From the UHGV virus genome UHGV-1351333: 64,000 bases of DNA. One strand, written 5' to 3'. Both the position numbers and the translations under genes were made by a program. Shown here piece by piece: positions 1 through 64,000 of the stretch. The first letter of the stretch is position 1, and each line of letters starts with the position of its first letter. The stretch is from a virus. Below the pieces are notes generated by a model. It was given only the letters and a program-made list of their open reading frames with translations, was not told the DNA's origin and made no database searches.

Positions 1-55
1 TTCATCAAAGGGAAGGAAAAACCTTCCCGCACAGCTAAAAAACCTGAAAGTTAAA
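1..55 (+). repeat. 55-bp leader repeat copy A (contains hairpin gggaagg-aaaaa-ccttccc)
   Basis: Identical to 58375..58429. Lies directly upstream of gene 61..315. Confidence 0.8.
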
Positions 56-60
56 ATATT

Positions 61-315
61 ATGAAGACTGCACCCGCCATTTACCGCTGGACCGCCAAGG
101 GTTCTTCCAAATGTCTTGGCCGCTATCATTCCGCCCGCACCCTGCTTGAAGCCGTCCAGGCCGGAAGAGAGCTTGTGAAGCGCGAATTCGACAATCAGGG
201 TTCCGTGCTCATTGAAACCTCCCTGGATGAAGGAAAGACCTGGTACATTGTCCGGGAAGATACGCGTGACCGTCACACGTTCATGCGCTGGACAGCGGAA
301 TCTTTCAACCGGTAA
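61..315 (+). CDS. hypothetical early protein
   Basis: Intact 84-aa ORF directly downstream of the 55-bp leader repeat (1..55). No recognisable motif. Confidence 0.4.
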   Translation: MKTAPAIYRWTAKGSSKCLGRYHSARTLLEAVQAGRELVKREFDNQGSVLIETSLDEGKTWYIVREDTRDRHTFMRWTAESFNR

Positions 316-397
316 ACATTCTTCCCCCGGCCGGGAAACCATGCTTGGCCGGGGATAAACCTGACCTCAATTTTCATTTATTAGAACAATAAAAACC

Positions 398-670
398 ATG
401 AACAAAAACGTAATCATCCGTGTTGCTCCCCTTATGGGGATTTTATGCATCGAAGCCGCTATCTGCGTACTGTCCCTTTACGGCGTTACTATCATACTTG
501 GATATGGCACGCCATCCTTTTATTCGATACTGGTCGCGGGCTTGAAAGCTATTGCTCTGATTGCATTGATTGGCACCAGCGTATTCAGCCTGTTGTTTGC
601 CGGGCACACGTTGTTTCAGCTGTTTTCCCCGGAGCGCCCTATGGCGGAAGACAATGACGGGGAGCGTTAA
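398..670 (+). CDS. small membrane protein (two predicted TM helices)
   Basis: 90-aa ORF dominated by two long hydrophobic stretches (IIRVAPLMGILCIEAAICVLSLYGVTIILGY; LKAIALIALIGTSVFSLLFAG). Confidence 0.4.
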   Translation: MNKNVIIRVAPLMGILCIEAAICVLSLYGVTIILGYGTPSFYSILVAGLKAIALIALIGTSVFSLLFAGHTLFQLFSPERPMAEDNDGER

Positions 671-697
671 AACTGGCAAAATCCTAAGTAGAAAAAA

Positions 698-1039
698 ATG
701 AAAATGACAGCAAGAGACAAAGCTGTTTTCGCTTATGGGGAGGCCTGCGGAAAACTCAAAAACCAGATTGGCCGCGCTAAGAGAGAGGCGCTCAGGCAAT
801 TCAAAAAACCATACGGCAATCTTAGCCGGGAAGAAAAAAAATATATCCGAAGTATAACTTATCTTACATCATACATCAAAGACTACCGTCAAGCGCAGGC
901 TGAATGCAGAACGTTCACAGACCGCCATTGCGGGAACTGCCTGTATCAGTATGACCATTACATGTACATGTGCGAGTTTTGCTCATTGAGCGACTACATC
1001 GGATGTAATTGGGAGCCGAAGAAAAACCGCAACCGATAA
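698..1039 (+). CDS. hypothetical protein with C-terminal Cys-rich (zinc-finger-like) region
   Basis: 113-aa ORF. C-terminus reads HCGNCLYQYDHYMYMCEFC, with paired CxxC-like spacing. Confidence 0.4.
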   Translation: MKMTARDKAVFAYGEACGKLKNQIGRAKREALRQFKKPYGNLSREEKKYIRSITYLTSYIKDYRQAQAECRTFTDRHCGNCLYQYDHYMYMCEFCSLSDYIGCNWEPKKNRNR

Positions 1040-1053
1040 AAAAGAGAAGAGCC

Positions 1054-1296
1054 ATGAAAAGAAACCCTCACATCATCGTTCAGCAGGTTTGCCCCATGAA
1101 GAAAACCGACGACGGGAAATACGAAGTTCAGGCCGCGATTGTTCACCACAAAGGGATTATCGCCCGCTATCGAATGGAGTACCCCACGAAACGGCATGCC
1201 CGGTGGGCGCAGCACCTTATTTGCACGGTGAAAAATGCTTCACGCCTCCGTTGTTCTGATGAACTTAAAGCCCTGATTGAGAAAGGAACCCGATGA
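1054..1296 (+). CDS. hypothetical protein
   Basis: ORF-track frame 1009..1296. The ATG at 1054 lies just after the stop of the upstream gene, so it is preferred as the start. Confidence 0.35.
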   Translation: MKRNPHIIVQQVCPMKKTDDGKYEVQAAIVHHKGIIARYRMEYPTKRHARWAQHLICTVKNASRLRCSDELKALIEKGTR

Positions 1297-1667
1297 AAAA
1301 GCTTCAATGCCCGCTGTGCGGGGGTGATATTGCCATAGAAAAGCGCGTGCTCTACAGCGACAGGCCTCTTCTGTTTCACGCGGGGTGCGAACAGTGCCGT
1401 TGGGAAACGAACAGAGGCTACGCCGCGGAGAAAGACGCCTGGAAGGAGGCCGAAAAATATATTTCCGGATTCCCTCCCATCATGAGGGTCTGGCCGGGGG
1501 ACAAGGTGAAACTCTTCGGAGACCGGCGGGTTAGGAAGGTCATCGGAAAAAACGCGAACCGGGGGATTCTTTACCTGGAAACGGCTTCCGGGCCTCCTGA
1601 ACCCGTGCGGCATGACGATGTGATTCTGTGGCCCTGGGAGATTGAGCAGAAAGGAGGCCAGCAATGA
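1293..1667 (+). CDS. zinc-ribbon protein
   Basis: CPLCGG ... HAGCEQC four-Cys arrangement at the N-terminus. Its start overlaps the upstream stop (ATGA). Confidence 0.4.
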   Translation: MKKLQCPLCGGDIAIEKRVLYSDRPLLFHAGCEQCRWETNRGYAAEKDAWKEAEKYISGFPPIMRVWPGDKVKLFGDRRVRKVIGKNANRGILYLETASGPPEPVRHDDVILWPWEIEQKGGQQ

Positions 1668-2080
1668 TTAACATCCTCCTATCCGTCAGGCGGCCTTTCT
1701 CCGAGAAAATTTTGTCCGGGGAAAAGAAATGGGAACTGCGTAAAAATGCGCCACGCCTCAACAAAGGCGACTCCGTCACACTGTGGCTCTATGAATCCGG
1801 CCAGTACGGGACACGGGGCATCATCGGCAAGTGCCGTTTAGTTGTCACTGCTGGACTTCGACCATATCCCCCAAAGGGAATTTTAGAATGGACCATGAAG
1901 CAAGCTTGCGTGACGGAAGAGCACCTGCGGAATTACCTGCCTTGCTATGTCTGGGGCGTCCAGGACCCCGTGAGGATTTCCACAGTGCCGCTCTCTGACA
2001 TCGGCCTAACCCGCCCGCCGCAGTCGTGGCGATACCTTACTGATGAACAGGCGGCGATTTTGCGCCGCAAAAATCCATAA
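1664..2080 (+). CDS. ASCH (PUA-like) domain protein
   Basis: N-terminus INILLSVRRPFSEKILSGEKKWELRKNAPRLNKGDSVTLW resembles the ASCH-domain beta-barrel signature. Call is from memory only. Confidence 0.45.
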   Translation: MINILLSVRRPFSEKILSGEKKWELRKNAPRLNKGDSVTLWLYESGQYGTRGIIGKCRLVVTAGLRPYPPKGILEWTMKQACVTEEHLRNYLPCYVWGVQDPVRISTVPLSDIGLTRPPQSWRYLTDEQAAILRRKNP

Positions 2081-2097
2081 ATTAAACTGCGCAATAC

Positions 2098-2382
2098 ATG
2101 ATTACCGATTTACAATCCGATACCGCCCCCGAAGAAAATGCCGGAAGGCAAACTTACAGGAACCTCCGTCAGGCGTGGAGGTATTACCACCGTAACCACA
2201 AAGTGGATTTGGCTATCCTTTACCAGCTGACCGATTTGCTCGAACGGTCGAATCCGGACAGGGATGCGGAGCAGTATGCCCACGCGGTGGAAGCGGTCAA
2301 GGCCATTAAAGACGTTTTGGCCCAGAACCGGATTATTCAGCAGCGCATTTCCGCTTTGATGAGCGACTGTTTGAAGCCGTAA
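2098..2382 (+). CDS. hypothetical protein
   Basis: 94-aa ORF in the early block. No motif recognised. Confidence 0.4.
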   Translation: MITDLQSDTAPEENAGRQTYRNLRQAWRYYHRNHKVDLAILYQLTDLLERSNPDRDAEQYAHAVEAVKAIKDVLAQNRIIQQRISALMSDCLKP

Positions 2383-2389
2383 AATTAAC

Positions 2390-3118
2390 ATGTGCAGGAA
2401 AATTGAGGTCGAAGGCGTCTGTTATCCGTCTATTATTTCCGCCTGTCAGGCATACGGCCTTACTAATAGTAAGGCAGTGCGTGATCGCCTCGCTAGAGGC
2501 GAATCCGTATGCGCGGAACTTTTCAGGCCGATTGAAAAACGCGGTGGGAAAAGAGAAGTGATTGTTGCCGGCATAAAATATCCAAGCATAAAAGCCGCCG
2601 CTCATGCTTACGGGATAGAGGCTCAAACAGTAAGATGCCGGATTTATCGCAATGGAGGGAAAATAACCGACGCTTGTTTCAAATCCAGGCAGCCGGAATC
2701 ATTTTGGAAAATGGTCTGGCCGGAAGCTGATACGCCCCCGGAGGGTTATATCCTTTTGACGAAATTCGCGAGAAAATATCCGGCATTAAAAAAGAAGCAC
2801 AGCGCCACGATACTCTCCGCTATTTTTCACCGTCGGGAATTAGCGCATTTTGTAAAGGTGCGAGGTCGTGTATGGATAGATGAAGCTTTCTGGAAAGAGC
2901 GGCAATCGTGGTTTACTCTTCGCATGATTAAACAGAGCATGAGCATGACGGACGAGGAAGCGCAGGAGTTTTGCGAAAAAAACAATCTGGGCAAAAAGTC
3001 GCTCCGGATGTTCGGCTTTGTAAAGCCCATATACTATCTTCCCCATCTCATTACCCGGAAGCACTGGACCCTTGAACAAGCTTCGCCTCAAGAAAAATTT
3101 GCAACGATTGCAAATTGA
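2390..3118 (+). CDS. DNA-binding protein with two NUMOD-like helix-turn-helix repeats
   Basis: Internal repeat: CYPSIISACQAYGLTNSKAVRDRLARGES and IKYPSIKAAAHAYGIEAQTVRCRIYRNGG. The pattern resembles the NUMOD1-type HTH found in homing-endonuclease-associated DNA binders. Confidence 0.4.
   Translation: MCRKIEVEGVCYPSIISACQAYGLTNSKAVRDRLARGESVCAELFRPIEKRGGKREVIVAGIKYPSIKAAAHAYGIEAQTVRCRIYRNGGKITDACFKSRQPESFWKMVWPEADTPPEGYILLTKFARKYPALKKKHSATILSAIFHRRELAHFVKVRGRVWIDEAFWKERQSWFTLRMIKQSMSMTDEEAQEFCEKNNLGKKSLRMFGFVKPIYYLPHLITRKHWTLEQASPQEKFATIAN
3095..3116. repeat. palindromic motif AAATTTGCAA(C/T)(G/C)ATTGCAAATT, copy 1
   Basis: aaatttgcaacgattgcaaatt overlapping the last codons of 2390..3118. 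Confidence 0.85.
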
Positions 3119-3205
3119 GGAAAAGCGGGCGGAATGCTATATGTGCCGGGTTTCGCGCGCTTTGCGGTTTGACAGTCTGCGGGCTTTGAAACAAAGTACG
3201 CCTAT

Positions 3206-5608
3206 ATGATTCAAGCCGCCCATTTCGACATCAAGACCGTTACCGGACTTCGGCAGGCGCTGGTATTGTCCGCGGAGTATGAAAATGAGCCTTTTCCTTT
3301 ACAGGATTATACGCTTCACGGCAGCATCGGGACGTATCCGAGGCAGGACTTGAAATGCTCCGTGGACGAAAACGGTCGCGCCCGGATTGAGTGGGATTCC
3401 GTGCCTCCGGGAAACTGGAAATATGATGTGTTCCTTGTCAGTTCCGGCAACGATGAAACGCCCCTCATGGAGGGCACGTTCACGGCGCTTCCCAGAATTA
3501 CCCCCGTTCTGGATGACGAGGCCGTCAATGATGCGGTCGGCGGGGTTCTGCACCTGCCTTCCGGCAATGAAGGCGTCATTACGCTGGAAGTTGACGGCGG
3601 ATTCGTATCAAAAAACTATGCGGCCATCGCCAAGGATGCCGCGGACAGGGCGGAACAGGCGTTGAAAGACATCAAGCAGGCGTTGCAGGGGGTAGTCACG
3701 TCCCTTGGCGGGGAATCCGGGGATATCCTTCTGGATTCCGGGCTGAAAATCACCAGAAACGCGAAAGAAAACAGCGTCTCCCTGTCTCTGGACGACAAAA
3801 CGGTCGTATTGACCGCGGGCAGCCAGACGATTGACGGCGTGAAAACCTTTTCAGCCGCCCCCGTCATTGCGGCCGCTCCCGTCGCGGATAATGAAGCGGC
3901 GAATAAAAAATACGTCGATGACGTGGCGGGGAATGCTACGGACACCACCATTAACGGCGTTTCCGGGGCCATCACCCTGAATCTCCCCCTGAATATGGAC
4001 GCCGACAGTAAAGTGTTGTCTGTTGACCTCAGCAATTACGCGTCTTTGCAGACGGATAACACATTTACTGGCAGCAATACGTTCTTCGCTGGAATCAATG
4101 GCTATGTTGATAGCGTAAATAGTACTGGTATCTTGTACACGACTAACGCCCCCAGCGACAGCAGCACCGGATTTCCGGTATTGTCTATTGCGCATGTTGG
4201 TTCCAGCAACGTGCAGGTTTCAGCCGGAGGACACCTGATGCTGAAAAGCCGCGGCGGCAACATTTACGCGCAATCCATTTTTATCGCAGATAACAATATT
4301 CAAGTTCGTGGCTCCGCCCTGTTCAATTCCGGAGTTACCCTCAGCCAGTCGCTTACCGTGGGCGGCCCCGCGCAGTTCAACGATATTGTGCGGGTTGAAA
4401 CCGGGAAGATTGACCCCGGCAAGTTCGGCAGCACCTGGACATTCGGTTCCCTGATTGAAACGCCGACGACTGCCGACAACAACAACCACCGGTTAGCCTG
4501 CAAAACGACCAATGATAATGCGGGATATATTCTTTATCATGAACGGGTGATTAACGGAGTGTGGAAGAAAGACAAGATTATCCTCGCCTGCCAGTTTGAT
4601 TTTACCTGGCACAATGACGCGTCCATTCTTGTCAAAACCCCCACCGAAGCGAAACAGGCCGCCAATAAGGATTATGTAGATTCGCAATTTAACTACCTGC
4701 CGCTGTCTTACGTGACGCTGGACACCGACCAGACAATCAACGGCCAGAAGAATTTTACCGGAAACATTACCGTTAATTCCAGCGGCAACAACGGCACGCT
4801 GACCTTATACACATCCGGCGGGACAGGGTATTTGAGCATGGACACGGGCGAGATGGTCATTCCAACTGACCTTCTTACCATTACCGGCCAGACTAACATT
4901 CAGACGCTGAATGTAGCGGAATCGGCCCTGTTTACCGGCGGCGTGACCATAAGCCAGCACTTGAGCGCGAACACAATCAGGTCCTCAACGCTTGAAACGG
5001 TCGGAATAGATTTGAGGGGCAGCGATGACCTGGACTGCATCAGCCTGACCGCATTTTACGATTCCCCGGATGAAGTGGAACTCATTATTCGCCCCAATCA
5101 CCTGTCCACTGATACAAATGACTATGACGTCCGGCTTTATCTGACCTGCAGTTCACGCGGCAGCTATGTGGACTGGCTGGTCGGGGCGCTTATACAGGCG
5201 ATGAGGTTTCATCCGGCGGTCGAGTTTTACAATTCAGTGAAAGTGACTGGCGCGGCGCTGTTTCTCGGCTCCACTACTATTAACGCCCTGCTGAAAGCCT
5301 CCCAGATTGAGACAGACAGCTTGGAAATAAAAGACGAGGCGTACCCGGAAGGCTTTTTATGCTATTGCGACACCGGGGGCCTGTCCATGACCCGCCCCAG
5401 TATCAGCGAATCGCTATGGGACGCCGATAACCCTAAAGCGATTTTGAACCGGTCTGATAACGACCAGCGTTATTTGCAGGTTAAATCCCTTACGGCGGCG
5501 GAATATGAGGCCCTCGGCTCCTATGACCCGGCGACGATGTACCGGATTACCGACCTTGAACCCGCCGTGGTTTATCTCGGAACCCTGAAACTATCCCTGG
5601 CCACCTGA
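3206..5608 (+). CDS. tail fibre protein
   Basis: 800 aa and Ser/Thr/Gly/Asn-rich. Two copies of the phage tail-fibre motif A-x-N-K-x-Y-V-D (AANKKYVDDV, AANKDYVDSQ), and long beta-rich repeats. Confidence 0.7.
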   Translation: MIQAAHFDIKTVTGLRQALVLSAEYENEPFPLQDYTLHGSIGTYPRQDLKCSVDENGRARIEWDSVPPGNWKYDVFLVSSGNDETPLMEGTFTALPRITPVLDDEAVNDAVGGVLHLPSGNEGVITLEVDGGFVSKNYAAIAKDAADRAEQALKDIKQALQGVVTSLGGESGDILLDSGLKITRNAKENSVSLSLDDKTVVLTAGSQTIDGVKTFSAAPVIAAAPVADNEAANKKYVDDVAGNATDTTINGVSGAITLNLPLNMDADSKVLSVDLSNYASLQTDNTFTGSNTFFAGINGYVDSVNSTGILYTTNAPSDSSTGFPVLSIAHVGSSNVQVSAGGHLMLKSRGGNIYAQSIFIADNNIQVRGSALFNSGVTLSQSLTVGGPAQFNDIVRVETGKIDPGKFGSTWTFGSLIETPTTADNNNHRLACKTTNDNAGYILYHERVINGVWKKDKIILACQFDFTWHNDASILVKTPTEAKQAANKDYVDSQFNYLPLSYVTLDTDQTINGQKNFTGNITVNSSGNNGTLTLYTSGGTGYLSMDTGEMVIPTDLLTITGQTNIQTLNVAESALFTGGVTISQHLSANTIRSSTLETVGIDLRGSDDLDCISLTAFYDSPDEVELIIRPNHLSTDTNDYDVRLYLTCSSRGSYVDWLVGALIQAMRFHPAVEFYNSVKVTGAALFLGSTTINALLKASQIETDSLEIKDEAYPEGFLCYCDTGGLSMTRPSISESLWDADNPKAILNRSDNDQRYLQVKSLTAAEYEALGSYDPATMYRITDLEPAVVYLGTLKLSLAT

Positions 5609-5659
5609 TTCGCCGGTTGTTCTTTACAGGCATTTCCGCGCGTTTATAATTTTAGGCCT

Positions 5660-6208
5660 ATGAAAGACAACATCCTAGTACTATGCCACAGCAACATGCA
5701 TCGCAGCCCGTTCGTCGCGGAATACATCAGAAATTCGGCCTACGGAGACGCTTATGAAGTCCGTGACGCGGGGCTGCATGTCGATAAAGGGCAGCGCGTC
5801 CCCAAGGCCCTTCAACGGGCCTTTCAGACCGTGTCCCACGGAAGCCTGAAAGACCACAAGTCGCGCCAGGTAAGCATCAACGATATTTTGTGGGCTGATA
5901 AAATCATCATCATGGAGCCGGAGAACAAAAGCGACCTGTTGGAAATGCTCGGCAGCATGCACCTGTCGGACAAGCCCCGGTATGACCGGATTGTCGGCAA
6001 GATAACCTCGCTGGCGCAGCTCGGAGGGAAACAGGCCGTGGACGACCCGCACCACTACTCCCCCGGCACGCTGGAATACGGCAAGGTAGTGCTGAATCTT
6101 GCCTATCTGGCGAACTCCCTGGTTGAGCTGTGGGAAACGCAGCGTTCATGGCCTGAAACCGGCAAGGAAGTCGACGCGGAAGCCGCCGCAGGCCCGTTTG
6201 GGTCTTGA
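5660..6208 (+). CDS. low-molecular-weight protein tyrosine phosphatase (Wzb/LMW-PTP family)
   Basis: N-terminal P-loop VLCHSNMHRSPFVAEY matches the C-X5-R(S/T) catalytic signature of LMW-PTP/ArsC-type phosphatases. A DP motif sits near the C-terminus (VDDPHHY). Confidence 0.7.
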   Translation: MKDNILVLCHSNMHRSPFVAEYIRNSAYGDAYEVRDAGLHVDKGQRVPKALQRAFQTVSHGSLKDHKSRQVSINDILWADKIIIMEPENKSDLLEMLGSMHLSDKPRYDRIVGKITSLAQLGGKQAVDDPHHYSPGTLEYGKVVLNLAYLANSLVELWETQRSWPETGKEVDAEAAAGPFGS

Positions 6209-6444
6209 CCTGCCACCCCCCCCCGCATGCTATGGTGCTCTCGGCGCAGGATAACGAGAGCCTCCGATGGAGGTTGATTCAGATGAACGTGATTGTCGTC
6301 TGGTTCTACCTCCTTCGGTTGCGGGATTCCGGAATCTGGAATGACCGCCTGCAACAAAAGCTGGATGACACAGAACTCATTTTTTTAATCATTAAATGGT
6401 ACATGTGGTACATGCCGGTTTTATTCCCTGCCCGATAAAAACCG

Positions 6445-7200
6445 ATGGACGCTTATCTGCTTTACACGCCGGGGGAAATGCTGGAAGGGGAAGACGAGCT
6501 GACCGCCCTGGGCTACCGTGTCCATGCCGTCCTGGGCGATAACGATACGTCCGGCCTGCGCAACACAGTTAAGCGTATTCCCAGCCTGGGCTATTCCCCC
6601 CTGTACCTGTCCGACGGGCTGGGCTATAACTGGTGCGGCCACGTCCATGCGCTCCGCGCCAACTTCGCCTCCATGCTGGAAACCTACATGGACGCGGACG
6701 ACCTTACGCTGTACGGCGAATCGGACTGCGTTCCGGCGCCTTATCCACCGATTTCCGCTGAGGATATTTCCTGCATTTGCCGGGAGGCCGTTTCCCGGCA
6801 TCCGGAAATCGGCATTATCCGGCTGTACCGGCGGGCTACCGTATTCGACGAGCCGCCCTGGTGGAACCACGCCCCGCTGACCCTTCTCCCGCTGAAAAAG
6901 GCGGAGAGAATATCCAATATTCCCTTTACCAAGTATTACTGCCAGACGCACGCCCTGATTATCCGCAGGCATGTCCGGAAAACCGTCATTGACGCTATGC
7001 GGGATTATTACCTGCCCATTGATGTGCTCATATCCTATTTAAGCCAGATTGGGACCGTGCCGGTATGGCATACCAGCATCAATCTGATGCTGCAACGCCC
7101 CCACAGCACCGGACGGCGGCTGACTGAATGGCAGCGCAAACACTCTATTCCGGCGGCGGATTACTGGCGCAGCAAACCCGGATTGACCGGAATGCGGTAA
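6445..7200 (+). CDS. hypothetical protein
   Basis: 251-aa ORF. A glycosyltransferase-like nature cannot be excluded, but no clear motif was seen. Confidence 0.45.
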   Translation: MDAYLLYTPGEMLEGEDELTALGYRVHAVLGDNDTSGLRNTVKRIPSLGYSPLYLSDGLGYNWCGHVHALRANFASMLETYMDADDLTLYGESDCVPAPYPPISAEDISCICREAVSRHPEIGIIRLYRRATVFDEPPWWNHAPLTLLPLKKAERISNIPFTKYYCQTHALIIRRHVRKTVIDAMRDYYLPIDVLISYLSQIGTVPVWHTSINLMLQRPHSTGRRLTEWQRKHSIPAADYWRSKPGLTGMR

Positions 7201-7204
7201 CGCT

Positions 7205-7408
7205 TTACTGTTCCCATCCATTTCGGCTGCTAGCGGCGTCCAGCGTGGCGTTCCGCATTTGCTGGGTTTTCAGAAACTCTTTCCAGTAGTGCTCATACGG
7301 CCTGTCCGGCTGCGACCGGATGAGCTCTTTTGAAATACGCGCGTTTTCCAGCAGGCTTCTCATGCCGGAAATAATACTGTCGTCCTGGGTTTTTGCGGTG
7401 TCATTCAT
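7205..7408 (-). CDS. hypothetical small protein
   Basis: 67-aa minus-strand ORF convergent with 6445..7200. Sits beside an AT-rich region. Confidence 0.3.
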   Translation of the reverse strand: MNDTAKTQDDSIISGMRSLLENARISKELIRSQPDRPYEHYWKEFLKTQQMRNATLDAASSRNGWEQ

Positions 7409-7503
7409 CGTTTCTTGAGTAGGGAGGCCACCTCCATTCTTTTCTCCTGGGGCATAATTACTGAAAAATATTTCATTTGACGAAAATTTTTTTCACTTTT
7501 TGC

Positions 7504-7532
7504 TTGCATTACTATTCATTGAATAGTATATT
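7504..7532 (+). promoter_or_regulatory. sigma70-like promoter (TTGCAT-N17-TATATT)
   Basis: cTTGCATtactattcattgaatagTATATTg, in the AT-rich gap upstream of 7605. Confidence 0.5.
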
Positions 7533-7604
7533 GACCTTGTTGACGGGAGGTAAGGGACCAACCGAAAACACAACCTGAAAAACCAAACCAGAAAGACCAA
7601 AACA

Positions 7605-7862
7605 ATGAACGCTGATAAAACCTACAAAGTACGTGAAATATTCACCTTCCATCGCTATGAAATCGCTATTGCCGGAGAAGCGGTGAAAAACTACGACGAG
7701 GAAGGAAGAACCTATAATTTTTATTGCCCGGTGCGGGAAGTCCACGGCGTAAGGCACGGATTTGTCAGCGGCAATGTTCCGGAAGAAGTAAAAGACTTTG
7801 TCGATGTGAGAGACATCCTCGAAAAAGCGGAAGAATACGATTTAGTTGTAGATTGGGACTAA
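7605..7862 (+). CDS. hypothetical protein
   Basis: 85-aa ORF downstream of promoter 7504..7532. Confidence 0.4.
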   Translation: MNADKTYKVREIFTFHRYEIAIAGEAVKNYDEEGRTYNFYCPVREVHGVRHGFVSGNVPEEVKDFVDVRDILEKAEEYDLVVDWD

Positions 7863-7900
7863 AACAACAGGCATAAAACCAACTTAGAAAGAGAAAGACA

Positions 7901-8302
7901 ATGGACAAAAAAGAATTAAACGAAATCCTCAAGCTTCACAAAATGTGGATGAACGGGGAAGAAGGCGGCGTGAAAGCCAACCTGTGGCTTAATGACCTGG
8001 GGGGCATGGATTTGAGCGGCATGGATTTGAGGGAGGTTAACCTCTCCCAGGCCAATCTGAGCCATGCCAATCTGAGCGGCGCCAACCTGAGCGGGGTTAA
8101 TTTGTGCGACGCCAGCCTGTACGGGGCTGACTTGAGGGGTGCCAATCTGGAAGGGGCCTGCTTGTACAGGGCCGACCTGACTAAGGCCGACCTTAGCAAC
8201 GCCAACTTGAAAGACGCCAATCTGACTGATGCTGACTTGACCGATGCCGTCACAGACGGCGCGGATTTCACCGGCGCCTCACTTTTCGGGGCGATTCGCT
8301 AA
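7901..8302 (+). CDS. pentapeptide-repeat protein
   Basis: More than 15 tandem A(D/N)L(S/T/R)x pentapeptides: ANLSHANLSGANLSGVNLCDASLYGADLRGANLEGACLYRADLTKADLSNANLKDANLTDADLTD. Confidence 0.8.
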   Translation: MDKKELNEILKLHKMWMNGEEGGVKANLWLNDLGGMDLSGMDLREVNLSQANLSHANLSGANLSGVNLCDASLYGADLRGANLEGACLYRADLTKADLSNANLKDANLTDADLTDAVTDGADFTGASLFGAIR

Positions 8303-8337
8303 ACGCAGCCAGAATCCAAATCAGAAAGATAAAGACA

Positions 8338-8913
8338 ATGAACAGCCGCATCCCTGCCGAAACCCTCGCCGCCATCGGCGATTCCGTCCTTAGAGCCGTC
8401 CGCCCCTCCACCAGGTGGACTTATAAAGGCATCGACCAGTACTATGCTGACGGCATCTCATTTCTCCCGTGCGATTCCGCCGCGGAAGACGCCGACTCTT
8501 CCATCTACGCAGACACGCTCGATGTTTACTTTGATGTATCAGGCGTGGATGAAAGCACGGTTGACCGGATTTACGGCGCCATTGTTGACGAGTTTGCCCG
8601 CCGCGGCATCCGTCTGACCCGTTCCGGGGATATTGACGGCGGTAGCAGCGGTCTGGTTTACAGTATCGGGGTAATCAGGCCGGAACCCGAATCGCCGAAA
8701 GATTTTATCGATTGGGTGCGGGGCCGTTACGGCCTCCGCAATAAAACCGCTTCCGTGAAAAAGGCGGCGGAACTTCTGAAAGTCGAGGAAATAACCGTCT
8801 GGCAATGGCTGAAAGGTGTACGGCGACCATCCCCTTCCATGCTTCTGCTCATGAAGCTCGTTTTCAGTCATTCCCAAAACGGGAAGAGCTGTCCGATAAA
8901 ATCGGACAACTGA
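8338..8913 (+). CDS. hypothetical protein (possible C-terminal HTH)
   Basis: 191-aa ORF. C-terminus EEITVWQWLKGVRRPSPSMLLLMKLV looks like an XRE-type helix-turn-helix. Confidence 0.4.
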   Translation: MNSRIPAETLAAIGDSVLRAVRPSTRWTYKGIDQYYADGISFLPCDSAAEDADSSIYADTLDVYFDVSGVDESTVDRIYGAIVDEFARRGIRLTRSGDIDGGSSGLVYSIGVIRPEPESPKDFIDWVRGRYGLRNKTASVKKAAELLKVEEITVWQWLKGVRRPSPSMLLLMKLVFSHSQNGKSCPIKSDN

Positions 8914-8942
8914 GTAAACTCTTTTTCTGTTAAATACATTAA

Positions 8943-8977
8943 GGCTATTACGGAAAATCCCGTAATAGCCTTTTTTT
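8943..8977 (+). terminator. rho-independent terminator
   Basis: ggctattacgg-aaaat-ccgtaatagcc is an 11-bp perfect stem followed by TTTTTTT. Confidence 0.7.
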
Positions 8978-8994
8978 ATTGCAAAGAGTTAAAC

Positions 8995-9186
8995 TTATTT
9001 AACCCCCGCCGCCGCGCCTATGCCCACCAGGACAAGGCCGATAAAGTAAAGGAGGATAATGCCGATATTGATGATAAACATAGCCATTATCATGTTGGAT
9101 ATTTTGCTGCACACCTGTATCAGCCGGTCGAGCTTGCTGACGAGAAGATACGTGTCCTGCGGTTGTAGTCTGATATTTGGTTCCAT
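8995..9186 (-). CDS. small single-pass membrane protein
   Basis: 63-aa minus-strand ORF with a C-terminal hydrophobic helix MIMAMFIINIGIILLYFIGLVLVGIGAAAG. Confidence 0.35.
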   Translation of the reverse strand: MEPNIRLQPQDTYLLVSKLDRLIQVCSKISNMIMAMFIINIGIILLYFIGLVLVGIGAAAGVK

Positions 9187-9248
9187 TTTATGGGGTGGTT
9201 AAACTATATGCTATTTACGCGGCAAACATCTTGCCGGGATGATTCTAT

Positions 9249-9758
9249 GTGTTGGCCGCAACCGTTATTTGTCAACCATATTTCACGCGTCTTTTCTTTT
9301 GCCGCCGCATTTTTACTTTCTTTTTCGCCCGGAAGCTCTATGTTGGCGGCATGATTAGTCTGCTCGGCATTTTTGACGCTCCGCCGGATTGGAGTAAAGG
9401 CACTATTTACTGTATAGGGCAAAAATCCGATAAATGGAGCAAGCCTGATTCTTACCGTCTTTCCGACATTCCGGAAGAGCACCAGGCGACGCTTGCGGCT
9501 ATCGTTAAAGGATTTACCATGCTGAGCGACGAATGGCACTGCACGCAGTTCTGGGCCGCGCTCTTCTACCGTCTGGAAACGACTGAAACGGAAACCGGGG
9601 AACAGGAATCAAAACGTATTCCAGGCATTGCAATCCGGATGGAATGCCGGCACAAGGATACAGGCGCCCTGAGACTGCTTACGCCCAAAGACAATCCTTC
9701 CCTGTGGCTTGCCGACAGCGGTTCACTGGCGTTGTATTCGGCGCTGTGCGACGATTAA
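9249..9758 (+). CDS. hypothetical protein (alternative start at ATG 9351)
   Basis: ORF-track frame. No motif recognised. Confidence 0.4.
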   Translation: MLAATVICQPYFTRLFFCRRIFTFFFARKLYVGGMISLLGIFDAPPDWSKGTIYCIGQKSDKWSKPDSYRLSDIPEEHQATLAAIVKGFTMLSDEWHCTQFWAALFYRLETTETETGEQESKRIPGIAIRMECRHKDTGALRLLTPKDNPSLWLADSGSLALYSALCDD

Positions 9759-9788
9759 CCCCGTTTAATTGGGCCGCTTCCTTCCTCG

Positions 9789-9812
9789 AAATTTGCAATG
9801 ATTGCAAATTTT
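9789..9812. repeat. palindromic motif copy 2
   Basis: aaatttgcaatgattgcaaatttt between 9758 and 9802. Confidence 0.85.
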
Positions 9813-10515
9813 CCTGGGGCGGCCGCAACCATCCATGAGCGTTTTTACTTATCCGGTCGAGGGGCTTCGCCGCGTATTGATTCCGCAGAAATGCGGCTGG
9901 ACGCTTGCCTGGGATTCCATGCACCGCTGGAACGGTCGGGTGTCGATTGACTCCAACGATTACCCGGCGAAAAATCTGGACGCCATGTTCGTCCGGGAAC
10001 CGGTGGCGCGGTTCATGTCCGCTTTCCGGAATAAGATACAATTCGGCTGGAAATCATACCCAAAAGACGCTGACGGGCAGTTCAACAGATATTCCGGAAT
10101 ACAATGGATAGGCCGCGTCTGCGGCATCCACCCGGACCGGGTGCAGGAGTATGTTACCGTGTCCCTGATGCTGGACGTGCTGGAAGACATCATCAAAAAA
10201 AAACCGAAAGCGCCTTTCAGCCATGATATTCTTGACCCGCACTGGTCTCCGCAATCCTGGCATGCCGCGCCGGGCCATATTCCAGGACTGCTTATCGACC
10301 CAAGAAACGATTTTTCCGTCCTGGACAGATTAAAAATTGACTATTCTACGCACAACCATAATAATACAAGCCGTTATGGAGGCTATCAGCCTACGCCGGA
10401 AGAGGTTGCCCGCATCAAGGCCTTGTACGCCTGCGATGTAGAACTTTACGCCCAATACCAGCATGATTACGCCCTTCGCCAGTTATCCGCCCAGCGACGT
10501 TCCGGAGTTCATTAA
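9802..10515 (+). CDS. sulfotransferase-like protein
   Basis: IPQKCGWTLAW resembles the 5'-phosphosulfate-binding PKxGTT loop. VREPVARFMSAF about 50 aa downstream resembles the 3'-phosphate-binding R(D/N)PxxRxxS motif of PAPS-dependent sulfotransferases. Confidence 0.5.
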   Translation: MQIFLGRPQPSMSVFTYPVEGLRRVLIPQKCGWTLAWDSMHRWNGRVSIDSNDYPAKNLDAMFVREPVARFMSAFRNKIQFGWKSYPKDADGQFNRYSGIQWIGRVCGIHPDRVQEYVTVSLMLDVLEDIIKKKPKAPFSHDILDPHWSPQSWHAAPGHIPGLLIDPRNDFSVLDRLKIDYSTHNHNNTSRYGGYQPTPEEVARIKALYACDVELYAQYQHDYALRQLSAQRRSGVH

Positions 10516-11314
10516 ATATTCCCACCACCTGATTGACCTCGCCCTGAGAAAGGCCCGGCGCCCCGCCATTCTTTGTTCCTACGGCAAGGATTCCGGCGTT
10601 GTCCTGCATTTGCTTTCCCAGCACGTCGATTTATCCCATATTGACGTTATTTACATTGATTCCACTTTTGAGTTTCCCGCGTTTTACAAGCACATCGCCG
10701 GGATGAAAGCGTTTTTCGGCATCCGGCACGGCGGCCCCCATGATGTGCGCTGCCAGAACAACCAGGCAATCCGTTCCGGCATGTCTTACGACAACACGCC
10801 GGTATTCAAACTGACCCAGACCCTGAAAACTGACGTCCTCGTCCAGACGCTGAAAGAACGGAACATCGACTTTCTGTTCACTGGCATCCGCCGCGACGAA
10901 GAAGGTTCCAGGGCCAAGGAACGTTATTTTTCCTACAGGGAGGCCGACGGCACATTTGACCCGGTAAGCAACAGGCCCGGATTCTACCCGTTGGATGGGC
11001 TGGATGTCCAGTCCCCCGATTCCGGCCATTACCGCGTTAATATCCTTCTGGGCTGGTCGGAACGGGATGTGTGGGAGTACACGAAAAAATACCTGCTGCC
11101 CGTCTGCCCGCTATACCTTGCCAGGGACGGAAAACGCTACCGCTCCTTAGGGGACGAGCCGGTAACGACCCCGGTCGATTCCGATGCCGACAGCATTGAT
11201 AAAATCATCAGGGAGCTGTATCATACCAGCGTGCCGGAACGGTCGTGCCGGGCGTCACAGGACAATTCCGCGCCGTACGCGATGGAAATGCTGCGGCGCA
11301 AAGGTTTTTGCTAG
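10463..11314 (+). CDS. cysD: sulfate adenylyltransferase subunit 2 (CysD, PAPS-reductase fold)
   Basis: SYGKDSGVVLHLL is the PP-loop. GIRRDEEGSRAKERYFSYRE...DPVSNRPGFY aligns closely with E. coli CysD ARRDEEKSRAKERIYSFRD...DPKNQRPELW. C-terminal AMEMLRRKGF matches CysD GSMELKKRQGYF. Confidence 0.85.
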   Translation: MITPFASYPPSDVPEFIKYSHHLIDLALRKARRPAILCSYGKDSGVVLHLLSQHVDLSHIDVIYIDSTFEFPAFYKHIAGMKAFFGIRHGGPHDVRCQNNQAIRSGMSYDNTPVFKLTQTLKTDVLVQTLKERNIDFLFTGIRRDEEGSRAKERYFSYREADGTFDPVSNRPGFYPLDGLDVQSPDSGHYRVNILLGWSERDVWEYTKKYLLPVCPLYLARDGKRYRSLGDEPVTTPVDSDADSIDKIIRELYHTSVPERSCRASQDNSAPYAMEMLRRKGFC

Positions 11315-11341
11315 CCATTTCATTTTTCTTCCTTTTTTCTC

Positions 11342-12067
11342 ATGTCGCAGGATGACCCGTTTGCCCAGCCGCCGGAAGAGGAACCCTGTAGGCCGGGAGG
11401 CGTCACGCAAATCTGGATAGGCGGGGAACATACCATACCGCGGGAAATGCGGGAATGGATGGCCGGGGTACGGGCCTACTGTAGCCGGTTCGACCTTCCG
11501 TACCGCTGTTTGAACGGGAGGCAATGCAAGGCTTTGCTGGCCGAGTTCGGCATTCCGTTTAATGAGACCGGGGGCATCATGTCCCTGACCGACATGGCGC
11601 GGGTCTGCGCCCTGAAAAAATGGGGCGGCTGGTACCTGGACACGGATGTGAAAATCCAATGCCCGGCGGCCTTTCACGACTGGTCGGCTTCCGTTTGCGA
11701 ACGGGAGCCTTCAACCGTGTTTTATAACGCCATCACTTTCGGCTGGATGTACAATCACGGGGTGCTTTACGCCTCCGGGGACGATTCCTGCCTGTTCCTT
11801 ACCGCAATGTTGGACGCGTGCAGAAAAACCTACGGGACAGTGCATGCCTCCGATTCCGGGTGGGGGCTGGAAAGCACCGTCCAGAATATGGTGCATTATG
11901 ACCGTCAATGGGTAGGCTGGCATCAGGGCCTGCCAAAGCGCGTTTGCGATTCCGGCAATCCGACAAGCATGATTAACCATGTGCTTTACGGCACCTGGTA
12001 CGACAGCTCGCACATGGTTCCCGGCATCAAGGACGCGGAGACGTATTCACGGGTTTCCGATTTGTAG
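11342..12067 (+). CDS. glycosyltransferase, GT32-like (DxD sugar-binding region)
   Basis: KKWGGWYLDTDV matches the GT32/Och1-type GG(I/W)Y(L/I)D(T/L)D motif. Confidence 0.55.
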   Translation: MSQDDPFAQPPEEEPCRPGGVTQIWIGGEHTIPREMREWMAGVRAYCSRFDLPYRCLNGRQCKALLAEFGIPFNETGGIMSLTDMARVCALKKWGGWYLDTDVKIQCPAAFHDWSASVCEREPSTVFYNAITFGWMYNHGVLYASGDDSCLFLTAMLDACRKTYGTVHASDSGWGLESTVQNMVHYDRQWVGWHQGLPKRVCDSGNPTSMINHVLYGTWYDSSHMVPGIKDAETYSRVSDL

Positions 12068-12116
12068 CCCAAAATAATTTTTTACAAAAATAAAAAACGG
12101 CGATAGCATAGGCGCC

Positions 12117-12968
12117 ATGCCACGCGAAAAAATCATCATTGCCGTGTGCGGCATTCCTGATACCGGAAAAAGCACCTTTATCGTCAATGCGGCGAAACAC
12201 TTAAATGGCATGGAAGTCCAGCCGGACGCCCTGTGCGTCGAGCAGCAGACCGGGAAAACCATTGCAACCTCGTTCATCACCACCTGGGGCGAACAATGGG
12301 AGCGGGACGGGAAAACCTGCGATCTGGTTTTTGTGGACTGTCCCGGCCACATGCAGTTCCTTCCGGAAATCGTCGCCGGGTTGGCCGCGGCCCATGCCTA
12401 TATTGTCATTCATGACGCTTCCCGCATTGAGGCGAGCAAGGCCTATGCCCGGATGCTGAATGGCATTGCGGGCATGCTTGGCGTGCCGGAACTCGCGGAG
12501 CTTTACAGCCATTGCGACGATACCGGCGAATGCTGCTACAATGTGGGGATTGACAACCGGCTTCCGGGAATCGCCGAAAGAATCATCAAGCGTGCCCTGG
12601 CGGGAGGCAGGGATAAGCTGGTCCATCCCACGGCGTCCTGGCTTGGCTACATCCGGCAGGAACCGTCCGACACGCCGGATGTACGGCATAAAGTGTCCGT
12701 TGTCTGGCTTCCCTCCGCTTCCCGGCTCACTCCGGTTTCCAGGCTTCAGGCGAGGCTTCCTGACAGAACGGTCGAACTTGGGGCGGCGGAATCCGTAATC
12801 GGTTCCATTCCCGGCGAAAAAGACTTTCAGGGCGCCCCGGTGCAGCAAATCAATCTGAACTTTCCCGTCCGGTATCTGGACCCCGTGCGCTGCCTGATTT
12901 ACAGTCCGGAGCTTGGAACGGTCGGAGTCGGAACAGTAAACACATGGAAAACTCAGGCGCTATGGTAA
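12117..12968 (+). CDS. EF-Tu/CysN-like GTPase domain (candidate sulfate adenylyltransferase subunit 1 partner)
   Basis: G1 AVCGIPDTGKST and G3 VDCPGH, as in EF-Tu and CysN (DTPGH). Only the G-domain is present (283 aa) and the G4 NKxD looks degenerate. Location between cysD and cysC supports the assignment. Confidence 0.55.
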   Translation: MPREKIIIAVCGIPDTGKSTFIVNAAKHLNGMEVQPDALCVEQQTGKTIATSFITTWGEQWERDGKTCDLVFVDCPGHMQFLPEIVAGLAAAHAYIVIHDASRIEASKAYARMLNGIAGMLGVPELAELYSHCDDTGECCYNVGIDNRLPGIAERIIKRALAGGRDKLVHPTASWLGYIRQEPSDTPDVRHKVSVVWLPSASRLTPVSRLQARLPDRTVELGAAESVIGSIPGEKDFQGAPVQQINLNFPVRYLDPVRCLIYSPELGTVGVGTVNTWKTQALW

Positions 12969-13174
12969 ATATGCCTATCTCCCGCGACTGTCCTTTTTGC
13001 GGAAAAAATCTGTGCTACAGCACCGGAAAGGACGGCTGCTATTATTCCTGCCCGTCGTGCAGGTATTCCGTCCAGTCCGGGGCGACTGAAAAACAGGCGC
13101 TCGACCACCTTTCCGCATTTATGGCGGCTGTCCGTGAAAAACAGGACGCTCAACACGATAACATCATCCAATGA
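12965..13174 (+). CDS. zinc-ribbon protein
   Basis: CPFCGKNLCYSTGKDGCYYSCPSCRY has two CxxC pairs. ATG at 12965 is in the ORF-track frame 12944..13174. Confidence 0.35.
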   Translation, partial: VNMPISRDCPFCGKNLCYSTGKDGCYYSCPSCRYSVQSGATEKQALDHLSAFMAAVREKQDAQHDNIIQ

Positions 13175-13674
13175 TTATTCTTCTCACCGGTGAAAGCGGC
13201 GTCGGAAAAACGTCTGTGGCGAAAACCCTGATGAATCGGCATCCGGGCATCCTTCTTGACGGAGACGACATGCGGGACGGGTTAAACAGCGACCTTGGAT
13301 TTTCCGACAGGGACATCATGGAGAACATGCGCCGGACGGCGCATATAGCCATGCTGCTGCATGACCAGCTGCCGGATGACCGGCGCGTGGTCTATATCAC
13401 CTGCATCGCCCCGCTGCTGGCCGGGCGCAATCTGGTGCACGAATTATGCGGCCTCCGGCTGTGGGAAATCCGCCTCCAATACGATTACCGGGCTTCCGAC
13501 GACGTAAAGGGGCTGTACAAGGCGGGAACGCCCATGCGGGCTTATGAGGACTATCCCAGCGAGGCGTTGTTGCTCTCCCGCCGGATAAATCGTGTTTACC
13601 GGTATTATAACGATACCGTATGGGCGCTGGCGGCCAGGATAGAAGAGCTGTGGCCCGCGGACAAAACCGCTTGA
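13171..13674 (+). CDS. cysC: adenylylsulfate (APS) kinase
   Basis: P-loop TGESGVGKTS. LDGDDMRDGLNSDLGFSDRDIMENMRR is near-identical in pattern to E. coli CysC [34 protein letters not shown] matches CysC KGLYKKA. Confidence 0.85.
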   Translation: MIILLTGESGVGKTSVAKTLMNRHPGILLDGDDMRDGLNSDLGFSDRDIMENMRRTAHIAMLLHDQLPDDRRVVYITCIAPLLAGRNLVHELCGLRLWEIRLQYDYRASDDVKGLYKAGTPMRAYEDYPSEALLLSRRINRVYRYYNDTVWALAARIEELWPADKTA

Positions 13675-13741
13675 CAAAAACGCGTCCAACCCTGTATATT
13701 GCCCCTGTTTTGGAGCATTTCTAACAGGATGTTTCTGGTTT

Positions 13742-13781
13742 CTCCCTCCCCTTGGCGCTCTAGGGGGAGGGAGTTTTTTTT
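13742..13781 (+). terminator. rho-independent terminator closing the sulfation operon
   Basis: ctccctcccc-ttggcgctcta-gggggaggga, followed by TTTTTTTT. Confidence 0.7.
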
Positions 13782-13802
13782 GCGCTATCATATAAATATA
13801 TC

Positions 13803-13830
13803 TTGCAATTTCTGAAAATAAAGATATAGT
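13803..13830 (+). promoter_or_regulatory. sigma70-like promoter (TTGCAA-N16-TATAGT)
   Basis: atcTTGCAAtttctgaaaataaagaTATAGTg. Confidence 0.5.
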
Positions 13831-13900
13831 GAAAGCACTTGAGGGAAGAGAAACAAACCTCTGCCTTTCAGGACAAAAATTGAAACATACCTGTACTATA

Positions 13901-14071
13901 ATGAACGAAAGCAATACTAATTATATGGTGAAGCCAATCGGAGAAACTTATGCTGTTCTGGATACGGCGGCGAATGTGCTGGTCGTGTTCAACAGCGCGG
14001 TTCTGGGAAAGGACAAAGCCAAGGCGCTGGCGAAATCATACTGCGACATGCTGAACACTCTCCTGGATTAG
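13901..14071 (+). CDS. hypothetical small protein
   Basis: ATG at 13901 downstream of promoter 13803..13830. The ORF-track start at 13829 falls inside the -10 element, so it was rejected. Confidence 0.3.
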   Translation: MNESNTNYMVKPIGETYAVLDTAANVLVVFNSAVLGKDKAKALAKSYCDMLNTLLD

Positions 14072-14137
14072 TAACGTGATTGCCTGCGGAGGCGCAGTAA
14101 TAGGCGCCTCCGCTCTTCTCCACTCCCCCCCTAAAAA

Positions 14138-14779
14138 ATGAAACGTAAGCTTGGTCCGGTAGCGTTCATACTGGAAACGACACGCGCCTATCAACGGGTG
14201 AGAAACACCATTTCCAGCCTATGTCTTGAGGGTACGCCCGTTTACCATAAGCGCAGTAAAAAAGGCTATTGCGTCCTTGCGGGTATTCCGCAGATAGGAG
14301 GAACATTCGACTTGCACCTGTACCGGTATGACACCGAGAAAAAAGGGGAAGAAGTTAAAAGTCTCTACAATATAACCCCGGAGCAATTTGACCTCTACGG
14401 CTACCAGTACGTGGAATTGACCTCTGCAAAATCTCCAACAATAAGTTTTTCCAAGCTGCCTGTCCCCGGAAGGGAAGTGGACCCGGAAGGAAGGAGTAGA
14501 TTTGCCTGCACCCGACTTAAAGAATGGTCCAACCCGTGGTCAGAGTTCAAATGCTACCCCCAGGAAATCTGCTGGATGTATCTGGACGAGAGCAAAGACC
14601 CGGACGATGATACGGAGGTAAGTGTAGGCTATCCGTGGAACGCTACTTCCAGGCATCCCCGTTACCCGTTCCAGAGGATGAAATGGTCCACTTTTGTCAT
14701 ACAGTACCGTATATTTTATGAATTTCACGGCCTCATAGACGGCCCGCGTCCAACCTGTGAATACCCTGTAAACGAATGA
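14138..14779 (+). CDS. hypothetical protein
   Basis: 213-aa ORF. No motif recognised. Confidence 0.45.
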   Translation: MKRKLGPVAFILETTRAYQRVRNTISSLCLEGTPVYHKRSKKGYCVLAGIPQIGGTFDLHLYRYDTEKKGEEVKSLYNITPEQFDLYGYQYVELTSAKSPTISFSKLPVPGREVDPEGRSRFACTRLKEWSNPWSEFKCYPQEICWMYLDESKDPDDDTEVSVGYPWNATSRHPRYPFQRMKWSTFVIQYRIFYEFHGLIDGPRPTCEYPVNE

Positions 14780-15921
14780 AGACAACCACTGCAACGAAAG
14801 ACTGCCTGACAATGGCAGCCAATAAACTGACGCAATCCACCACTCCGACACTATCAGCTAAAGAGGCGAAAGCGCTAGCTAAGGCGGGAGTCGTCCCGGA
14901 ATTAAAATGGGGCGGCGATTCGTTCATGTATTTCCCCGGCATCGATATTGACCCGGTAAATCTCCTGATGCCGCTGACCGCCGTGAACCCGGTGACGGCT
15001 CCCGGAGTGGAACCCCGGTACTGGCTGATGGGCGTGACAGTACACGGAGGCTACGCTATGGCCACCGACGCTTCCTCTGCTGCCGCCATTTTCACCGGGA
15101 CCGACATTGCGGAGGGGATATACTACAATTCCGAACGGTCGCGCTACCTTGACGCCTGCCCTCTGAGCGTTCATTCCACTGGCGAAAGCGGCGTTCAAAT
15201 CCATGCCATGCTGAAAACACACCTGGATAACTCCGCAAGAGCTAAAAAAATCGTACACCGGCTTTCCATGCGCCATCTGGCCCAAATGAAACAGCTGGCA
15301 ACTTACAGCTACCGGGAGGAATCGGAACCGGAAAAAGTGAAGTTCCCCCTTGTGAGCATCCTCGACAGATATTACGATTCCCGGAGGCTGGCCGCCATAG
15401 CCGACATTATCGCGTACAGCATTCCCGCCCACTGCCTTAATTCCGGAAAATACCGCATTTTCATGACCGCCGCCGATTCCACGGCCAATATTCCGCTGAC
15501 GTTCAAGGTATGGGATGACACCCCGGAAGAAAAGCCCAGGCTTCTGTGTGTAGCGGCCGTCATGCCATTGCTGGAATCCGGCAGGAAAAAAGGGGCGGCA
15601 GACCACATCGCATGGACGTTCCGGGAAAACCCGGAAGAAGCGGCAAATGCCGTGGACCTGCCGGAACGGGGCATGGGAACGCCTGTTGCGTACCCGGTCC
15701 CAAACGGAAACGGCGCAATCTGCGTACAGATTCCGGAAGGGGCCTTCCTGCATGCGGCTCCGGGCCAGTCCTGCACAATGGTGTATATGACCAGACCGCA
15801 GGCGCAGCTTGCCCTGGCTGCCCTGTCTGCCGCCTTGCAGGATAAGCCCGCCATTGTCAACGGGAAGGAAAACGGGGACAATCCGGTTCCGCCAGCCCGT
15901 ACAAGGGTATCTCGCCGATAA
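14776..15921 (+). CDS. hypothetical protein, possible DNA polymerase III beta sliding-clamp homologue
   Basis: 381 aa, similar to DnaN length. PRYWLMGVTVHGGYAMATDASSAAAIF resembles DnaN VRYYLNGMLFE...LRTVATDGHRLAV. This is a weak recollection-based match only. Confidence 0.3.
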   Translation: MKTTTATKDCLTMAANKLTQSTTPTLSAKEAKALAKAGVVPELKWGGDSFMYFPGIDIDPVNLLMPLTAVNPVTAPGVEPRYWLMGVTVHGGYAMATDASSAAAIFTGTDIAEGIYYNSERSRYLDACPLSVHSTGESGVQIHAMLKTHLDNSARAKKIVHRLSMRHLAQMKQLATYSYREESEPEKVKFPLVSILDRYYDSRRLAAIADIIAYSIPAHCLNSGKYRIFMTAADSTANIPLTFKVWDDTPEEKPRLLCVAAVMPLLESGRKKGAADHIAWTFRENPEEAANAVDLPERGMGTPVAYPVPNGNGAICVQIPEGAFLHAAPGQSCTMVYMTRPQAQLALAALSAALQDKPAIVNGKENGDNPVPPARTRVSRR

Positions 15922-15951
15922 TTGACCGTACTCGGATAAAAAACCTTTTTG

Positions 15952-15974
15952 AAATTTGCAATCATTGCAAATTT
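15952..15974. repeat. palindromic motif copy 3
   Basis: aaatttgcaatcattgcaaattt between 15921 and 16014. Confidence 0.85.
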
Positions 15975-16013
15975 CGGAACCAACAACACCAACCATAGCA
16001 ACTCAATATTAAC

Positions 16014-16409
16014 ATGATTACAAAAGACACCTGCCGAACGCTGGAAAGCCTGCTGGAAGCATTGCCTTCCTCCAAGGACCGCCGCCGGGCCAATGTGTGG
16101 TATCAATCCGCCCTGTCCGCCGCAGCCACCATCCACCGGGAATGCCCTTATCTGGCTGTGCAGATAGCCATCGAGGATAAAAGGCCCGTGTGCCATATCA
16201 ACGTGCTTAACCTGAAACCCATGAACGAGGGATTGACCAGAGACACCAAAACCGTAACGGAAACGGTCGGCTATTTGCAGATTGACCTGACTTGCCGCTT
16301 CCAGGTGACGGACCGCGAACTGGACGATGACGAGGACCCGGAAGACCAGTACAACCAGGCCGAAGAACTGCTTGATTTCACTACAGACATCATCAATACC
16401 TATGCCTGA
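16014..16409 (+). CDS. hypothetical acidic protein
   Basis: 131-aa ORF with an acidic C-terminus (DRELDDDEDPEDQYNQAEELLD). Confidence 0.45.
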   Translation: MITKDTCRTLESLLEALPSSKDRRRANVWYQSALSAAATIHRECPYLAVQIAIEDKRPVCHINVLNLKPMNEGLTRDTKTVTETVGYLQIDLTCRFQVTDRELDDDEDPEDQYNQAEELLDFTTDIINTYA

Positions 16410-16719
16410 CGCTGATTTAACTCCGGAACGCCCCGCGCGGTATCTGCGCCCTGTCGGGGACAAAGTGCTTGTTTGCCTGCGGGAACGGGAATCCCGCATA
16501 GGCTCTATCGTCATCCCGGAATCCGCCCAGAAGGAAAACTGCTGGGGGGAGGTCGTGGCTCTGGGAACCGGCGTCGATTCGGATGCCTGCCGCCTGAATC
16601 TGCACGACATCGTCTTTATCAGCCCCGCCCAGGGAACTTACCTTGTTTCCGGCCAAAAGGACTTGATTCTTATCGAGGCCGGGCGCATTATGGCCAAGCT
16701 GCTTCCTGACGAGGATTAA
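16402..16719 (+). CDS. groES: co-chaperonin GroES (Hsp10) homologue
   Basis: LRPVGDKVLVCLRERESRIGSIVIPESAQKENCWGEVVALGTG...DIVFISP...LILIEAGRIMAKL follows the GroES pattern (RPLhDRVlV...t.sGIvlp.sa.ek...GeVvAVG.G). Its ATG overlaps the upstream stop (ATGCCTGA). Confidence 0.7.
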   Translation: MPDADLTPERPARYLRPVGDKVLVCLRERESRIGSIVIPESAQKENCWGEVVALGTGVDSDACRLNLHDIVFISPAQGTYLVSGQKDLILIEAGRIMAKLLPDED

Positions 16720-16745
16720 CAGGGTCGCAAAAAAGAAAACAATAA

Positions 16746-16790
16746 GCCGTCCGTGGTTAAGTCTGTTTGACTAGGCACGGGCGGTTTTTT
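16746..16790 (+). terminator. rho-independent terminator after groES
   Basis: gccgtccgtg...cacgggcgg imperfect stem followed by TTTTTT. Confidence 0.5.
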
Positions 16791-16820
16791 ATATTAAAAG
16801 GCAGCGTAAGCTTTCGCGAT

Positions 16821-17837
16821 ATGACCAATACTTCAAACGCCCCAAAGATTGCCGCCCTGATGTCGTCCTACAAGCGGCCAGCCGACCTCGTAAAACAGAT
16901 TCTGACATTGCTCCACCAGACCTACGACTGCCATATTTTCGTTGCGGTGAAGGGTTTGTCCGAACGGGACGTAAATACCTGCATCCGGCCGCTTTTCGCG
17001 GAAGAAATCAATGCAGGGAAGCTTCATTTATCGTATTACCCGAACAAAAGCCAGTTCAACAACATTCTCGACTGCTACCGGGGTTTTGACATCGGACAAT
17101 ATGATTTGTACTGCAAAATTGACGATGACGACATTTACTTTCCGACCTATCTTGAGGATGTCGCGAAATCCGCCGTCAGCACCAGAAAGACGGACGGGAC
17201 ATATTGCGGTTCCTGGCTCTCCGGCGGCGATTGCCTGATTGCGCAGAAATCAAACCAGAACGGCGTATTCTTTGACCGCGTTCCGGCAAACAACTTCCAC
17301 ATGTTCGGAAACACCCTCTGCATGTCGCGGGAAGACTTGCGGCAGCTTTACGCCATTGAGGCTAACCCGTCCCTGCTCACCCCGGAACGCTACCCGTTCA
17401 TGAACTCGTGGCACGTCGTGCTGGCCGGATTCGTCGAAGACGCGCTGATTCACCGGCTTATCCAGGCTAACGGGGGCGTTAACCGCTACGACGTACTGGC
17501 GGCGGGCAATCCGGATTCCTCCGTGCGCCCGCAGCTCATCACCGTCAACTACGGGGCGAGCGTCGTCAGGGGCGGCCTGTACCAAAATGAGTTCTACCAG
17601 AAAAACGCCCGCCTTGGGCAGATGGAACAGGAGTGGACCGTATGCCTGTATCACCCGGATTGGGGAAGCAGGAAATACAGGACATTCCGCCTGTTTAACG
17701 GCAGGGCCACCGATTTGCACAATATCGACCATGCCGGTTACAGGGAGTTTGACGGCGACACGCTGGTGCTCAAGTGGGACAAATGGGGCACGGAAACATT
17801 TGTCCGGAATGCCGAAGGCGTGTACTGCCTGAAATAG
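16821..17837 (+). CDS. glycosyltransferase, GT2-like
   Basis: N-terminus IAALMSSYKRPADLVKQILTLLHQTY resembles the GT2 signature VsVIiPtyNr...l.SllnQty. DxD-like CKIDDDDIYFP. ATG at 16821 in ORF-track frame 16767..17837. Confidence 0.5.
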   Translation: MTNTSNAPKIAALMSSYKRPADLVKQILTLLHQTYDCHIFVAVKGLSERDVNTCIRPLFAEEINAGKLHLSYYPNKSQFNNILDCYRGFDIGQYDLYCKIDDDDIYFPTYLEDVAKSAVSTRKTDGTYCGSWLSGGDCLIAQKSNQNGVFFDRVPANNFHMFGNTLCMSREDLRQLYAIEANPSLLTPERYPFMNSWHVVLAGFVEDALIHRLIQANGGVNRYDVLAAGNPDSSVRPQLITVNYGASVVRGGLYQNEFYQKNARLGQMEQEWTVCLYHPDWGSRKYRTFRLFNGRATDLHNIDHAGYREFDGDTLVLKWDKWGTETFVRNAEGVYCLK

Positions 17838-17918
17838 AGTGGAGGCGCAAATCATTGTTTTTCTTGTCCGGCCTCCTTCCGGCGGTATAGTCAAACGTAA
17901 GAACAGATTTATTTTTTC

Positions 17919-19307
17919 ATGAGATTTCTTCCCTCTCTTTTTAAGCGGAAAAGCCACGAGCGGCGGTTGTCCGTAGCCTGGAACAGTCTGGATTCCCGCC
18001 AACGGTCGGTTCTTATGGAGCTCGCGTCCTATCTCGGCAACGGCATTGACGGCGACCGGACAAACCTCCGGTACATCGACCTGGTGAACCACGTCCGGGT
18101 TGACCCTCTGGACAGCTACGAAAAATACATTAAGACAGGCTCCGGCCAGGTATGGGCGACATTCGTCGCCTGCAATCTGGTAGCCAACGTACTGGTTTCA
18201 ACTACGTTTCAGGTCGTCAAATCCGGCTCCGATACGCCCCTTGACGGCACAAAGCACCCTCTGGCGAAGCTAATCGCGCAGCCGAACGAGTGGGATTCCT
18301 GGGAAGATTTGATTTACCAGTGGGTATTCCACATCAAATTGACCGGCAATGCCTATTGGCTGAAAAACCAGGTTAATGGCTACGGGCAGCCCCTTGAGCT
18401 GATTCCCCTGTTGCCGCAGTACGTCAAAATTATTCCGGACCAGACTTCCAGAATCAAGGAATACCAGTACCAGGTCAATGGCCTGTGCATTACGTACTCT
18501 CCGGAGGAAATCATCCATTTCCGGAGACCTCACCCCAATTCCTTTATTCTCGGCATCGGGGATATTGAGCCGTCCAGGTCGCTGTACGAATCCTTCATTA
18601 CCGGGAATGAGCTTCAAAAACAGGTGTATTCCAACGGGGCCGTTATCAGCGGGGTATTGAGCAATGATTCTGAAATGCTCTCCCAGGAAGAGTTCGACCA
18701 TGCCGTAGAAAGTTTCCGCTCCAAGTATGAAGGGAAGAAAAACGCGGGAAAAACGGCGTTTCTCACCGGCAAGTGGTCTTACACCAGGCTTGGAATGACC
18801 AACAGCGAACTTCAAAGCCTGGAACGGGACAAAACCAGCGTCGAGCAGATATTCATCAATCATGGCGTGCCGCTCTCCGTGGCGGGCATCAAGGACGCGG
18901 CCAATTACGCTACGTCAAAACAGGACGCCATTGCATTCCGGAAACAGGCGTGCCTGCCGTTGGCGGATATTCTTGTAGGCAAGCTGAACTCGGAAAAAGG
19001 GCTGACTCCCGCTTACCGGGATAAAACCCTGAAAATCGACTACAACATGTCCGGCCTCGTGGACATCGAACAGATGGTGAAAGAGAATCAGCCGCTGTTG
19101 GAATCCGGAGCGCTCACCCCGAACGAACTCCGGGAAAAGTGCGGGCTGGCCCGGATTGACGACCCGTATCTTGACCAGTATTTTATTAAATCAAACCTGA
19201 TTCCGATGGAACTGTCCGGTATGGGCATGGGCGAATCGCTGGAAGAAAGCGCCCGAACAGTCGTAACCGGACTTGCCAAATCTAATTGCGGCGGCCATCC
19301 GCATTAA
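17919..19307 (+). CDS. portal protein (putative)
   Basis: 462 aa, immediately upstream of the MuF-type head-morphogenesis gene, as in the Mu/SPP1-like order. No sequence motif was independently recognised. Confidence 0.5.
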   Translation: MRFLPSLFKRKSHERRLSVAWNSLDSRQRSVLMELASYLGNGIDGDRTNLRYIDLVNHVRVDPLDSYEKYIKTGSGQVWATFVACNLVANVLVSTTFQVVKSGSDTPLDGTKHPLAKLIAQPNEWDSWEDLIYQWVFHIKLTGNAYWLKNQVNGYGQPLELIPLLPQYVKIIPDQTSRIKEYQYQVNGLCITYSPEEIIHFRRPHPNSFILGIGDIEPSRSLYESFITGNELQKQVYSNGAVISGVLSNDSEMLSQEEFDHAVESFRSKYEGKKNAGKTAFLTGKWSYTRLGMTNSELQSLERDKTSVEQIFINHGVPLSVAGIKDAANYATSKQDAIAFRKQACLPLADILVGKLNSEKGLTPAYRDKTLKIDYNMSGLVDIEQMVKENQPLLESGALTPNELREKCGLARIDDPYLDQYFIKSNLIPMELSGMGMGESLEESARTVVTGLAKSNCGGHPH

Positions 19308-19326
19308 ACCCGCGCGTCAGGAACCT

Positions 19327-19971
19327 ATGGATTGGGAAACGACGATAAAAATACTGCGGATGACCGTGGACTGCATTGGGCCGACTCTTACTGCCCTTGG
19401 GGCGATTGCTCTTTTTTTTAAGCGGGTGCGGAATTATCTTTATCTGGTCTTTGTCCGCAAACCGGAAGCGGAGAAGAAACTTTACGCTAAAGTAGAAGAA
19501 ATCCTGACCCGGATAGGGCGGATTGAATCCGAACTCCGCCTTAATGACGATTCTACCGTCAAGGATGCCGTAGCCCGGCTGGAAGCCTACCGGCGCTATT
19601 CCGCAACCAACTCCATGTCCCTGATTTTTGAACTCGATAAAACAGGGAACGTCGTGCTGGTTACAGACGCCTTGTGCCAACTGGTGGAAACCGTCAGGGC
19701 CGAAGACCTGAAAGGGCAAAATTGGCGGCAATTCGTCTACATCGAAGACGAACCCAGGGTGACGGCCAATTTGTGCACCGCCGTGAAAACAGGCTCGTCC
19801 ACAAGGACGAAAGTCCGCATCATCAACAGCAACAACATATCCAGAGGCGACTGGTATGTCCGGCTCAATGCCGTTACCCGGCCTGACAATTCGGTTATCA
19901 TGTATATAGGACTGCTCTACCCAGCTGATGAACTGGCTACCGGCATTTATACGGAAAACAACTGGAAATAA
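19327..19971 (+). CDS. membrane-anchored PAS-like domain protein
   Basis: N-terminal TM helix (CIGPTLTALGAIALFF). The central region MSLIFELDKTGNVVLVTDALCQLVETVRAEDLKGQNWRQFVYIEDEPRV resembles a PAS fold. ATG at 19327 follows the portal stop. Confidence 0.35.
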   Translation: MDWETTIKILRMTVDCIGPTLTALGAIALFFKRVRNYLYLVFVRKPEAEKKLYAKVEEILTRIGRIESELRLNDDSTVKDAVARLEAYRRYSATNSMSLIFELDKTGNVVLVTDALCQLVETVRAEDLKGQNWRQFVYIEDEPRVTANLCTAVKTGSSTRTKVRIINSNNISRGDWYVRLNAVTRPDNSVIMYIGLLYPADELATGIYTENNWK

Positions 19972-19991
19972 CGTTTTTCCCGTGATATTGA

Positions 19992-20013
19992 AAATTTGCA
20001 ATCATTGCAAAAA
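19992..20013. repeat. palindromic motif copy 4
   Basis: aaatttgcaatcattgcaaaaa between 19971 and 20022. Confidence 0.85.
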
Positions 20014-20021
20014 TACCCGCC

Positions 20022-22262
20022 ATGCCGCCCATACGCACCGCAACATTCAGGAAAGCTTCCCCGGCTCTGCTTTTCAAATCGTACAGACAGTCCAAAGTTC
20101 CGGAAGGCGGTTGGACGCAGGAAAACTTTTATACGGAAAACGGTGTCCGGCTGGTGCAGGACTGGGTAAAAATGAATCGTTCCGCGACAACAAAAAACGC
20201 CAGAATGCTTGCCCGGACGTTAAAAGCCCTGATTGAAAGAATACTCTACGAAATCGCCGACCGCATGGAGGACATCGCGGAGTTGTCCGAAAAAAAGCAG
20301 GTATACGCGTACCAGCGGAAGAATACCGTGTTGTCCGGGGTTTGGGGCAATGTCATCAGCGAAGTTTTGCGCGACTTCTCCGGGGACGTGCAGGAGGCCG
20401 TGCAGCCTTACATGCAAAGCACGGCGGACGACGTTGTGGACAAGGGGCGGCAGTTGCTGGGGTCGTCCGTAACCAGGACGGACACCACGACCATTACCAA
20501 TTCGGTGCGCCAGGCCGCCAGAGAGATAACCAGCGTGCCGGCCACAATCCGGGACAAAATCAACCGCATCATCCAGCGGGAATATGATAAAGGGTCCTCG
20601 GTGTTCGATACGATTGCCGCCGTGCGCCGTCAGACCCCGTCACTGGCCGCCGGCCGCATAGCCACGATTGTCCGCACCGAACTTGGGCGGGCCGCGGATA
20701 TTGCCAATATCCAGGCGGCCATGGAAGGGACCTGCACGCACATGTCGGTTATCGGGTGCGAAACCATTGAACGCACCTACACCTACCGGGGTTTGCCGAC
20801 GTGCAACATCCAAAATGTGCCAATCAACGAATGCATGAACGTCCGGTTCCATCCGAACCATACCGGCTGCTGGGTTCCGTCGGCGTTCAGGCAGTCGGAC
20901 GGCTCGGTTCCGGAGCTGGACCCCCGCAGCAATTCCGGCCACGGCACTTTTGAAACGCAGCAGGAAAACCCGGAAGGAAACAGCGCCCCGTTCCTGAATC
21001 CAAGACCGGCTCCCGGCCCGGAAATGGAAAACCCGGTAACGCTCGCTCCTACGCCGGAACCGCCTCCGGCTCCTATAGATATTCTTCCCCAGGGTTCATC
21101 ATCGCCGGTACTGCCGACCACCCCGGAAAACTGCGGGGCGCCGGTCGTAGGAAGGCCGCTTCCGTCAGGAAGGCCGCCGAAAAATGTAATTGATTTTGAC
21201 GCGCTTCCGGCATCCTACCAGGACACGGAAGAAGTGCGCCATGCCGTTGAGGTGATTCGCAGCCGCGCCAGTTCGGTAACAAGATTCGTTGCGGACGATA
21301 AGGACATTTATGACTTTTTCCGGACGGTCGGAGTTCTTCCGGACGCTATGGAATCCCTTTTGCTCCAGGACATCCCCCTTAATCTGGCGGATTCGATGGA
21401 ACTGGTTATTCGCGCCGGACGCACTTTTGACTGCATCGGCAGCGTAGGCGGAAAACAGTCATTTTTGTATCGGCGCACGATATGCGTAGATGAACAAGGC
21501 CGTCTGTACATCCACCACAACGATTTTGAAATATGGGCGGAGTACCAGGGGAACGGGTACGCGAGAAAACTGCTGCAAAACCAGATTAACTTTTACGATG
21601 CTATCGAGGCCAATTACATCACGATGGCGGCCAACATTGACGTAGGCGCTTACGCCTGGGCCAGATACGGATTTTATCTGACTGACGACGGCGCGGAGGC
21701 ATTGACAAGGCAGCTGCGGCGGGGCTGGAACCGGATAATCACTAAAGATTTGGCTCCGGCCAATCCGACGGACAAGGAAGCGTTTGACGCGTCAATAGCC
21801 CGCTTGGAGCGGATTGTTGAAAAAAACCCGATGGAACCCAAAGACCTTTGGGCTATCGCGTCCGAACACATCAAAGTACGCACCCCGGGGGGCCAGGAAC
21901 GGAAGCTGGGGTATCATGTGCTGTCCGGAACCTACTACAACGCCCGGCTGGACTTGAACGACCCGGAACAGTACGCGCGGCTGGTATCGTACATCAACCA
22001 CAATCCCACAATTAACAAAGGGCGGGAATTGTATTCCGTCGTTGACGGACGCCGCCGGGACGCGCTGCTGCACGCGGAGTTTCTTTCCAGCGTATGGGGA
22101 AACTTCCGGGCAGACTTCGCCGGGGTGGAACAGGCCATACGTTCCGGCTGCCCGGAAGACGAGGCGCTGTGGCTTTACGCGTCTCCGGAATCCGTGGCGC
22201 TTATGGCCCCGCAGTTGCCGCAAGAACTGTACACCCGTTATTTGTCATTGCTTAACCGATGA
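20022..22262 (+). CDS. MuF-like head morphogenesis protein with a ~430-aa C-terminal extension (GNAT-like motif)
   Basis: The N-terminal half (e.g. SVPATIRDKINRIIQREYDKGSSVFD...GRIATIVRTELGRAADIANIQAA) resembles Phage_Mu_F. A Pro-rich linker (PAPGPEMENPVTLAPTPEPPPAP) follows. The C-terminal domain carries WAEYQGNGYARKLL, consistent with a GNAT Q/RxxGxG/A acetyl-CoA motif. Confidence 0.65.
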   Translation: MPPIRTATFRKASPALLFKSYRQSKVPEGGWTQENFYTENGVRLVQDWVKMNRSATTKNARMLARTLKALIERILYEIADRMEDIAELSEKKQVYAYQRKNTVLSGVWGNVISEVLRDFSGDVQEAVQPYMQSTADDVVDKGRQLLGSSVTRTDTTTITNSVRQAAREITSVPATIRDKINRIIQREYDKGSSVFDTIAAVRRQTPSLAAGRIATIVRTELGRAADIANIQAAMEGTCTHMSVIGCETIERTYTYRGLPTCNIQNVPINECMNVRFHPNHTGCWVPSAFRQSDGSVPELDPRSNSGHGTFETQQENPEGNSAPFLNPRPAPGPEMENPVTLAPTPEPPPAPIDILPQGSSSPVLPTTPENCGAPVVGRPLPSGRPPKNVIDFDALPASYQDTEEVRHAVEVIRSRASSVTRFVADDKDIYDFFRTVGVLPDAMESLLLQDIPLNLADSMELVIRAGRTFDCIGSVGGKQSFLYRRTICVDEQGRLYIHHNDFEIWAEYQGNGYARKLLQNQINFYDAIEANYITMAANIDVGAYAWARYGFYLTDDGAEALTRQLRRGWNRIITKDLAPANPTDKEAFDASIARLERIVEKNPMEPKDLWAIASEHIKVRTPGGQERKLGYHVLSGTYYNARLDLNDPEQYARLVSYINHNPTINKGRELYSVVDGRRRDALLHAEFLSSVWGNFRADFAGVEQAIRSGCPEDEALWLYASPESVALMAPQLPQELYTRYLSLLNR

Positions 22263-22975
22263 ACTTTGTCTGGCTTAACAACCAATTCGGCAACCAGCTA
22301 TGGCAGATTGCCGTCGCGACGTTTTTTTTTGGCCGGGGAAACTTCGCCGCAATAACTTCCTATGCCGTGCCGCTGAAAGGAATCGGTTTCCATGCGTTCC
22401 TGCATGTGCCCTGCTTCCCGTTCAACCGGGAGACGAGCGCCTTAGCGCCGCAAACGGTTTACGTCAAAAGAGGAACGCCCCTGCCTCCCGGCACGAACTC
22501 TATCATTGACGGGCAGTTGCAGGACGTAGCCTGGCTGCGCGGATTGAATATCCAGCAACTATTGACGTTTGACGGCATCGATAACGATTTTCGCATTGTC
22601 CATGTCCGGGGCGGCGATTACTTTACCAGCAAATCGCACAAGCCCTACGTCAAAAACCGAGACTGGTATCTTAAAGCCATTGCCGCTGTTCCTGATATGC
22701 GGAAGCATCAGGACAAAATAATCCTGTGCACGAATGATGGAAAATATGCGAAAAAAATCCTTCCTGAATTTCCTATACTGGACGTGCCGCCCTTGACTGC
22801 GTTCCGCCTGATGATGGGTTGCCGCTCCCTGGTAATATCCGCGTCGTCCTTTAGCTGGTGGGCCGGGTATCTAAATCCGTCAGCGCAGATTGCCGCCCCT
22901 TCCCGGTGGTGCGGCGCCGGAGAGGATTCGGCGAAATATTACGGACATAGCCGCTTGATGTTCATACCTGATTAA
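22259..22975 (+). CDS. glycosyltransferase, GT11-like (alpha-1,2-fucosyltransferase family)
   Basis: N-terminal FGNQLWQIA (GT11 motif GNQmFqyA) and IVHVRGGDY (GT11 motif H(V/I)RRGDY). Confidence 0.55.
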   Translation: MNFVWLNNQFGNQLWQIAVATFFFGRGNFAAITSYAVPLKGIGFHAFLHVPCFPFNRETSALAPQTVYVKRGTPLPPGTNSIIDGQLQDVAWLRGLNIQQLLTFDGIDNDFRIVHVRGGDYFTSKSHKPYVKNRDWYLKAIAAVPDMRKHQDKIILCTNDGKYAKKILPEFPILDVPPLTAFRLMMGCRSLVISASSFSWWAGYLNPSAQIAAPSRWCGAGEDSAKYYGHSRLMFIPD

Positions 22976-22989
22976 CCCGGCAGACCGGC

Positions 22990-23011
22990 AAATTTGCAAT
23001 CATTGCAAATT
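22990..23011. repeat. palindromic motif copy 5
   Basis: aaatttgcaatcattgcaaatt after 22975. Confidence 0.85.
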
Positions 23012-23188
23012 CGTTTGTATAGACCGAAAATGATTATATAGACCTTTTCCTTATTTTCGTTTTTCGTCATTTGCCCTATGGTCGGATAGTTCCCTCCCGC
23101 GAGGGCCGGGAACCCTGAAAACTTCCTGTGGTTTTCAGGAGCATCACAATTAAGCAGGACAAAAACCAAATAGAAAGACAGCACAAAA

Positions 23189-24106
23189 ATGTACGGCACC
23201 AGCCCTATGTTTACCATGCCCGTGTCCTCCGTGGATTCCGGGCGCAGCAATGATAACTACGGAAATTGGAACAATCCGTTTGTGTACCTCGTCTGGATGT
23301 GGGCGTTCTCCATGTTCGGCGGCAATGGCCTGTGGGGCAACAGGAACGGAGCGGGAACCGTAGAAACCCAAGCGATTACCGCGTCTCAGGTCGATGACAT
23401 CAGGGCGCAGGTAGCCGCTATCCGTCAAGGGATTGAATGCGGCGACGCAAATATCATGCGGGCCGTTGACCAGCTCGCCGATACCGCACGCGCCAACCAG
23501 ATTAAAATTGACGGAGGCTTTACGTCCGTCAACCAGAACCTGTGCTCCGGCTTCGGCTCCGTCAACTCCAACATCTGCGACGCTAAGACGGCCGTTCTTG
23601 GCGCCCTCTGCAACATCGAGCACAATCTCGCCATGCAGGGATGCCAGTTCGCCAACCAGATGCAGCAGTGCTGCTGCGAACTCAAGACCGCTATCGGCGA
23701 TGTCGGATGCGGCGTAGAAAAAGGCCTCCTGAATCAGACGATTCAGCTCAACCAGGGACTGTGCGGCGTCAACCAGAACATTCAGCAGACCGGCGCGCAA
23801 ATTGCCAATGGCATTTCCAACCTCGGATTTACCATTCAGCAGCAGTTCTGCAACACGAACAGCCTGATTGAGGCGAACACGAGAGCCGTGCAGGCGGAAG
23901 GCGCCATGACCCGCCAGCTGCTGGTTGACCAGGTGAAGGACGCCGAAATCTCCCGGCTTCGCGGCATCGTCGCTGAAAACAGCCAGCAAAGGCAGACTAC
24001 GGAACTGTTTGCCGCCCAGCAGGCCCAGACGGCTACTCTGCTGCCCCTGTTGCAGCAGATTATCAACAACACGACGAAAACCACCAGCCCCGCGACAGCT
24101 GCCTAA
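23189..24106 (+). CDS. hypothetical Gln/Asn/Cys-rich protein (likely virion-associated)
   Basis: 305 aa with an N-terminal hydrophobic segment. Repeated N/Q-rich units each contain Cys (e.g. VNQNLCSGFGSVNSNICD, NQGLCGVNQNIQQTG). Confidence 0.45.
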   Translation: MYGTSPMFTMPVSSVDSGRSNDNYGNWNNPFVYLVWMWAFSMFGGNGLWGNRNGAGTVETQAITASQVDDIRAQVAAIRQGIECGDANIMRAVDQLADTARANQIKIDGGFTSVNQNLCSGFGSVNSNICDAKTAVLGALCNIEHNLAMQGCQFANQMQQCCCELKTAIGDVGCGVEKGLLNQTIQLNQGLCGVNQNIQQTGAQIANGISNLGFTIQQQFCNTNSLIEANTRAVQAEGAMTRQLLVDQVKDAEISRLRGIVAENSQQRQTTELFAAQQAQTATLLPLLQQIINNTTKTTSPATAA

Positions 24107-24198
24107 TCGTCAATTCAGGCTTCCCGCCTTTTACCGGGCGGGGGCCTTTTTGAATCCTGGGGCGGCAACGCCCCGAAACACCAATCCAGAAAGGAGAA

Positions 24199-24849
24199 TT
24201 GACGATAATGTTCGGAAATATGATGCCCGGAATGCCGGGCGCAAATCCCGCCGCAGGAGGCATGGGCATGCCTCCCATGTTTCCAGGCATGCCGGGTATG
24301 GGTTCCGCCATGCCGACCCAAGCGGAGGTGCAGGCTCAAATTGAGCAGCATATCCAGGAGGCGATGGTCCGAATGCTCGAAGAACCGACCGCGGAAGTAG
24401 AAGCCGCCATATTGAAGGCGTGCAAAAAGCTGCTCCGCAAACACGGCTTCCTGGAATCGGACGCGATACGCAATAAGCACCGACGCGAGGAATCGGACAA
24501 GGAGGAACATGCCCATGACCCGTTTTCCGCGAACAGCGAAGAGACGGAAGACGAGGACCGCTGCCATGCCTGGGGCGAAAACCCCATGGGGCGGTTGTTC
24601 CTGCTCGTCGATGAATTGCAGGAACTGGCCTACAAGGGCCACGGGCCGCAGGTCATCGAAAAACGCTTCCGGGAAGCATGCTCGGACGAAGTATGCGATG
24701 AAGAACTTAAAGTCATGGGCCGTCTGGTCCTGGCTGACGGGTTCCGAAAGCATGCGTCGGCCCTCGGAATGACCAAAGAAGCCTTCAAAAAGCATCTTGC
24801 GTCCATTGCCGACAAAATCAAACGCAACGACACGGACGACGAAGACTGA
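24199..24849 (+). CDS. hypothetical protein with Met/Pro/Gly-rich N-terminus
   Basis: MFGNMMPGMPGANPAAGGMGMPPMFPGMPGMGSAMP followed by an acidic helical region. Confidence 0.45.
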   Translation: MTIMFGNMMPGMPGANPAAGGMGMPPMFPGMPGMGSAMPTQAEVQAQIEQHIQEAMVRMLEEPTAEVEAAILKACKKLLRKHGFLESDAIRNKHRREESDKEEHAHDPFSANSEETEDEDRCHAWGENPMGRLFLLVDELQELAYKGHGPQVIEKRFREACSDEVCDEELKVMGRLVLADGFRKHASALGMTKEAFKKHLASIADKIKRNDTDDED

Positions 24850-24876
24850 CGGCTTTTTATATTGGTTATTGCGAGG

Positions 24877-24919
24877 TTGCGGGCTTGATTGGCTGAACGC
24901 CGTCAGGCCCGCAATTTTA
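24877..24919 (+). terminator. candidate terminator (long-loop hairpin + T-run)
   Basis: ttgcgggc ... gcccgcaa stem with a structured 22-nt loop, then TTTTATT. Confidence 0.35.
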
Positions 24920-24935
24920 TTGACTTGACCCCACT

Positions 24936-25406
24936 TTGTGCTATCCCGGAATTATGACTGGTATCACTATTTGCAATACAACCGCCATTGCCGCACTATG
25001 CGGCTCTCTGGCTATGTGCGTTTCGTCCTGCTCTCAAGTATGGGACGCTACGGCCCAGCGGCAGGCGAAAGAAGCCGCCATTTCCATTACCGTATCATCC
25101 AGGGTGCGCAATGACCCGAACCCCCCGCAGCGTGAAATCGCATATAAAACCGTAGCGGCGGTATTGAGCGAATACATTGATTCCGGGAATACCGATTCCG
25201 CTACGCTGAAATCCGGCATTTATTCTGCGCTGGATAAAGTGTTTTCCGCTAAACTGGCCGATAAAATCACCGGAGAAATCATGGATATGATTACCGACCT
25301 GGCCGGTTCCGCTACAGACCAGGACAAACTGCTCGCCGCGGAAAAGCTGGTGCTGGACAGCATCAAAGCGGGGCTTGACATGTCTGAAACGGTCGTAGTA
25401 CAGTAA
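24936..25406 (+). CDS. putative lipoprotein
   Basis: Hydrophobic N-terminus ending in a lipobox-like AMCVSSCSQ. Confidence 0.4.
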   Translation: MCYPGIMTGITICNTTAIAALCGSLAMCVSSCSQVWDATAQRQAKEAAISITVSSRVRNDPNPPQREIAYKTVAAVLSEYIDSGNTDSATLKSGIYSALDKVFSAKLADKITGEIMDMITDLAGSATDQDKLLAAEKLVLDSIKAGLDMSETVVVQ

Positions 25407-25464
25407 AGGCCGTCCTGATAACCACACAGGATTAAAAGCCCAGTTGGATCATGAGAGAGATGGC

Positions 25465-25514
25465 AGCCTGTCAGGGGAGTGGCGTGTAAAATCTCCTGAC
25501 AGGTTGCTTTTTTC
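25465..25514 (+). terminator. rho-independent terminator
   Basis: cctgtcagg ... cctgacagg 9-bp stem followed by ttgcTTTTTTctt. Confidence 0.55.
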
Positions 25515-25552
25515 TTGTTGACCTTCCTGTTTCCGCCTCGCAATATGCCGCT

Positions 25553-26368
25553 ATGCCGTTTGTTCGTGTTGTAAAAAAAGTTCCGGCTCATTTGGCGCCC
25601 ATGATGGCGAAAGCGAATAATCCGCTAACCGGGAAAGTCGTTTTCTGGAAAACCCCGGAAGGTAAAACGCTGGCGGGAAAAGTAGCCTCTGTTCACGGCA
25701 ATACGGCTTCCGTGCAGTTGGCCGCCCCTTACGGGAGAAAAGAACTCATGCTCTCGGATTCCACAGTTTCCGTTCCTGCGGATTTGCTGGGAACTGTTGA
25801 CTTGCCCGTGCGTTCCGGAACCGCCAAGGCATGGGAGCAATCCTCATTTTTCAAAAAGTTTATCGCCGTCGTAGAAAAGGACGAGGGCAGCGACCGTGTC
25901 AAAGACTACCTGGACGTTGCCATTGAGGGCTACGGCTCCACGTTTGAAAACTTTACCAAAGCCGACCGCGCCGGAGACTCCATTCTTCCTTCCGCCTTTG
26001 ACCAGACCCTGGACGATTTTCGGCGCAATCCGGTCATGCTCCGGGACCACTGGATGGACACCGACCACACGATAGGCAAATGGACTGTCGTAGAGACTGA
26101 CGCCAAGGGCCTGCACATGGTGGGAGTGCTCTCCAACGCCGACGACGTGCGGGACATCAGATTCAAAATCGCCGAAGGCATTTTGACCACCTTGTCCATT
26201 GGCGGCCTCTTCCTTTATCAGGACGATAATTCCACCATTGAAAAGATTTACCTGTACGAAACGTCTGTGGTAGTCGTGCCGTGCAACCCGGACGCGACAT
26301 TCACCGTGCGCTCGCTGGATATTGACACTGTTACCAAGGCATTCGATTTCAGGCGGTTTTTTTCGTAA
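25553..26368 (+). CDS. prohead protease (putative, HK97 family)
   Basis: 271 aa, positioned between portal/MuF and scaffold/capsid. Assignment is mainly by gene order. Confidence 0.45.
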   Translation: MPFVRVVKKVPAHLAPMMAKANNPLTGKVVFWKTPEGKTLAGKVASVHGNTASVQLAAPYGRKELMLSDSTVSVPADLLGTVDLPVRSGTAKAWEQSSFFKKFIAVVEKDEGSDRVKDYLDVAIEGYGSTFENFTKADRAGDSILPSAFDQTLDDFRRNPVMLRDHWMDTDHTIGKWTVVETDAKGLHMVGVLSNADDVRDIRFKIAEGILTTLSIGGLFLYQDDNSTIEKIYLYETSVVVVPCNPDATFTVRSLDIDTVTKAFDFRRFFS

Positions 26369-26585
26369 ACAGTTTTCTTGCTCCGGATAGTCTGCCGGAA
26401 TGTGAGGATAAACAAGGGAAACGCAGAGGGCCGGAACGCCGGGAGGCGCCCCGCAACCCTTCACATGCGCTTGCCTCGTAATAACAGGAATATTGACGGG
26501 ATGTACCCGCCCCCTGTTCCGTTTCGCCGGTTCGGGGGCGGGTTTTCCTTTACTGGATTTGCCCGCGCCGATATTATGGCGCGGT

Positions 26586-27035
26586 ATGATTGATAAAACC
26601 CAAACCAGAAAAGACCCGCAGGCATTCACACGCGCTATCGATTCCATGCACGATGCGCTGGAAACAGCCACCAGAAGTTTACGCCGGGGAGCGCAGGCAT
26701 TCCGGTTTTCCGACCCCAAAGGGAACTACCCCCGCATTGATGACCTTTCTGACGCCGAACGGTCGGAGTTTCAGGAGAAGCTTGCGGCCGTATCAGACGC
26801 CTTGCAGGATTTATACGCCTTTTTCGGCTTTCCGGAAGACGTGCCTCCGGTAAAAAACGTCCTGCACCATATTTTGGTTAAAACGCCTGTTACTGTCACT
26901 ATACCGAAAGTGATGGAACCCGTGCCCTGCGCCAAGCCGCCGACTCAGGCTCAGGCGTCGTGCCCGCTGGCAATCGCCACCCAGGACGAACAGGATAAAC
27001 AACACATGGAGATTATTAAAATAAAGGTGGACTAA
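26586..27035 (+). CDS. hypothetical head protein (scaffold or decoration candidate)
   Basis: ATG 26586 in ORF-track frame 26493..27035. Lies between the protease and the capsid gene. Confidence 0.35.
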   Translation: MIDKTQTRKDPQAFTRAIDSMHDALETATRSLRRGAQAFRFSDPKGNYPRIDDLSDAERSEFQEKLAAVSDALQDLYAFFGFPEDVPPVKNVLHHILVKTPVTVTIPKVMEPVPCAKPPTQAQASCPLAIATQDEQDKQHMEIIKIKVD

Positions 27036-27058
27036 AAATTTGCAATCATTGCAAATTT
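27035..27058. repeat. palindromic motif copy 6
   Basis: aaatttgcaatcattgcaaatttt directly after the stop at 27035. Confidence 0.85.
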
Positions 27059-27211
27059 TATTGACACCATATCGTCCCCTTGTTAATCGGACGTTAAGCA
27101 CATGCGTATTTTTTACAAGCAGCGCGTTCCGAAATCCGCGAAAGTACGGCGGCTGACTGTGAGAATAATTGCAGCATTTTCGCTTAACAGTCTAACCGCT
27201 ACAAAAAAACA

Positions 27212-28870
27212 ATGTTGACCGAAGAACAGAAAAAGCGCCTTGCCGCCCTTCATGCTAAGGATGCCGCAACCCTCACCGACCAGGAAAAGAAAGAACTTGC
27301 CGCACTGACCGGCATGGCCGAAGTAGCCGGGCTGGCTCTCGATGACGCCTTCATGGCGCAGTATGGCCCGACCGAAGACCGGCCCCTGACCGGCGATGAG
27401 CTGAAAAAGCATATTTCCGACGCCGTAACCGAGGGCCTGAAACACTACTCCGGAACTATGGACGTTTCCAAGCTGGCGGAAGAAATCACGAAAAGCCTGA
27501 ACATTCCCGATACCCGGCAGGGCATTACGCCCGAAGACCTGAAAACCGCAGTGGCGTCCGCCCTCAGCGCGGAAACTATCATTGAGGGTCTGCAAAGCAA
27601 ACTGCCCGCCGTTCCGGGCGAAGACCAAATCAAGAAACTGGTGGAAGAAGTCGTGAATACGAACCTGCGCACCCAATCCAAGGAGTTCTACCCCGTCGAT
27701 GAAAACATCGAAGTGCCGCTCTCCGGCCACAAGGGGAACCTGTCCGTGGCGGAGTACCAGCTGCTGAACATCTGCAAGATGACCGGCAAGTTCATTGACG
27801 TGAAAACCGCTCCCGCGGACATAAACGACGGCATTCCGGAATCCACCCGGAAGGCTGCCGAACAGGCCGGGGCCAAGTTCATCCGGTCGTTGAGGATGGG
27901 CCGAAAGGACGTATTCACTACCACCGACGGGCACATCTTCCCGTCTGACCTGTCCAGTACGTTGCTTTACCGGCTGTATCTTGAGTCCCAGTTGGCCGCC
28001 GCGCTGATTTCCCAGGAAGTGCCGATGCCGACCGACCCCTATACGCTGCCTATCGCTACCACCCGCATTCGTTACCGTAAGGGTTCCGAAGCCCCGGCTT
28101 CAACCACCGCGGACAAAATCGGCCTGTCTGACGTTACGCTGAAAACTGCGAAACTTATCGGCATTACCGATTTTTCCTACGAAGCGGCCGAAGATTCCAT
28201 CATTCCGGTGCTTCCCATGCTCATGGACGACCTGGCTAAGGGCGCTGTAGAATCCCTGGAAAGCGCCATTATCAACGGCGACACGGCGGAAACCCACCAG
28301 GACGCGGACGTTACGGCGACTGACGACGCCGCCAAGCTGTTTGACGGTCTCCGCAAGTTCGCCCTGGCGCAGAATTCCTGTAAAGTCGATATGGCGACCG
28401 GCGGCATTTCCGCGGCTTCCATTCTCAGGATGAAAGCTTCCATGGGCAAGTACGGCCTGCGGCCCTCCGACCTGCTTCTGGTCGTTTCCGCCTCCGGCTA
28501 CAACACAATGCTTGGGCTGGACGAAACGCTGACCGTGGACAAGGCAGGACCGGGAGCCGCGAGAATCCTTACCGGCATCGTGCCGTCTATCTACAACATT
28601 CCGATTATCGTGTCAGAGGCTATCAAGGCCACAAACACTTCCGGCGTCGTAGACGGCACGAGCAGCAATAACGTCAAGGATTCCCTGCTGCTGCTTTACA
28701 AGCCGTCGCTGATTCTCGGCTCCCGCCGGGGCTTCACGGTGGAATCCGAAGTGGACAAGAAACGCCAGGTTAACAGCCTGATTGCTTCTTTCCGCCGGGA
28801 CTTCAAACTTAAGGAGCCGCTTGCCAGCGCGCCTACGGTCATTCTCGGCTATGGTGCGCCTGTCCTGTAA
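27212..28870 (+). CDS. major capsid protein (HK97 fold with N-terminal delta/scaffold domain)
   Basis: 552 aa. Coiled-coil N-terminus (EEQKKRLAALHAKDAATLTDQEKKELAALTG), then a long beta-rich domain. A strong terminator follows directly. Confidence 0.7.
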   Translation: MLTEEQKKRLAALHAKDAATLTDQEKKELAALTGMAEVAGLALDDAFMAQYGPTEDRPLTGDELKKHISDAVTEGLKHYSGTMDVSKLAEEITKSLNIPDTRQGITPEDLKTAVASALSAETIIEGLQSKLPAVPGEDQIKKLVEEVVNTNLRTQSKEFYPVDENIEVPLSGHKGNLSVAEYQLLNICKMTGKFIDVKTAPADINDGIPESTRKAAEQAGAKFIRSLRMGRKDVFTTTDGHIFPSDLSSTLLYRLYLESQLAAALISQEVPMPTDPYTLPIATTRIRYRKGSEAPASTTADKIGLSDVTLKTAKLIGITDFSYEAAEDSIIPVLPMLMDDLAKGAVESLESAIINGDTAETHQDADVTATDDAAKLFDGLRKFALAQNSCKVDMATGGISAASILRMKASMGKYGLRPSDLLLVVSASGYNTMLGLDETLTVDKAGPGAARILTGIVPSIYNIPIIVSEAIKATNTSGVVDGTSSNNVKDSLLLLYKPSLILGSRRGFTVESEVDKKRQVNSLIASFRRDFKLKEPLASAPTVILGYGAPVL

Positions 28871-28909
28871 ATCTATGTAACGCCATAGATTGCTTGTAAA
28901 CTGTATTTT

Positions 28910-28950
28910 AGCCGGGAGGCATACGATGTATGCTTTCCGGCTTTTTCTTT
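28910..28950 (+). terminator. rho-independent terminator after major capsid gene
   Basis: agccggg-aggcatacgatgtatgcttt-ccggct nested stem, then TTTTTCTTT. Confidence 0.7.
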
Positions 28951-28980
28951 GATTTACGATTTTTTCATACCAACCACTGC

Positions 28981-29316
28981 ATGAATTCACAGCAAATCAA
29001 GTTTTGGGCGCAACAACAGTCAGCGCTGGTCTGCGCCAACTTTATCGCCGACGCTTACGGCCTTGACGCGGCAGAAATCAATCTGCTGACGGAAAAACTC
29101 GACCGGAAAAGCCAGCTGGGAAAGCCAAAAAAAGTGTTAATCAGAACTTTGCAGCTTCTGAAATATCCGTCGATGGAAGTAGCCCAAGCATTCGACACTA
29201 CGCCTAAATATATCACGCTAATCTGGGGGAAAGTCCGCAAAGACCCGGAACTGGAATTGGTGGCGAACCGCATTTATCAGAAAACGATGCAAACTATTAA
29301 CCGTGCGAGACTGTAA
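28981..29316 (+). CDS. hypothetical protein
   Basis: ATG 28981 downstream of the terminator, in ORF-track frame 28930..29316. Confidence 0.4.
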   Translation: MNSQQIKFWAQQQSALVCANFIADAYGLDAAEINLLTEKLDRKSQLGKPKKVLIRTLQLLKYPSMEVAQAFDTTPKYITLIWGKVRKDPELELVANRIYQKTMQTINRARL

Positions 29317-29371
29317 TTACCGGAAAAAGGTTTGCCTTGTATTTTAGCTATTTTTTTTTACCGTTACAGCC

Positions 29372-29947
29372 ATGAGAAACGCTACTTATTTAGGCCCCGC
29401 AAAAAATATCGGCCGGTTTGGATTGTTAAGAAAAAAAGATGTCGTAGCTCTGTATGAGTATGAAATCGAATCCATTGACGGAACCAGGATGTTTCAGGTA
29501 GCCGAGTTCGATTTTGGCGATTCCGTGCCAAAAGGCGTTCAGCCGCTGGGAACTCCCGTTTACGACCTCCGCACCATTCCCTGGAACCACCCCCATTTGT
29601 TCAAATGGCTGAAACGCCGCGGGCCTCAAACGCTGAAAAATATCGCCTGCGCCGTGGAAAGCCTGGGCATCCGTTTAACCTTGGACAGCCAAAAATCCGC
29701 CTTGTCCATAGCCGATGCCGTTTATGCGGCCGCCAAGTATTTCAACTGGACGTCATTGACTGTTTCCGACGCTAAAAACCTGCCGTCCACCGTTGACCCG
29801 CCGGCAGCCGAAATCCCGCAAACGGTCGGACCGGAGCCGGAACCCGAATCGCAGAAGGAAAAGGAAGCCGAAGAAACCAATGAAACGAAAGAATCATCCG
29901 CGATGTTTGGGAATCCGGACGCGCAAGAAAGACATAGAAGCCGATAA
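29372..29947 (+). CDS. hypothetical protein with acidic C-terminus
   Basis: 191-aa ORF. Confidence 0.45.
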   Translation: MRNATYLGPAKNIGRFGLLRKKDVVALYEYEIESIDGTRMFQVAEFDFGDSVPKGVQPLGTPVYDLRTIPWNHPHLFKWLKRRGPQTLKNIACAVESLGIRLTLDSQKSALSIADAVYAAAKYFNWTSLTVSDAKNLPSTVDPPAAEIPQTVGPEPEPESQKEKEAEETNETKESSAMFGNPDAQERHRSR

Positions 29948-29950
29948 ACG

Positions 29951-30142
29951 ATGACAATGAGCAACCATGATTTGAATATCGCCAGTTTCCGCAGGCTCGC
30001 CCTTGACAGCGGCCATTCCGGTGCGGCTCTGGATATGATGGTAAAGTCTTACGCCAAAGCATCCACTACCGCTAAACGCTGTATGGTTCAGGCGCTGATT
30101 CGCATTCAGGCGCAGAAAAGCAAGGCTCCGCAAACTAAATAA
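29951..30142 (+). CDS. hypothetical small protein
   Basis: 63-aa ORF. Confidence 0.35.
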   Translation: MTMSNHDLNIASFRRLALDSGHSGAALDMMVKSYAKASTTAKRCMVQALIRIQAQKSKAPQTK

Positions 30143-30154
30143 TCTGTTCCGGTC

Positions 30155-30736
30155 ATGGTCACTCCACTGCCTTATTGCACGCTTAGCGAAGTGCAGGCGG
30201 AAATCCGCAATTACGACGCCAATATCAACGATAAGCTGATTTCGGCCATTGAACGGGCGACGGCGTACATTGACGAATACTGCCGGAAAACCTATCAGCC
30301 TGTCGACCGGGTGTCTGTCCCTTTCCGCGTTCCGTCTCCATGCGTTGCCGGAAAATCCGTGCTGCTGCCGTTTCCCGTCCGGGAATTACTGAGCATTGAA
30401 GACGGAGACCAGTATGGAGAGGCCCTGACCCCGCAGACGGTCGAATGGTACTCCGGTTCAACCCGCATTATCGCCCCAAGAACCCTCGTCAACCCGGTCA
30501 ACATTTACGGCACGTTCGGCGGGGAATCGTCCAACAACGCACAGGAACCGCCATTAGATTTGCCTGCCGGCATACGACGCGCCGCCGTGCTAATTGCCGC
30601 CGCCTTTTCCGGCGAATACAACCGCGAGCGCATTGACATTAATGGCGAGCGGCAGAATGTCCTTGAGACGTGGATTCCGAAAGAGGCCAAGGAATTGCTG
30701 AACCGGTACGCCAGAACACCGGCATCCTACATTTAA
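30155..30736 (+). CDS. head-tail connector/adaptor protein (putative)
   Basis: Assignment by position in the neck region only. Confidence 0.35.
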   Translation: MVTPLPYCTLSEVQAEIRNYDANINDKLISAIERATAYIDEYCRKTYQPVDRVSVPFRVPSPCVAGKSVLLPFPVRELLSIEDGDQYGEALTPQTVEWYSGSTRIIAPRTLVNPVNIYGTFGGESSNNAQEPPLDLPAGIRRAAVLIAAAFSGEYNRERIDINGERQNVLETWIPKEAKELLNRYARTPASYI

Positions 30737-30741
30737 CGCTC

Positions 30742-31368
30742 ATGGGCTGGATGCGCTGCAAATATGCTTCCGGCAGTTTCAGTCGGGCGCTTTCCCGCAT
30801 GGAAAAAGCCCTGTCGCCCCAGCGGCTGGACAGGGAGGTCGCTAAAAAGTGCGCGGATATTGTGAAGGCAAGGCTGGTGCGGCGCACCCCAAAACGCTGG
30901 ACAGGCCAGCTTCGCCGCAACTGGCGCACAGTGCAATGGACAACCGGCATATGGGTGGTGGAAAACCCGTCTCCGGTCATGTCGTACCTGGAACACGGGA
31001 CCAAGTCGCATGGCGCGCACGGAGTTCGGCGCACCAGCAGGGGGAAAGTTGTTAAAAGACGGCTGTTTATTCCCCTGAACCGTCAAACCGCTATGGCTTA
31101 TGCTTCTCAGGGAGGCACGCTGGAATCAAAACGAAACCTGTTCCGGAACGGTCGGCTTGTAACGTCAATAAGAAAAAATCGCCACGGAATCAAATATCCG
31201 CGGACGACCCGAAAGAAACTTGTGTACGGAAAAGACTACATCCTGGCGAAACGGGTGAAAGGCATCCGGGCAAGGCACATTGTGGAGAGCATGCGGCCGT
31301 TCGCCCGGAAACTGCTTCAAATTGAAATGCGCCGGTACTTGCGCAAAGCGGTTCTTGGCCGTATGTGA
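30742..31368 (+). CDS. head-tail joining protein (putative)
   Basis: ATG 30742 right after the upstream stop. ORF-track frame 30670..31368 begins with GTG. Confidence 0.35.
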   Translation: MGWMRCKYASGSFSRALSRMEKALSPQRLDREVAKKCADIVKARLVRRTPKRWTGQLRRNWRTVQWTTGIWVVENPSPVMSYLEHGTKSHGAHGVRRTSRGKVVKRRLFIPLNRQTAMAYASQGGTLESKRNLFRNGRLVTSIRKNRHGIKYPRTTRKKLVYGKDYILAKRVKGIRARHIVESMRPFARKLLQIEMRRYLRKAVLGRM

Positions 31369-31418
31369 TTCCATCTTTTTTATTTTGCCGCGAACTGTCA
31401 CAGGTTAATGTTAACGCT

Positions 31419-32018
31419 ATGAGCACTCAACCCCTCGACACCTCAAAACTGCCTATGGCCCTGGCGCCGCTCCACGTCCTGCTGAACCGGTTAACCGGGC
31501 ACACGGATAAAGGACGCATGCTTTATGGCCTGCGCCTGGAACTCTCCCCGGCAATGGCCAGGGTTCAGGGAAAAAAAGATTATCCGGTGCTCCGGCTGCT
31601 GGTTCCGGCCCTCGGATGCAGGCCTTCTGATGCGGGTTCCGGAAAACGGGCGGCGCAAAACAGGGTCACGGAAGAATCCGCCTATCTCACCCCGGCGGAC
31701 AATCTGATGACTGTAACCTTTCAGCTGGAAACTTCCGCCGAGTCCGGCTGGTTCGGTCCGGCAGTCCCCAGGGGCCGCGACCGGTGCGCGCTTGGTCATC
31801 TTGACTGGCAATGTCTGGTTATGGACGCAATGGAAACGGACTGGACCCGCGGAGATGATTTTATTGACATGAGACTTTGCAAGACGTTGCAATCGCCGTT
31901 TTCCATTGAGCTGACCGACGACCCTAACGTCAATGAATCCAGCATCGCGTCATTGATTGTCGTTAACATGACCCAATCATTTCTTCCGCGGGGTTCCCGG
32001 TACAGCACGATTGTATAG
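31419..32018 (+). CDS. hypothetical structural protein
   Basis: ATG 31419. ORF-track frame 31365..32018 begins with GTG. Confidence 0.35.
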   Translation: MSTQPLDTSKLPMALAPLHVLLNRLTGHTDKGRMLYGLRLELSPAMARVQGKKDYPVLRLLVPALGCRPSDAGSGKRAAQNRVTEESAYLTPADNLMTVTFQLETSAESGWFGPAVPRGRDRCALGHLDWQCLVMDAMETDWTRGDDFIDMRLCKTLQSPFSIELTDDPNVNESSIASLIVVNMTQSFLPRGSRYSTIV

Positions 32019-32092
32019 CTTTATTTTTATTGACCTAGTATATAGCGGCTAGCAAACTCTCACACAAACGGAGGAACATTTTTTCTACTGCC

Positions 32093-32464
32093 ATGCCTGA
32101 AAGCAAATACAAACAATTTGGCGACGAGCTTATTTGGGGCGTACCTAAAGATGAAATGAGCTTGGTAACACAGACTGTTACGTTTACTCAAAAATCCGAC
32201 AAAAAGGAAGTGCGCGACCATGAAGGGGAAATACGTACCGTTACGTATTACAACCAATCCGCGGACGTTACCATTGAAGGTTTCGGCGACGCTTCCGCAA
32301 GCGTTGCTACCCGCATGACGATGCAAAACACGTTCCAGTCCGCCATGTCCGGGGCCTTGCTTATTGACCAGTGCCAGGTGTCCCTGTCAAATGAGGACCA
32401 CATCAAGTCATCCATCACGGCAGTGCTCTATCCGAACATTGCCGCATCGGGTTCAGAACCGTAA
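32093..32464 (+). CDS. hypothetical structural protein (major tail candidate)
   Basis: 123-aa ORF, assigned by position only. Confidence 0.35.
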   Translation: MPESKYKQFGDELIWGVPKDEMSLVTQTVTFTQKSDKKEVRDHEGEIRTVTYYNQSADVTIEGFGDASASVATRMTMQNTFQSAMSGALLIDQCQVSLSNEDHIKSSITAVLYPNIAASGSEP

Positions 32465-32532
32465 GCGAATTTTCACGCTTTGAAAATTGACGCGCCCTTG
32501 CTGTTTTTTTACAGTAAGGGCGCATTGCCGTT

Positions 32533-33039
32533 ATGACCGATACCCCGAACTCGTCCCCTCCCGCCGCGTTTGCTTTTGAGCAGGCGCAATTAGATGCCAT
32601 GCGCCTTAATGGCCAGCACTTCGTCTACACAAAAGATACGGAAATCGCCGCCATGCTGGCGATATGCGGATATCGGCTGAAAAGCCCGAAAAACGATTAT
32701 GTCATGGAGACCAAGGCGGGTAAAAAAGTGTATGCCTGGACATTTTATGATGACGTTATCGACATCAATCTTCCCCCCCCGTATAAAACGGCGTCGCTGA
32801 AAGCCGTTATGCAGCTTATTGCCAAGCACGGGGAATCGGGGTTTGCTTCCGAATTTCCCGACTGCATGCTTTCCCCGCTGCTCCTGCTGCGGACCACCCG
32901 GAACAAGTTCCAGCAGAAGCTTGATTCCTGCGACCACACATACGTTGTTTTTCTCGCCGGAGCCTCTGACAGATACTGCTATCCTAAAAATTCTCCCAGA
33001 GCGAAACTTTTTCAGGAAAAGGGCATTCCGCAATTATAG
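32533..33039 (+). CDS. hypothetical structural protein
   Basis: 168-aa ORF. Confidence 0.4.
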   Translation: MTDTPNSSPPAAFAFEQAQLDAMRLNGQHFVYTKDTEIAAMLAICGYRLKSPKNDYVMETKAGKKVYAWTFYDDVIDINLPPPYKTASLKAVMQLIAKHGESGFASEFPDCMLSPLLLLRTTRNKFQQKLDSCDHTYVVFLAGASDRYCYPKNSPRAKLFQEKGIPQL

Positions 33040-33056
33040 ATTTGATTTTCCCTGCG

Positions 33057-33077
33057 AATTTGCAACGATTGCAAATT
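33057..33077. repeat. palindromic motif copy 7
   Basis: aatttgcaacgattgcaaatt between 33039 and 33102. Confidence 0.85.
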
Positions 33078-33101
33078 ATCCGTCCAATCGCATAACTTAC
33101 T

Positions 33102-33677
33102 ATGGCTACACAATCATCCTCTGATATTGCCTCTCTTGCCGCACAACTGGCGGCGGCGCCGCTTCCGGGAAACGAGGGGAAAACTTCCGCCATTTCCGAA
33201 TCGTCCCGCATGCTTCCTCAGGAAAAATATGACCGGGATTTATCTGAACTGTTCCTCACGGAGGGCACGACGGAAATTGCCGGATATAAAGTCGCCTCGC
33301 CCACGCTGGCCTCGTTTATGCTGCTTGAATTGCTGGGCAACAGTTTCGTCATGGTTGAAAACCTTGGCCAGATTCCGGCAAACCTGTTCACGTTCACCAC
33401 CGTCCAGGCGCTGGCCGTCCTGCGTTTCAAGGACACCTACAAACTGGTGAAAATGATTGCCGAAGACCGGGACGCTTTTGACCGTCTGGTGCTGCGCATG
33501 GCCGAAGAGCTTCCGGCATCAACCCCCGTACTGGACATAGCCGTTGCCATCGTCGAATTGATGAATAACGGAAAACGGTCGAGTGCCAAGGAATCCCCCA
33601 ACCCGAAAAAGCGTCAGGCCCCGGCAAAAGGAAAAAAAGCGTCAAGCCGCCGTGGTGGTTTATCACAGCCAGCATAG
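33102..33677 (+). CDS. tail assembly chaperone (putative)
   Basis: Sits immediately upstream of the tape measure. Lys-rich C-terminus. Confidence 0.35.
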   Translation: MATQSSSDIASLAAQLAAAPLPGNEGKTSAISESSRMLPQEKYDRDLSELFLTEGTTEIAGYKVASPTLASFMLLELLGNSFVMVENLGQIPANLFTFTTVQALAVLRFKDTYKLVKMIAEDRDAFDRLVLRMAEELPASTPVLDIAVAIVELMNNGKRSSAKESPNPKKRQAPAKGKKASSRRGGLSQPA

Positions 33678-33870
33678 CGGCGAAACAGAGCGGAACAACG
33701 TTCCATCATTGCCTTTACCGGATGCCCGCTATGGAGGCGTTTGCCCATGAGCATGTATGGATGCTGATGCAGGGCATTGAGTGCTATCTCCCGTTTTACG
33801 AGTCTTCATAAATCCATACACACACATTCTGGGTTGATTTACATCAACCCTTTTTTATTCTTTATCGTAT

Positions 33871-36800
33871 ATGGCCCAGGCGAATCAACAGGCGGAACGT
33901 ATTATTTTTGACGCGGAGATTTCTTCCGCGCAGTCAAACCTGGCGAAGCTGCGCACGGAATTAAATCTGATAATAGCGGCGGCGACGCGAACCAATGCCG
34001 CCCTTTCGCGGATTAACCTGTCCGGCATGCTTGGCGGGGCCGGGGCAGCGGGAAAAGGGTTATCCGGATTGACTGGCGGCGGAACAGCGTCAAAGGCATT
34101 CGCCGCGGCGCAGAATGCCGCTACCGCGGCAACGAACAGGCTGACTACAGCTATGCGGGCGGGCGTAGGCACGGCGGGAGCCTACAGCAGGGCGCTGGCC
34201 GGGGCCGCCGCGTCAGCCAGATTGCTGTCCGGAACCCGAATCGGCCAGACAATCAACACAACAAGAACGCCGTTGCGCGGGGCCAAAGCGGAATCCGACG
34301 GGCTACGTTCCAGCTTTTCCGGCATGGGGCTTGCGGCTACAGGGGCCGCCGTGGCGGTATTGGGCTTCGCCACCAAGCTTACCGGAGTTATCCGGGAATC
34401 TTCGGAAGCGGCAGCCAGCATGCAGCGTCTGAACACTGTTTTTGGTGTATTGCTGCAAAGCCAGGCCAAAGGCTCTGCGCTGCTGGGAGAAGTCACGCAG
34501 TTCGCCAACGCCACGCCCATGAACGTCCCGGAACTGGCTAACGCTACAAGAGTGCTGCTGGCCTACGGCGAAAGCTCCACAACCGTCATGGACACCCTAC
34601 GGAGGCTCGGCAACATTGCGGCCGGCACGGGACAGCGCATTGATGAAATCGCCACGCTCATCGGTAAAGCCAGGCAGGCAGGACGCCTGTACGGGGATGA
34701 CCTGAACCGCCTGAATGACCGGGGTATCCCCCTTACCGCTACATTGGCGAAAAACTTCGGCATCACCAGCATGGAAGTGCGGAAGCTTGTAGAGCAGGGC
34801 CAAGTAGGGTTTTCCGCTCTGGACGACGCCATTAAAACAGTAACCAATGAAGGAGGGCTATTTTACGGCATGCTGGAAAAAACGTCCAAAGACTACGGCG
34901 GCGTCATGTCCAACCTGGAAGATAACATTCTTACGGCGAAAAAGGCATTCGGCGCTCCTATCAATAATGCCCTGGTGCCCGTCATGCTCGACACGATTGA
35001 AATGCTTCAGCAAATGAAGCCTCAGTTTGCCGAATTGGGCGAGGCAATGGCCCCGGTAGTCGCCAGCCTGGCTACGGCATTCAAAGACATGCTCGCCTGG
35101 ATTGCGGAAAACGGGAAACAGGTTTTAGCCCTGGTTCAAACCTATGGCCCTCTGGTAGCCAAGGCTTTGGCGTTGGCGACGGCGGTTAAAGCCGCTCAAA
35201 TGGTGTTTGGCGCTCTCAGCGCCATTGTCCGGGGGATTACCGGGACCATAAGCGGATTTACGTCAATAGTCACCGCAGCCGCCACAGCGGTGACGAATCT
35301 CGGTTCCACTCTTGACCGTCTTGCCGCCAAATACGCGACTGCCGGGACGGCGGCCAGAGCCGCAGGGTCGCAGATAGCCGCATCTTCCGCGGCAATGGGA
35401 GCCGCTGCCGGAGGTACTGCCGGGGCCGCTGCCGGAGCGGCAGGCGCCGCAGGCGCGGGAGCTGCCGCCGGGGCGGCGGGGGCGGCAATAGGGGCGCTTT
35501 CCACCGGCTCAAAAGTGTGGTCGGTCGTAAAGGGTGTGGGAGGCAAGGCGTTGAGCATAGTCGGTACCCTTGCCGCGCTGGATGCTTTAAGCAAAACCGT
35601 CAGCGGATTTGTTTCCGGGGATGCCCCCTTGTCCTGGGGAACCAAAATCAGCTATAGTTTAGCCGGTATTGCCGGCCTGGTAGGCCTTATCCCCGGAGTC
35701 GGAAGGCTTTTCGGCGTCGCGGCTGAAGGGCTTGCATGGCTGGGCGATACGCTTAAAGAGTCCGATACGCAAGAATATATGCGCGGCCAGTATTCACAAG
35801 CGCTTAAAGCCGCCCCGGGCCGCGGCATTAAACGCGTTTACCGGAAAAACCTGACGGAGTTGTTTCAGTCGGAAGAAGCGGGAACGCGGGGCAGCAGGAC
35901 GGTTTCTTCTGTACAGGAGGAACTTCGGGCCGAAATATCAAGGCAGACTGCAGTTCTTGATAAGCAACTCCGTGAAAACACGGCTATTTCCGATGCGCAG
36001 AAAGCCCTGCTCCAACGCAGGCTGGATTATCTCCGGAGCATTGACGATGCCACCATATCCCGATGGACGGAGCAGCTTCTCGACGAAACGAGGAACGTAG
36101 CCGGACGGGCCAAGTATGACGCGGCCATTGCCGCTGAACAGGAAGCCGCCAGACGGTCGAACGAGGAACGGAGGGCGGCTGAACGTTATGGTCAGGTTAA
36201 GGACAACCGCATTAAATTGCAGGAGGCGGAAATCAGGTATGCGTCCGGGATGGAACAGCGAATGTTCTGGTGGCGCAGGCGCCGTACCGCATTGCAGGAA
36301 GCGCAGCCTTATGTTCAGGATTTGCTGACCGGGCCGGACACCGGAGCCTACATGACGGAAAAGCTTGGAGCCGACTTCCGCATCCGGGGGACTGAAGACA
36401 TTAAAAAGGTGCTGGACGCGGCGGGGGAATCGAAAGATACCGTGATTTTCGCCAGCGAAAACGTGTTGAACCTCCAGAAAGCCTACGAAAAAATCCTCGA
36501 TTACGAAAAGGAAGAGCAAAAGCTTCGGGAAGCCAAGCAGGAATACGACAGGCAGGAAGAAGAGCGGGCACGGAATCTTGGCGTCCTTAAGCAGAAAATC
36601 TATCTCGACCAGGCTTACGCCGCCGGGCTTATCAATGCGGAACAGAGGACGCAGTACGAAGAGCAGCTTAAAGCCCTCGACACGGCAAAGTCGCTTATGG
36701 AAGCGGGCATGGGCCGGGAGGAAGCCATGCAGATGGGCCTGGCCTCGGTGGAAGCCGAACGGCGGGCCGCCGGGCAGGCCGCTATCGACAATGCGGCGGA

Positions 36801-37041
36801 AACCTATAAATCCGCGGCTACAGGGACCCTGGTGCGGCAAGGATGGATGGATGTCATCTCGCTTGGCTGGCGGAAGGATTCTGCCGGGGCGTATCTGGAC
36901 CCGAACCGATATGACGAACAGACCACAGGCCCGTACCAGAATGAGGACACGGATTTACTGAAAAAAATCAACGATACGCTTGAAGCTATCCAGGCGAACA
37001 CCAACCCTGACCTGAAAAAATCCTCGGTTGTCTGGGGATGA
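33871..37041 (+). CDS. tail tape measure protein
   Basis: 1056 aa, Ala/Gly-rich with long helical segments. Internal hydrophobic and Ala-Gly repeat block AAGAAGAAGAGAAAGAAGAAIGA. Typical position before the distal tail genes. Confidence 0.8.
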   Translation: MAQANQQAERIIFDAEISSAQSNLAKLRTELNLIIAAATRTNAALSRINLSGMLGGAGAAGKGLSGLTGGGTASKAFAAAQNAATAATNRLTTAMRAGVGTAGAYSRALAGAAASARLLSGTRIGQTINTTRTPLRGAKAESDGLRSSFSGMGLAATGAAVAVLGFATKLTGVIRESSEAAASMQRLNTVFGVLLQSQAKGSALLGEVTQFANATPMNVPELANATRVLLAYGESSTTVMDTLRRLGNIAAGTGQRIDEIATLIGKARQAGRLYGDDLNRLNDRGIPLTATLAKNFGITSMEVRKLVEQGQVGFSALDDAIKTVTNEGGLFYGMLEKTSKDYGGVMSNLEDNILTAKKAFGAPINNALVPVMLDTIEMLQQMKPQFAELGEAMAPVVASLATAFKDMLAWIAENGKQVLALVQTYGPLVAKALALATAVKAAQMVFGALSAIVRGITGTISGFTSIVTAAATAVTNLGSTLDRLAAKYATAGTAARAAGSQIAASSAAMGAAAGGTAGAAAGAAGAAGAGAAAGAAGAAIGALSTGSKVWSVVKGVGGKALSIVGTLAALDALSKTVSGFVSGDAPLSWGTKISYSLAGIAGLVGLIPGVGRLFGVAAEGLAWLGDTLKESDTQEYMRGQYSQALKAAPGRGIKRVYRKNLTELFQSEEAGTRGSRTVSSVQEELRAEISRQTAVLDKQLRENTAISDAQKALLQRRLDYLRSIDDATISRWTEQLLDETRNVAGRAKYDAAIAAEQEAARRSNEERRAAERYGQVKDNRIKLQEAEIRYASGMEQRMFWWRRRRTALQEAQPYVQDLLTGPDTGAYMTEKLGADFRIRGTEDIKKVLDAAGESKDTVIFASENVLNLQKAYEKILDYEKEEQKLREAKQEYDRQEEERARNLGVLKQKIYLDQAYAAGLINAEQRTQYEEQLKALDTAKSLMEAGMGREEAMQMGLASVEAERRAAGQAAIDNAAETYKSAATGTLVRQGWMDVISLGWRKDSAGAYLDPNRYDEQTTGPYQNEDTDLLKKINDTLEAIQANTNPDLKKSSVVWG

Positions 37042-37052
37042 TGTGGTATTAG

Positions 37053-37073
37053 AAATTTGCAATCATTGCAAAT
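37053..37073. repeat. palindromic motif copy 8
   Basis: aaatttgcaatcattgcaaat between the tape measure stop (37041) and ATG 37082. Confidence 0.85.
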
Positions 37074-37081
37074 CGGGAATT

Positions 37082-37879
37082 ATGGCTATTTCACACAACG
37101 GACTTCGGGAACCCATTGAGCAGCCCGGAACGATGACCGTCGAACGGGTATCGGAAGACGGCGTCGTCCGGTATGAAAAATCGGCAACCAGAGTGTTTGA
37201 GGTTCCGAAAGACATGGCGGCGGCCTTCATGCTGACCCCTCCGGCCACTCCAATGCCGGGGACGATATTCCTTGAATCAAGGTGCGAAGAGGAAAATGCG
37301 GAGTGGTCTAAAGTGACGTTCACTTACGGTGAAGACCCTGACGATTCTTCCGGAAGCGGTGGTGACGATTCGGTGCGCCGAACGGTCAACGTCACTACGT
37401 CCCTGGTGGATATCCCGATTCAGTGCTCCCCGAAGTACATTGATATGTCCGGAGATTCCCCAAAGTCAAAAATCCCTGACGAAGATTTGAAGCTTTTGGC
37501 CTACGCCATGTCCGGCCAGTTCAAAGACCCGCGAAACAATACCTATATCAAGGACAGCCTCACATCGGACCTGGCTCGTGAAATTTTCGACTATTTAACG
37601 CTCGGAATCACGCATTTCGCCTATCCGCAGACGGTGATACGCATTTCTTACCCAAAATCCAAAGTAGGTTCCGGCCAGCAGTTCGGCGTTCCCACCAAGA
37701 CGCCGGGGAAGAAGGGCGACGCTATCCCGGTAAAGCTCCCGGAAGACAGCAAGATTGATTTCCAGCTGATTTCCCGGTCCATTAACTACGACGGAAAATA
37801 CCACACAACGGATGAAGAATACCAGTCGTCATCCCCGCTGGGCTGGGCGAATGACCGGAAATTCTGGGGGGAAGAATAA
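37082..37879 (+). CDS. distal tail protein (putative)
   Basis: ATG 37082 downstream of the palindromic motif. In ORF-track frame 37028..37879. Confidence 0.4.
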   Translation: MAISHNGLREPIEQPGTMTVERVSEDGVVRYEKSATRVFEVPKDMAAAFMLTPPATPMPGTIFLESRCEEENAEWSKVTFTYGEDPDDSSGSGGDDSVRRTVNVTTSLVDIPIQCSPKYIDMSGDSPKSKIPDEDLKLLAYAMSGQFKDPRNNTYIKDSLTSDLAREIFDYLTLGITHFAYPQTVIRISYPKSKVGSGQQFGVPTKTPGKKGDAIPVKLPEDSKIDFQLISRSINYDGKYHTTDEEYQSSSPLGWANDRKFWGEE

Positions 37880-37899
37880 TTCATTGATAAAATAACATT

Positions 37900-40350
37900 A
37901 TGGCATTACGGCGCGTACAGAGAGGCGAACCTCTGCGTATCGGTCAGATTAACCAATACGCCGAACTTCTTGGCCAAATGACCGGCGGGGGAAAACTCTT
38001 CCGGGCCAACAGGACCGGCTACCAGATGGACCGGGACCTGAACCCCCTGTTCCCGTTCGAGCTGATGGCCCTGGACGCGCAGTCGAGTACCGGAGGAAGC
38101 GCAAAAGGCGTGCCGTTGGCGGAATCTAAAGACCTGGTCGCTTTTCTTCACCCCGGTTCCGTCACGTTTATCGGTCTGGACGGCATGGCCTCACAGGTGT
38201 TTCCCGTCATTAAAAACCCGAAATACGCTCCTACGGATTCTCCCGGCGGAGGCAATGAAGATGGGGCCGCGGTCAACACCTGGCCCCGCCCCGGCATCCA
38301 GATTGAGCTTGATACGGTGTACGGCGTTCACCTGTTCGCCAAGCTGGAACGGGTGACGATGCAGATAGGCCGTGACCGGATAATTCAAGTGTCGGTCAAG
38401 AAATGGTGCCGTGACCGGACTCCATTCATCGGCACGGAAGACGAAATGGACAGTTCCGCTTCGGATGACGAAGATATTATCCGGACGTTCATTCCGTTGT
38501 TCCGCCCCACGGAAGACAGCGCAATCGAAGGAAACGTTTATGTGGAAAATCTGCATGAAAGCGATTTGATTCTGCCGGATATTCCGCTTGAAGGCGGATC
38601 GTCTTCATCTTCGGCGTCCTCTTCCTCGTCTTCCAGCAGTTCAAGTTCAAGCGGTGGAGTATCGTTCAGCAGCTCTTCATCAAAATCGGAAAGCTCGGAA
38701 TCCGCGTCTTTTTCTTCCTCGTCTTCATCGTCAAGAGGCCCGTATATTGACCCGACGCTGATTTCCGTACCGGCGCGGGAAACCGATTCCGGATTCGGCG
38801 GCATCTACCGCACGCTGAAAGGCTTTAACTTCCCGCCCAGCGATGATAAGCCGGGCATGGCGTATATCATCATTTACAGTCCGGTCGAGGCCTGTGATTG
38901 GGTAAACTTTTCCACCGCCGGATTGGCGGAAACGAAAACGGACCAGCAATGGGAAGGCTATGTCGCCATTGACGATAACGGAAATTGGGATTGCAATGTC
39001 ATCATCGACGAATTCACAGACCCTGAAAATACGGGCGCTCACCGATTCAAGGATTTCAAAGTAGGCTACCGGGCAAAAAAACAAAATACGGCTGTCGATA
39101 TTCTCATTGTTGACCAGTCGCCCCCGGAAATGTCCTCTTCCTCGTCCTCGTCGGCAGAAAGTTCGTCGTCGGAAGAAAAATATTATTTCCGCTTTGTTCC
39201 GAATAACATCACTGTAGACAGCCGGTGGCAGAAAGTTCAGGGCTATATCCGCACCGATTCCCCCTATGGGTGGAAAATCCCGGAAGATTTTGCAGCGCAG
39301 TTTCCTTCCGGAAAATGGGTATCTATCTCCCCGCTGACCGGGAAGGACCACGACAATTTTGAAGTCACGTTCCAGACGAACGAAGAAGGCGCCTCCCGCG
39401 ATAATCTGGTGACAGGCTACGCGCTGACGTCGCGCGGCACGTTGATGCTGACGGCGACCGACACATTAAATGTCACCCAAACCTCGGAAGCTTCTTCTTC
39501 CTCATCGAGCAGTTCAAGCAGCTCGTCAAGTTCAAGTTCTTCTTCGTCTTCCGGTTCGTCGAGTTCATCCCAGGCGGATTGGTTTGAGGTGTTTCCCACG
39601 TCGATGGCTTTCGGCGCAGACGGCAAACCGAAAGATTCCAACAAGGTAAGGTTGCGCGGAACGGTCGAATGGTCAGCTGACACGCAAAGCGCCTGGTGTT
39701 CCATGTCTCCCACGTCAGGACCGGCGCCGGGGGATGCCGGGACGGAAGCCATAATCACCTGCCAGCCTAATGAGGGAGTAAATGGCCGGAGCACGCTCGT
39801 CGAGTTTACCGTTAGTTTGAACGGATCGCCGCAATATTACTATGTCAACGTTATCCAGGAGGGCAACCCTCCCGTGCCTTCATCGGGAAGCGAGTCCTCT
39901 TCCTCGGAAGCTTCTTCCGGGGCCAGCTCGGCCTCGTCAAGCAAGACCGCTATTTTGCCGGTCCGGGGAAAGTTCCTGGGCGTGATGTGCATGGAGTCCC
40001 CGGAAACATGGTTTGTGGACTTCGCCACCGTTCATTTTCCGCTTGGATTGGCGTTAATCGACCGGACGTTCATCGACGTCACCGAACCCGGTTCCATAGC
40101 GGTTGTTTCCGCTGTAGATGATAGGGGCCGCCCCGCGCGGGCATGGCTCCGGCAGGAAGGAAAGTACCTTACCCTGTACGCGAAGCCGCAGGGGTTAAGC
40201 CGCGTATTCCGGCCGCAGTCTGTTATTGTCCAGCTCATCGGCAAGCGTCTGGGCCACCGCGCGCGGTTTCCGGAATTTACGAAAGACCAGTTTATCGCCA
40301 ATGAAGCGTTTTACGCTAAAGCCCACCAGCCGGAACCTCCGGAAAAGTAG
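37900..40350 (+). CDS. tail/receptor-binding protein with three poly-serine linkers
   Basis: 816 aa. Linker 1: [44 protein letters not shown]. Linker 2: [28 protein letters not shown]. Linker 3: [21 protein letters not shown]. The linkers separate beta-rich domains. Confidence 0.6.
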   Translation: [816 protein letters not shown]

Positions 40351-40359
40351 AAAAGTAAA

Positions 40360-40728
40360 TCAGGCCCATATTACGTTTCCGGATTCATCAATATCTACGG
40401 CTTTTTTGTGCGCCAGCCGAGCTTCATTTAATTTCCGGGAGTCCCGGATAACGTCGCCGGTTTCCGGGTATTCCTTGAATACGTTAATATAATTCAATAA
40501 ACGTTCCTTGTCGGAATATACCACGGCCGCATTTACAACATAGAACTTCCCTTTATCATCGTACCGACGGATAACGCTCGTATCCGTGGCGCAACGCCAT
40601 GTGTCAAAGTCGCGGGTAATATAAACGCGCTCATGCGCTCTAAGCCATATCATTGTTTCCCTGGCGATAAACTCCGGAACAAGAGTAAAGAGCTGCTCTT
40701 TTGTTAAAGTAGTATTGCTTATAATCAT
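40360..40728 (-). CDS. hypothetical protein (minus-strand cassette)
   Basis: 122-aa ORF driven by promoter 40783..40811 (-). Confidence 0.45.
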   Translation of the reverse strand: MIISNTTLTKEQLFTLVPEFIARETMIWLRAHERVYITRDFDTWRCATDTSVIRRYDDKGKFYVVNAAVVYSDKERLLNYINVFKEYPETGDVIRDSRKLNEARLAHKKAVDIDESGNVIWA

Positions 40729-40762
40729 ATTGACCCGTGGGGTTTCTTAATGAGAAGGTTTT

Positions 40763-40821
40763 TCCCTCCCTTTGATGAGAACAATTTAACACTATATTTT
40801 AAAAATTGCAAGAGAAAAAAG
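40763..40821. repeat. 59-bp promoter-containing direct repeat, copy 1
   Basis: tccctccctttgatgagaacaatttaacactatattttaaaaattgcaagagaaaaaag, about 85% identical to 41997..42055. Confidence 0.75.
40783..40811 (-). promoter_or_regulatory. sigma70-like promoter on minus strand (TTGCAA-N17-TAAATT)
   Basis: Minus-strand read: ctcTTGCAAtttttaaaatatagtgtTAAATTg. Lies inside the 59-bp repeat 40763..40821. Confidence 0.5.
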
Positions 40822-41033
40822 CATAAAAATGATTTTTTATTACATCAAATCAATCGGCAGCAAATAATACGCGCATTTAATCAGCACGATGCCCGCCAGC
40901 CAGTTAAGAACCGCCATAACCGGCATTCGGTGCTTGATGCAGGAAAAAGTGCAAAGCATCATTTGAGCGCCAAGAATCGTTATGGCCCCGGAAATTAAAA
41001 ATTGCAAAAACATCGATTGGCGGTCAGCGCGTG

Positions 41034-41366
41034 CTAACGTCTTGAAACTTTTATCGCGGAAGGCTCGTATCGGTACACTATTTCCTCGAAACGCTTTTCA
41101 GCATCCGCCAGGGTAGTAAGCGTCCAGCCATAAGTTCCCCAGGAATTGGGGCCCGGAAGATACTCGTCGCCAATCTGGTGGAACTTCGTAGGGGACGTGA
41201 CCGTTTGAACCCGCATAACTTCATAGCTGATTTGTCCGTGTTTTTCCTGCTCATATATAACCACATTTCCCTGCCTTCGGATTAAACGATAATTAAACCC
41301 GTATTTCCGGAACTCGGATTTAATTTTTCTTGATGGCGAAGTTATCGGCTTATCTTCCATGCTCAT
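41034..41366 (-). CDS. hypothetical protein
   Basis: 110-aa ORF. Confidence 0.45.
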   Translation of the reverse strand: MSMEDKPITSPSRKIKSEFRKYGFNYRLIRRQGNVVIYEQEKHGQISYEVMRVQTVTSPTKFHQIGDEYLPGPNSWGTYGWTLTTLADAEKRFEEIVYRYEPSAIKVSRR

Positions 41367-41394
41367 ATTATTTTTTTATTAAAAAAATTGTAGT

Positions 41395-41616
41395 TTAACT
41401 CCTAAACTTGCGCCTCACCCGGCGCATTTTCAGCTCCGAAGAAACAGAAGGAGTATTTGACGCTTTTCGCAGTTCCAGCAACTGGTCCACAGTGCGCTGT
41501 AGAGCAATTATGCCTTTCTCCAATTCCACTTTATTTATCCGGTAATTATCCGCAATCCAGTCTATATTTCTGGACAGGTTGTGCCGGTGTGCGTCTATGT
41601 CCTGCCGCGGCTCCAT
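41395..41616 (-). CDS. hypothetical protein
   Basis: 73-aa ORF. Confidence 0.4.
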   Translation of the reverse strand: MEPRQDIDAHRHNLSRNIDWIADNYRINKVELEKGIIALQRTVDQLLELRKASNTPSVSSELKMRRVRRKFRS

Positions 41617-41642
41617 ACATTTATTATTAACTTTTATCCTCA

Positions 41643-41663
41643 GGGGGGGTAATTCCCCCCCCC
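41643..41663. other. G7-TAATT-C9 homopolymer hairpin between minus-strand genes
   Basis: cagggggggtaattccccccccc. A G-run/C-run inverted repeat is unusual in this genome. Confidence 0.5.
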
Positions 41664-41679
41664 TCCCTGGAAGCAGGAA

Positions 41680-41955
41680 TTAACGCAGATTAAAGATGAA
41701 CTCGTAGCCGCTGGAATACCGGTCAATATCTACGGATTCCACATCCATGCAGGTCATATCCCGCACAAGCTGTTTCAAATGGCGCAGGGCTTTTCCGCAG
41801 CGGGAATCGTCTTCAATATCCTTGGGGTCCAGTTTTACCATTATTGAAGTTTGAGAGATAAGAGAAGCGCTGCGTACTTCGCTGCTGCAAAAATACTTTT
41901 GAAAGTATTTATTGATTTCTGAAACTCCGTTTTGCAGTGTGGTTTTAGTATTCAT
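41680..41955 (-). CDS. hypothetical protein
   Basis: 91-aa ORF, first gene after promoter 42017..42045 (-). Confidence 0.4.
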   Translation of the reverse strand: MNTKTTLQNGVSEINKYFQKYFCSSEVRSASLISQTSIMVKLDPKDIEDDSRCGKALRHLKQLVRDMTCMDVESVDIDRYSSGYEFIFNLR

Positions 41956-41996
41956 TTTTTTCTAACAGGTTTTTTGTTTTTTTTCTCTCAGGAGCT

Positions 41997-42055
41997 TTCC
42001 TCCCTTTGATGAATGTAATTTAACACTATATCTTAAGAATTGCAAGAGAAAAAAG
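41997..42055. repeat. 59-bp promoter-containing direct repeat, copy 2
   Basis: ttcctccctttgatgaatgtaatttaacactatatcttaagaattgcaagagaaaaaag. Confidence 0.75.
42017..42045 (-). promoter_or_regulatory. sigma70-like promoter on minus strand (TTGCAA-N17-TAAATT)
   Basis: Inside the 59-bp repeat 41997..42055, near-identical to the promoter at 40783..40811. Confidence 0.5.
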
Positions 42056-42070
42056 AGTTTTTCACGAAAA

Positions 42071-42092
42071 AAATTTGCAATCGTTGCAAATT
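42071..42092. repeat. palindromic motif copy 9
   Basis: aaatttgcaatcgttgcaaatt between the minus-strand cassette and GT25 gene 1. Confidence 0.85.
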
Positions 42093-42143
42093 CCGAAAAT
42101 CAATATTGCTCCTAAAAAATCAAGCAATTATATTGGCAAAGAC

Positions 42144-43196
42144 ATGATAACCTTAAACCATCTTGGAATATCCCACGCGGTCATCATTGCCTTGCCGGAA
42201 CGCGCTGAACACGTCGCCCGCCTGAAAAACTCCATGGCCTCCGGGGGCATTGACCCGGAAAACAGCGTTACCCTGCTTCCCGCCTGGAACGGTCGAGAGC
42301 TGTTTCCTCCGAAAAGCTGGAAAGGGACCCGCGGCGCCTGGGGCTGTGTGCAGTCCCATATCCGGGCCTTGCGGCTTGCGGTTAAAAATAATTGGGAGTC
42401 AGTGCTCATCCTAGAGGATGACGCCCTGTTTTGCCGCAACGCCGCCGCCAGATTGCAGACGCTTTTTTCCGCGCTGCCGAAAGACTGGCGCCTGCTCTAT
42501 CTCGGAGGGCATCACCAAAACTGGCCGAAGGAGGTCCACGCGGATTATATCCTGGCCTCCGGCATGACGGCCACTCATGCTTATATCGTCAAACGGGAAT
42601 CTATCCCGTGGCTTATTAAGCACATCGCCTATTATCCCGACTACGAACAGCAGCAATGGGGAGTTGACCAGCAAATCCGGAACGCCGTTTACCGGGGCGA
42701 CATCCTCCAATACGCCCCGCGCTGGAATATCGTAGGACAGCAGCGGCAGGAATACAGCACCATTGCCCATTCCAGGGCCGGGAACCGGGAGCGCTGGTGG
42801 GAGCATTCTCAAAATGACCAGTTCCGCCTGCTTCCGCTTCTGCTGCTGCGGGAGCCGCTAACCGTGGAGGACGTTGACGGGCTTGAGGAACTGGTGGACG
42901 TCGCCCCCGAAAAAAGCGTCGAATGCCTTTTGGAGAAAACAGAAGATATGGCCGGCGCCATCATTGAGGCGCTTTCCTGCAGCGCGCGGGGGGCATTCAG
43001 CCATCGGCGCGTCCCTGCCCTGTACTATACTGACCGTAAAGCCGCGGACAGGTGCGCCCGCCTATGGTCCGCGGAATGCCTGTTTGCTGATGTTGACGAT
43101 TCCGAACAAACCAGGAAATCGCTTATTGCCGCCCTGCGCCGCATTGTCGACTATGCGGAAAATCCGGACATGAACCCGGACGTGAACAATGATTAA
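42144..43196 (+). CDS. glycosyltransferase, GT25-like (LPS/LOS glycosyltransferase family)
   Basis: GAWGCVQSHIRAL and VLILEDDALF match the GT25 signatures G(E/A)xGC(F/L)LSH and (I/L)LEDD. ATG 42144 preferred, because the ORF-track start (TTG 42075) lies inside the palindromic motif. Confidence 0.6.
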   Translation: MITLNHLGISHAVIIALPERAEHVARLKNSMASGGIDPENSVTLLPAWNGRELFPPKSWKGTRGAWGCVQSHIRALRLAVKNNWESVLILEDDALFCRNAAARLQTLFSALPKDWRLLYLGGHHQNWPKEVHADYILASGMTATHAYIVKRESIPWLIKHIAYYPDYEQQQWGVDQQIRNAVYRGDILQYAPRWNIVGQQRQEYSTIAHSRAGNRERWWEHSQNDQFRLLPLLLLREPLTVEDVDGLEELVDVAPEKSVECLLEKTEDMAGAIIEALSCSARGAFSHRRVPALYYTDRKAADRCARLWSAECLFADVDDSEQTRKSLIAALRRIVDYAENPDMNPDVNND

Positions 43197-44256
43197 CTTT
43201 CTTCGCTACACTGCTATGGATTATTTATTTCCGCATTATTTCGACCGGATTGTCGTCATCAACCTTACTAAAAACCCCGAACGGTTTGCCCGCATTGCCG
43301 ATGAATTGAAGTATAAATGCCTGGCGGGGCCTGATGATATTGTCAGGCATGAAGCCGTGCACGGGGATTCCATGCCGCATCCGGCGTGGTACAGGGCCGG
43401 AAACGGGGCGTGGGGGTGCTTGTCCAGCCATATCGAGGCGCTGGAAGACGCCTGGAACACCGGAAGCGAGCACACGCTGATTATCGAGGACGATGCCGTA
43501 TTCGCCAATGACCTTTTGACGCGGTTCCCGGAAACCATGAAGGAAGTTCCGAAAGAATACGGGCAGTTGTACCTTGGGGGACAGCACCAGCAGGCCCCGG
43601 AGGCCCTCAGCGATACTTTGTGGCGCGGCACGTCTGTCAATCGGACGCATTGCTACGCCGTTACCCGGAAGTTCATTCCGGAGATTCTCGCCCATATCAT
43701 GGATTGGGATACCCATATCAAGGCTGCCGGAAACCCGCTCCACATCGACCACACGCTGGAAATCGGGCATCAGCGCAGATACTGGCCCGTATTTTGCCCC
43801 CGGTTCTGGTTTGCCGGTCAGGGGGAAAACCAATCTGACATCAACGGCAGGCCCCAGCGGGAAATGTGGTGGGAGTACTCCGTGAAACAACAGCATTTAG
43901 AGCTTCCTTTGCTTGTGTTACGGACCGCCGACATGCCGGAACACGTTAAAGACCTGGCGTTTGTCGGCTGGCCGTCGGATTTGGACGCCCGCGGCGTCAA
44001 CAGGAAAATCGAAGAGGCTAAAAAAGACAAGGCTACCCTGTTGCGGGAAATCAGCTGGCTGGCGTATGTAGGATTCCAGCACCACAGCCTTCCGGCGGTT
44101 TATCTTCCGGAGCCGGAACCGGTTTCCGCATTGCAGCGCCTGTGGTCCGGTGAGGTTATCGACACGGCGCATGCGGATGATGCGGATATCCACCGGATGC
44201 GCCGCATCCTGGAATTCGCCGATAATCCGGAAATGCTGAAATATAGATTCCGGTAG
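43189..44256 (+). CDS. glycosyltransferase, GT25-like (paralogue of 42144..43196)
   Basis: GAWGCLSSHIEAL and TLIIEDDAVF. Aligns along its length with the upstream paralogue. Confidence 0.6.
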   Translation: MINFLRYTAMDYLFPHYFDRIVVINLTKNPERFARIADELKYKCLAGPDDIVRHEAVHGDSMPHPAWYRAGNGAWGCLSSHIEALEDAWNTGSEHTLIIEDDAVFANDLLTRFPETMKEVPKEYGQLYLGGQHQQAPEALSDTLWRGTSVNRTHCYAVTRKFIPEILAHIMDWDTHIKAAGNPLHIDHTLEIGHQRRYWPVFCPRFWFAGQGENQSDINGRPQREMWWEYSVKQQHLELPLLVLRTADMPEHVKDLAFVGWPSDLDARGVNRKIEEAKKDKATLLREISWLAYVGFQHHSLPAVYLPEPEPVSALQRLWSGEVIDTAHADDADIHRMRRILEFADNPEMLKYRFR

Positions 44257-44257
44257 A

Positions 44258-44902
44258 TTGACGGTTTTTTCCGGCGCAAGTATCATGGCAGGCATGAAAC
44301 GATTACGTTTGATGCCTGTTTTTTTTATTATTGCCGGATGCGCCCAGCAGAATCAGGCGCCGTCCATTACAACGCCGGTTCCGGAGCCGGTCGTAGAAAA
44401 AACAGTCGTCCGGCCTGTGGCGGCGTCAACGGTCGAATGCGCGGCTACCGTTAAGGATGCGGCCAATGCCGTGCAGAACAGCATTACGGCCATCGTCTCC
44501 ACGATACGGCAGGCGGAAACCGCCGCGCAAGAACAGCAAATCCCCGGCTGGGCAACATGGCTGTCCGAACTGGCGAATCAGGCCGGAAACGCGGATAAGC
44601 AGGCTGCCGTGCTGATGGACCGCTCTGACAATATGACCAAAAAAGCAGCCGCCTTGTCCGAAACGTGCGAGCAGCTGGCGGAAGAACGGGACACGGCAGT
44701 TAAAGCCGCGCAGGAATCCAGGGACGCGGCAGCGGCAATCAAGGCGGAAGCCGCGGAAGTCAAAGCCGATGCCCAGGCCCGCCTGTCCTCCATGACGGAT
44801 GAGCGTTCCTGGTGGCGGAAATGCGCTTTATGCACCTGGGCCGGCATAGCTGTTTTTTGTCTGGCGTGGCTCGGAATCCGACTGGCGAGGGCTGCCGGAT
44901 AA
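44258..44902 (+). CDS. lipoprotein with C-terminal TM helix (unimolecular spanin candidate)
   Basis: Lipobox at MKRLRLMPVFFIIAGC (ATG 44294), Ala/Gln-rich coiled-coil middle, and C-terminal TM CALCTWAGIAVFCLAWLGI. Sits in the lysis region. Confidence 0.4.
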   Translation: MTVFSGASIMAGMKRLRLMPVFFIIAGCAQQNQAPSITTPVPEPVVEKTVVRPVAASTVECAATVKDAANAVQNSITAIVSTIRQAETAAQEQQIPGWATWLSELANQAGNADKQAAVLMDRSDNMTKKAAALSETCEQLAEERDTAVKAAQESRDAAAAIKAEAAEVKADAQARLSSMTDERSWWRKCALCTWAGIAVFCLAWLGIRLARAAG

Positions 44903-44916
44903 CAAAAATTTTCCTC

Positions 44917-44936
44917 AATTTGCAATCATTGCAAAC
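44917..44936. repeat. palindromic motif copy 10
   Basis: caatttgcaatcattgcaaa after 44902. Preceded by ttcctc, as in copy 15. Confidence 0.85.
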
Positions 44937-44955
44937 CGGAAAAACCGGAGATTCA

Positions 44956-44983
44956 GGACCGTAATCCTACGGTCTTTTTTATT
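44956..44983 (+). terminator. rho-independent terminator
   Basis: ggaccgta-atcc-tacggtc followed by TTTTTTATTT. Confidence 0.65.
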
Positions 44984-44989
44984 TGTCAA

Positions 44990-45430
44990 TACTGTTTTTT
45001 ACGCTTTTATAACTTATTAAACCTCATACAGTTATAAATAATATGCACTGAGAAATCGCTAGTTTATTCATTTGTTATTCACTATTAACGAGTTATAAAT
45101 AATTTGCACTTTTGAAAGTTCAGGGCATTCATAAGTATTTGCGTATCAGGCAGTTATAAACGCGATAAACCTGGAAAAACACGCTAAATTCTCATTTTAC
45201 GTAAATATAACCGGCTAAGCTTCATGCAGTTATAGATATTATGCCCTTTCACCGAAGTGCATTTATTTTGTAAATTACTGAAAGTGAAAGGGTTATAACT
45301 GCGGCCAAAGCGCGGAAACCTCAATTTTTGCCTTTATAAGTGGCTGAACTGCATTTAGTTATAAATAATTTGCACTCTGAGAGTGCATTAATATAAATAT
45401 ATAATAATATTCGTTCCTCATATTATTATA
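44990..45430. repeat. AT-rich non-coding region with iterons AGTTATAAATAAT(A/T)TGCACT
   Basis: Full copies near 45029, 45090 and 45357. Partial copies near 45151, 45227 and 45291. Palindrome TGCACTCTGAGAGTGCA at about 45371..45388. Composition contrasts sharply with the GC-rich genome. Confidence 0.6.
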
Positions 45431-45575
45431 CATTTACATTTCCCGTCCTGACCTAAAGGTCAGTACGTCGCCTGGGCTGTTCCGCCCAGGCACTCTGGGA
45501 CAGGGACAGAGAGAGGGTTCCAGCCTGTGAAATTTCCGCTACTGTTCCGGCGGATTTCATGTTACGGTTCCGGAG

Positions 45576-45926
45576 ATGAAAAACCTTCCGCAAATCATCA
45601 AGGACAGTTGGCGCGATATTATCGCTTTTTTGTTCATCGGAATTTTCCTTTCCGTCGGGGTGGAATATCTGATTCGGCTTTCGGTCATCATGGATGTTAC
45701 CGGGGCAGCTTCCTTCATCGCCTTGTTGCAGGGCTTCACCAAGTTTGCCGGGGCCAATCTCTGCGCATGGCTGCTGGGAGCCAATGTGGCCTTCCCGTAT
45801 ATTTCCCGTTGGGCCAGATTCGACTTCAATGCGACCTGGCGCACGATGGAGGGGTTCCGGAAAGTCCAATGCTTCCTCGCGGTTGCCATCGGGGAATTGC
45901 TCATGGCCGCCATCTGCTTTGCCTGA
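45576..45926 (+). CDS. holin-like membrane protein
   Basis: 116 aa with two to three hydrophobic helices. Immediately upstream of the endolysin. Confidence 0.4.
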   Translation: MKNLPQIIKDSWRDIIAFLFIGIFLSVGVEYLIRLSVIMDVTGAASFIALLQGFTKFAGANLCAWLLGANVAFPYISRWARFDFNATWRTMEGFRKVQCFLAVAIGELLMAAICFA

Positions 45927-45935
45927 TACCGCCCC

Positions 45936-46628
45936 ATGAACGGTCAGAGTTTAATTGGTTTGGCCCTTGCGACCCTGTCCGCGTTTTTCGCCTGCGGGGA
46001 TATGCCGGCTTCCGGTCTGGTCCTAAGTGACCGGGCCGTAGATATGATTATCCGGTACGAGACCGGAGGGAAGGCGTACTACGTGAAAAAGCTCGTTCGG
46101 CCTACATGGCCCGGAGGGGATAGCGGAGTGACCATCGGCATTGGTTACGACTTGGGATATTACTCGTCGGCGCAAATCCGTTCCGACTGGTCCTCCCTGC
46201 CGGAAAAAGACCTCCGGCTGCTCTGCACCGTAGCCGGATTGAAGCGTCAGGCCGCCCGTGCGTCTGTTAGCCGGGTGCGGTCTGTCACGGTTCCGTGGGA
46301 GTTGGCGTTGGACGTGTACCGAAAAAAGACGATTCCCGCCTATGCGTCCACGACTAAAACTGCGTTTCAGGGGCTGACCTTAACTCATCCCCATGTGCAG
46401 GGGGCTATGGTGTCTTTGGTGTATAATCGGGGCGCTTCCATGTCAGGGGCCAGCCGGAAAGAGATGCGGGACTGCCGGGATGACATTAAAGCCGGGCAGG
46501 TGAAGCGGGTTCCCGCCCATATCCGAAGCATGAAACGGCTTTGGATTGGGAAGGGCCTGAATGGGCTGTTAATCCGCCGGGAAGAAGAAGCCTGCCTGGT
46601 TGAACTGGGGCTGAAAGAAAAAAATTGA
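45936..46628 (+). CDS. endolysin, lysozyme-like, with N-terminal signal/SAR segment
   Basis: Hydrophobic N-terminus LIGLALATLSAFFACG. IRYETGG...VTIGIGYDLG is reminiscent of the T4-lysozyme-type catalytic E...D...T region. Confidence 0.45.
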   Translation: MNGQSLIGLALATLSAFFACGDMPASGLVLSDRAVDMIIRYETGGKAYYVKKLVRPTWPGGDSGVTIGIGYDLGYYSSAQIRSDWSSLPEKDLRLLCTVAGLKRQAARASVSRVRSVTVPWELALDVYRKKTIPAYASTTKTAFQGLTLTHPHVQGAMVSLVYNRGASMSGASRKEMRDCRDDIKAGQVKRVPAHIRSMKRLWIGKGLNGLLIRREEEACLVELGLKEKN

Positions 46629-46637
46629 TAAAATGTC

Positions 46638-46666
46638 TTGCAATTTTTTTGTGTTGTGGGTATAGT
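46638..46666 (+). promoter_or_regulatory. sigma70-like promoter (TTGCAA-N17-TATAGT)
   Basis: gtcTTGCAAtttttttgtgttgtgggTATAGTt. Confidence 0.5.
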
Positions 46667-46672
46667 TTTCTC

Positions 46673-46882
46673 ATGCCTTACGATAAACACACGTTAGAAC
46701 TTACTCTGGAAGAGCTTACGATGTTTGCCTCGAAGAATCCGAACTCTGATGCCGGATTTGTCGAAGCGTTGAATGTGGTTCGTGATTTTCAGCGTCAAGG
46801 GAAGCCTGTGGTTATTCTCTGGCCCAGCCGGAAGCCGGTGGAGGTCCATGAGAGGGTCGAAAGGCGCCAAGAAGCGGAATAA
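46673..46882 (+). CDS. hypothetical small protein
   Basis: ATG 46673 about 7 nt after the -10 element. In ORF-track frame 46625..46882. Confidence 0.3.
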   Translation: MPYDKHTLELTLEELTMFASKNPNSDAGFVEALNVVRDFQRQGKPVVILWPSRKPVEVHERVERRQEAE

Positions 46883-46886
46883 TCGA

Positions 46887-46910
46887 AAATTTGCAATCAT
46901 TGCAAATTTT
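46887..46910. repeat. palindromic motif copy 11
   Basis: aaaatttgcaatcattgcaaatttt upstream of the AAA ATPase gene. Confidence 0.85.
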
Positions 46911-46939
46911 CATAATCCATAGCTATCGAGGGATACATC

Positions 46940-48613
46940 ATGACATCACAAGAAAAATACATTCAAAAATTGGACGACATGTTCGCCAGCGCGGTGAGTG
47001 TCGTATTTACGCCAAGCCGTGAACCGCGCAGAACTGTAGAGGCTGTCAAGGCAATGGGGGCGCGGGACAATGTGCCGGTGTTCGTCTGGAACGATGTGTA
47101 CGGCTGGAAAGTTTTTACCGGACAGGACCGTACCGTAGGAGTTCCGGTTGACGCGGATTCCCCGGTAGGCAATTTTTATCAGGCGTTGCGCCGCATCCTG
47201 GGATTTAAAATCGGGGAAAACACCAGTAACGCGTCTTCTCGGTTTGATTATGAAAAAGGCGCGGCATATATCGTCATGGAGGGCACTAGCCCGCATCTTG
47301 GTTTGCTTCCAATGACGACAACGCTTCTCAAGGATTACGCCTATTCCTTCCCGGAAACGCTCATGAGCCTTGTGTTGATTACGTCGGAATCCTACACCAT
47401 TCCGGAAGAGCTGGCCCACGACATTCTGGTTGTGGATTTTGACCTGCCGACAAAAACCGACTTGCGCCACGCATGGGAAAGCACCGTAGTCAATCAGTAC
47501 GAGTCCAAGAACCTTCCGATTCCCGAAACCTATATTCCGGGGGACAGCGTGGATGCGCTGGTCAATGCAGCATCCGGCATGACGATTCTGGAAGCGGAAA
47601 CTGCGTATTCAAGGGCTTTTACCCTCAATGACCGCCTGTTCCCGGATATTCCCGTTGAAAACCTTCTCGCGCAGGTCCACCGCTCGAAGGAAGACATTGT
47701 GAAAAAGTCACAGACACTGGAAATGGTTAACCCCATTCCGGTTGATTCCATCGGCGGCCTGGAATTGCTGAAAGACTGGTTTATCACGCGGTCGGTATGT
47801 TTCAGCGAAGAGGCCCGCAAGGCGAAAGTTGATGCGCCTAAAGGCGTAGCCCTTATCGGGCCGCCTGGAACGGGTAAGTCGGTATGCTCCAAGGCGGTGG
47901 CATCCATTCTCAATCTTCCCCTCGTGCGGGTGGATTTGGGGCGGCTGTTCGGGTCTCTTATCGGTCAGACGGAAGCCCGCACCCGGACCATGTTGAAGGA
48001 ATTGGAAGCTATGGCCCCCTGCATTGTCTGGGTGGACGAAGTTGACAAGGCGGGCTTGTCTTCCGGGGCTAATGGAGATTCCGGCGTATCTTCCCGCCTG
48101 CTGGGTTCTCTGCTGACCCACATGTCGGAAAATGAGTCTGGCTTGTTCTGGATTTTCACCGCCAACCGGACGGAGAATCTGCCGTCGGAATTCTTGCGGA
48201 AGGGGCGGCTGGATGAAGTCTTTTCCGTTCTGCCTCCGACTTGGGCCGAACGCCGCCAGATTTTTGACATCCACTTGAGCAAGCGCGGAATCAATATTGA
48301 TGATATTGCCGACTTTGACCAGGTGCTGACGGAAAGCCGGGGATTCGTATCTGCGGAAATTGAAGCCGCGTGCAAGGAAGCGAAAGTGCTTTCTTTTTAT
48401 CGGAACGTTCCGGTTACGAGCAGCCTTTTGCGGTCCACCCTTAAAGGCATCATTCCAATTTCGGAAGCGTACAAAGACCAGTTTGACGCTATGACCGAGT
48501 GGGCGCAGAATAACGCGAGGCCGTCTTCCGAGCAAGAGGTTGACGTTGATGCTTCCAGCCCGCTTCCGTCCAGCATTCCGGAATCGTTGCGTGCCCGCCG
48601 CCGCAGGCATTGA
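46940..48613 (+). CDS. AAA+ ATPase (classical AAA clade) with unknown N-terminal domain
   Basis: Walker A GPPGTGKS, Walker B IVWVDEVDK, second region of homology FTANRTENLPSEFLRKGRLDEV. About 300 aa N-terminal to the ATPase are unassigned. Confidence 0.8.
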   Translation: MTSQEKYIQKLDDMFASAVSVVFTPSREPRRTVEAVKAMGARDNVPVFVWNDVYGWKVFTGQDRTVGVPVDADSPVGNFYQALRRILGFKIGENTSNASSRFDYEKGAAYIVMEGTSPHLGLLPMTTTLLKDYAYSFPETLMSLVLITSESYTIPEELAHDILVVDFDLPTKTDLRHAWESTVVNQYESKNLPIPETYIPGDSVDALVNAASGMTILEAETAYSRAFTLNDRLFPDIPVENLLAQVHRSKEDIVKKSQTLEMVNPIPVDSIGGLELLKDWFITRSVCFSEEARKAKVDAPKGVALIGPPGTGKSVCSKAVASILNLPLVRVDLGRLFGSLIGQTEARTRTMLKELEAMAPCIVWVDEVDKAGLSSGANGDSGVSSRLLGSLLTHMSENESGLFWIFTANRTENLPSEFLRKGRLDEVFSVLPPTWAERRQIFDIHLSKRGINIDDIADFDQVLTESRGFVSAEIEAACKEAKVLSFYRNVPVTSSLLRSTLKGIIPISEAYKDQFDAMTEWAQNNARPSSEQEVDVDASSPLPSSIPESLRARRRRH

Positions 48614-48656
48614 TTAGCGTGGTGATTTTTTATCCTGCATTTTTTCAATATTTGTC

Positions 48657-48685
48657 TTGCAATTCTTAAATTAAAAGGGTATATT
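48657..48685 (+). promoter_or_regulatory. sigma70-like promoter (TTGCAA-N17-TATATT), possibly leaderless
   Basis: gtcTTGCAAttcttaaattaaaagggTATATTactgacATG. The ATG at 48692 lies only about 7 nt past the -10 element. Confidence 0.5.
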
Positions 48686-48691
48686 ACTGAC

Positions 48692-49333
48692 ATGAGCAAT
48701 GATTTAAGCACTCTTGATACCGTCACCGGGGAAATGCAGACGCTGGTGAATGGGTATGTTAAAGTGATTTTATTCAAGGTTCAGCTTCCGGGGCCGGGAA
48801 CGCTGTACAAGGAAGATGGCATTTTCCGCAACAACGTTCCGGGCGTGAACCGCATCGGGTTCCCTGGGTCTATCGCCTCCCTGCAAAATGGGAGGCCGGA
48901 AGTGTGCGGAACGGTTTTTTCCGGGAAGTACAGCCTGACCCCAGGTTCTTTCCTTAAAATTTTTGTCAAGGCGCATCGGCGCAGGTCATTTCCGGAATCG
49001 GCCAGCCTGTTCATCAGGATGCGCCCTTCGGCCGCCTTGCGGCGTATCACTGTTTCCTGCCCGGAAGACCCTAAAGCCACCATTTCCGAGTTCAGCATTA
49101 CCGGACGCTTCGACCTGGTAAAACCCATTGAGGCCATTGCCGCCGGGTGTAGAATCCCTGAGCAGTTCAAGCTTGGGTACGCTCCCACAGTGGTAAACCG
49201 TTTGATGCGGTTTAGCGTTCTGTCTCCGGAAACAGCCACCCGGACCGTAGTCCGCACGGCTTCCGGGGAAGAAAAAGAAGTCATTGTCGCCAAGAGGCGG
49301 CGGCGTTTGGGCGGGGTACGTTCCCACTCCTGA
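48692..49333 (+). CDS. hypothetical protein
   Basis: 213-aa ORF with a basic C-terminus. Confidence 0.45.
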   Translation: MSNDLSTLDTVTGEMQTLVNGYVKVILFKVQLPGPGTLYKEDGIFRNNVPGVNRIGFPGSIASLQNGRPEVCGTVFSGKYSLTPGSFLKIFVKAHRRRSFPESASLFIRMRPSAALRRITVSCPEDPKATISEFSITGRFDLVKPIEAIAAGCRIPEQFKLGYAPTVVNRLMRFSVLSPETATRTVVRTASGEEKEVIVAKRRRRLGGVRSHS

Positions 49334-49371
49334 AAAAAATCTCTCTCATTATCACCAACAAAAAATAAACC

Positions 49372-49857
49372 ATGAGCCATACAACCAAAGTCAAATCCGT
49401 AGTTATCCGGGACGTCCGGGCCATTCGCGCCGCTGTGCAGGAACTCCAACGCGAGGGGCGGAAAATCGCCCTGAAAGAAAACGCCGTTCCGCGGATGTAT
49501 TACAAGGACCAGTTCCAGTCGAGCACCAAACGCCAGCAGGCGGAATTCGTCATCGAATGTCAGGGAATGTCCGTCAGTACTGGAAAACCGTGTGACGTGG
49601 GCCTGGTCAAGCAGGACGACGGGACGTTCATTCCGTATCTCGATACGTGGGGCGGGTACGTCAAAGAGCATTGCGGGAATCCGAAACTGACTGCCGGAAA
49701 CGGCCTTACGGATTCGGATATTGCCATTGCCGCTTTTTCCCAGGCGTATTCCAAACATGCGGCTATTTTCGCGGCAACCGACCAGGGCTATACTGTCCAG
49801 GACTGTTATCTTGACTCCGCGGGCAACGTGCAGTTGACCGTAGCCACCGGATTTTAA
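49372..49857 (+). CDS. hypothetical protein (possibly DUF1257-like)
   Basis: 161 aa. The family assignment is a weak recollection of AAA-ATPase/DUF1257/DUF2997 gene neighbourhoods. Confidence 0.4.
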   Translation: MSHTTKVKSVVIRDVRAIRAAVQELQREGRKIALKENAVPRMYYKDQFQSSTKRQQAEFVIECQGMSVSTGKPCDVGLVKQDDGTFIPYLDTWGGYVKEHCGNPKLTAGNGLTDSDIAIAAFSQAYSKHAAIFAATDQGYTVQDCYLDSAGNVQLTVATGF

Positions 49858-49862
49858 TTCTG

Positions 49863-49885
49863 AAATTTGCAACGATTACAAAAAT
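49863..49885. repeat. palindromic motif copy 12 (degenerate right arm)
   Basis: aaatttgcaacgattacaaaaat between 49857 and 49893. Confidence 0.7.
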
Positions 49886-49892
49886 CAAAAAC

Positions 49893-50096
49893 ATGGAGAC
49901 AATTCACATTACGATTGACCCGGCAGGCCGTCCGACCCTGAAAGGGGAAGGGTTCACCGGCACAAAATGCAACGACCGCATGAAGGCTATCGAGGACAAG
50001 CTCGGCGCCGGAAAGGGAGCTACGCGAACCGACCATCCGGAAATGTACGCGCCGGAAGAGACGACCAGCACGGAGCAGCCGATTCACATGTGGTAA
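49893..50096 (+). CDS. hypothetical small protein (possibly DUF2997-like)
   Basis: 67 aa: METIHITIDPAGRPTLKGEGFTGTKCNDRMKAIEDKLG. Confidence 0.35.
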   Translation: METIHITIDPAGRPTLKGEGFTGTKCNDRMKAIEDKLGAGKGATRTDHPEMYAPEETTSTEQPIHMW

Positions 50097-50116
50097 AAAA
50101 TCAAACTGTCATTGTT

Positions 50117-50437
50117 ATGAGCCAGCAAATCACCATTTATCCGGACGGCGGCATGGAATCGCTCAGGGTAGCTTCCGGGAACGGGCTGGACCTGCGGATG
50201 TTCGGAACCGTAGAAGCCCGGCGCGTGTCTGATATAGTTTTCGACGATGCGGCGCAGAAGTGGAAAATTGACATACTTGGGCAGGGCCTGCTGACCTTTT
50301 CCGAGTGGGCCAATGTGGCGAAAAAGCCTTTGCCGCACTTTGCGCGGCTGGCGGCGGACGGCGTGATTTTGCTGGCGGAATACGAACAGGCAGTTGACGT
50401 TGAAGTGCAGTATTTTAACGCCCGGAGGATTAAATGA
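50117..50437 (+). CDS. hypothetical protein
   Basis: ATG 50117 in ORF-track frame 49967..50437. Confidence 0.4.
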   Translation: MSQQITIYPDGGMESLRVASGNGLDLRMFGTVEARRVSDIVFDDAAQKWKIDILGQGLLTFSEWANVAKKPLPHFARLAADGVILLAEYEQAVDVEVQYFNARRIK

Positions 50438-50446
50438 GCAAAAAAA

Positions 50447-50480
50447 GACCCTCGACCAGCCGGAATCACTGGTCGAGGGC
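50447..50480. terminator. hairpin with A7 upstream (+ strand) / T7 downstream (- strand): minus-oriented or bidirectional terminator
   Basis: ccctcgaccag-ccggaatca-ctggtcgaggg is an 11-bp GC-rich stem. aaaaaaa precedes it on the + strand, so the intrinsic-terminator geometry is on the minus strand. Confidence 0.4.
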
Positions 50481-50526
50481 CTGATACAAGTTACGCTGAA
50501 AACACTTTAATCGTGCGCCGTGAATT

Positions 50527-51435
50527 GTGCCAAAATCTCATGTACAGTCAAGCGGAATTCAGGATTTTCACAAAATCTGGTGCTGGCTGTACCGAACGGT
50601 CCGCCCCGCGCTGGAAGCGGAATCCGTTACATTGTTTCCCGTGCTGGAATTTGTGTTCGACCGGACATTGGCCCGCGGAAAGCCCTGGGAAGTTATCAGG
50701 CTTTTTCAGTTTTCGCAAAATCTGGCGTTGCACCGGAACACTATTTCCCGGAATATCAAGCGGCTGGTTGCGCTGGGGCTTGTTCTTGCCCGGAGTCCGA
50801 AACATGGCCGGGCGGTTTATTCCATCAATTTAACCTGGACTGACACCGATATGATGAAAACACCGAAACGGGGCCGGACGGAAGCCCCTGTAATTCCCCT
50901 TTCCGAGATAGGCCGCATGGCGGCGGAAAAAGCGGCGGAAGCCAAAAAGAGAAAGCAGCGTAAATTGTCGTTTGACGCGGTTTCCGGTTTTTGGGCTTCT
51001 ACCGTCATAGATTTGCTGGGAAAAGACGCTTTTATTGCGCCGACGAAAACGAATTACATGACGTTATTCGCCTACGCGAAACGGTTTACGTCCGGGGACA
51101 AAACTTTTTCTGATTTTAAGGATTTTTTAACCTGGGCAATCGGCCGCTGGCAGCTTGTCATGCGAGATTCTTTCCGGTGGACAAAAAACACCGCCCCGAA
51201 AGTGCCGTCTATCGGCTGGCTGGTGAAATTTTCCGCTCAATTCGAGGAAGCTTATTTGCTTTATCTCAATCCGGTCGCGGGAAAAAACCTGTCTGCCGAC
51301 CCAGCGGCCAAACCGGAGAGCAGCCGCCCCCGAACGGTCAGACCGAAAACGGCAAAGCCTAAACCACAGCCGCCGAAACTCCTGAGGCCGTCAGGCGCCG
51401 AGGCCGGAATTGACGAGCTTCCGGAGTGGCGATAA
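50527..51435 (+). CDS. winged-HTH protein, candidate replication initiator
   Basis: WEVIRLFQFSQNLALHRNTISRNIKRLVALGLV is an HTH. Located at the head of the replication module. Confidence 0.4.
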   Translation: MPKSHVQSSGIQDFHKIWCWLYRTVRPALEAESVTLFPVLEFVFDRTLARGKPWEVIRLFQFSQNLALHRNTISRNIKRLVALGLVLARSPKHGRAVYSINLTWTDTDMMKTPKRGRTEAPVIPLSEIGRMAAEKAAEAKKRKQRKLSFDAVSGFWASTVIDLLGKDAFIAPTKTNYMTLFAYAKRFTSGDKTFSDFKDFLTWAIGRWQLVMRDSFRWTKNTAPKVPSIGWLVKFSAQFEEAYLLYLNPVAGKNLSADPAAKPESSRPRTVRPKTAKPKPQPPKLLRPSGAEAGIDELPEWR

Positions 51436-52022
51436 TCCTCTACTGCTTTTTCAAAAAAATGAATAACGCGATTTCCTGTGACGAAGTGGCCGCCGTGTTA
51501 CGGCGCAACGGCGTTCCGAGAATGTTTACCCGCCCTGGATATTCCGGGCTTTCGGACATTAAAAGCCGTCAGGCCAGCAATACGCGCGTATTGCTCCTTG
51601 ACCGCGTAGCCGGATGTTCGGCCGCCGCCCCATTGGTGCTGGAATTGTCCGGAGACGGAAAAACGCCGACGGAAATATTTTACGGGGCGATACGGGTGCT
51701 GGTCCTCCGGTACAGATTTTCGGTGTTGGCGTCGAACCCGGCAGACCTGCTTTCCCGCATTGAGTCGTATTTCGATTTTTTGAAGACGGACAAGTACCAT
51801 GTGCTGGCCTTATCTCCGCTGGTAGAGGACGACCGGACGGCGGGGTATCTTTCCCGGCCTGAGCTGTACCGGTTCGAGCGGTGCATTCAGAATTGGCTGT
51901 TGAGCGGAAGGCATCTTATCTTCAATGGGGCCAGACCGTTGAAAGATTCGGAAATGTTCAGCCGGGGCTTTATAAACTTTTTGACCAGTCAGGATAATTA
52001 CATTTTCGTTCCGGAGGATTGA
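51426..52022 (+). CDS. hypothetical protein (helicase-loader position)
   Basis: 198-aa ORF immediately upstream of the DnaB-like helicase. Confidence 0.35.
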   Translation: MAIILYCFFKKMNNAISCDEVAAVLRRNGVPRMFTRPGYSGLSDIKSRQASNTRVLLLDRVAGCSAAAPLVLELSGDGKTPTEIFYGAIRVLVLRYRFSVLASNPADLLSRIESYFDFLKTDKYHVLALSPLVEDDRTAGYLSRPELYRFERCIQNWLLSGRHLIFNGARPLKDSEMFSRGFINFLTSQDNYIFVPED

Positions 52023-52025
52023 CTT

Positions 52026-53297
52026 ATGGCCGTAGGCATTGATTTTTTGCGCGCCGTCTGCGCCGAACAGAACGTGTCCCTGCTCCACCAGGTGGACGCC
52101 ACTTATTTTCTCGATGACGAGCAGCCTTTTTACCGGTTTGTCCGCAACCATTACGACAATTATCATTCATTGCCGGACGCGAGGGCGCAGGCCATTGGGC
52201 GGTTTTCCTTTAATACGCCGCTGGTCAACAACGGGCAATACTGGTTTGCCACGCTCGTCAACCGGACGCGGTACAATGCCGTGCGGAGATATTACTCTCA
52301 ATTCCAGACGGCGATAAAGACCTACGATTGGGAGCAGCTGCTTGGCATTACGTCGGCAATACAGTCATCAGTGCTCGCTGTCGGCGCCAGTCAGGGCTAT
52401 ACCAATATGCACCAGCAGGCCCAAGCGGTGTGGGAAGATTACCAGATTGCCAGACGGTCGTCTGACATGCGGGGCATCCCTACTCCGTGGGAGACGCTGA
52501 ATCAGGCGACCGGGGGCTGGGCCGGGGGCGATTTGGTAGTGATTGCCGGACGTCCCGGCATGGGCAAATCGTGGTCGCTGCTCAAATGTATGGAGGCGGC
52601 CTTTACGGCGGGAAAAAAATGCGGATTCGTTTCTATGGAAATGTCGCCGATTCAAATCGCCCGCCGTTGGATAGGGCTTCGGGCCGGCATCAACCCGAAC
52701 CTGATTAGGCAGGGGACTATGACGACGTACTCGGAGCGCCGGATGCGGGATTTGATTGCCCGGATGGCGGACGAAGAAGCCCTCCATATCCTTTCCGGCG
52801 ATATGTCGAAAACGACCGACAAAGTAGTGGGGATGATCGACCAGCTTCATCCGGACATCATGTTTGTTGATGCGGTTTATCTGCTTTCGCCGTCCGGGAT
52901 GCGGCTTGGGTACGTGAAACGGTGGGAAGCGCTGACGGAAGTTATCCGGGAGCTAAAACAGTGCGCCATTAAAAATGGGATTCCGATTGTGATTACCGTG
53001 CAACTTAACCGGAACGTGAAAACGAACTCAAGGCGGGAACTGGATTCCGGGGATATTTCCGGCTCGGATTCCATTCCGCAGGACGCGTCTATTTTGCTCG
53101 GTCAAAGACACGGGCCGGGTCCTTTCGGCTATCGCTACCGGTATTACGACTTTATGAAAAACCGGGACGGCGAAACTCCCGATTTCATGACCAATTTTGT
53201 TTTCGACCCCCCTAATTTTGATGAGGTTCCCATACCGGACGATGAGGCTTCCGGGGAACCTGTGGAGCCTGATTCGGCTACCGGTTACACTTACTAA
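52026..53297 (+). CDS. DnaB-like replicative helicase (C-terminal RecA-like domain)
   Basis: GGWAGGDLVVIAGRPGMGKSWSLLK, a DnaB-type Walker A in its usual context. VDAVYLL as Walker B region. Confidence 0.7.
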   Translation: MAVGIDFLRAVCAEQNVSLLHQVDATYFLDDEQPFYRFVRNHYDNYHSLPDARAQAIGRFSFNTPLVNNGQYWFATLVNRTRYNAVRRYYSQFQTAIKTYDWEQLLGITSAIQSSVLAVGASQGYTNMHQQAQAVWEDYQIARRSSDMRGIPTPWETLNQATGGWAGGDLVVIAGRPGMGKSWSLLKCMEAAFTAGKKCGFVSMEMSPIQIARRWIGLRAGINPNLIRQGTMTTYSERRMRDLIARMADEEALHILSGDMSKTTDKVVGMIDQLHPDIMFVDAVYLLSPSGMRLGYVKRWEALTEVIRELKQCAIKNGIPIVITVQLNRNVKTNSRRELDSGDISGSDSIPQDASILLGQRHGPGPFGYRYRYYDFMKNRDGETPDFMTNFVFDPPNFDEVPIPDDEASGEPVEPDSATGYTY

Positions 53298-53314
53298 CCA
53301 TTCCCGCCCTAAAA

Positions 53315-56146
53315 ATGATGAGAAAAACCAATACCGCCAACTTAAACCTGTTGCTTCAAAGTGACCGTAAAACGGTCAAGCCCCCGATTCTGGTCGTGTG
53401 CGAACCGCCCGGAGAACAGACCTTTTCCCAGGGCGGCGTCATGTCCCAATTCCACATGAGCCGGTTTAACCGGATGTGCAATGACTGCGGCATCCCGCTT
53501 TCAATGCTGGAATTCATTACGCCGTGCCCCCCGGTTCCGGAGGCCATTACCAAACGGGAAAAAAAGGTGCTTGAGTATTTGAGCCAGTACCGGGACGAGT
53601 TTATAACCGCCCTGAACAGGCTGCTTCCCGGAAAGCGCCTTGTTATCTTTTTAGGCAAAAACGCATTGAGACAGTTCGCCGGAAAGAATGTCTCGATTAA
53701 AGAATTGCGTGGGTCGTTCGAGCGTATTGACCCGAAGCTGATGGCCGTACCGGCATCCTTGCGTACCGTAGCTATCTACGGGCCGGGGCATTTCACCCGG
53801 TCGCCGGAAGTGCTTCCGGTCGTGGAGGCTGATATGCGCCAGATTGGCAACCTGATTAAAAATAATTGGGATTACTCCTGCTTCCGCTCGTCTATCGAGA
53901 GCGGCGAGTATGTCTGGTGCCGGGATTTATCGCCGCTGCTGGCAAACCCGCCGAAGTTTATCGGGCTTGACACGGAAACGCGGGGCCTGGATTACGCGAT
54001 GGGACGGAAAGCCGTCCTGACTGTGCAGATGACCGTCAAGGATGGGAAAAGCCTGATTATTCCGTTAGACCCGGAGTTTTACAACAACAAAGTTTTACGC
54101 GATGAAACAGTCGATTACGGGGAAGACCTGACCCCGGATGAGGTGCGGAAAATCATTGGCCAATTGAAACAGCTTTTCGCCAATCCGGCCATTAAAGTTT
54201 TCGGCCATAATCTCAAGTTCGACCTGCACCACCTGAAAAATTACGGAATCGAGGTGGCGAACTGGTTTGCGGACACGATGCAGCTTTCTTATGTTGTCGA
54301 TGACAACATGCAGGAGCGGAATCTTGACGAGTGCACCCGCCGCTGGGTTAAGCCGATGGCCGGGTATGCCGACGAGTTTAACAAAAAAGTGGATAAAAGC
54401 CACATGGAGACGGTGCACCACCGCGAGTTTCTGCGCTATGCCGGAGGCGACACGGACGCCGTGTTTCGGCTTTACCGTGAGCTTGTCATTCTGGCCAAGC
54501 AGGACAGACGGAACTGGAATTGTTTTTTACGGGTGCAAATGCCCGCCCTGCGGGCGTTTTTGAAGATGGAGCATGTCGGCATGAATGTGGACCAGCAGTC
54601 CCTGCGTTCCTTGGGTGATGAGCTGGATGTGATGAACGCCGACCTGGAACGGGAACTTTCCGAAACGGTCAAACGTGATGTGCCCCAGGCGGTGAAAGAG
54701 TTGTTCGCTGACGGAAAGCCGCTTGATTTTAACTCGCCCAAATGCGTATCGCACTTGCTGTTCAGCCGCTCCGGGTACGGACTCGCCCCGAAAGTGTTTA
54801 CTCAAGGCAGCACCAAAGATTCGCTGGTGCCGTCCGTGTCCATAAAAACGCATCTTCCTTTTTTTTCCGATTCCTGCCCGTTTGTTGCCCGATATATTGA
54901 GTATAAACAGCTTCAAATGCTTCGGAATACCTACGTCGGAAAGCCGCGCCAGAGCAAGGAGACGCCTATTGCCCGCCTGAAAAACGGCAATTATCCCGCG
55001 GTGTACAAAAAGGCGCTTGAAGAGATAGACGCTCAAATCATGGCTAAAGTCCCCGCGTTTACCCGGACGAGGGCCGCGGGCGGGGAATCTTCCCCGGACG
55101 GTCGGACCGTGTTGGCGCGGGCCGCAGTCCCAAAGGGCACTGTGGCGCTATATCGGGGCGGTCAGGCCACCATCACCACCGAGCAGCCTCCGTCCGGATT
55201 CTGGCAGAACATTTGCGCCGACGGGTCCATACACGCTACATTCCGGTTGGATAAAACCGTCACCGGGCGGTCGTCCTGCCAGAATCCGAATTTGCAGAAT
55301 ATTCCCAAGCGGGGGCGGCTGGCAAAAATGTTCCGCAGGGTGTTCACCGCCAGGCCGGGAAAAGTCATCATCGAATGCGACCTTTCTCAAGCCGAGCTGC
55401 GTATCGCAGCCTGGATGGCAAATGAGCGGCACATGATTGAGCTGTACCGGAATGGCGTGGATATTCACGCCGCTACGGCGGCCAAGGCGGCGCAGATGAC
55501 TTTGGAGCAGTTTCAGGCGCTTCCGCATGACCAATACAAAAAACTTCGTCAAAACGGGAAGCCCGTCAACTTCGGTTTTTTGTACGGCATGGGATGGGAC
55601 AAATTTATGCGGTTCGCCAGAACCGATTATGGCGTGACGTTTACTCCGGAAGAGGCTCAAAATATGCGCAAGCATTTTTTCGAGGCGTATCCGGCGCTTC
55701 AAATATGGCACAAAAATATGCGGGCTTTTGTCCGCAAACATGGGTACGTGCGCGCCCTCCACGGCAGCCTGCGGCGGCTTCCCGGCATCTATTCTACAGA
55801 TGAGGCGGTCGTAGCTGAATGCGAGCGTCAGGCCATTAACTCGCCTGTTCAAAAATTCGCGTCGGATATAGGGCTTATGGCCCTTGCGGAATTTTCCAAG
55901 CATGACACTCCGGATTATTACGGCATTTCGTTTATTCACGACGCGAACTACATCGAGGTCAACGCCGAGGCGGCGTATGAAGTTACCGGGTGGCTGAAAT
56001 GGCAAATGCAGAATATCCCGTTTTATGACTGGTTCGGCTTGGAGCCTCCGCTTCCCATCATAGCGGACGCGGCTGTAGGCCCCAGTCTGGACAAAACGGA
56101 GGAGCAGGAAAATCAGGAGGTTATTGTTCCGCCGTGGGCAAAATAG
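53315..56146 (+). CDS. DNA polymerase I (family A) with 3'-5' exonuclease domain
   Basis: Exo I motif GLDTETRGLD. Pol motif A DLSQAELRIAAW. Motif B KKLRQNGKPVNFGFLYGMG. Motif C region FIHDANYIE. Confidence 0.9.
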   Translation: MMRKTNTANLNLLLQSDRKTVKPPILVVCEPPGEQTFSQGGVMSQFHMSRFNRMCNDCGIPLSMLEFITPCPPVPEAITKREKKVLEYLSQYRDEFITALNRLLPGKRLVIFLGKNALRQFAGKNVSIKELRGSFERIDPKLMAVPASLRTVAIYGPGHFTRSPEVLPVVEADMRQIGNLIKNNWDYSCFRSSIESGEYVWCRDLSPLLANPPKFIGLDTETRGLDYAMGRKAVLTVQMTVKDGKSLIIPLDPEFYNNKVLRDETVDYGEDLTPDEVRKIIGQLKQLFANPAIKVFGHNLKFDLHHLKNYGIEVANWFADTMQLSYVVDDNMQERNLDECTRRWVKPMAGYADEFNKKVDKSHMETVHHREFLRYAGGDTDAVFRLYRELVILAKQDRRNWNCFLRVQMPALRAFLKMEHVGMNVDQQSLRSLGDELDVMNADLERELSETVKRDVPQAVKELFADGKPLDFNSPKCVSHLLFSRSGYGLAPKVFTQGSTKDSLVPSVSIKTHLPFFSDSCPFVARYIEYKQLQMLRNTYVGKPRQSKETPIARLKNGNYPAVYKKALEEIDAQIMAKVPAFTRTRAAGGESSPDGRTVLARAAVPKGTVALYRGGQATITTEQPPSGFWQNICADGSIHATFRLDKTVTGRSSCQNPNLQNIPKRGRLAKMFRRVFTARPGKVIIECDLSQAELRIAAWMANERHMIELYRNGVDIHAATAAKAAQMTLEQFQALPHDQYKKLRQNGKPVNFGFLYGMGWDKFMRFARTDYGVTFTPEEAQNMRKHFFEAYPALQIWHKNMRAFVRKHGYVRALHGSLRRLPGIYSTDEAVVAECERQAINSPVQKFASDIGLMALAEFSKHDTPDYYGISFIHDANYIEVNAEAAYEVTGWLKWQMQNIPFYDWFGLEPPLPIIADAAVGPSLDKTEEQENQEVIVPPWAK

Positions 56147-56163
56147 TTCTGTTCTCTTCCTCG

Positions 56164-56190
56164 AAATTTGCAATGATTGCAAATTTTTTT
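56164..56190. repeat. palindromic motif copy 13 (+T7, followed by cgtgaa and promoter)
   Basis: aaatttgcaatgattgcaaattttttt after the polA stop. The extended context matches copy 14. Confidence 0.85.
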
Positions 56191-56210
56191 CGTGAACAGG
56201 ATTTTTTATC

Positions 56211-56239
56211 TTGCAATTTCCATTTTTTAGTGATATAAA
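56211..56239 (+). promoter_or_regulatory. sigma70-like promoter (TTGCAA-N17-TATAAA)
   Basis: atcTTGCAAtttccattttttagtgaTATAAAa. Confidence 0.5.
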
Positions 56240-56287
56240 AAAGCCATCACAGAGCGAAAGCCCTGAATCAATAAAAACACCACTATT

Positions 56288-57568
56288 ATGAGCAAGACCG
56301 AAATTGATATTACCAAGCCGCTTAATTTGGCTGACCGACAAGAACTCCGTTTTATCGGATACGCCACGCAAAACGCTGACCCGAAGCTGTCTCCGGGAGA
56401 CGTCATTTATTTTTTGAAGCAGGCGCGGGATGATAAAAATATCCCTGTGTACGATGTCGCCACCACCAAAAAAGGCAAGGTGGCCGTTGAAAGCCTTTAC
56501 GCCGACGAGTTTGAGGTTGTAGATGCGGATTCCGCAGCGGAAGCCGCCCCTGTTGCGGCGCCGGTTAAAAAGAAAAAAGCCGAACTTAAAAAAGTGGAAG
56601 AACCCGACGAGGAACAGCCTGCCGCCAAGCCCAAGAAGGTCAAGGCCGCCAAAGCGGAAGTTGTTGCCCCTAAAAAAGGAAAGAAGGAAAAAACGAAGGC
56701 GGCGGAACCCGTGGAAGAGCCTGTGGAAGTTCAGGAGCCGCAGGAAGTTCAGGAAGCCGCAACTGAGATTGAACCTGCGGCTGTCGTCCAGCCCGAACCG
56801 GTTAAAGAGGCTGCGGACATCAAGCCCGCTTCTACTCCGGAGCTGGGAATGGACGCCGTAACCCTTAATCTGATTCAGGAGCACGGCGGAAACGCCTGCG
56901 CCGCGGCTCTCGCCATCGCCAAAGATTCCGAGGCTAAACGATTCCTGCTTGGCGGCATCCTGCTTTATATCCAAAAAACGAAAGTTTACGAGGAGGAAAA
57001 AGATTCTGCCGGCGCCCCGCGTTTTACCGGGCAAAAGGGCTTTGCCCTGTTCTGCGAGCAGTATATCGGCCTTTCCTATTCTTCTGCAAAATTGTACCAG
57101 CGCATCTACGCCAGTTTCACCAGCATGGGCCTTGGCGTTGAGGACTTCCGGCGGGTTGGCACGGCCAAAGCCCGTGAAATCGTGCAAATGATTGAGCTGG
57201 ATTTTTCCAAGGCGGAAGTTGAAGAGGCTATCCAAATCGGCGAAACGAAAACGCATGACGAACTGCATTCCCACGTGAGTTCGAAAATGCAGGATGCGGA
57301 AATTGAGGGTCATGGGCTGCGGGATAAAGTCAAGTGCACGCTTTACCGTTTTGAGGTGTTTGCCGACCAGGAGGACATCATCAACGCGGCTATCCGGCTG
57401 GCAATGGACAATGGCGACATCAAGGAGACCGACCAGAACGCCCTTGGACGCGCATTCGTCTCTATCTGCTCCGATTATTTGCAGGCGTACAGCAAAGTGG
57501 CGCAGCCCGTGGTGGACGAAAACGAAGAGTTCCAGGAATCCGTAGCCCAGGAATCAGTCAATGCCTGA
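56288..57568 (+). CDS. Lys/Ala/Pro-rich (histone H1-like linker) protein, probable DNA-binding
   Basis: Central AAPVAAPVKKKKAELKKVEEPDEEQPAAKPKKVKAAKAEVVAPKKGKKEKTKAAEP low-complexity block, flanked by globular N- and C-terminal domains. Confidence 0.45.
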   Translation: MSKTEIDITKPLNLADRQELRFIGYATQNADPKLSPGDVIYFLKQARDDKNIPVYDVATTKKGKVAVESLYADEFEVVDADSAAEAAPVAAPVKKKKAELKKVEEPDEEQPAAKPKKVKAAKAEVVAPKKGKKEKTKAAEPVEEPVEVQEPQEVQEAATEIEPAAVVQPEPVKEAADIKPASTPELGMDAVTLNLIQEHGGNACAAALAIAKDSEAKRFLLGGILLYIQKTKVYEEEKDSAGAPRFTGQKGFALFCEQYIGLSYSSAKLYQRIYASFTSMGLGVEDFRRVGTAKAREIVQMIELDFSKAEVEEAIQIGETKTHDELHSHVSSKMQDAEIEGHGLRDKVKCTLYRFEVFADQEDIINAAIRLAMDNGDIKETDQNALGRAFVSICSDYLQAYSKVAQPVVDENEEFQESVAQESVNA

Positions 57569-58280
57569 CATTTCCAGATTTCGGTCTGAACTGGCCCGTT
57601 TCTTTTCGGAGAGCGGGCCAGGCTCGCGGCCTGTATTTCCCGACGTCAATGAGGGCGACTTGTGTTTGTGGACGGACGGGTCGGCCCTCGGAGACGCGAG
57701 GCAGTTAGGCACGGGCGGAGGGGCCGCGTTCGTCGTGACGCTGATGGCCGGAGGTGTGGAGCATTATGTAATTTCCTATGCTGAGCGGCTGGACCATCAA
57801 TCGGATTTTTTTGATTATGGGGTGACGGTAAATTGCGCGGAAATCAAGGCAATCAACAACGGGCTTTCCTACCTCCAAAAACTGGACTGCGCGGAAGATG
57901 CGACGGTGCATGTGTTTTCCGATTCCGCTTACGCTGTTTCCGTCCTGTCCAAATGGGTACATGTTTGGGAACGGTCGGAGCGTAAACAGGAATCATGCGC
58001 GAAATCCGGCTGGCTGTGTTCTGACGGGTGGCCGGTGGCTAACGCCCGATTGATAAAAGATACGCATCGCCTACAGCAAATTTTTCTCCGGGTCGTATAT
58101 CATAAAGTCGCCGGGCATGCCGGGTACTTTTTCAATGAGCACGCCGATAATCTGGCGTCAATCGCCCGGAACGGTCAGCTTTCCGACCCGCTGGCGGCAG
58201 ATTTTAGCTGGTCAGGCCAAAAGGCGAAATCGGTCCGTTTTGATTATGCCTCCGGAAAAGTCGCGTTGGAGGAATATTAG
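57561..58280 (+). CDS. ribonuclease H
   Basis: CLWTDGSALGD...GTGGGAAFVV and YHKVAGHAGYFFNEHADNLA match RNase H1 motifs (DGS...G.GG.G and HsG...NE.AD.LA). Confidence 0.7.
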   Translation: MPDISRFRSELARFFSESGPGSRPVFPDVNEGDLCLWTDGSALGDARQLGTGGGAAFVVTLMAGGVEHYVISYAERLDHQSDFFDYGVTVNCAEIKAINNGLSYLQKLDCAEDATVHVFSDSAYAVSVLSKWVHVWERSERKQESCAKSGWLCSDGWPVANARLIKDTHRLQQIFLRVVYHKVAGHAGYFFNEHADNLASIARNGQLSDPLAADFSWSGQKAKSVRFDYASGKVALEEY

Positions 58281-58295
58281 CTTCTTCATTTTTTC

Positions 58296-58321
58296 AATTT
58301 GCAACGATTGCAAATTTTTTT
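58296..58321. repeat. palindromic motif copy 14 (+T7, followed by cgtgaa and promoter)
   Basis: aatttgcaacgattgcaaattttttt after the RNase H stop. Confidence 0.85.
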
Positions 58322-58342
58322 CGTGAAAAACTCTTTTTTATC

Positions 58343-58371
58343 TTGCAATTTATAAAAAACAATGCTAAATT
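58343..58371 (+). promoter_or_regulatory. sigma70-like promoter (TTGCAA-N17-TAAATT) feeding the 55-bp leader
   Basis: atcTTGCAAtttataaaaaacaatgcTAAATTac. The predicted TSS (~58378) coincides with the start of the leader repeat at 58375. Confidence 0.5.
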
Positions 58372-58374
58372 ACA

Positions 58375-58429
58375 TTCATCAAAGGGAAGGAAAAACCTTC
58401 CCGCACAGCTAAAAAACCTGAAAGTTAAA
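58375..58429 (+). repeat. 55-bp leader repeat copy B
   Basis: Identical to 1..55. Lies between promoter 58343..58371 and gene 58452..58784. Confidence 0.8.
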
Positions 58430-58451
58430 TTAAAAAAAGGAACTAAAAAAA

Positions 58452-58784
58452 ATGATTATTAGCATGAATCCTTGCAGCTCCTGGATGATTGAAGTCAGCG
58501 AATTTTCTCATCTTAATTTGGGCATTGAAAATTCCGAATCAATCCAGCTCGAAGATGAAACGGAAGTAACGTGGTTCCGGGAAAAGCTGGAATCCAGAAT
58601 GGAAGAAATAGAAGACCAGATTGATACGCATCCTGAAGATAAAATTTTGGAAGACAAATACAACGAACTGAACGAAGCGCTGGAAGACCTTGCCGCGGCT
58701 CGTGAAGAACAGGAAGAATACGAAGTCAGGGAAGCGGAAGCTTTTTTGCAGGAACGCTATGAAGAAAAGCTCTGCTGCTATTGA
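58452..58784 (+). CDS. hypothetical highly acidic protein
   Basis: 110 aa, Glu/Asp-rich helical protein (EDQIDTHPEDKILEDKYNELNEALEDLAAAREEQEEYEVREAEAF). Confidence 0.45.
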   Translation: MIISMNPCSSWMIEVSEFSHLNLGIENSESIQLEDETEVTWFREKLESRMEEIEDQIDTHPEDKILEDKYNELNEALEDLAAAREEQEEYEVREAEAFLQERYEEKLCCY

Positions 58785-59266
58785 TTAAAAAAATCTTAAA
58801 AAACCTATTAAACAAAATGAAAAAGAACACATACGTTAGAAATCGCCGTCAGGAACCGCTGAATTCCGAAGTGAAGCAGCCGACTTCCAAGGAGCTGGAG
58901 GACATCGCTACGTTGGCCTGCCAGTTTTATCAGCAAAACAAGATTAAAAATGCCGCCGCGGCCAAAGAACGCTCCATACGTTCCCGGCTGCTTTCCCTGT
59001 GCGTGGAAGCCGGCGTGAAGTCCCAGGAAGTGACCTGCGTTTCCGAAGACGGTTCCAAGCTGGTTCTTTCCGTTACCGTGGCTCCGGGGCAGAAGAGCGT
59101 CATTGACCTGGATACGCTGAAAAGGCTCATCCCCGCGGAACAGTATGAAAAATGCCTGTCCGCGACCCAGACGAGGGTTGAAGAAGTGGCTGGAAAAACT
59201 ATCGCGCTGGCCGCAAGGCGCGTAGTGTCCACGGAAATGAACGTGTCCGTTTCCACGAAAAAATAA
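58781..59266 (+). CDS. hypothetical protein
   Basis: 161-aa ORF. Confidence 0.45.
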   Translation: MIKKILKNLLNKMKKNTYVRNRRQEPLNSEVKQPTSKELEDIATLACQFYQQNKIKNAAAAKERSIRSRLLSLCVEAGVKSQEVTCVSEDGSKLVLSVTVAPGQKSVIDLDTLKRLIPAEQYEKCLSATQTRVEEVAGKTIALAARRVVSTEMNVSVSTKK

Positions 59267-59289
59267 TTAACCGAAGCCGGGGCGAGGGT

Positions 59290-60309
59290 ATGAGAGAATC
59301 CAGCATTCGGGAAATTTTAGCCGAATTGGGGATAGATGCGGCCCATCTGTCCCCCACCGGCTGGCTAATCTGCTCCTGCCCGTTCGCCCCGGCGACACAC
59401 CAGTATGGGACTGACCGCAGGCCGTCTTTCGGTGTCAAGGTAGATTTGGAATCCCCGTCGGCGTACAAATGTTTCACGTGCCATGAACACGGATTGTTCA
59501 CCGGGCTTCCCATCCGGCTGGGCGCCTTGCTGGGCGACCCCGGCATGTACAAGCAAGTCCGCAACCGGGCCGTTTTTTTGGAATCCGCCACCCTTCCGGA
59601 TTTTGACGAAGGCGTGAACGCGCAAACGGTCGAATCTCTGAGGGTGCTTGACGTGTCGATGCTGGACATATACCCGTCGCCGATGGATGCGGAAGCCCCG
59701 CGGAAGTATTTGTTTGAGCGCGGAGTTTCAGAACATGCCGCGCTTGTCATGGACCTGCGGTTTGACCCGCAGGAAAGCCGGATTCTTTTTCCGCTGTTTT
59801 CCAGGGACCGGGAGTTGCTTGGATTTTCCGGGCGGTCTATCCTGTCCCCGCTTCCGGAGGGCGCTCCAAAGATAAAAAACTATGCGGGAGTGAAAACCGA
59901 TCGATGCTTGCTGGGCGCCCATTTGATTCCGCATCAGCCGGACGGCAAACCGGTATTTGTCGTCGAGGGCCTGTTTGCTTATGCTCACTTAATCTCGATT
60001 GGCGCCCGCAGATTCTGCCACCCGGTAGCCACTCTTGGCAGCCATTTGTCTTTCCCGCAGCGGGATTTATTGGCGATGCTGGGGCGGCCTGTGTTTCTTT
60101 GCTACGACGGCGACGCCGCCGGGACAATAGGCCTGTTCGGTCAATGGAACCGGCAGGCGAAGAAGTTTATGGGCGACGGGGCGGTGGACAGATTAAAAGA
60201 CCATGTGCCGACATTCGTCTGCAAGTACCCGGCGGGGCGTTCCGACCCTGATGCCTTGAGGCTGTCGGACGTAACCCAGATGCTCGATAAATGGAACATC
60301 AGCTATTAA
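59290..60309 (+). CDS. DnaG-like primase (CHC2 zinc finger + Toprim)
   Basis: CSCPFAPATHQYGTDRRPSFGV...YKCFTCHEHG is a CHC2 zinc finger. VFVVEGLFAYAH and CYDGDAAG are Toprim E and DxD elements. Confidence 0.6.
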   Translation: MRESSIREILAELGIDAAHLSPTGWLICSCPFAPATHQYGTDRRPSFGVKVDLESPSAYKCFTCHEHGLFTGLPIRLGALLGDPGMYKQVRNRAVFLESATLPDFDEGVNAQTVESLRVLDVSMLDIYPSPMDAEAPRKYLFERGVSEHAALVMDLRFDPQESRILFPLFSRDRELLGFSGRSILSPLPEGAPKIKNYAGVKTDRCLLGAHLIPHQPDGKPVFVVEGLFAYAHLISIGARRFCHPVATLGSHLSFPQRDLLAMLGRPVFLCYDGDAAGTIGLFGQWNRQAKKFMGDGAVDRLKDHVPTFVCKYPAGRSDPDALRLSDVTQMLDKWNISY

Positions 60310-60328
60310 AATTTTTTTCATTTTTTTC

Positions 60329-60357
60329 TTGCAATAAAATAATGTCATGCTTTACTT
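60329..60357 (+). promoter_or_regulatory. weak sigma70-like promoter (TTGCAA-N17-TTACTT)
   Basis: ttcTTGCAAtaaaataatgtcatgctTTACTTt. The -10 element is poor. Confidence 0.3.
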
Positions 60358-60422
60358 TCAATGTTCCCATCATGGAACATCAATAAAAACAACACTCCCA
60401 TTGGAGCTATTAAAAAAATAAA

Positions 60423-61454
60423 ATGAACTCAAATCAATCATCACAAAGCGCACGGCGCGGCAAATCCGTATTGGAGCAGGCCGCGAAAAGTCAGCAGCAG
60501 CAATTCAGCCGGCAGCGTATGCCGTTCAGGTTCTTCCTCGCCAAAGGCGGCGAGGCTAAAATCGTCATCCTTGATTACGCTTTCGCCACCGACGACGGAA
60601 ACGGGAATGGGCTGGTTATCAAAGAGCACAATTTGAAAAAGCCCGATGGAACGTTTGGAAACTTCCAGCCCTGCACCTCGGAACGCGGCCATTGCGATAT
60701 TTGCGAGACCTACAAAAAAGAGTTCGCACCGTACTACGCCGTCGTCATGTCCATTATCGACTGGCGGCCTTACACCAACAAAAACGGGGAAACTGTCCAA
60801 GGCTCTAAAAAACTGCTCGTCATTAAAATGTGGCAGCGGGACAAGTGGTACGAGCTTCAGGAAGTCGCGTTCGCCCAGAACGGCAAGCGCGGCATGCGCG
60901 GCATGGTGTTGCGGATGAAGCGAAGCGAGGACGCGAAGAGCAGCAGCATCGGCGAGCCGGTAGCGTTTACTTCCCCGGCGTCGCTGGCCGGGCGCATGTG
61001 CGGATTCCTGTCGGAGGAAGCCATGTTGAAAAAGTTTGGCGGGCAAGACATCGTTGGTCGTGACGGCAAGGTTTATCAAAAGGCCGGGGACGGCATCAAG
61101 CCGTTTAATTATGAGGAACTATTTCCGGAACCGGAACCGATTAACGAGTTTTCCAACTCCAATTCCCGGTCTTCCGGGGATGCGGATTTCGGCGATGACG
61201 ACGATTTTGGTCAGGATTTACAAGGCGGCGACAACGCCTCGGAGGACTTTGACCCGGATGATTTTCGCCCCGCGGCAGGTCAGGACGGCGACGGAGAGGA
61301 TTGCCTCAACGCCGATGTGGATTTTGCGGGGGATGAAGATTTCAGCCAGGAGCCTCCGGCCCGCACCAGAGGGCGCCGTGTGCCTGACCCGGAAGAGCCG
61401 GGCAACCAGCCCCAGACCGGAGATGATTTCGATGATGACGACATCCCTATGTGA
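60423..61454 (+). CDS. single-stranded DNA-binding protein (putative)
   Basis: Acidic C-terminal tail ending DDFDDDDIPM, compared with the E. coli SSB tail DFDDDIPF. Cys/His cluster CTSERGHCDICE. Location in the replication module. Confidence 0.45.
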   Translation: MNSNQSSQSARRGKSVLEQAAKSQQQQFSRQRMPFRFFLAKGGEAKIVILDYAFATDDGNGNGLVIKEHNLKKPDGTFGNFQPCTSERGHCDICETYKKEFAPYYAVVMSIIDWRPYTNKNGETVQGSKKLLVIKMWQRDKWYELQEVAFAQNGKRGMRGMVLRMKRSEDAKSSSIGEPVAFTSPASLAGRMCGFLSEEAMLKKFGGQDIVGRDGKVYQKAGDGIKPFNYEELFPEPEPINEFSNSNSRSSGDADFGDDDDFGQDLQGGDNASEDFDPDDFRPAAGQDGDGEDCLNADVDFAGDEDFSQEPPARTRGRRVPDPEEPGNQPQTGDDFDDDDIPM

Positions 61455-61474
61455 TTTTCGTTTTTAACTGTTAA

Positions 61475-62920
61475 TTGTTAATTTATTTGCCGGAAATGGA
61501 CGCGGTTTTGTCTCAACTTTGCTGGATTCCGAAAATGCGGCTGACTCCGACCCAGGAAGCGGAATTGATTTCCGACCTGACTATTTACCCTCGGATTTCC
61601 GGGTTTTCGGACAACGCGCCGTTGAAGAAGATTCAAACGTTCATTTCCGGCAAAACGTATCTTGGCGTGCCGTGTTTCTACGGGCGGCAATGGTGTGATA
61701 AGCACCGCATTGCAGTCAAAGACGACACGTCTTCCGGCTTTAATATTTCCAAATACATCCGGGCGTTGCCTGACCCGCATCATCCGTCCGCTTCCCAGGG
61801 GCAGGAAGAATTCTTTTCTTCCATGCTGGAAGCGGTCAAGGCCAACAACACCGTACTGGCCGAAGCTCCTACCGGGAGCGGAAAAACCGTAACGGCGTTA
61901 AATGCCATTGGCCGTCTAGGCCGCTCGGCGCTGATAATCGTCCCGAATGGTCCGCTGATGGAACAGTGGAAAAAAGAGGCTATCCGGCATTTGGGCCTGA
62001 AAGACGGGGAAGTCGGCGTGATTGGTGGCGGCAAATCCTCCTGGCGGGATAAGCCGGTGGTAGTGGCTATCATCCACAATATCTGCATGGCGTCCATGCC
62101 GGATGCGTTTTACAGGTCGTTCGGAATCACGGTATGGGATGAGGCCCATGTCGTGGGGGCGGAGTGGTTCAGTTTGTCGACGCAGCATTTGCGTTCAAAA
62201 TACCGGATTGCCATTACCGCCACCCCAAACCGTTCGGACGGGTGCATGCGGATTGTCACCGACGCTTTCGGCCCCGTTGCCGTGAAGCATAGCGGGAACG
62301 CGGTACCTGTGATTTACGCTCCGTTGAGCTATAGTCTCCCGGCTAAACTGCGGGCCTGGGCCGACCGCGCCCAGGGCAAAGAAATGTCCAGAGTGCTAAA
62401 GGCGCTGACTGCCGACGCGGCGCGGAATATTAAAATCGGAAGGCTGGCGCTTGCCGGGTACAAAAAAAACCGTAACATCCTGCTGATTTCCGACCGCATT
62501 TCCCATTTGGAGGCGATGCACGACATTTTGACCCATCTGGGCGTTCCGCCTGAACACATAGGCATGTTTTCCGGGGCGGTGAAAGGCGATAAAGCCGCGG
62601 ACGGAAAGAAAAAGCTGACCAAAAAACAGAAACTGGATGATGTGGTCAAAAATCCGAAGTACCGGGTGATTTTAGCTACCTACGCGATGATGAAACTCGG
62701 AATTGATATTCCGCGGCTCGACATGGGAATCGACATCAGCCCGAAAAGTGAAGCCGTGCAGACGGTGGGGCGTATCAGGAGGCCGTTTCTGAATAAGCCG
62801 ACCCCGGTCTGGTTCACAGTTGTCGATTCGGGCCGGAGATTCCAGGCGTTGTATCGTAGCCGGGAAATGGAGCTGCTGTCAAAAGGCAGCGTGGAAATAA
62901 AACCGATTAAAACTTTATGA
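61475..62920 (+). CDS. SF2 DEAD/DEAH-box helicase
   Basis: Walker A AEAPTGSGKT. Walker B / motif II VWDEAH. Motif III ATPNR. Confidence 0.75.
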   Translation: MLIYLPEMDAVLSQLCWIPKMRLTPTQEAELISDLTIYPRISGFSDNAPLKKIQTFISGKTYLGVPCFYGRQWCDKHRIAVKDDTSSGFNISKYIRALPDPHHPSASQGQEEFFSSMLEAVKANNTVLAEAPTGSGKTVTALNAIGRLGRSALIIVPNGPLMEQWKKEAIRHLGLKDGEVGVIGGGKSSWRDKPVVVAIIHNICMASMPDAFYRSFGITVWDEAHVVGAEWFSLSTQHLRSKYRIAITATPNRSDGCMRIVTDAFGPVAVKHSGNAVPVIYAPLSYSLPAKLRAWADRAQGKEMSRVLKALTADAARNIKIGRLALAGYKKNRNILLISDRISHLEAMHDILTHLGVPPEHIGMFSGAVKGDKAADGKKKLTKKQKLDDVVKNPKYRVILATYAMMKLGIDIPRLDMGIDISPKSEAVQTVGRIRRPFLNKPTPVWFTVVDSGRRFQALYRSREMELLSKGSVEIKPIKTL

Positions 62921-63462
62921 CATTGAGCGAAACTAACAAACCCGCTGTGGAGGCCGGGGCCGGGCATGATTCTGCGCGGCTTCATGGCCGCAAAAAAAAA
63001 TACGAAACAAAGCGTGAAATGCAGATAGCGAAAAACCGCTACCACAAAACGCTGACTTATAAAGTCAAAAACCGGGCGCGGTATCATGTGGATTCCGATT
63101 ACCGGGAATCGGTGCGACTGCAAAACCGGAAAGCAAATGAACGGAAGAAACGCATCATGCTGGCGCAAGCAGTCGTCCGGGGAGGGAAGTACCTGCGTGC
63201 GGTGATGAATGAACCGCCCATTGTCGTTGCCGGGGAAGAGCTGATAACAAGAAAAAGATTTTTGGAGTTAATCAGCCGGTCATATCCAACCCTGGTACGG
63301 TGGAGGGTACACAGGAAATTCACCGTGGAGGAAGTGCACATTTCCGTGGTCCGGAACGGTCGGATTGTCCCCCGTCTGGAACAGATCGCCTACCGGAAAA
63401 AAGACCTAATCCAGTTCATCGACGCCAACCGAGAATATGTCGGGTTGACGAAAACGAATTAA
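62917..63462 (+). CDS. hypothetical basic protein
   Basis: 181-aa Lys/Arg-rich ORF. Confidence 0.4.
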   Translation: MTLSETNKPAVEAGAGHDSARLHGRKKKYETKREMQIAKNRYHKTLTYKVKNRARYHVDSDYRESVRLQNRKANERKKRIMLAQAVVRGGKYLRAVMNEPPIVVAGEELITRKRFLELISRSYPTLVRWRVHRKFTVEEVHISVVRNGRIVPRLEQIAYRKKDLIQFIDANREYVGLTKTN

Positions 63463-63472
63463 ACATTTCCTC

Positions 63473-63498
63473 AATTTGCAACGATTGCAAATTTTTTT
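63473..63498. repeat. palindromic motif copy 15
   Basis: aatttgcaacgattgcaaattttttt after 63462. Confidence 0.85.
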
Positions 63499-63524
63499 AT
63501 CAAAAACCAGAAACAAAAATAACC

Positions 63525-63902
63525 ATGAGTCAAGAAACATCCAGCCGTTCCAGAGCGTTGCCGCCGCAAGGCGGTTCAGCTATCGTGGAAACCGCCGTCA
63601 CGCAGAACCGCGTCCCAGTAACCGGCGGGGCGCATTCCATGCCGCTGAATCCGTTGTACAATGATAACCGCCCGTCAAATAATCCGGCGTATGTAGCCGT
63701 TGGCGCGTCCCTGACGCTTCCGGGGCTGCAAATGTATTCATCCGTGAAAATCATGGCTACAGTCACCCTTCCGGCTTTTCCGGATGATGAATCCATTCAG
63801 GCTGCGGCGCAGGCCGCCGGAAATATGGCGGAGACGTTTTTATACGAAGAAGCCGACCGTTTTAAAGATTTTCTTCCGGAAGAAGGGAGGGGGCGTTGCT
63901 GA
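63525..63902 (+). CDS. hypothetical protein
   Basis: ATG 63525 downstream of the palindromic motif. In ORF-track frame 63300..63902. Confidence 0.35.
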   Translation: MSQETSSRSRALPPQGGSAIVETAVTQNRVPVTGGAHSMPLNPLYNDNRPSNNPAYVAVGASLTLPGLQMYSSVKIMATVTLPAFPDDESIQAAAQAAGNMAETFLYEEADRFKDFLPEEGRGRC

Positions 63903-64000
63903 TGGCCGGGGAATCGCCAAAACGGTCGAGGTCGCAAAAAGTATCTGCCCCGGCGGGGCTGGCCGAACTGCGTGCCGACCTTGTGAAAGGCGGGCGTGGG

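Follow-up and report, generated by a model that had tools for sequence, protein, structure and literature searches.

The DNA between positions 44990 and 45575 of the window (the whole stretch of 64,000 nucleotides analysed here) raises the question of what a repeat-rich, A/T-rich interval is doing directly upstream of a putative holin gene. The initial annotation had described it as an island of iterons splitting the lysis cluster of a GC-rich genome, and had proposed that it serves either as the phage replication origin or as a control region for late lysis timing. We conclude that the island is a control region specific to this phage lineage. We tentatively read it as a promoter array followed by the leader of an mRNA that carries the holin-like and lysozyme-like genes, and this promoter and leader region may possibly double as a replication origin.

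The drop in GC content is readily seen: the island has 31% GC versus 53% genome-wide and, in 300-bp windows, the GC fraction reaches a minimum of 0.31 at 44900-45300, stays at 0.35-0.38 as far as 45500, and is 0.53-0.62 in the flanks. However, the same windows give a mean of ~0.53 across the 64-kb window, so that the genome is moderate in composition and its description as GC-rich was overstated. No credible coding sequence was found from the stop codon at 44902 to the ATG at 45576; the sole ORF in the island (46 aa, TTG start, minus strand) lies within its least conserved part. The island is the phage's largest non-coding region, and also its most A/T-rich and its only repeat-rich one. A late unit of tail genes, glycosyltransferase morons and a spanin-like gene precedes terminator T1, and the holin-like and lysozyme-like genes start downstream of the island. 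The notion of a split lysis cluster is plausible, although the underlying annotation is weak: the holin-like and spanin-like calls are based on membrane and lipoprotein features alone, the holin-like protein (97% amino acid identity in relatives) has no family match, and the lysozyme-like protein has Pfam matches under the cutoff (20.9 versus 22.3 bits), and neither solved structures nor NCBIfam yielded a match to its sequence.

The left border of the island is formed by T1, a strong terminator whose GC-containing stem-loop is followed by a T-run at a gene end, as in intrinsic terminators (fold -11.5 kcal/mol, z -3.3; TTTTTTATTT directly after the stem). T1 is 91% identical between the two clades of relatives, versus ~70% for neutral positions, and is predicted to close the upstream GT25/spanin-like transcription unit; the repeat array begins straight after it. 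Ahead of T1 stands one of the ~20 copies in the near-complete 84.5-kb genome of a 21-bp palindrome, AATTTGCAA-NNN-TTGCAAATT, and this copy is unchanged across relatives. T1, the all-A/T hairpin at 45394-45436 and the hairpin with T-run at 45241-45270 were absent from the initial annotation. The coordinates of all features are collected in Table 1.

Table 1. Features of the island and its borders, in order of position.
Feature	Position	Strand	Remarks
Genome-wide 21-bp palindrome, one copy	44917-44937	.	right after the spanin-like stop codon
Terminator T1, intrinsic	44955-44985	+	9-bp stem, 4-nt loop, T-run; terminator scan and folding
Unit U1	44997-45049	+	ATAACT-N16-GTTATAAA-TAATAT-GCACT; exact 20-mer 45030-45049
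Unit U2	45058-45110	+	exact 20-mer 45091-45110; best sigma-70-like reading, best conserved unit
Unit U3, decayed	45119-45171	+	ATAAGT and AGTTATAAA retained, TAATTT-GCACT gone
Unit U4	45195-45247	+	17/20 copy of the 20-mer at 45228-45247
T2, terminator-like	45241-45270	+	hairpin TGCCCTT/AAGTGCA, then TTTATTTT
Unit U5, remnant	45292-45299	+	GTTATAAC alone
Unit U6	45324-45376	+	last before the leader; exact 20-mer 45357-45376
Dyad, 17 bp	45371-45387	.	TGCACTC-TGA-GAGTGCA; overlaps the end of U6
All-A/T hairpin	45394-45436	+	17-bp stem; z -4.3; two compensatory pairs
Two GC-rich hairpins	45444-45491	+	no T-run after
Long-range (start-codon) helix	45491-45578	+	CACUCUGGGAC with GGUUCCGGAG-AUG; spans the holin-like start region
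Holin-like membrane protein gene	45576-45926	+	116 aa; first gene downstream; several hydrophobic segments

The repeat recorded earlier, AGTTATAAATAATWTGCACT, was confirmed in three exact copies, one 17/20 copy (all four on the plus strand) and two partial copies (AGTTATAAA at 45152 and GTTATAAC at 45292); inverted half copies occur at 45006, 45333, 45256-45268 and 45382-45394. No copy was found elsewhere in the 64-kb window (0 expected from 100 shuffles), elsewhere in the near-complete 84.5-kb genome with up to four mismatches allowed, or, as an exact match, in other IMG/VR phages; the 17-mer core was found only in this phage and in 13 single matches, about the chance number by our own estimate. 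The true repeat is longer than the 20-mer, being a ~53-nt unit of the form (t)ATAAsT-N16-GTTATAAA-TAATwT-GCACT, which is present in four copies of 60-74% identity and aligns in register across five. The five or six units run head to tail, every one oriented with transcription, at start-to-start spacings of 61, 61, 76, 64 and 65 bp (5.8, 5.8, 7.2, 6.1 and 6.2 helical turns); Tandem Repeats Finder reported no array in the island, only an 8-nt A/T microrepeat. The terminator-like element T2 (fold -4.8 kcal/mol, z -2.9 in the analysed window) forms a perfect 7-bp stem in clade B, TGCACTT-GCGCGG-AAGTGCA, and its GAAGTGCATTTATTTT is invariant.

Related contigs provide an opportunity to probe which of these units are maintained. 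The relatives form two clades, between which the island is 79% identical, and it is collinear in 22 of the 22 contigs examined. The exact 20-mers are confined to the rarer clade A and missing from the commoner clade B, which suggests recent homogenisation; compared with the 20-mer, clade B retains 14/20 positions in U1 and about 11/20 in U4. Fourfold sites in the left-flank genes, with an identity of 0.69-0.74 between clades, served as the neutral yardstick. Identity is 0.80-0.81 for U1, U2 and U6 (0.80 for U1) versus 0.65-0.72 for U3-U5 (0.72 for U3, approximately neutral; 0.65 for U4, neutral), which would place the former modestly above the local neutral level and the latter at it. Fourfold sites of the holin-like and lysozyme-like genes are 0.91 and 0.81 identical, respectively, indicating a mosaic divergence between clades, and with so uneven a yardstick the values of 0.81-0.83 for U6 and the hairpins are no evidence of constraint. 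The neighbourhood of U2 (45093-45131) is nearly invariant, and invariant runs of 15-18 nt are borderline, by our own estimate, once multiple testing is considered. Overall, U1, U2 and U6 look like working copies, and U3, U4 and U5 are decayed ones.

Beyond the units, the internal palindrome of the initial annotation was recovered as a 17-bp dyad, TGCACTCTGAGAGTGCA (fold -9.2 kcal/mol, z -3.5; seventh pair C-G or U-G by haplotype), which could be either an operator-like site or a hairpin at an RNA 5′ end. The all-A/T hairpin lies in the duplex of lowest stability in the whole 84.5-kb genome at both 40 and 60 bp (45382-45430), a candidate unwinding element; the island is also the least stable region at the 400-bp scale. 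The two GC hairpins just upstream of the holin-like gene stood as described: CTGACC-TAAA-GGTCAG at 45448-45463, which extends to 45444-45467 with two compensatory pairs, and GCCTGGGC-TGTTCC-GCCCAGGC at 45470-45491, with a stem that does not vary and a loop that carries one change in some haplotypes (jointly -30.3 kcal/mol, z -6.6). The start-codon helix, with arms at 45491-45501 and 45567-45578, retains nine pairs in all haplotypes, with one U-G to U-A change, and its three G-U pairs mean that it can pair only in plus-strand RNA. Across 45390-45578, four pairs show two-sided changes versus 0-1 in slid controls, 96.8% of cells are paired, and G-U pairs occur in helices 1 and 5. These compensatory and G-U pairs are those of a structured plus-strand RNA leader, with a covariation signal that is thin and made of few events because essentially two clades are compared. 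The downstream hairpins thus appear to act as plus-strand RNA, and their covariation and plus-strand-only G-U pairs imply that the region is transcribed rightward from somewhere upstream. No RNA family in Rfam matched the window at the gathering threshold, and two matches in the island are at chance level (E about 1).

A promoter array plus leader, the reading we tentatively prefer, would account for this anatomy as follows. The 5′ two thirds of the island (44990-45376) would be the product of tandem duplication of a ~63-bp unit, with one promoter-like module per unit, in which an upstream block rich in A/T (tATAAsT) comes first, followed by a -35-like hexamer, 16 nt of spacer with GTTATAAA at its end, TAATwT in the -10-like position and GCACT as the start region. 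Host RNA polymerase would initiate rightward transcripts at the units, possibly aided or blocked by a protein on the TGCAC dyads. Most of the transcripts begun at U1 and U2 would terminate at the T2 hairpin and T-run, at about 45270, and those from U6 would enter a ~200-nt structured leader (A/U hairpin, two GC hairpins, start-codon helix) that may govern the amount and timing of holin and lysozyme output. What we observe is the anatomy of the island, its uniqueness and orientation, the terminator, the RNA-type covariation and the modest identity excess of U1, U2 and U6 over U3-U5; the activity of the units as promoters, their start sites, a regulator of any kind and an influence on when lysis occurs are inferred.

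Several features argue for promoters. The 53-nt bipartite unit would be about the size of the RNA polymerase contact region, the spacing is at least 61 bp, and the units are aligned with the direction of nearly all genes. The clade B pattern is TTGAGy-N16-TAAnTT: exactly 16 nt separate TTGAGC from TAGTAT downstream in U1, TTGAGT from TAATTT in U2 and TTGAAC from AAATTT in U6, with GCAC following in U1 and GCACT in U6, where the upstream block TCAATTTTTG..TTTATAAGT is invariant; U2 can in addition be read as TTGTCA-N16-TAYAAA, the counterpart of TTGTTA-N16-TATAAA in clade A. Clade A has poorer -35-like hexamers and a perfect TATAAATAAT. The clade differences appear as two routes to one architecture, a flexibility compatible with a promoter but not with an iteron. 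At the same late-to-replication boundary, the Aeromonas phage HJ05 has a terminator and then TTGCAA-N16-TAATAT. However, three -10 registers are possible through one A/T-rich 20-mer, and a strict promoter scan returned a single island site, CTGAGA-N17-TATAAT at 45377-45405, which is not above shuffles. None of the phage's own clear sigma-70-type promoters (TTGCAA-N17-TAnnnT) lies within the island, and a promoter class in several copies but at one locus only would be odd. The best-kept part in clade A, GTTATAAA, occupies the position of the spacer, in which RNA polymerase reads little sequence, and the in-register motifs are not independent observations because the units share ancestry. The putative late-timing control of lysis has gained some support from the unit size and orientation, T1 and the RNA hairpins. 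The phage's genes are mostly without Shine-Dalgarno sequences.

We regard it as doubtful, if well worth weighing, that the island is the phage replication origin. In the corresponding scheme, an initiator, for instance the O-like protein encoded at 50527 or a host factor, would recognise the 20-mers or the TGCAC dyads, the duplex would open in the 50-bp all-A/T tract at 45388-45440, and the phage DnaB, primase and PolA would load for bidirectional replication; in a variant that fits the promoter reading too, the U6 promoter would fire into the unwinding element and the transcript would prime DNA synthesis. A cumulative GC-skew check, suggested at the outset, was run on the near-complete 84.5-kb genome and placed the detrended minimum at 43.3 kb (plateau 43-46 kb), close to the island, and the maximum at 82.1 kb. 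The extremes are roughly opposite, their signs agree with an origin at the minimum, and third codon positions show the same turn between 33 and 46 kb. Although this favours an origin, the turn is broad (33-46 kb) and lies at a module border, and a gene-class effect on skew is possible because both extremes fall near the borders between the replication and the packaging/structural blocks. The segment 45382-45430, as the genome's least stable duplex, has the character of an A/T-rich unwinding element; the repeat motif occurs at one locus only, as a single cis-acting site would; and the order of dyad, A/T tract and GC-rich palindromes resembles that of the lambda origin. In addition, the phage has genes for an O-like initiator, DnaB, primase, PolA and RNase H, and no better array exists near the initiator gene, where repeats are weak and not retained in clade B. 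The repeats themselves are less accommodating: they are 61-76 bp apart without helical phasing, whereas iteron arrays are typically contiguous at about 20-33 bp. DnaA boxes (TTWTNCACA) number three in the 64-kb window (4.2 expected) and none in the island, whose WTGCACT departs from the box consistently at both end positions. The O-like gene (50527-51435; a weak match to PF04492, with a MarR-like helix-turn-helix) does not adjoin the array but lies 5 kb downstream, and the 20-mers are not kept in clade B though the initiator recognition helix, HRNTISRNIKRL, is unchanged. No such island is present in distant relatives that share the replication module, and the G-U pairs in the hairpins indicate an RNA rather than a DNA function. 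The spacing, the missing DnaA boxes, the remote initiator gene and the clade B sequences argue against classical iterons; of the two initial proposals, origin and lysis control, neither was refuted and both won some support. An origin inside the O-like gene was rejected: TTTTCRCAAAATCTGG occurs there twice but in different reading frames, the pattern shows no enrichment, clade B has a diverged second copy, and local conservation is unexceptional. Very improbable, in our estimate, is a coupling of replication to lysis as a built-in timer, in which firing of U6 into the tract that melts most readily would make this tract a transcription-primed origin, the transcript would double as leader of the mRNA for the holin and lysozyme-like proteins, the TGCAC sites would be weak half-site variants of the genome-wide palindrome, and origin activity together with the level of one phage DNA-binding protein would set the output of the lysis genes.

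Most of the array may also be functionless, a decaying tandem duplication or a foreign A/T-rich insertion in which only T1 and the leader hairpins work. The neutral rate of U3, U4 and U5, the distant relatives that do without the island, the composition far off the genome mean and the restriction of exact 20-mers to the rarer clade A all fit such decay; we nevertheless judge it unlikely, given the collinear island in all 22 related contigs examined, the shared orientation of all five or six units, and the identity of U1, U2 and U6 somewhat above the left-flank neutral level, with the borderline invariant runs of 15-18 nt. The more specific suggestion of a remnant of a deleted gene found no match in DNA searches, although the neutral segments leave room for partial decay of the array. 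A further candidate function, which we rate as decidedly unlikely, is an array of sites for some phage DNA-binding protein other than an initiator or a polymerase, forming a centromere-like site, a titration sink or a repressor array silencing the lysis genes. The known site sopC consists of tandem units each with an inverted repeat, and each clade A unit here has the inverted pair TTATAAC-N17-GTTATAA; half sites of TGCAC are found on either strand, with five of the window's eight WTGCACT matches in the island; and a gene for a ParB_N-domain protein lies elsewhere in the genome. The 3′ part of the repeat, AATTTGCAC, is one base off the half site of the genome-wide palindrome AATTTGCAA, and one protein, or related ones, might read both. 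Neither a ParA-type partner nor lysogeny genes were seen, however, and no candidate binding protein was found; the inverted pairs are gone from U1 and U4 of clade B, and the TTATAAAT and GCACT modules stand at two spacings, 0 or 5 nt, which would fit poorly with a single rigid protein. A small non-coding RNA of ~160-220 nt, running from U1 or U2 to T2 near 45270, is highly improbable: promoter-like U2 does precede a terminator-like hairpin and T-run on one strand, with both ends conserved (45093-45131 and 45254-45269), but its body (45160-45250) has diverged by about 35%, a neutral level, the consensus fold lacks covariation support (term +1.44, many pairs broken), and Rfam gave no match.

Other identities were considered and rejected. 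A long-range RNA fold of 45040-45285 showed no covariation support. A CRISPR-like mini-array or solitary units would not be expected to have an exact repeat of only 20 nt, weakly similar flanks and decaying copies, and CRISPR-DR families in Rfam gave no match for the island. The arrangement AAATAATTT-GCAC-loop-GTGC-AT resembles the Cas12a repeat AAUUUCUAC-loop-GUAGAU; here, the exact repeat is 20 nt, a hairpin forms only in U4 and U6, the stem bases differ, and there are no cas genes. ToxI-like type III antitoxin repeats are near-identical and contiguous at about 36-45 nt, unlike units 61-76 bp apart that are ~60-74% alike and give no array in Tandem Repeats Finder. A genome terminus (cos or direct terminal repeat) was dismissed since the full-length contigs (82.5-84.6 kb) end at scattered positions, with the island internal in all of them. 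No tRNA, tmRNA or attP beside a tRNA was found, and no integrase is among the Pfam matches in the rest of the genome.

The island appears confined to close relatives. A blastn search of 43000-48000 against 50,697 phage records matched only the ATPase gene; HJ05, L338C and 13 IMG/VR contigs with ATPases 29-42% identical have no comparable A/T drop or repeats; and a search of 185,579 species genomes turned up no prophage copy. One contig fuses a piece of the phage to Bacteroides-like genes, a junction not reproduced in any genome. Assignment to the Flandersviridae was rejected, as the phage has a 1056-aa tape measure and a tail sheath was not found. No cultured relative of the phage exceeds about 40% protein identity; the phage is abundant in the human gut, and one of its protein variants is indexed in 592 blocks of a public assembly collection. 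If the island is an origin, it would offer a handle for replicon cloning and a replication readout from metagenomic coverage; if it is a lysis control region, it would show how holin synthesis is timed in a phage without Shine-Dalgarno sites. Either outcome would be useful, yet unsurprising to phage biologists.

Comparison with known systems places the island between several types. The lambda origin has four O-binding repeats, an A/T tract and a palindrome, and its plasmid counterparts include P1 oriR, R6K and pSC101; the island resembles these in its ~20-bp direct repeats, adjoining A/T tract and GC-rich palindromes beyond, as well as in the encoded O-like initiator and the nearby GC-skew minimum. 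Unlike theirs, its repeats are unphased, not contiguous, not in or beside the initiator gene and not conserved across clades, and DnaA boxes are missing. The lactococcal phage 'per' elements (phi31, phi50, sk1) are A/T-rich non-coding origins that were shown to replicate or to titrate replication factors; the island, as a candidate origin, shares their A/T-rich non-coding module border with scattered direct and inverted repeats, but has no sequence similarity to them. In T4 ori(uvsY) and ori(34), a promoter and a downstream unwinding element form an R-loop primer. Promoter-like U6 similarly lies directly before the genome's easiest-melting ~50-bp tract, and the phage has its own RNase H, primase and replicative helicase; unlike in T4, the island has no MotA-type middle promoter, an R-loop is hypothetical, and the A/T tract also forms a hairpin held by compensatory changes. 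The conserved helix over the holin-like start region recalls translational control by leader helices, although no ligand, partner or alternative fold was found for it. Finally, the T7 promoters A1, A2 and A3 are an example of the clustered tandem early promoters that serve host RNA polymerase in lytic phages. The island differs from them in its weak -35/-10 match, in that its units are putative and unlike the phage's own TTGCAA-N17-TAnnnT promoters, and in having first downstream genes that look lysis-type rather than early. Like A1-A3, however, it presents a series of promoter-sized units that share one orientation and are spaced by 60-140 bp within A/T-rich non-coding DNA, with A/T-rich upstream blocks and a position at the start of a transcription unit.

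The non-coding, A/T-rich island between the spanin-like and holin-like genes constitutes a genuine control region confined to its lineage; GC content drops there to 0.31, the mean being 0.53. The elements listed in the initial annotation, namely iteron-like copies of a 20-mer, an internal palindrome and two adjacent GC hairpins, were all recovered in place and far above chance. Exact 20-mers start at 45030, 45091 and 45357, with a 17/20 copy at 45228 and no further copies in the rest of the window or in the near-complete genome (an 84.5-kb pseudo-genome joining the window with contigs L045 and L046). The actual repeat unit is ~53 nt, and five units registered on GCAC have the common plan (t)ATAAsT - 16 nt - GTTATAAA - TAATwT - GCACT. 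Start-to-start distances between successive units (U1 to U6) are 61, 61, 76, 64 and 65 bp, a spacing that identifies 44990-45376 as head-to-tail repeats of a ~63-bp unit, now decayed; all units are oriented with transcription. Gene order was read from family searches, and almost all genes of the window lie on the plus strand.

Genes and sequence features, in window coordinates unless pseudo-genome is stated
Feature	Position	Remark
Portal	17919	family search
Protease	25553	family search
Major capsid	27212	family search
Tape measure	33871	family search
Few small genes	40360-41955	minus strand
Two family-25 glycosyltransferases (GT25)	42075 and 43189	family search
Spanin-like	44258-44902	lipoprotein with C-terminal membrane anchor
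Palindrome copy	44917-44937	upstream of array
Terminator T1	44955-44985	conserved; upstream of array
U1	44997-45049	exact 20-mer
U2	45058-45110	exact 20-mer
U3	45119-45171	decayed
U4	45195-45247	17/20 copy
Hairpin and T-run	45241-45270	at U4 end, inside array
U5	45292-45299	remnant, GTTATAAC only
U6	45324-45376	exact 20-mer
17-bp dyad	45371-45387	at U6 end
All-A/T hairpin	45394-45436	downstream of U6
Two GC hairpins	45444-45491	3' of all-A/T hairpin
Long-range helix	45491-45501 with 45567-45578	covers holin-like start codon
Holin-like	45576	membrane protein, 116 aa
Lysozyme-like	45936	230 aa; matches just under curated cutoffs
AAA ATPase	46940	
DnaB	52026	
PolA	53315	
RNase H	57561	
Primase	59290	
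Helicase	61475	
Palindrome copies	3096, 9790, 15953, 19993, 22991, 27037, 33057, 37054, 42072, 44917, 46888, 49864, 56165, 58296, 63473	
Palindrome copies, pseudo-genome	about 67.3, 68.5, 73.0, 79.7, 84.4 kb	
~110-bp cassette	58296-58430; 42000-42092 (minus); 40765-40822 (minus); 1-58; 56165-56235	
~110-bp cassette, pseudo-genome	about 67.3, 68.5, 73.0, 84.4 kb	

The island occupies the same place in 22 contigs (IMG/VR, JGI, ENA, Logan), which form clade A (the window, L024, L028 and L029) and clade B (the remainder); no such island was present in the distant relatives examined. Between clades the island is ~79% identical, compared with 99-100% for the ATPase protein, and divergence across 43189-52022 forms a pronounced mosaic: fourfold sites are 0.69-0.74 identical in the left-flank GT25 and spanin-like genes and also in gene 49372, 0.81-0.91 in the lysozyme-like and holin-like genes, and 0.96-0.98 further right (ATPase, gene 48692). 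Recombination breakpoints lie close to both island ends, and the most diverged replication proteins are the O-like candidate initiator (87% aa) and that of the next gene (77-80%). Within the island, identity is 0.91 for T1, 0.80-0.81 for U1, U2 and U6, 0.82-0.83 for the hairpins and 0.65-0.72 for U3, U4 and U5. U1 and U2 modestly exceed the left-flank neutral level and U3-U5 sit at it; U6 and the hairpins adjoin the less diverged right flank, where identity by itself indicates no constraint. Clade B retains the upstream block and TAAnTT-GCAC, not the complete 20-mer (its U1 is GGTTGCAAATAGTATGCACC), and carries TTGAGC, TTGAGT, TTGAGT and TTGAAC in U1, U2, U3 and U6, exactly 16 nt 5' of the TAAnTT position. 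One clade A contig, L024 (OLOW01011963.1, 3710 bp), matches window 44890-46221 over its positions 528-1858 at 98.7% identity, a segment holding the island, the holin-like gene and the 5' part of the lysozyme-like gene; on both flanks lie glycoside-hydrolase genes of Bacteroides type, with 74-77% identity to genes of Bacteroides MAGs. Either the assembly is chimeric or a phage fragment was captured; no such junction was found among the GTDB genomes examined.

In the 3' third, pairing across nine distinct haplotypes reaches 96.8% for the four hairpins together with the long-range helix, and two-sided changes occur in four pairs versus 0-1 with slid partners, although these haplotypes amount effectively to two clades, which limits the support for an RNA function. 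Several pairs are G-U, or alternate between C-G and U-G, so they pair in the plus-strand RNA only, which in turn implies rightward transcription from a start upstream of ~45390. Searches of the island for Rfam families, tRNAs and tandem arrays found none, and a small RNA gene is a very improbable account of it. That the island is largely decayed DNA is unlikely. Elsewhere, the terminator hairpin at 50446-50482, upstream of the O-like gene, is a clear case of compensation: the clade B stem is wholly different (AGACCCTCGACCAG to CCCCCTGCCAGC type) and still pairs.

We tentatively favour a promoter or operator array with a structured leader for the holin-like and lysozyme-like genes. The units, promoter-sized and uniformly oriented, start beyond a terminator; in clade B, -35/-10-like hexamers stand in register; structured plus-strand RNA follows downstream; and in the distant relative HJ05, an Aeromonas phage, the same module border carries a terminator together with TTGCAA-N16-TAATAT. 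Against this, three registers are possible in the units. A strict promoter consensus scan of the island gave nothing above chance, with a consensus that may not be that of the host. The clear promoters of the phage follow TTGCAA-N17-TAnnnT, a form lacking inside the island; they are sigma-70-like, not of the Bacteroidota TAnnTTTG type, though the genes are without Shine-Dalgarno sequences (motifs at 11/63 genes versus 14% of random positions, that is, background) and upstream regions throughout the window are A-rich. One strong example, TTGCAA-N17-TATAGT at 46638, is found where the lysozyme-like gene ends, directly upstream of a 69-aa ORF (46673) that precedes the ATPase; transcription is predicted to start on the ATG of this ORF, so a leaderless mRNA is possible. 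The ATPase and replication operon probably begins here. With this promoter, the replication genes do not need the island, which would then act for the holin-like and lysozyme-like genes alone.

Iterons had also suggested an origin, for which a GC-skew analysis was proposed. The detrended cumulative skew of the pseudo-genome is lowest at 43,299, near the island, stays on a plateau as far as 46 kb and is highest at 82,108; the turn is broad, however, and both extremes fall near the borders of the replication and packaging/structural blocks. Third codon positions turn likewise between 33 and 46 kb, and at both 40 and 60 bp the genome's duplex is least stable at 45382-45430. Together, these findings speak for an origin close to the island. 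Nevertheless, repeat spacing is wide and unphased, the island has no DnaA boxes, the O-like gene (50527; 302 aa, with a MarR-like helix-turn-helix and a weak match to the lambda O family) is 5 kb away, and clade B has lost the 20-mers though the recognition helix of the initiator is unchanged. That the island is a replication origin is possible but doubtful; such an origin might be transcription-primed, and hence partly compatible with the promoter array. Some other protein-binding array is quite improbable. A candidate repeat, TTTTCRCAAAATCTGG, occurs twice at 50524-50730, 145 bp apart in different reading frames of the O-like gene 5' end, with a weaker third copy 40 bp upstream; it was rejected, being not enriched in the window and diverged in its second copy in clade B. 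At the skew maximum lies the genome's second least stable 40-mer (82,110; L046 6880-6940), where a 37-40% GC block that encodes a ParB_N protein and a DNA methylase ends; this spot and the A/T hairpin of the island have the 11-mer ACATTTACATT and an AATAAT...ATTCGT(T)CC motif in common.

A 21-bp palindrome, AATTTGCAA-NNN-TTGCAAATT, has ~20 genome copies versus 2.5 expected (<=3 mismatches), nearly all in gaps directly 5' of plus-strand genes; its half site is one base apart from AATTTGCAC of the island. Its flanks, T/C-rich on the left and often with a 7-8 T run on the right, could mark a sequence-conserved terminator, promoter or regulator site. About seven copies of a ~110-bp cassette, comprising the palindrome, a T-run, TTGCAA-N17-TAAATT and a conserved leader CATCAAAGGGAGG(A)AAAACCTTCCC, precede small genes, in either orientation. 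The cassette resembles a unit of terminator, promoter and leader serving accessory genes, and its repetition explains recurrent 14.1- and 16.2-kb contigs in public assemblies. Upstream of the structural block, accessory genes at 9802-12968 encode a sulfotransferase, a PAPS-reductase-like protein and an EF-Tu-like GTPase domain protein (Pfam).

The island matters moderately, its phage being highly prevalent and little known: human gut assemblies contain it very commonly (592 blocks index one ATPase variant). Complete contigs span 82.5-84.6 kb and their ends are scattered, which implies a circular or permuted map. Among cultured phages, the closest relatives are siphoviruses infecting Rhizobium, Aeromonas and Pseudomonas (ATPase identity 35-40%), and none of the readings considered would make the island a new kind of element.
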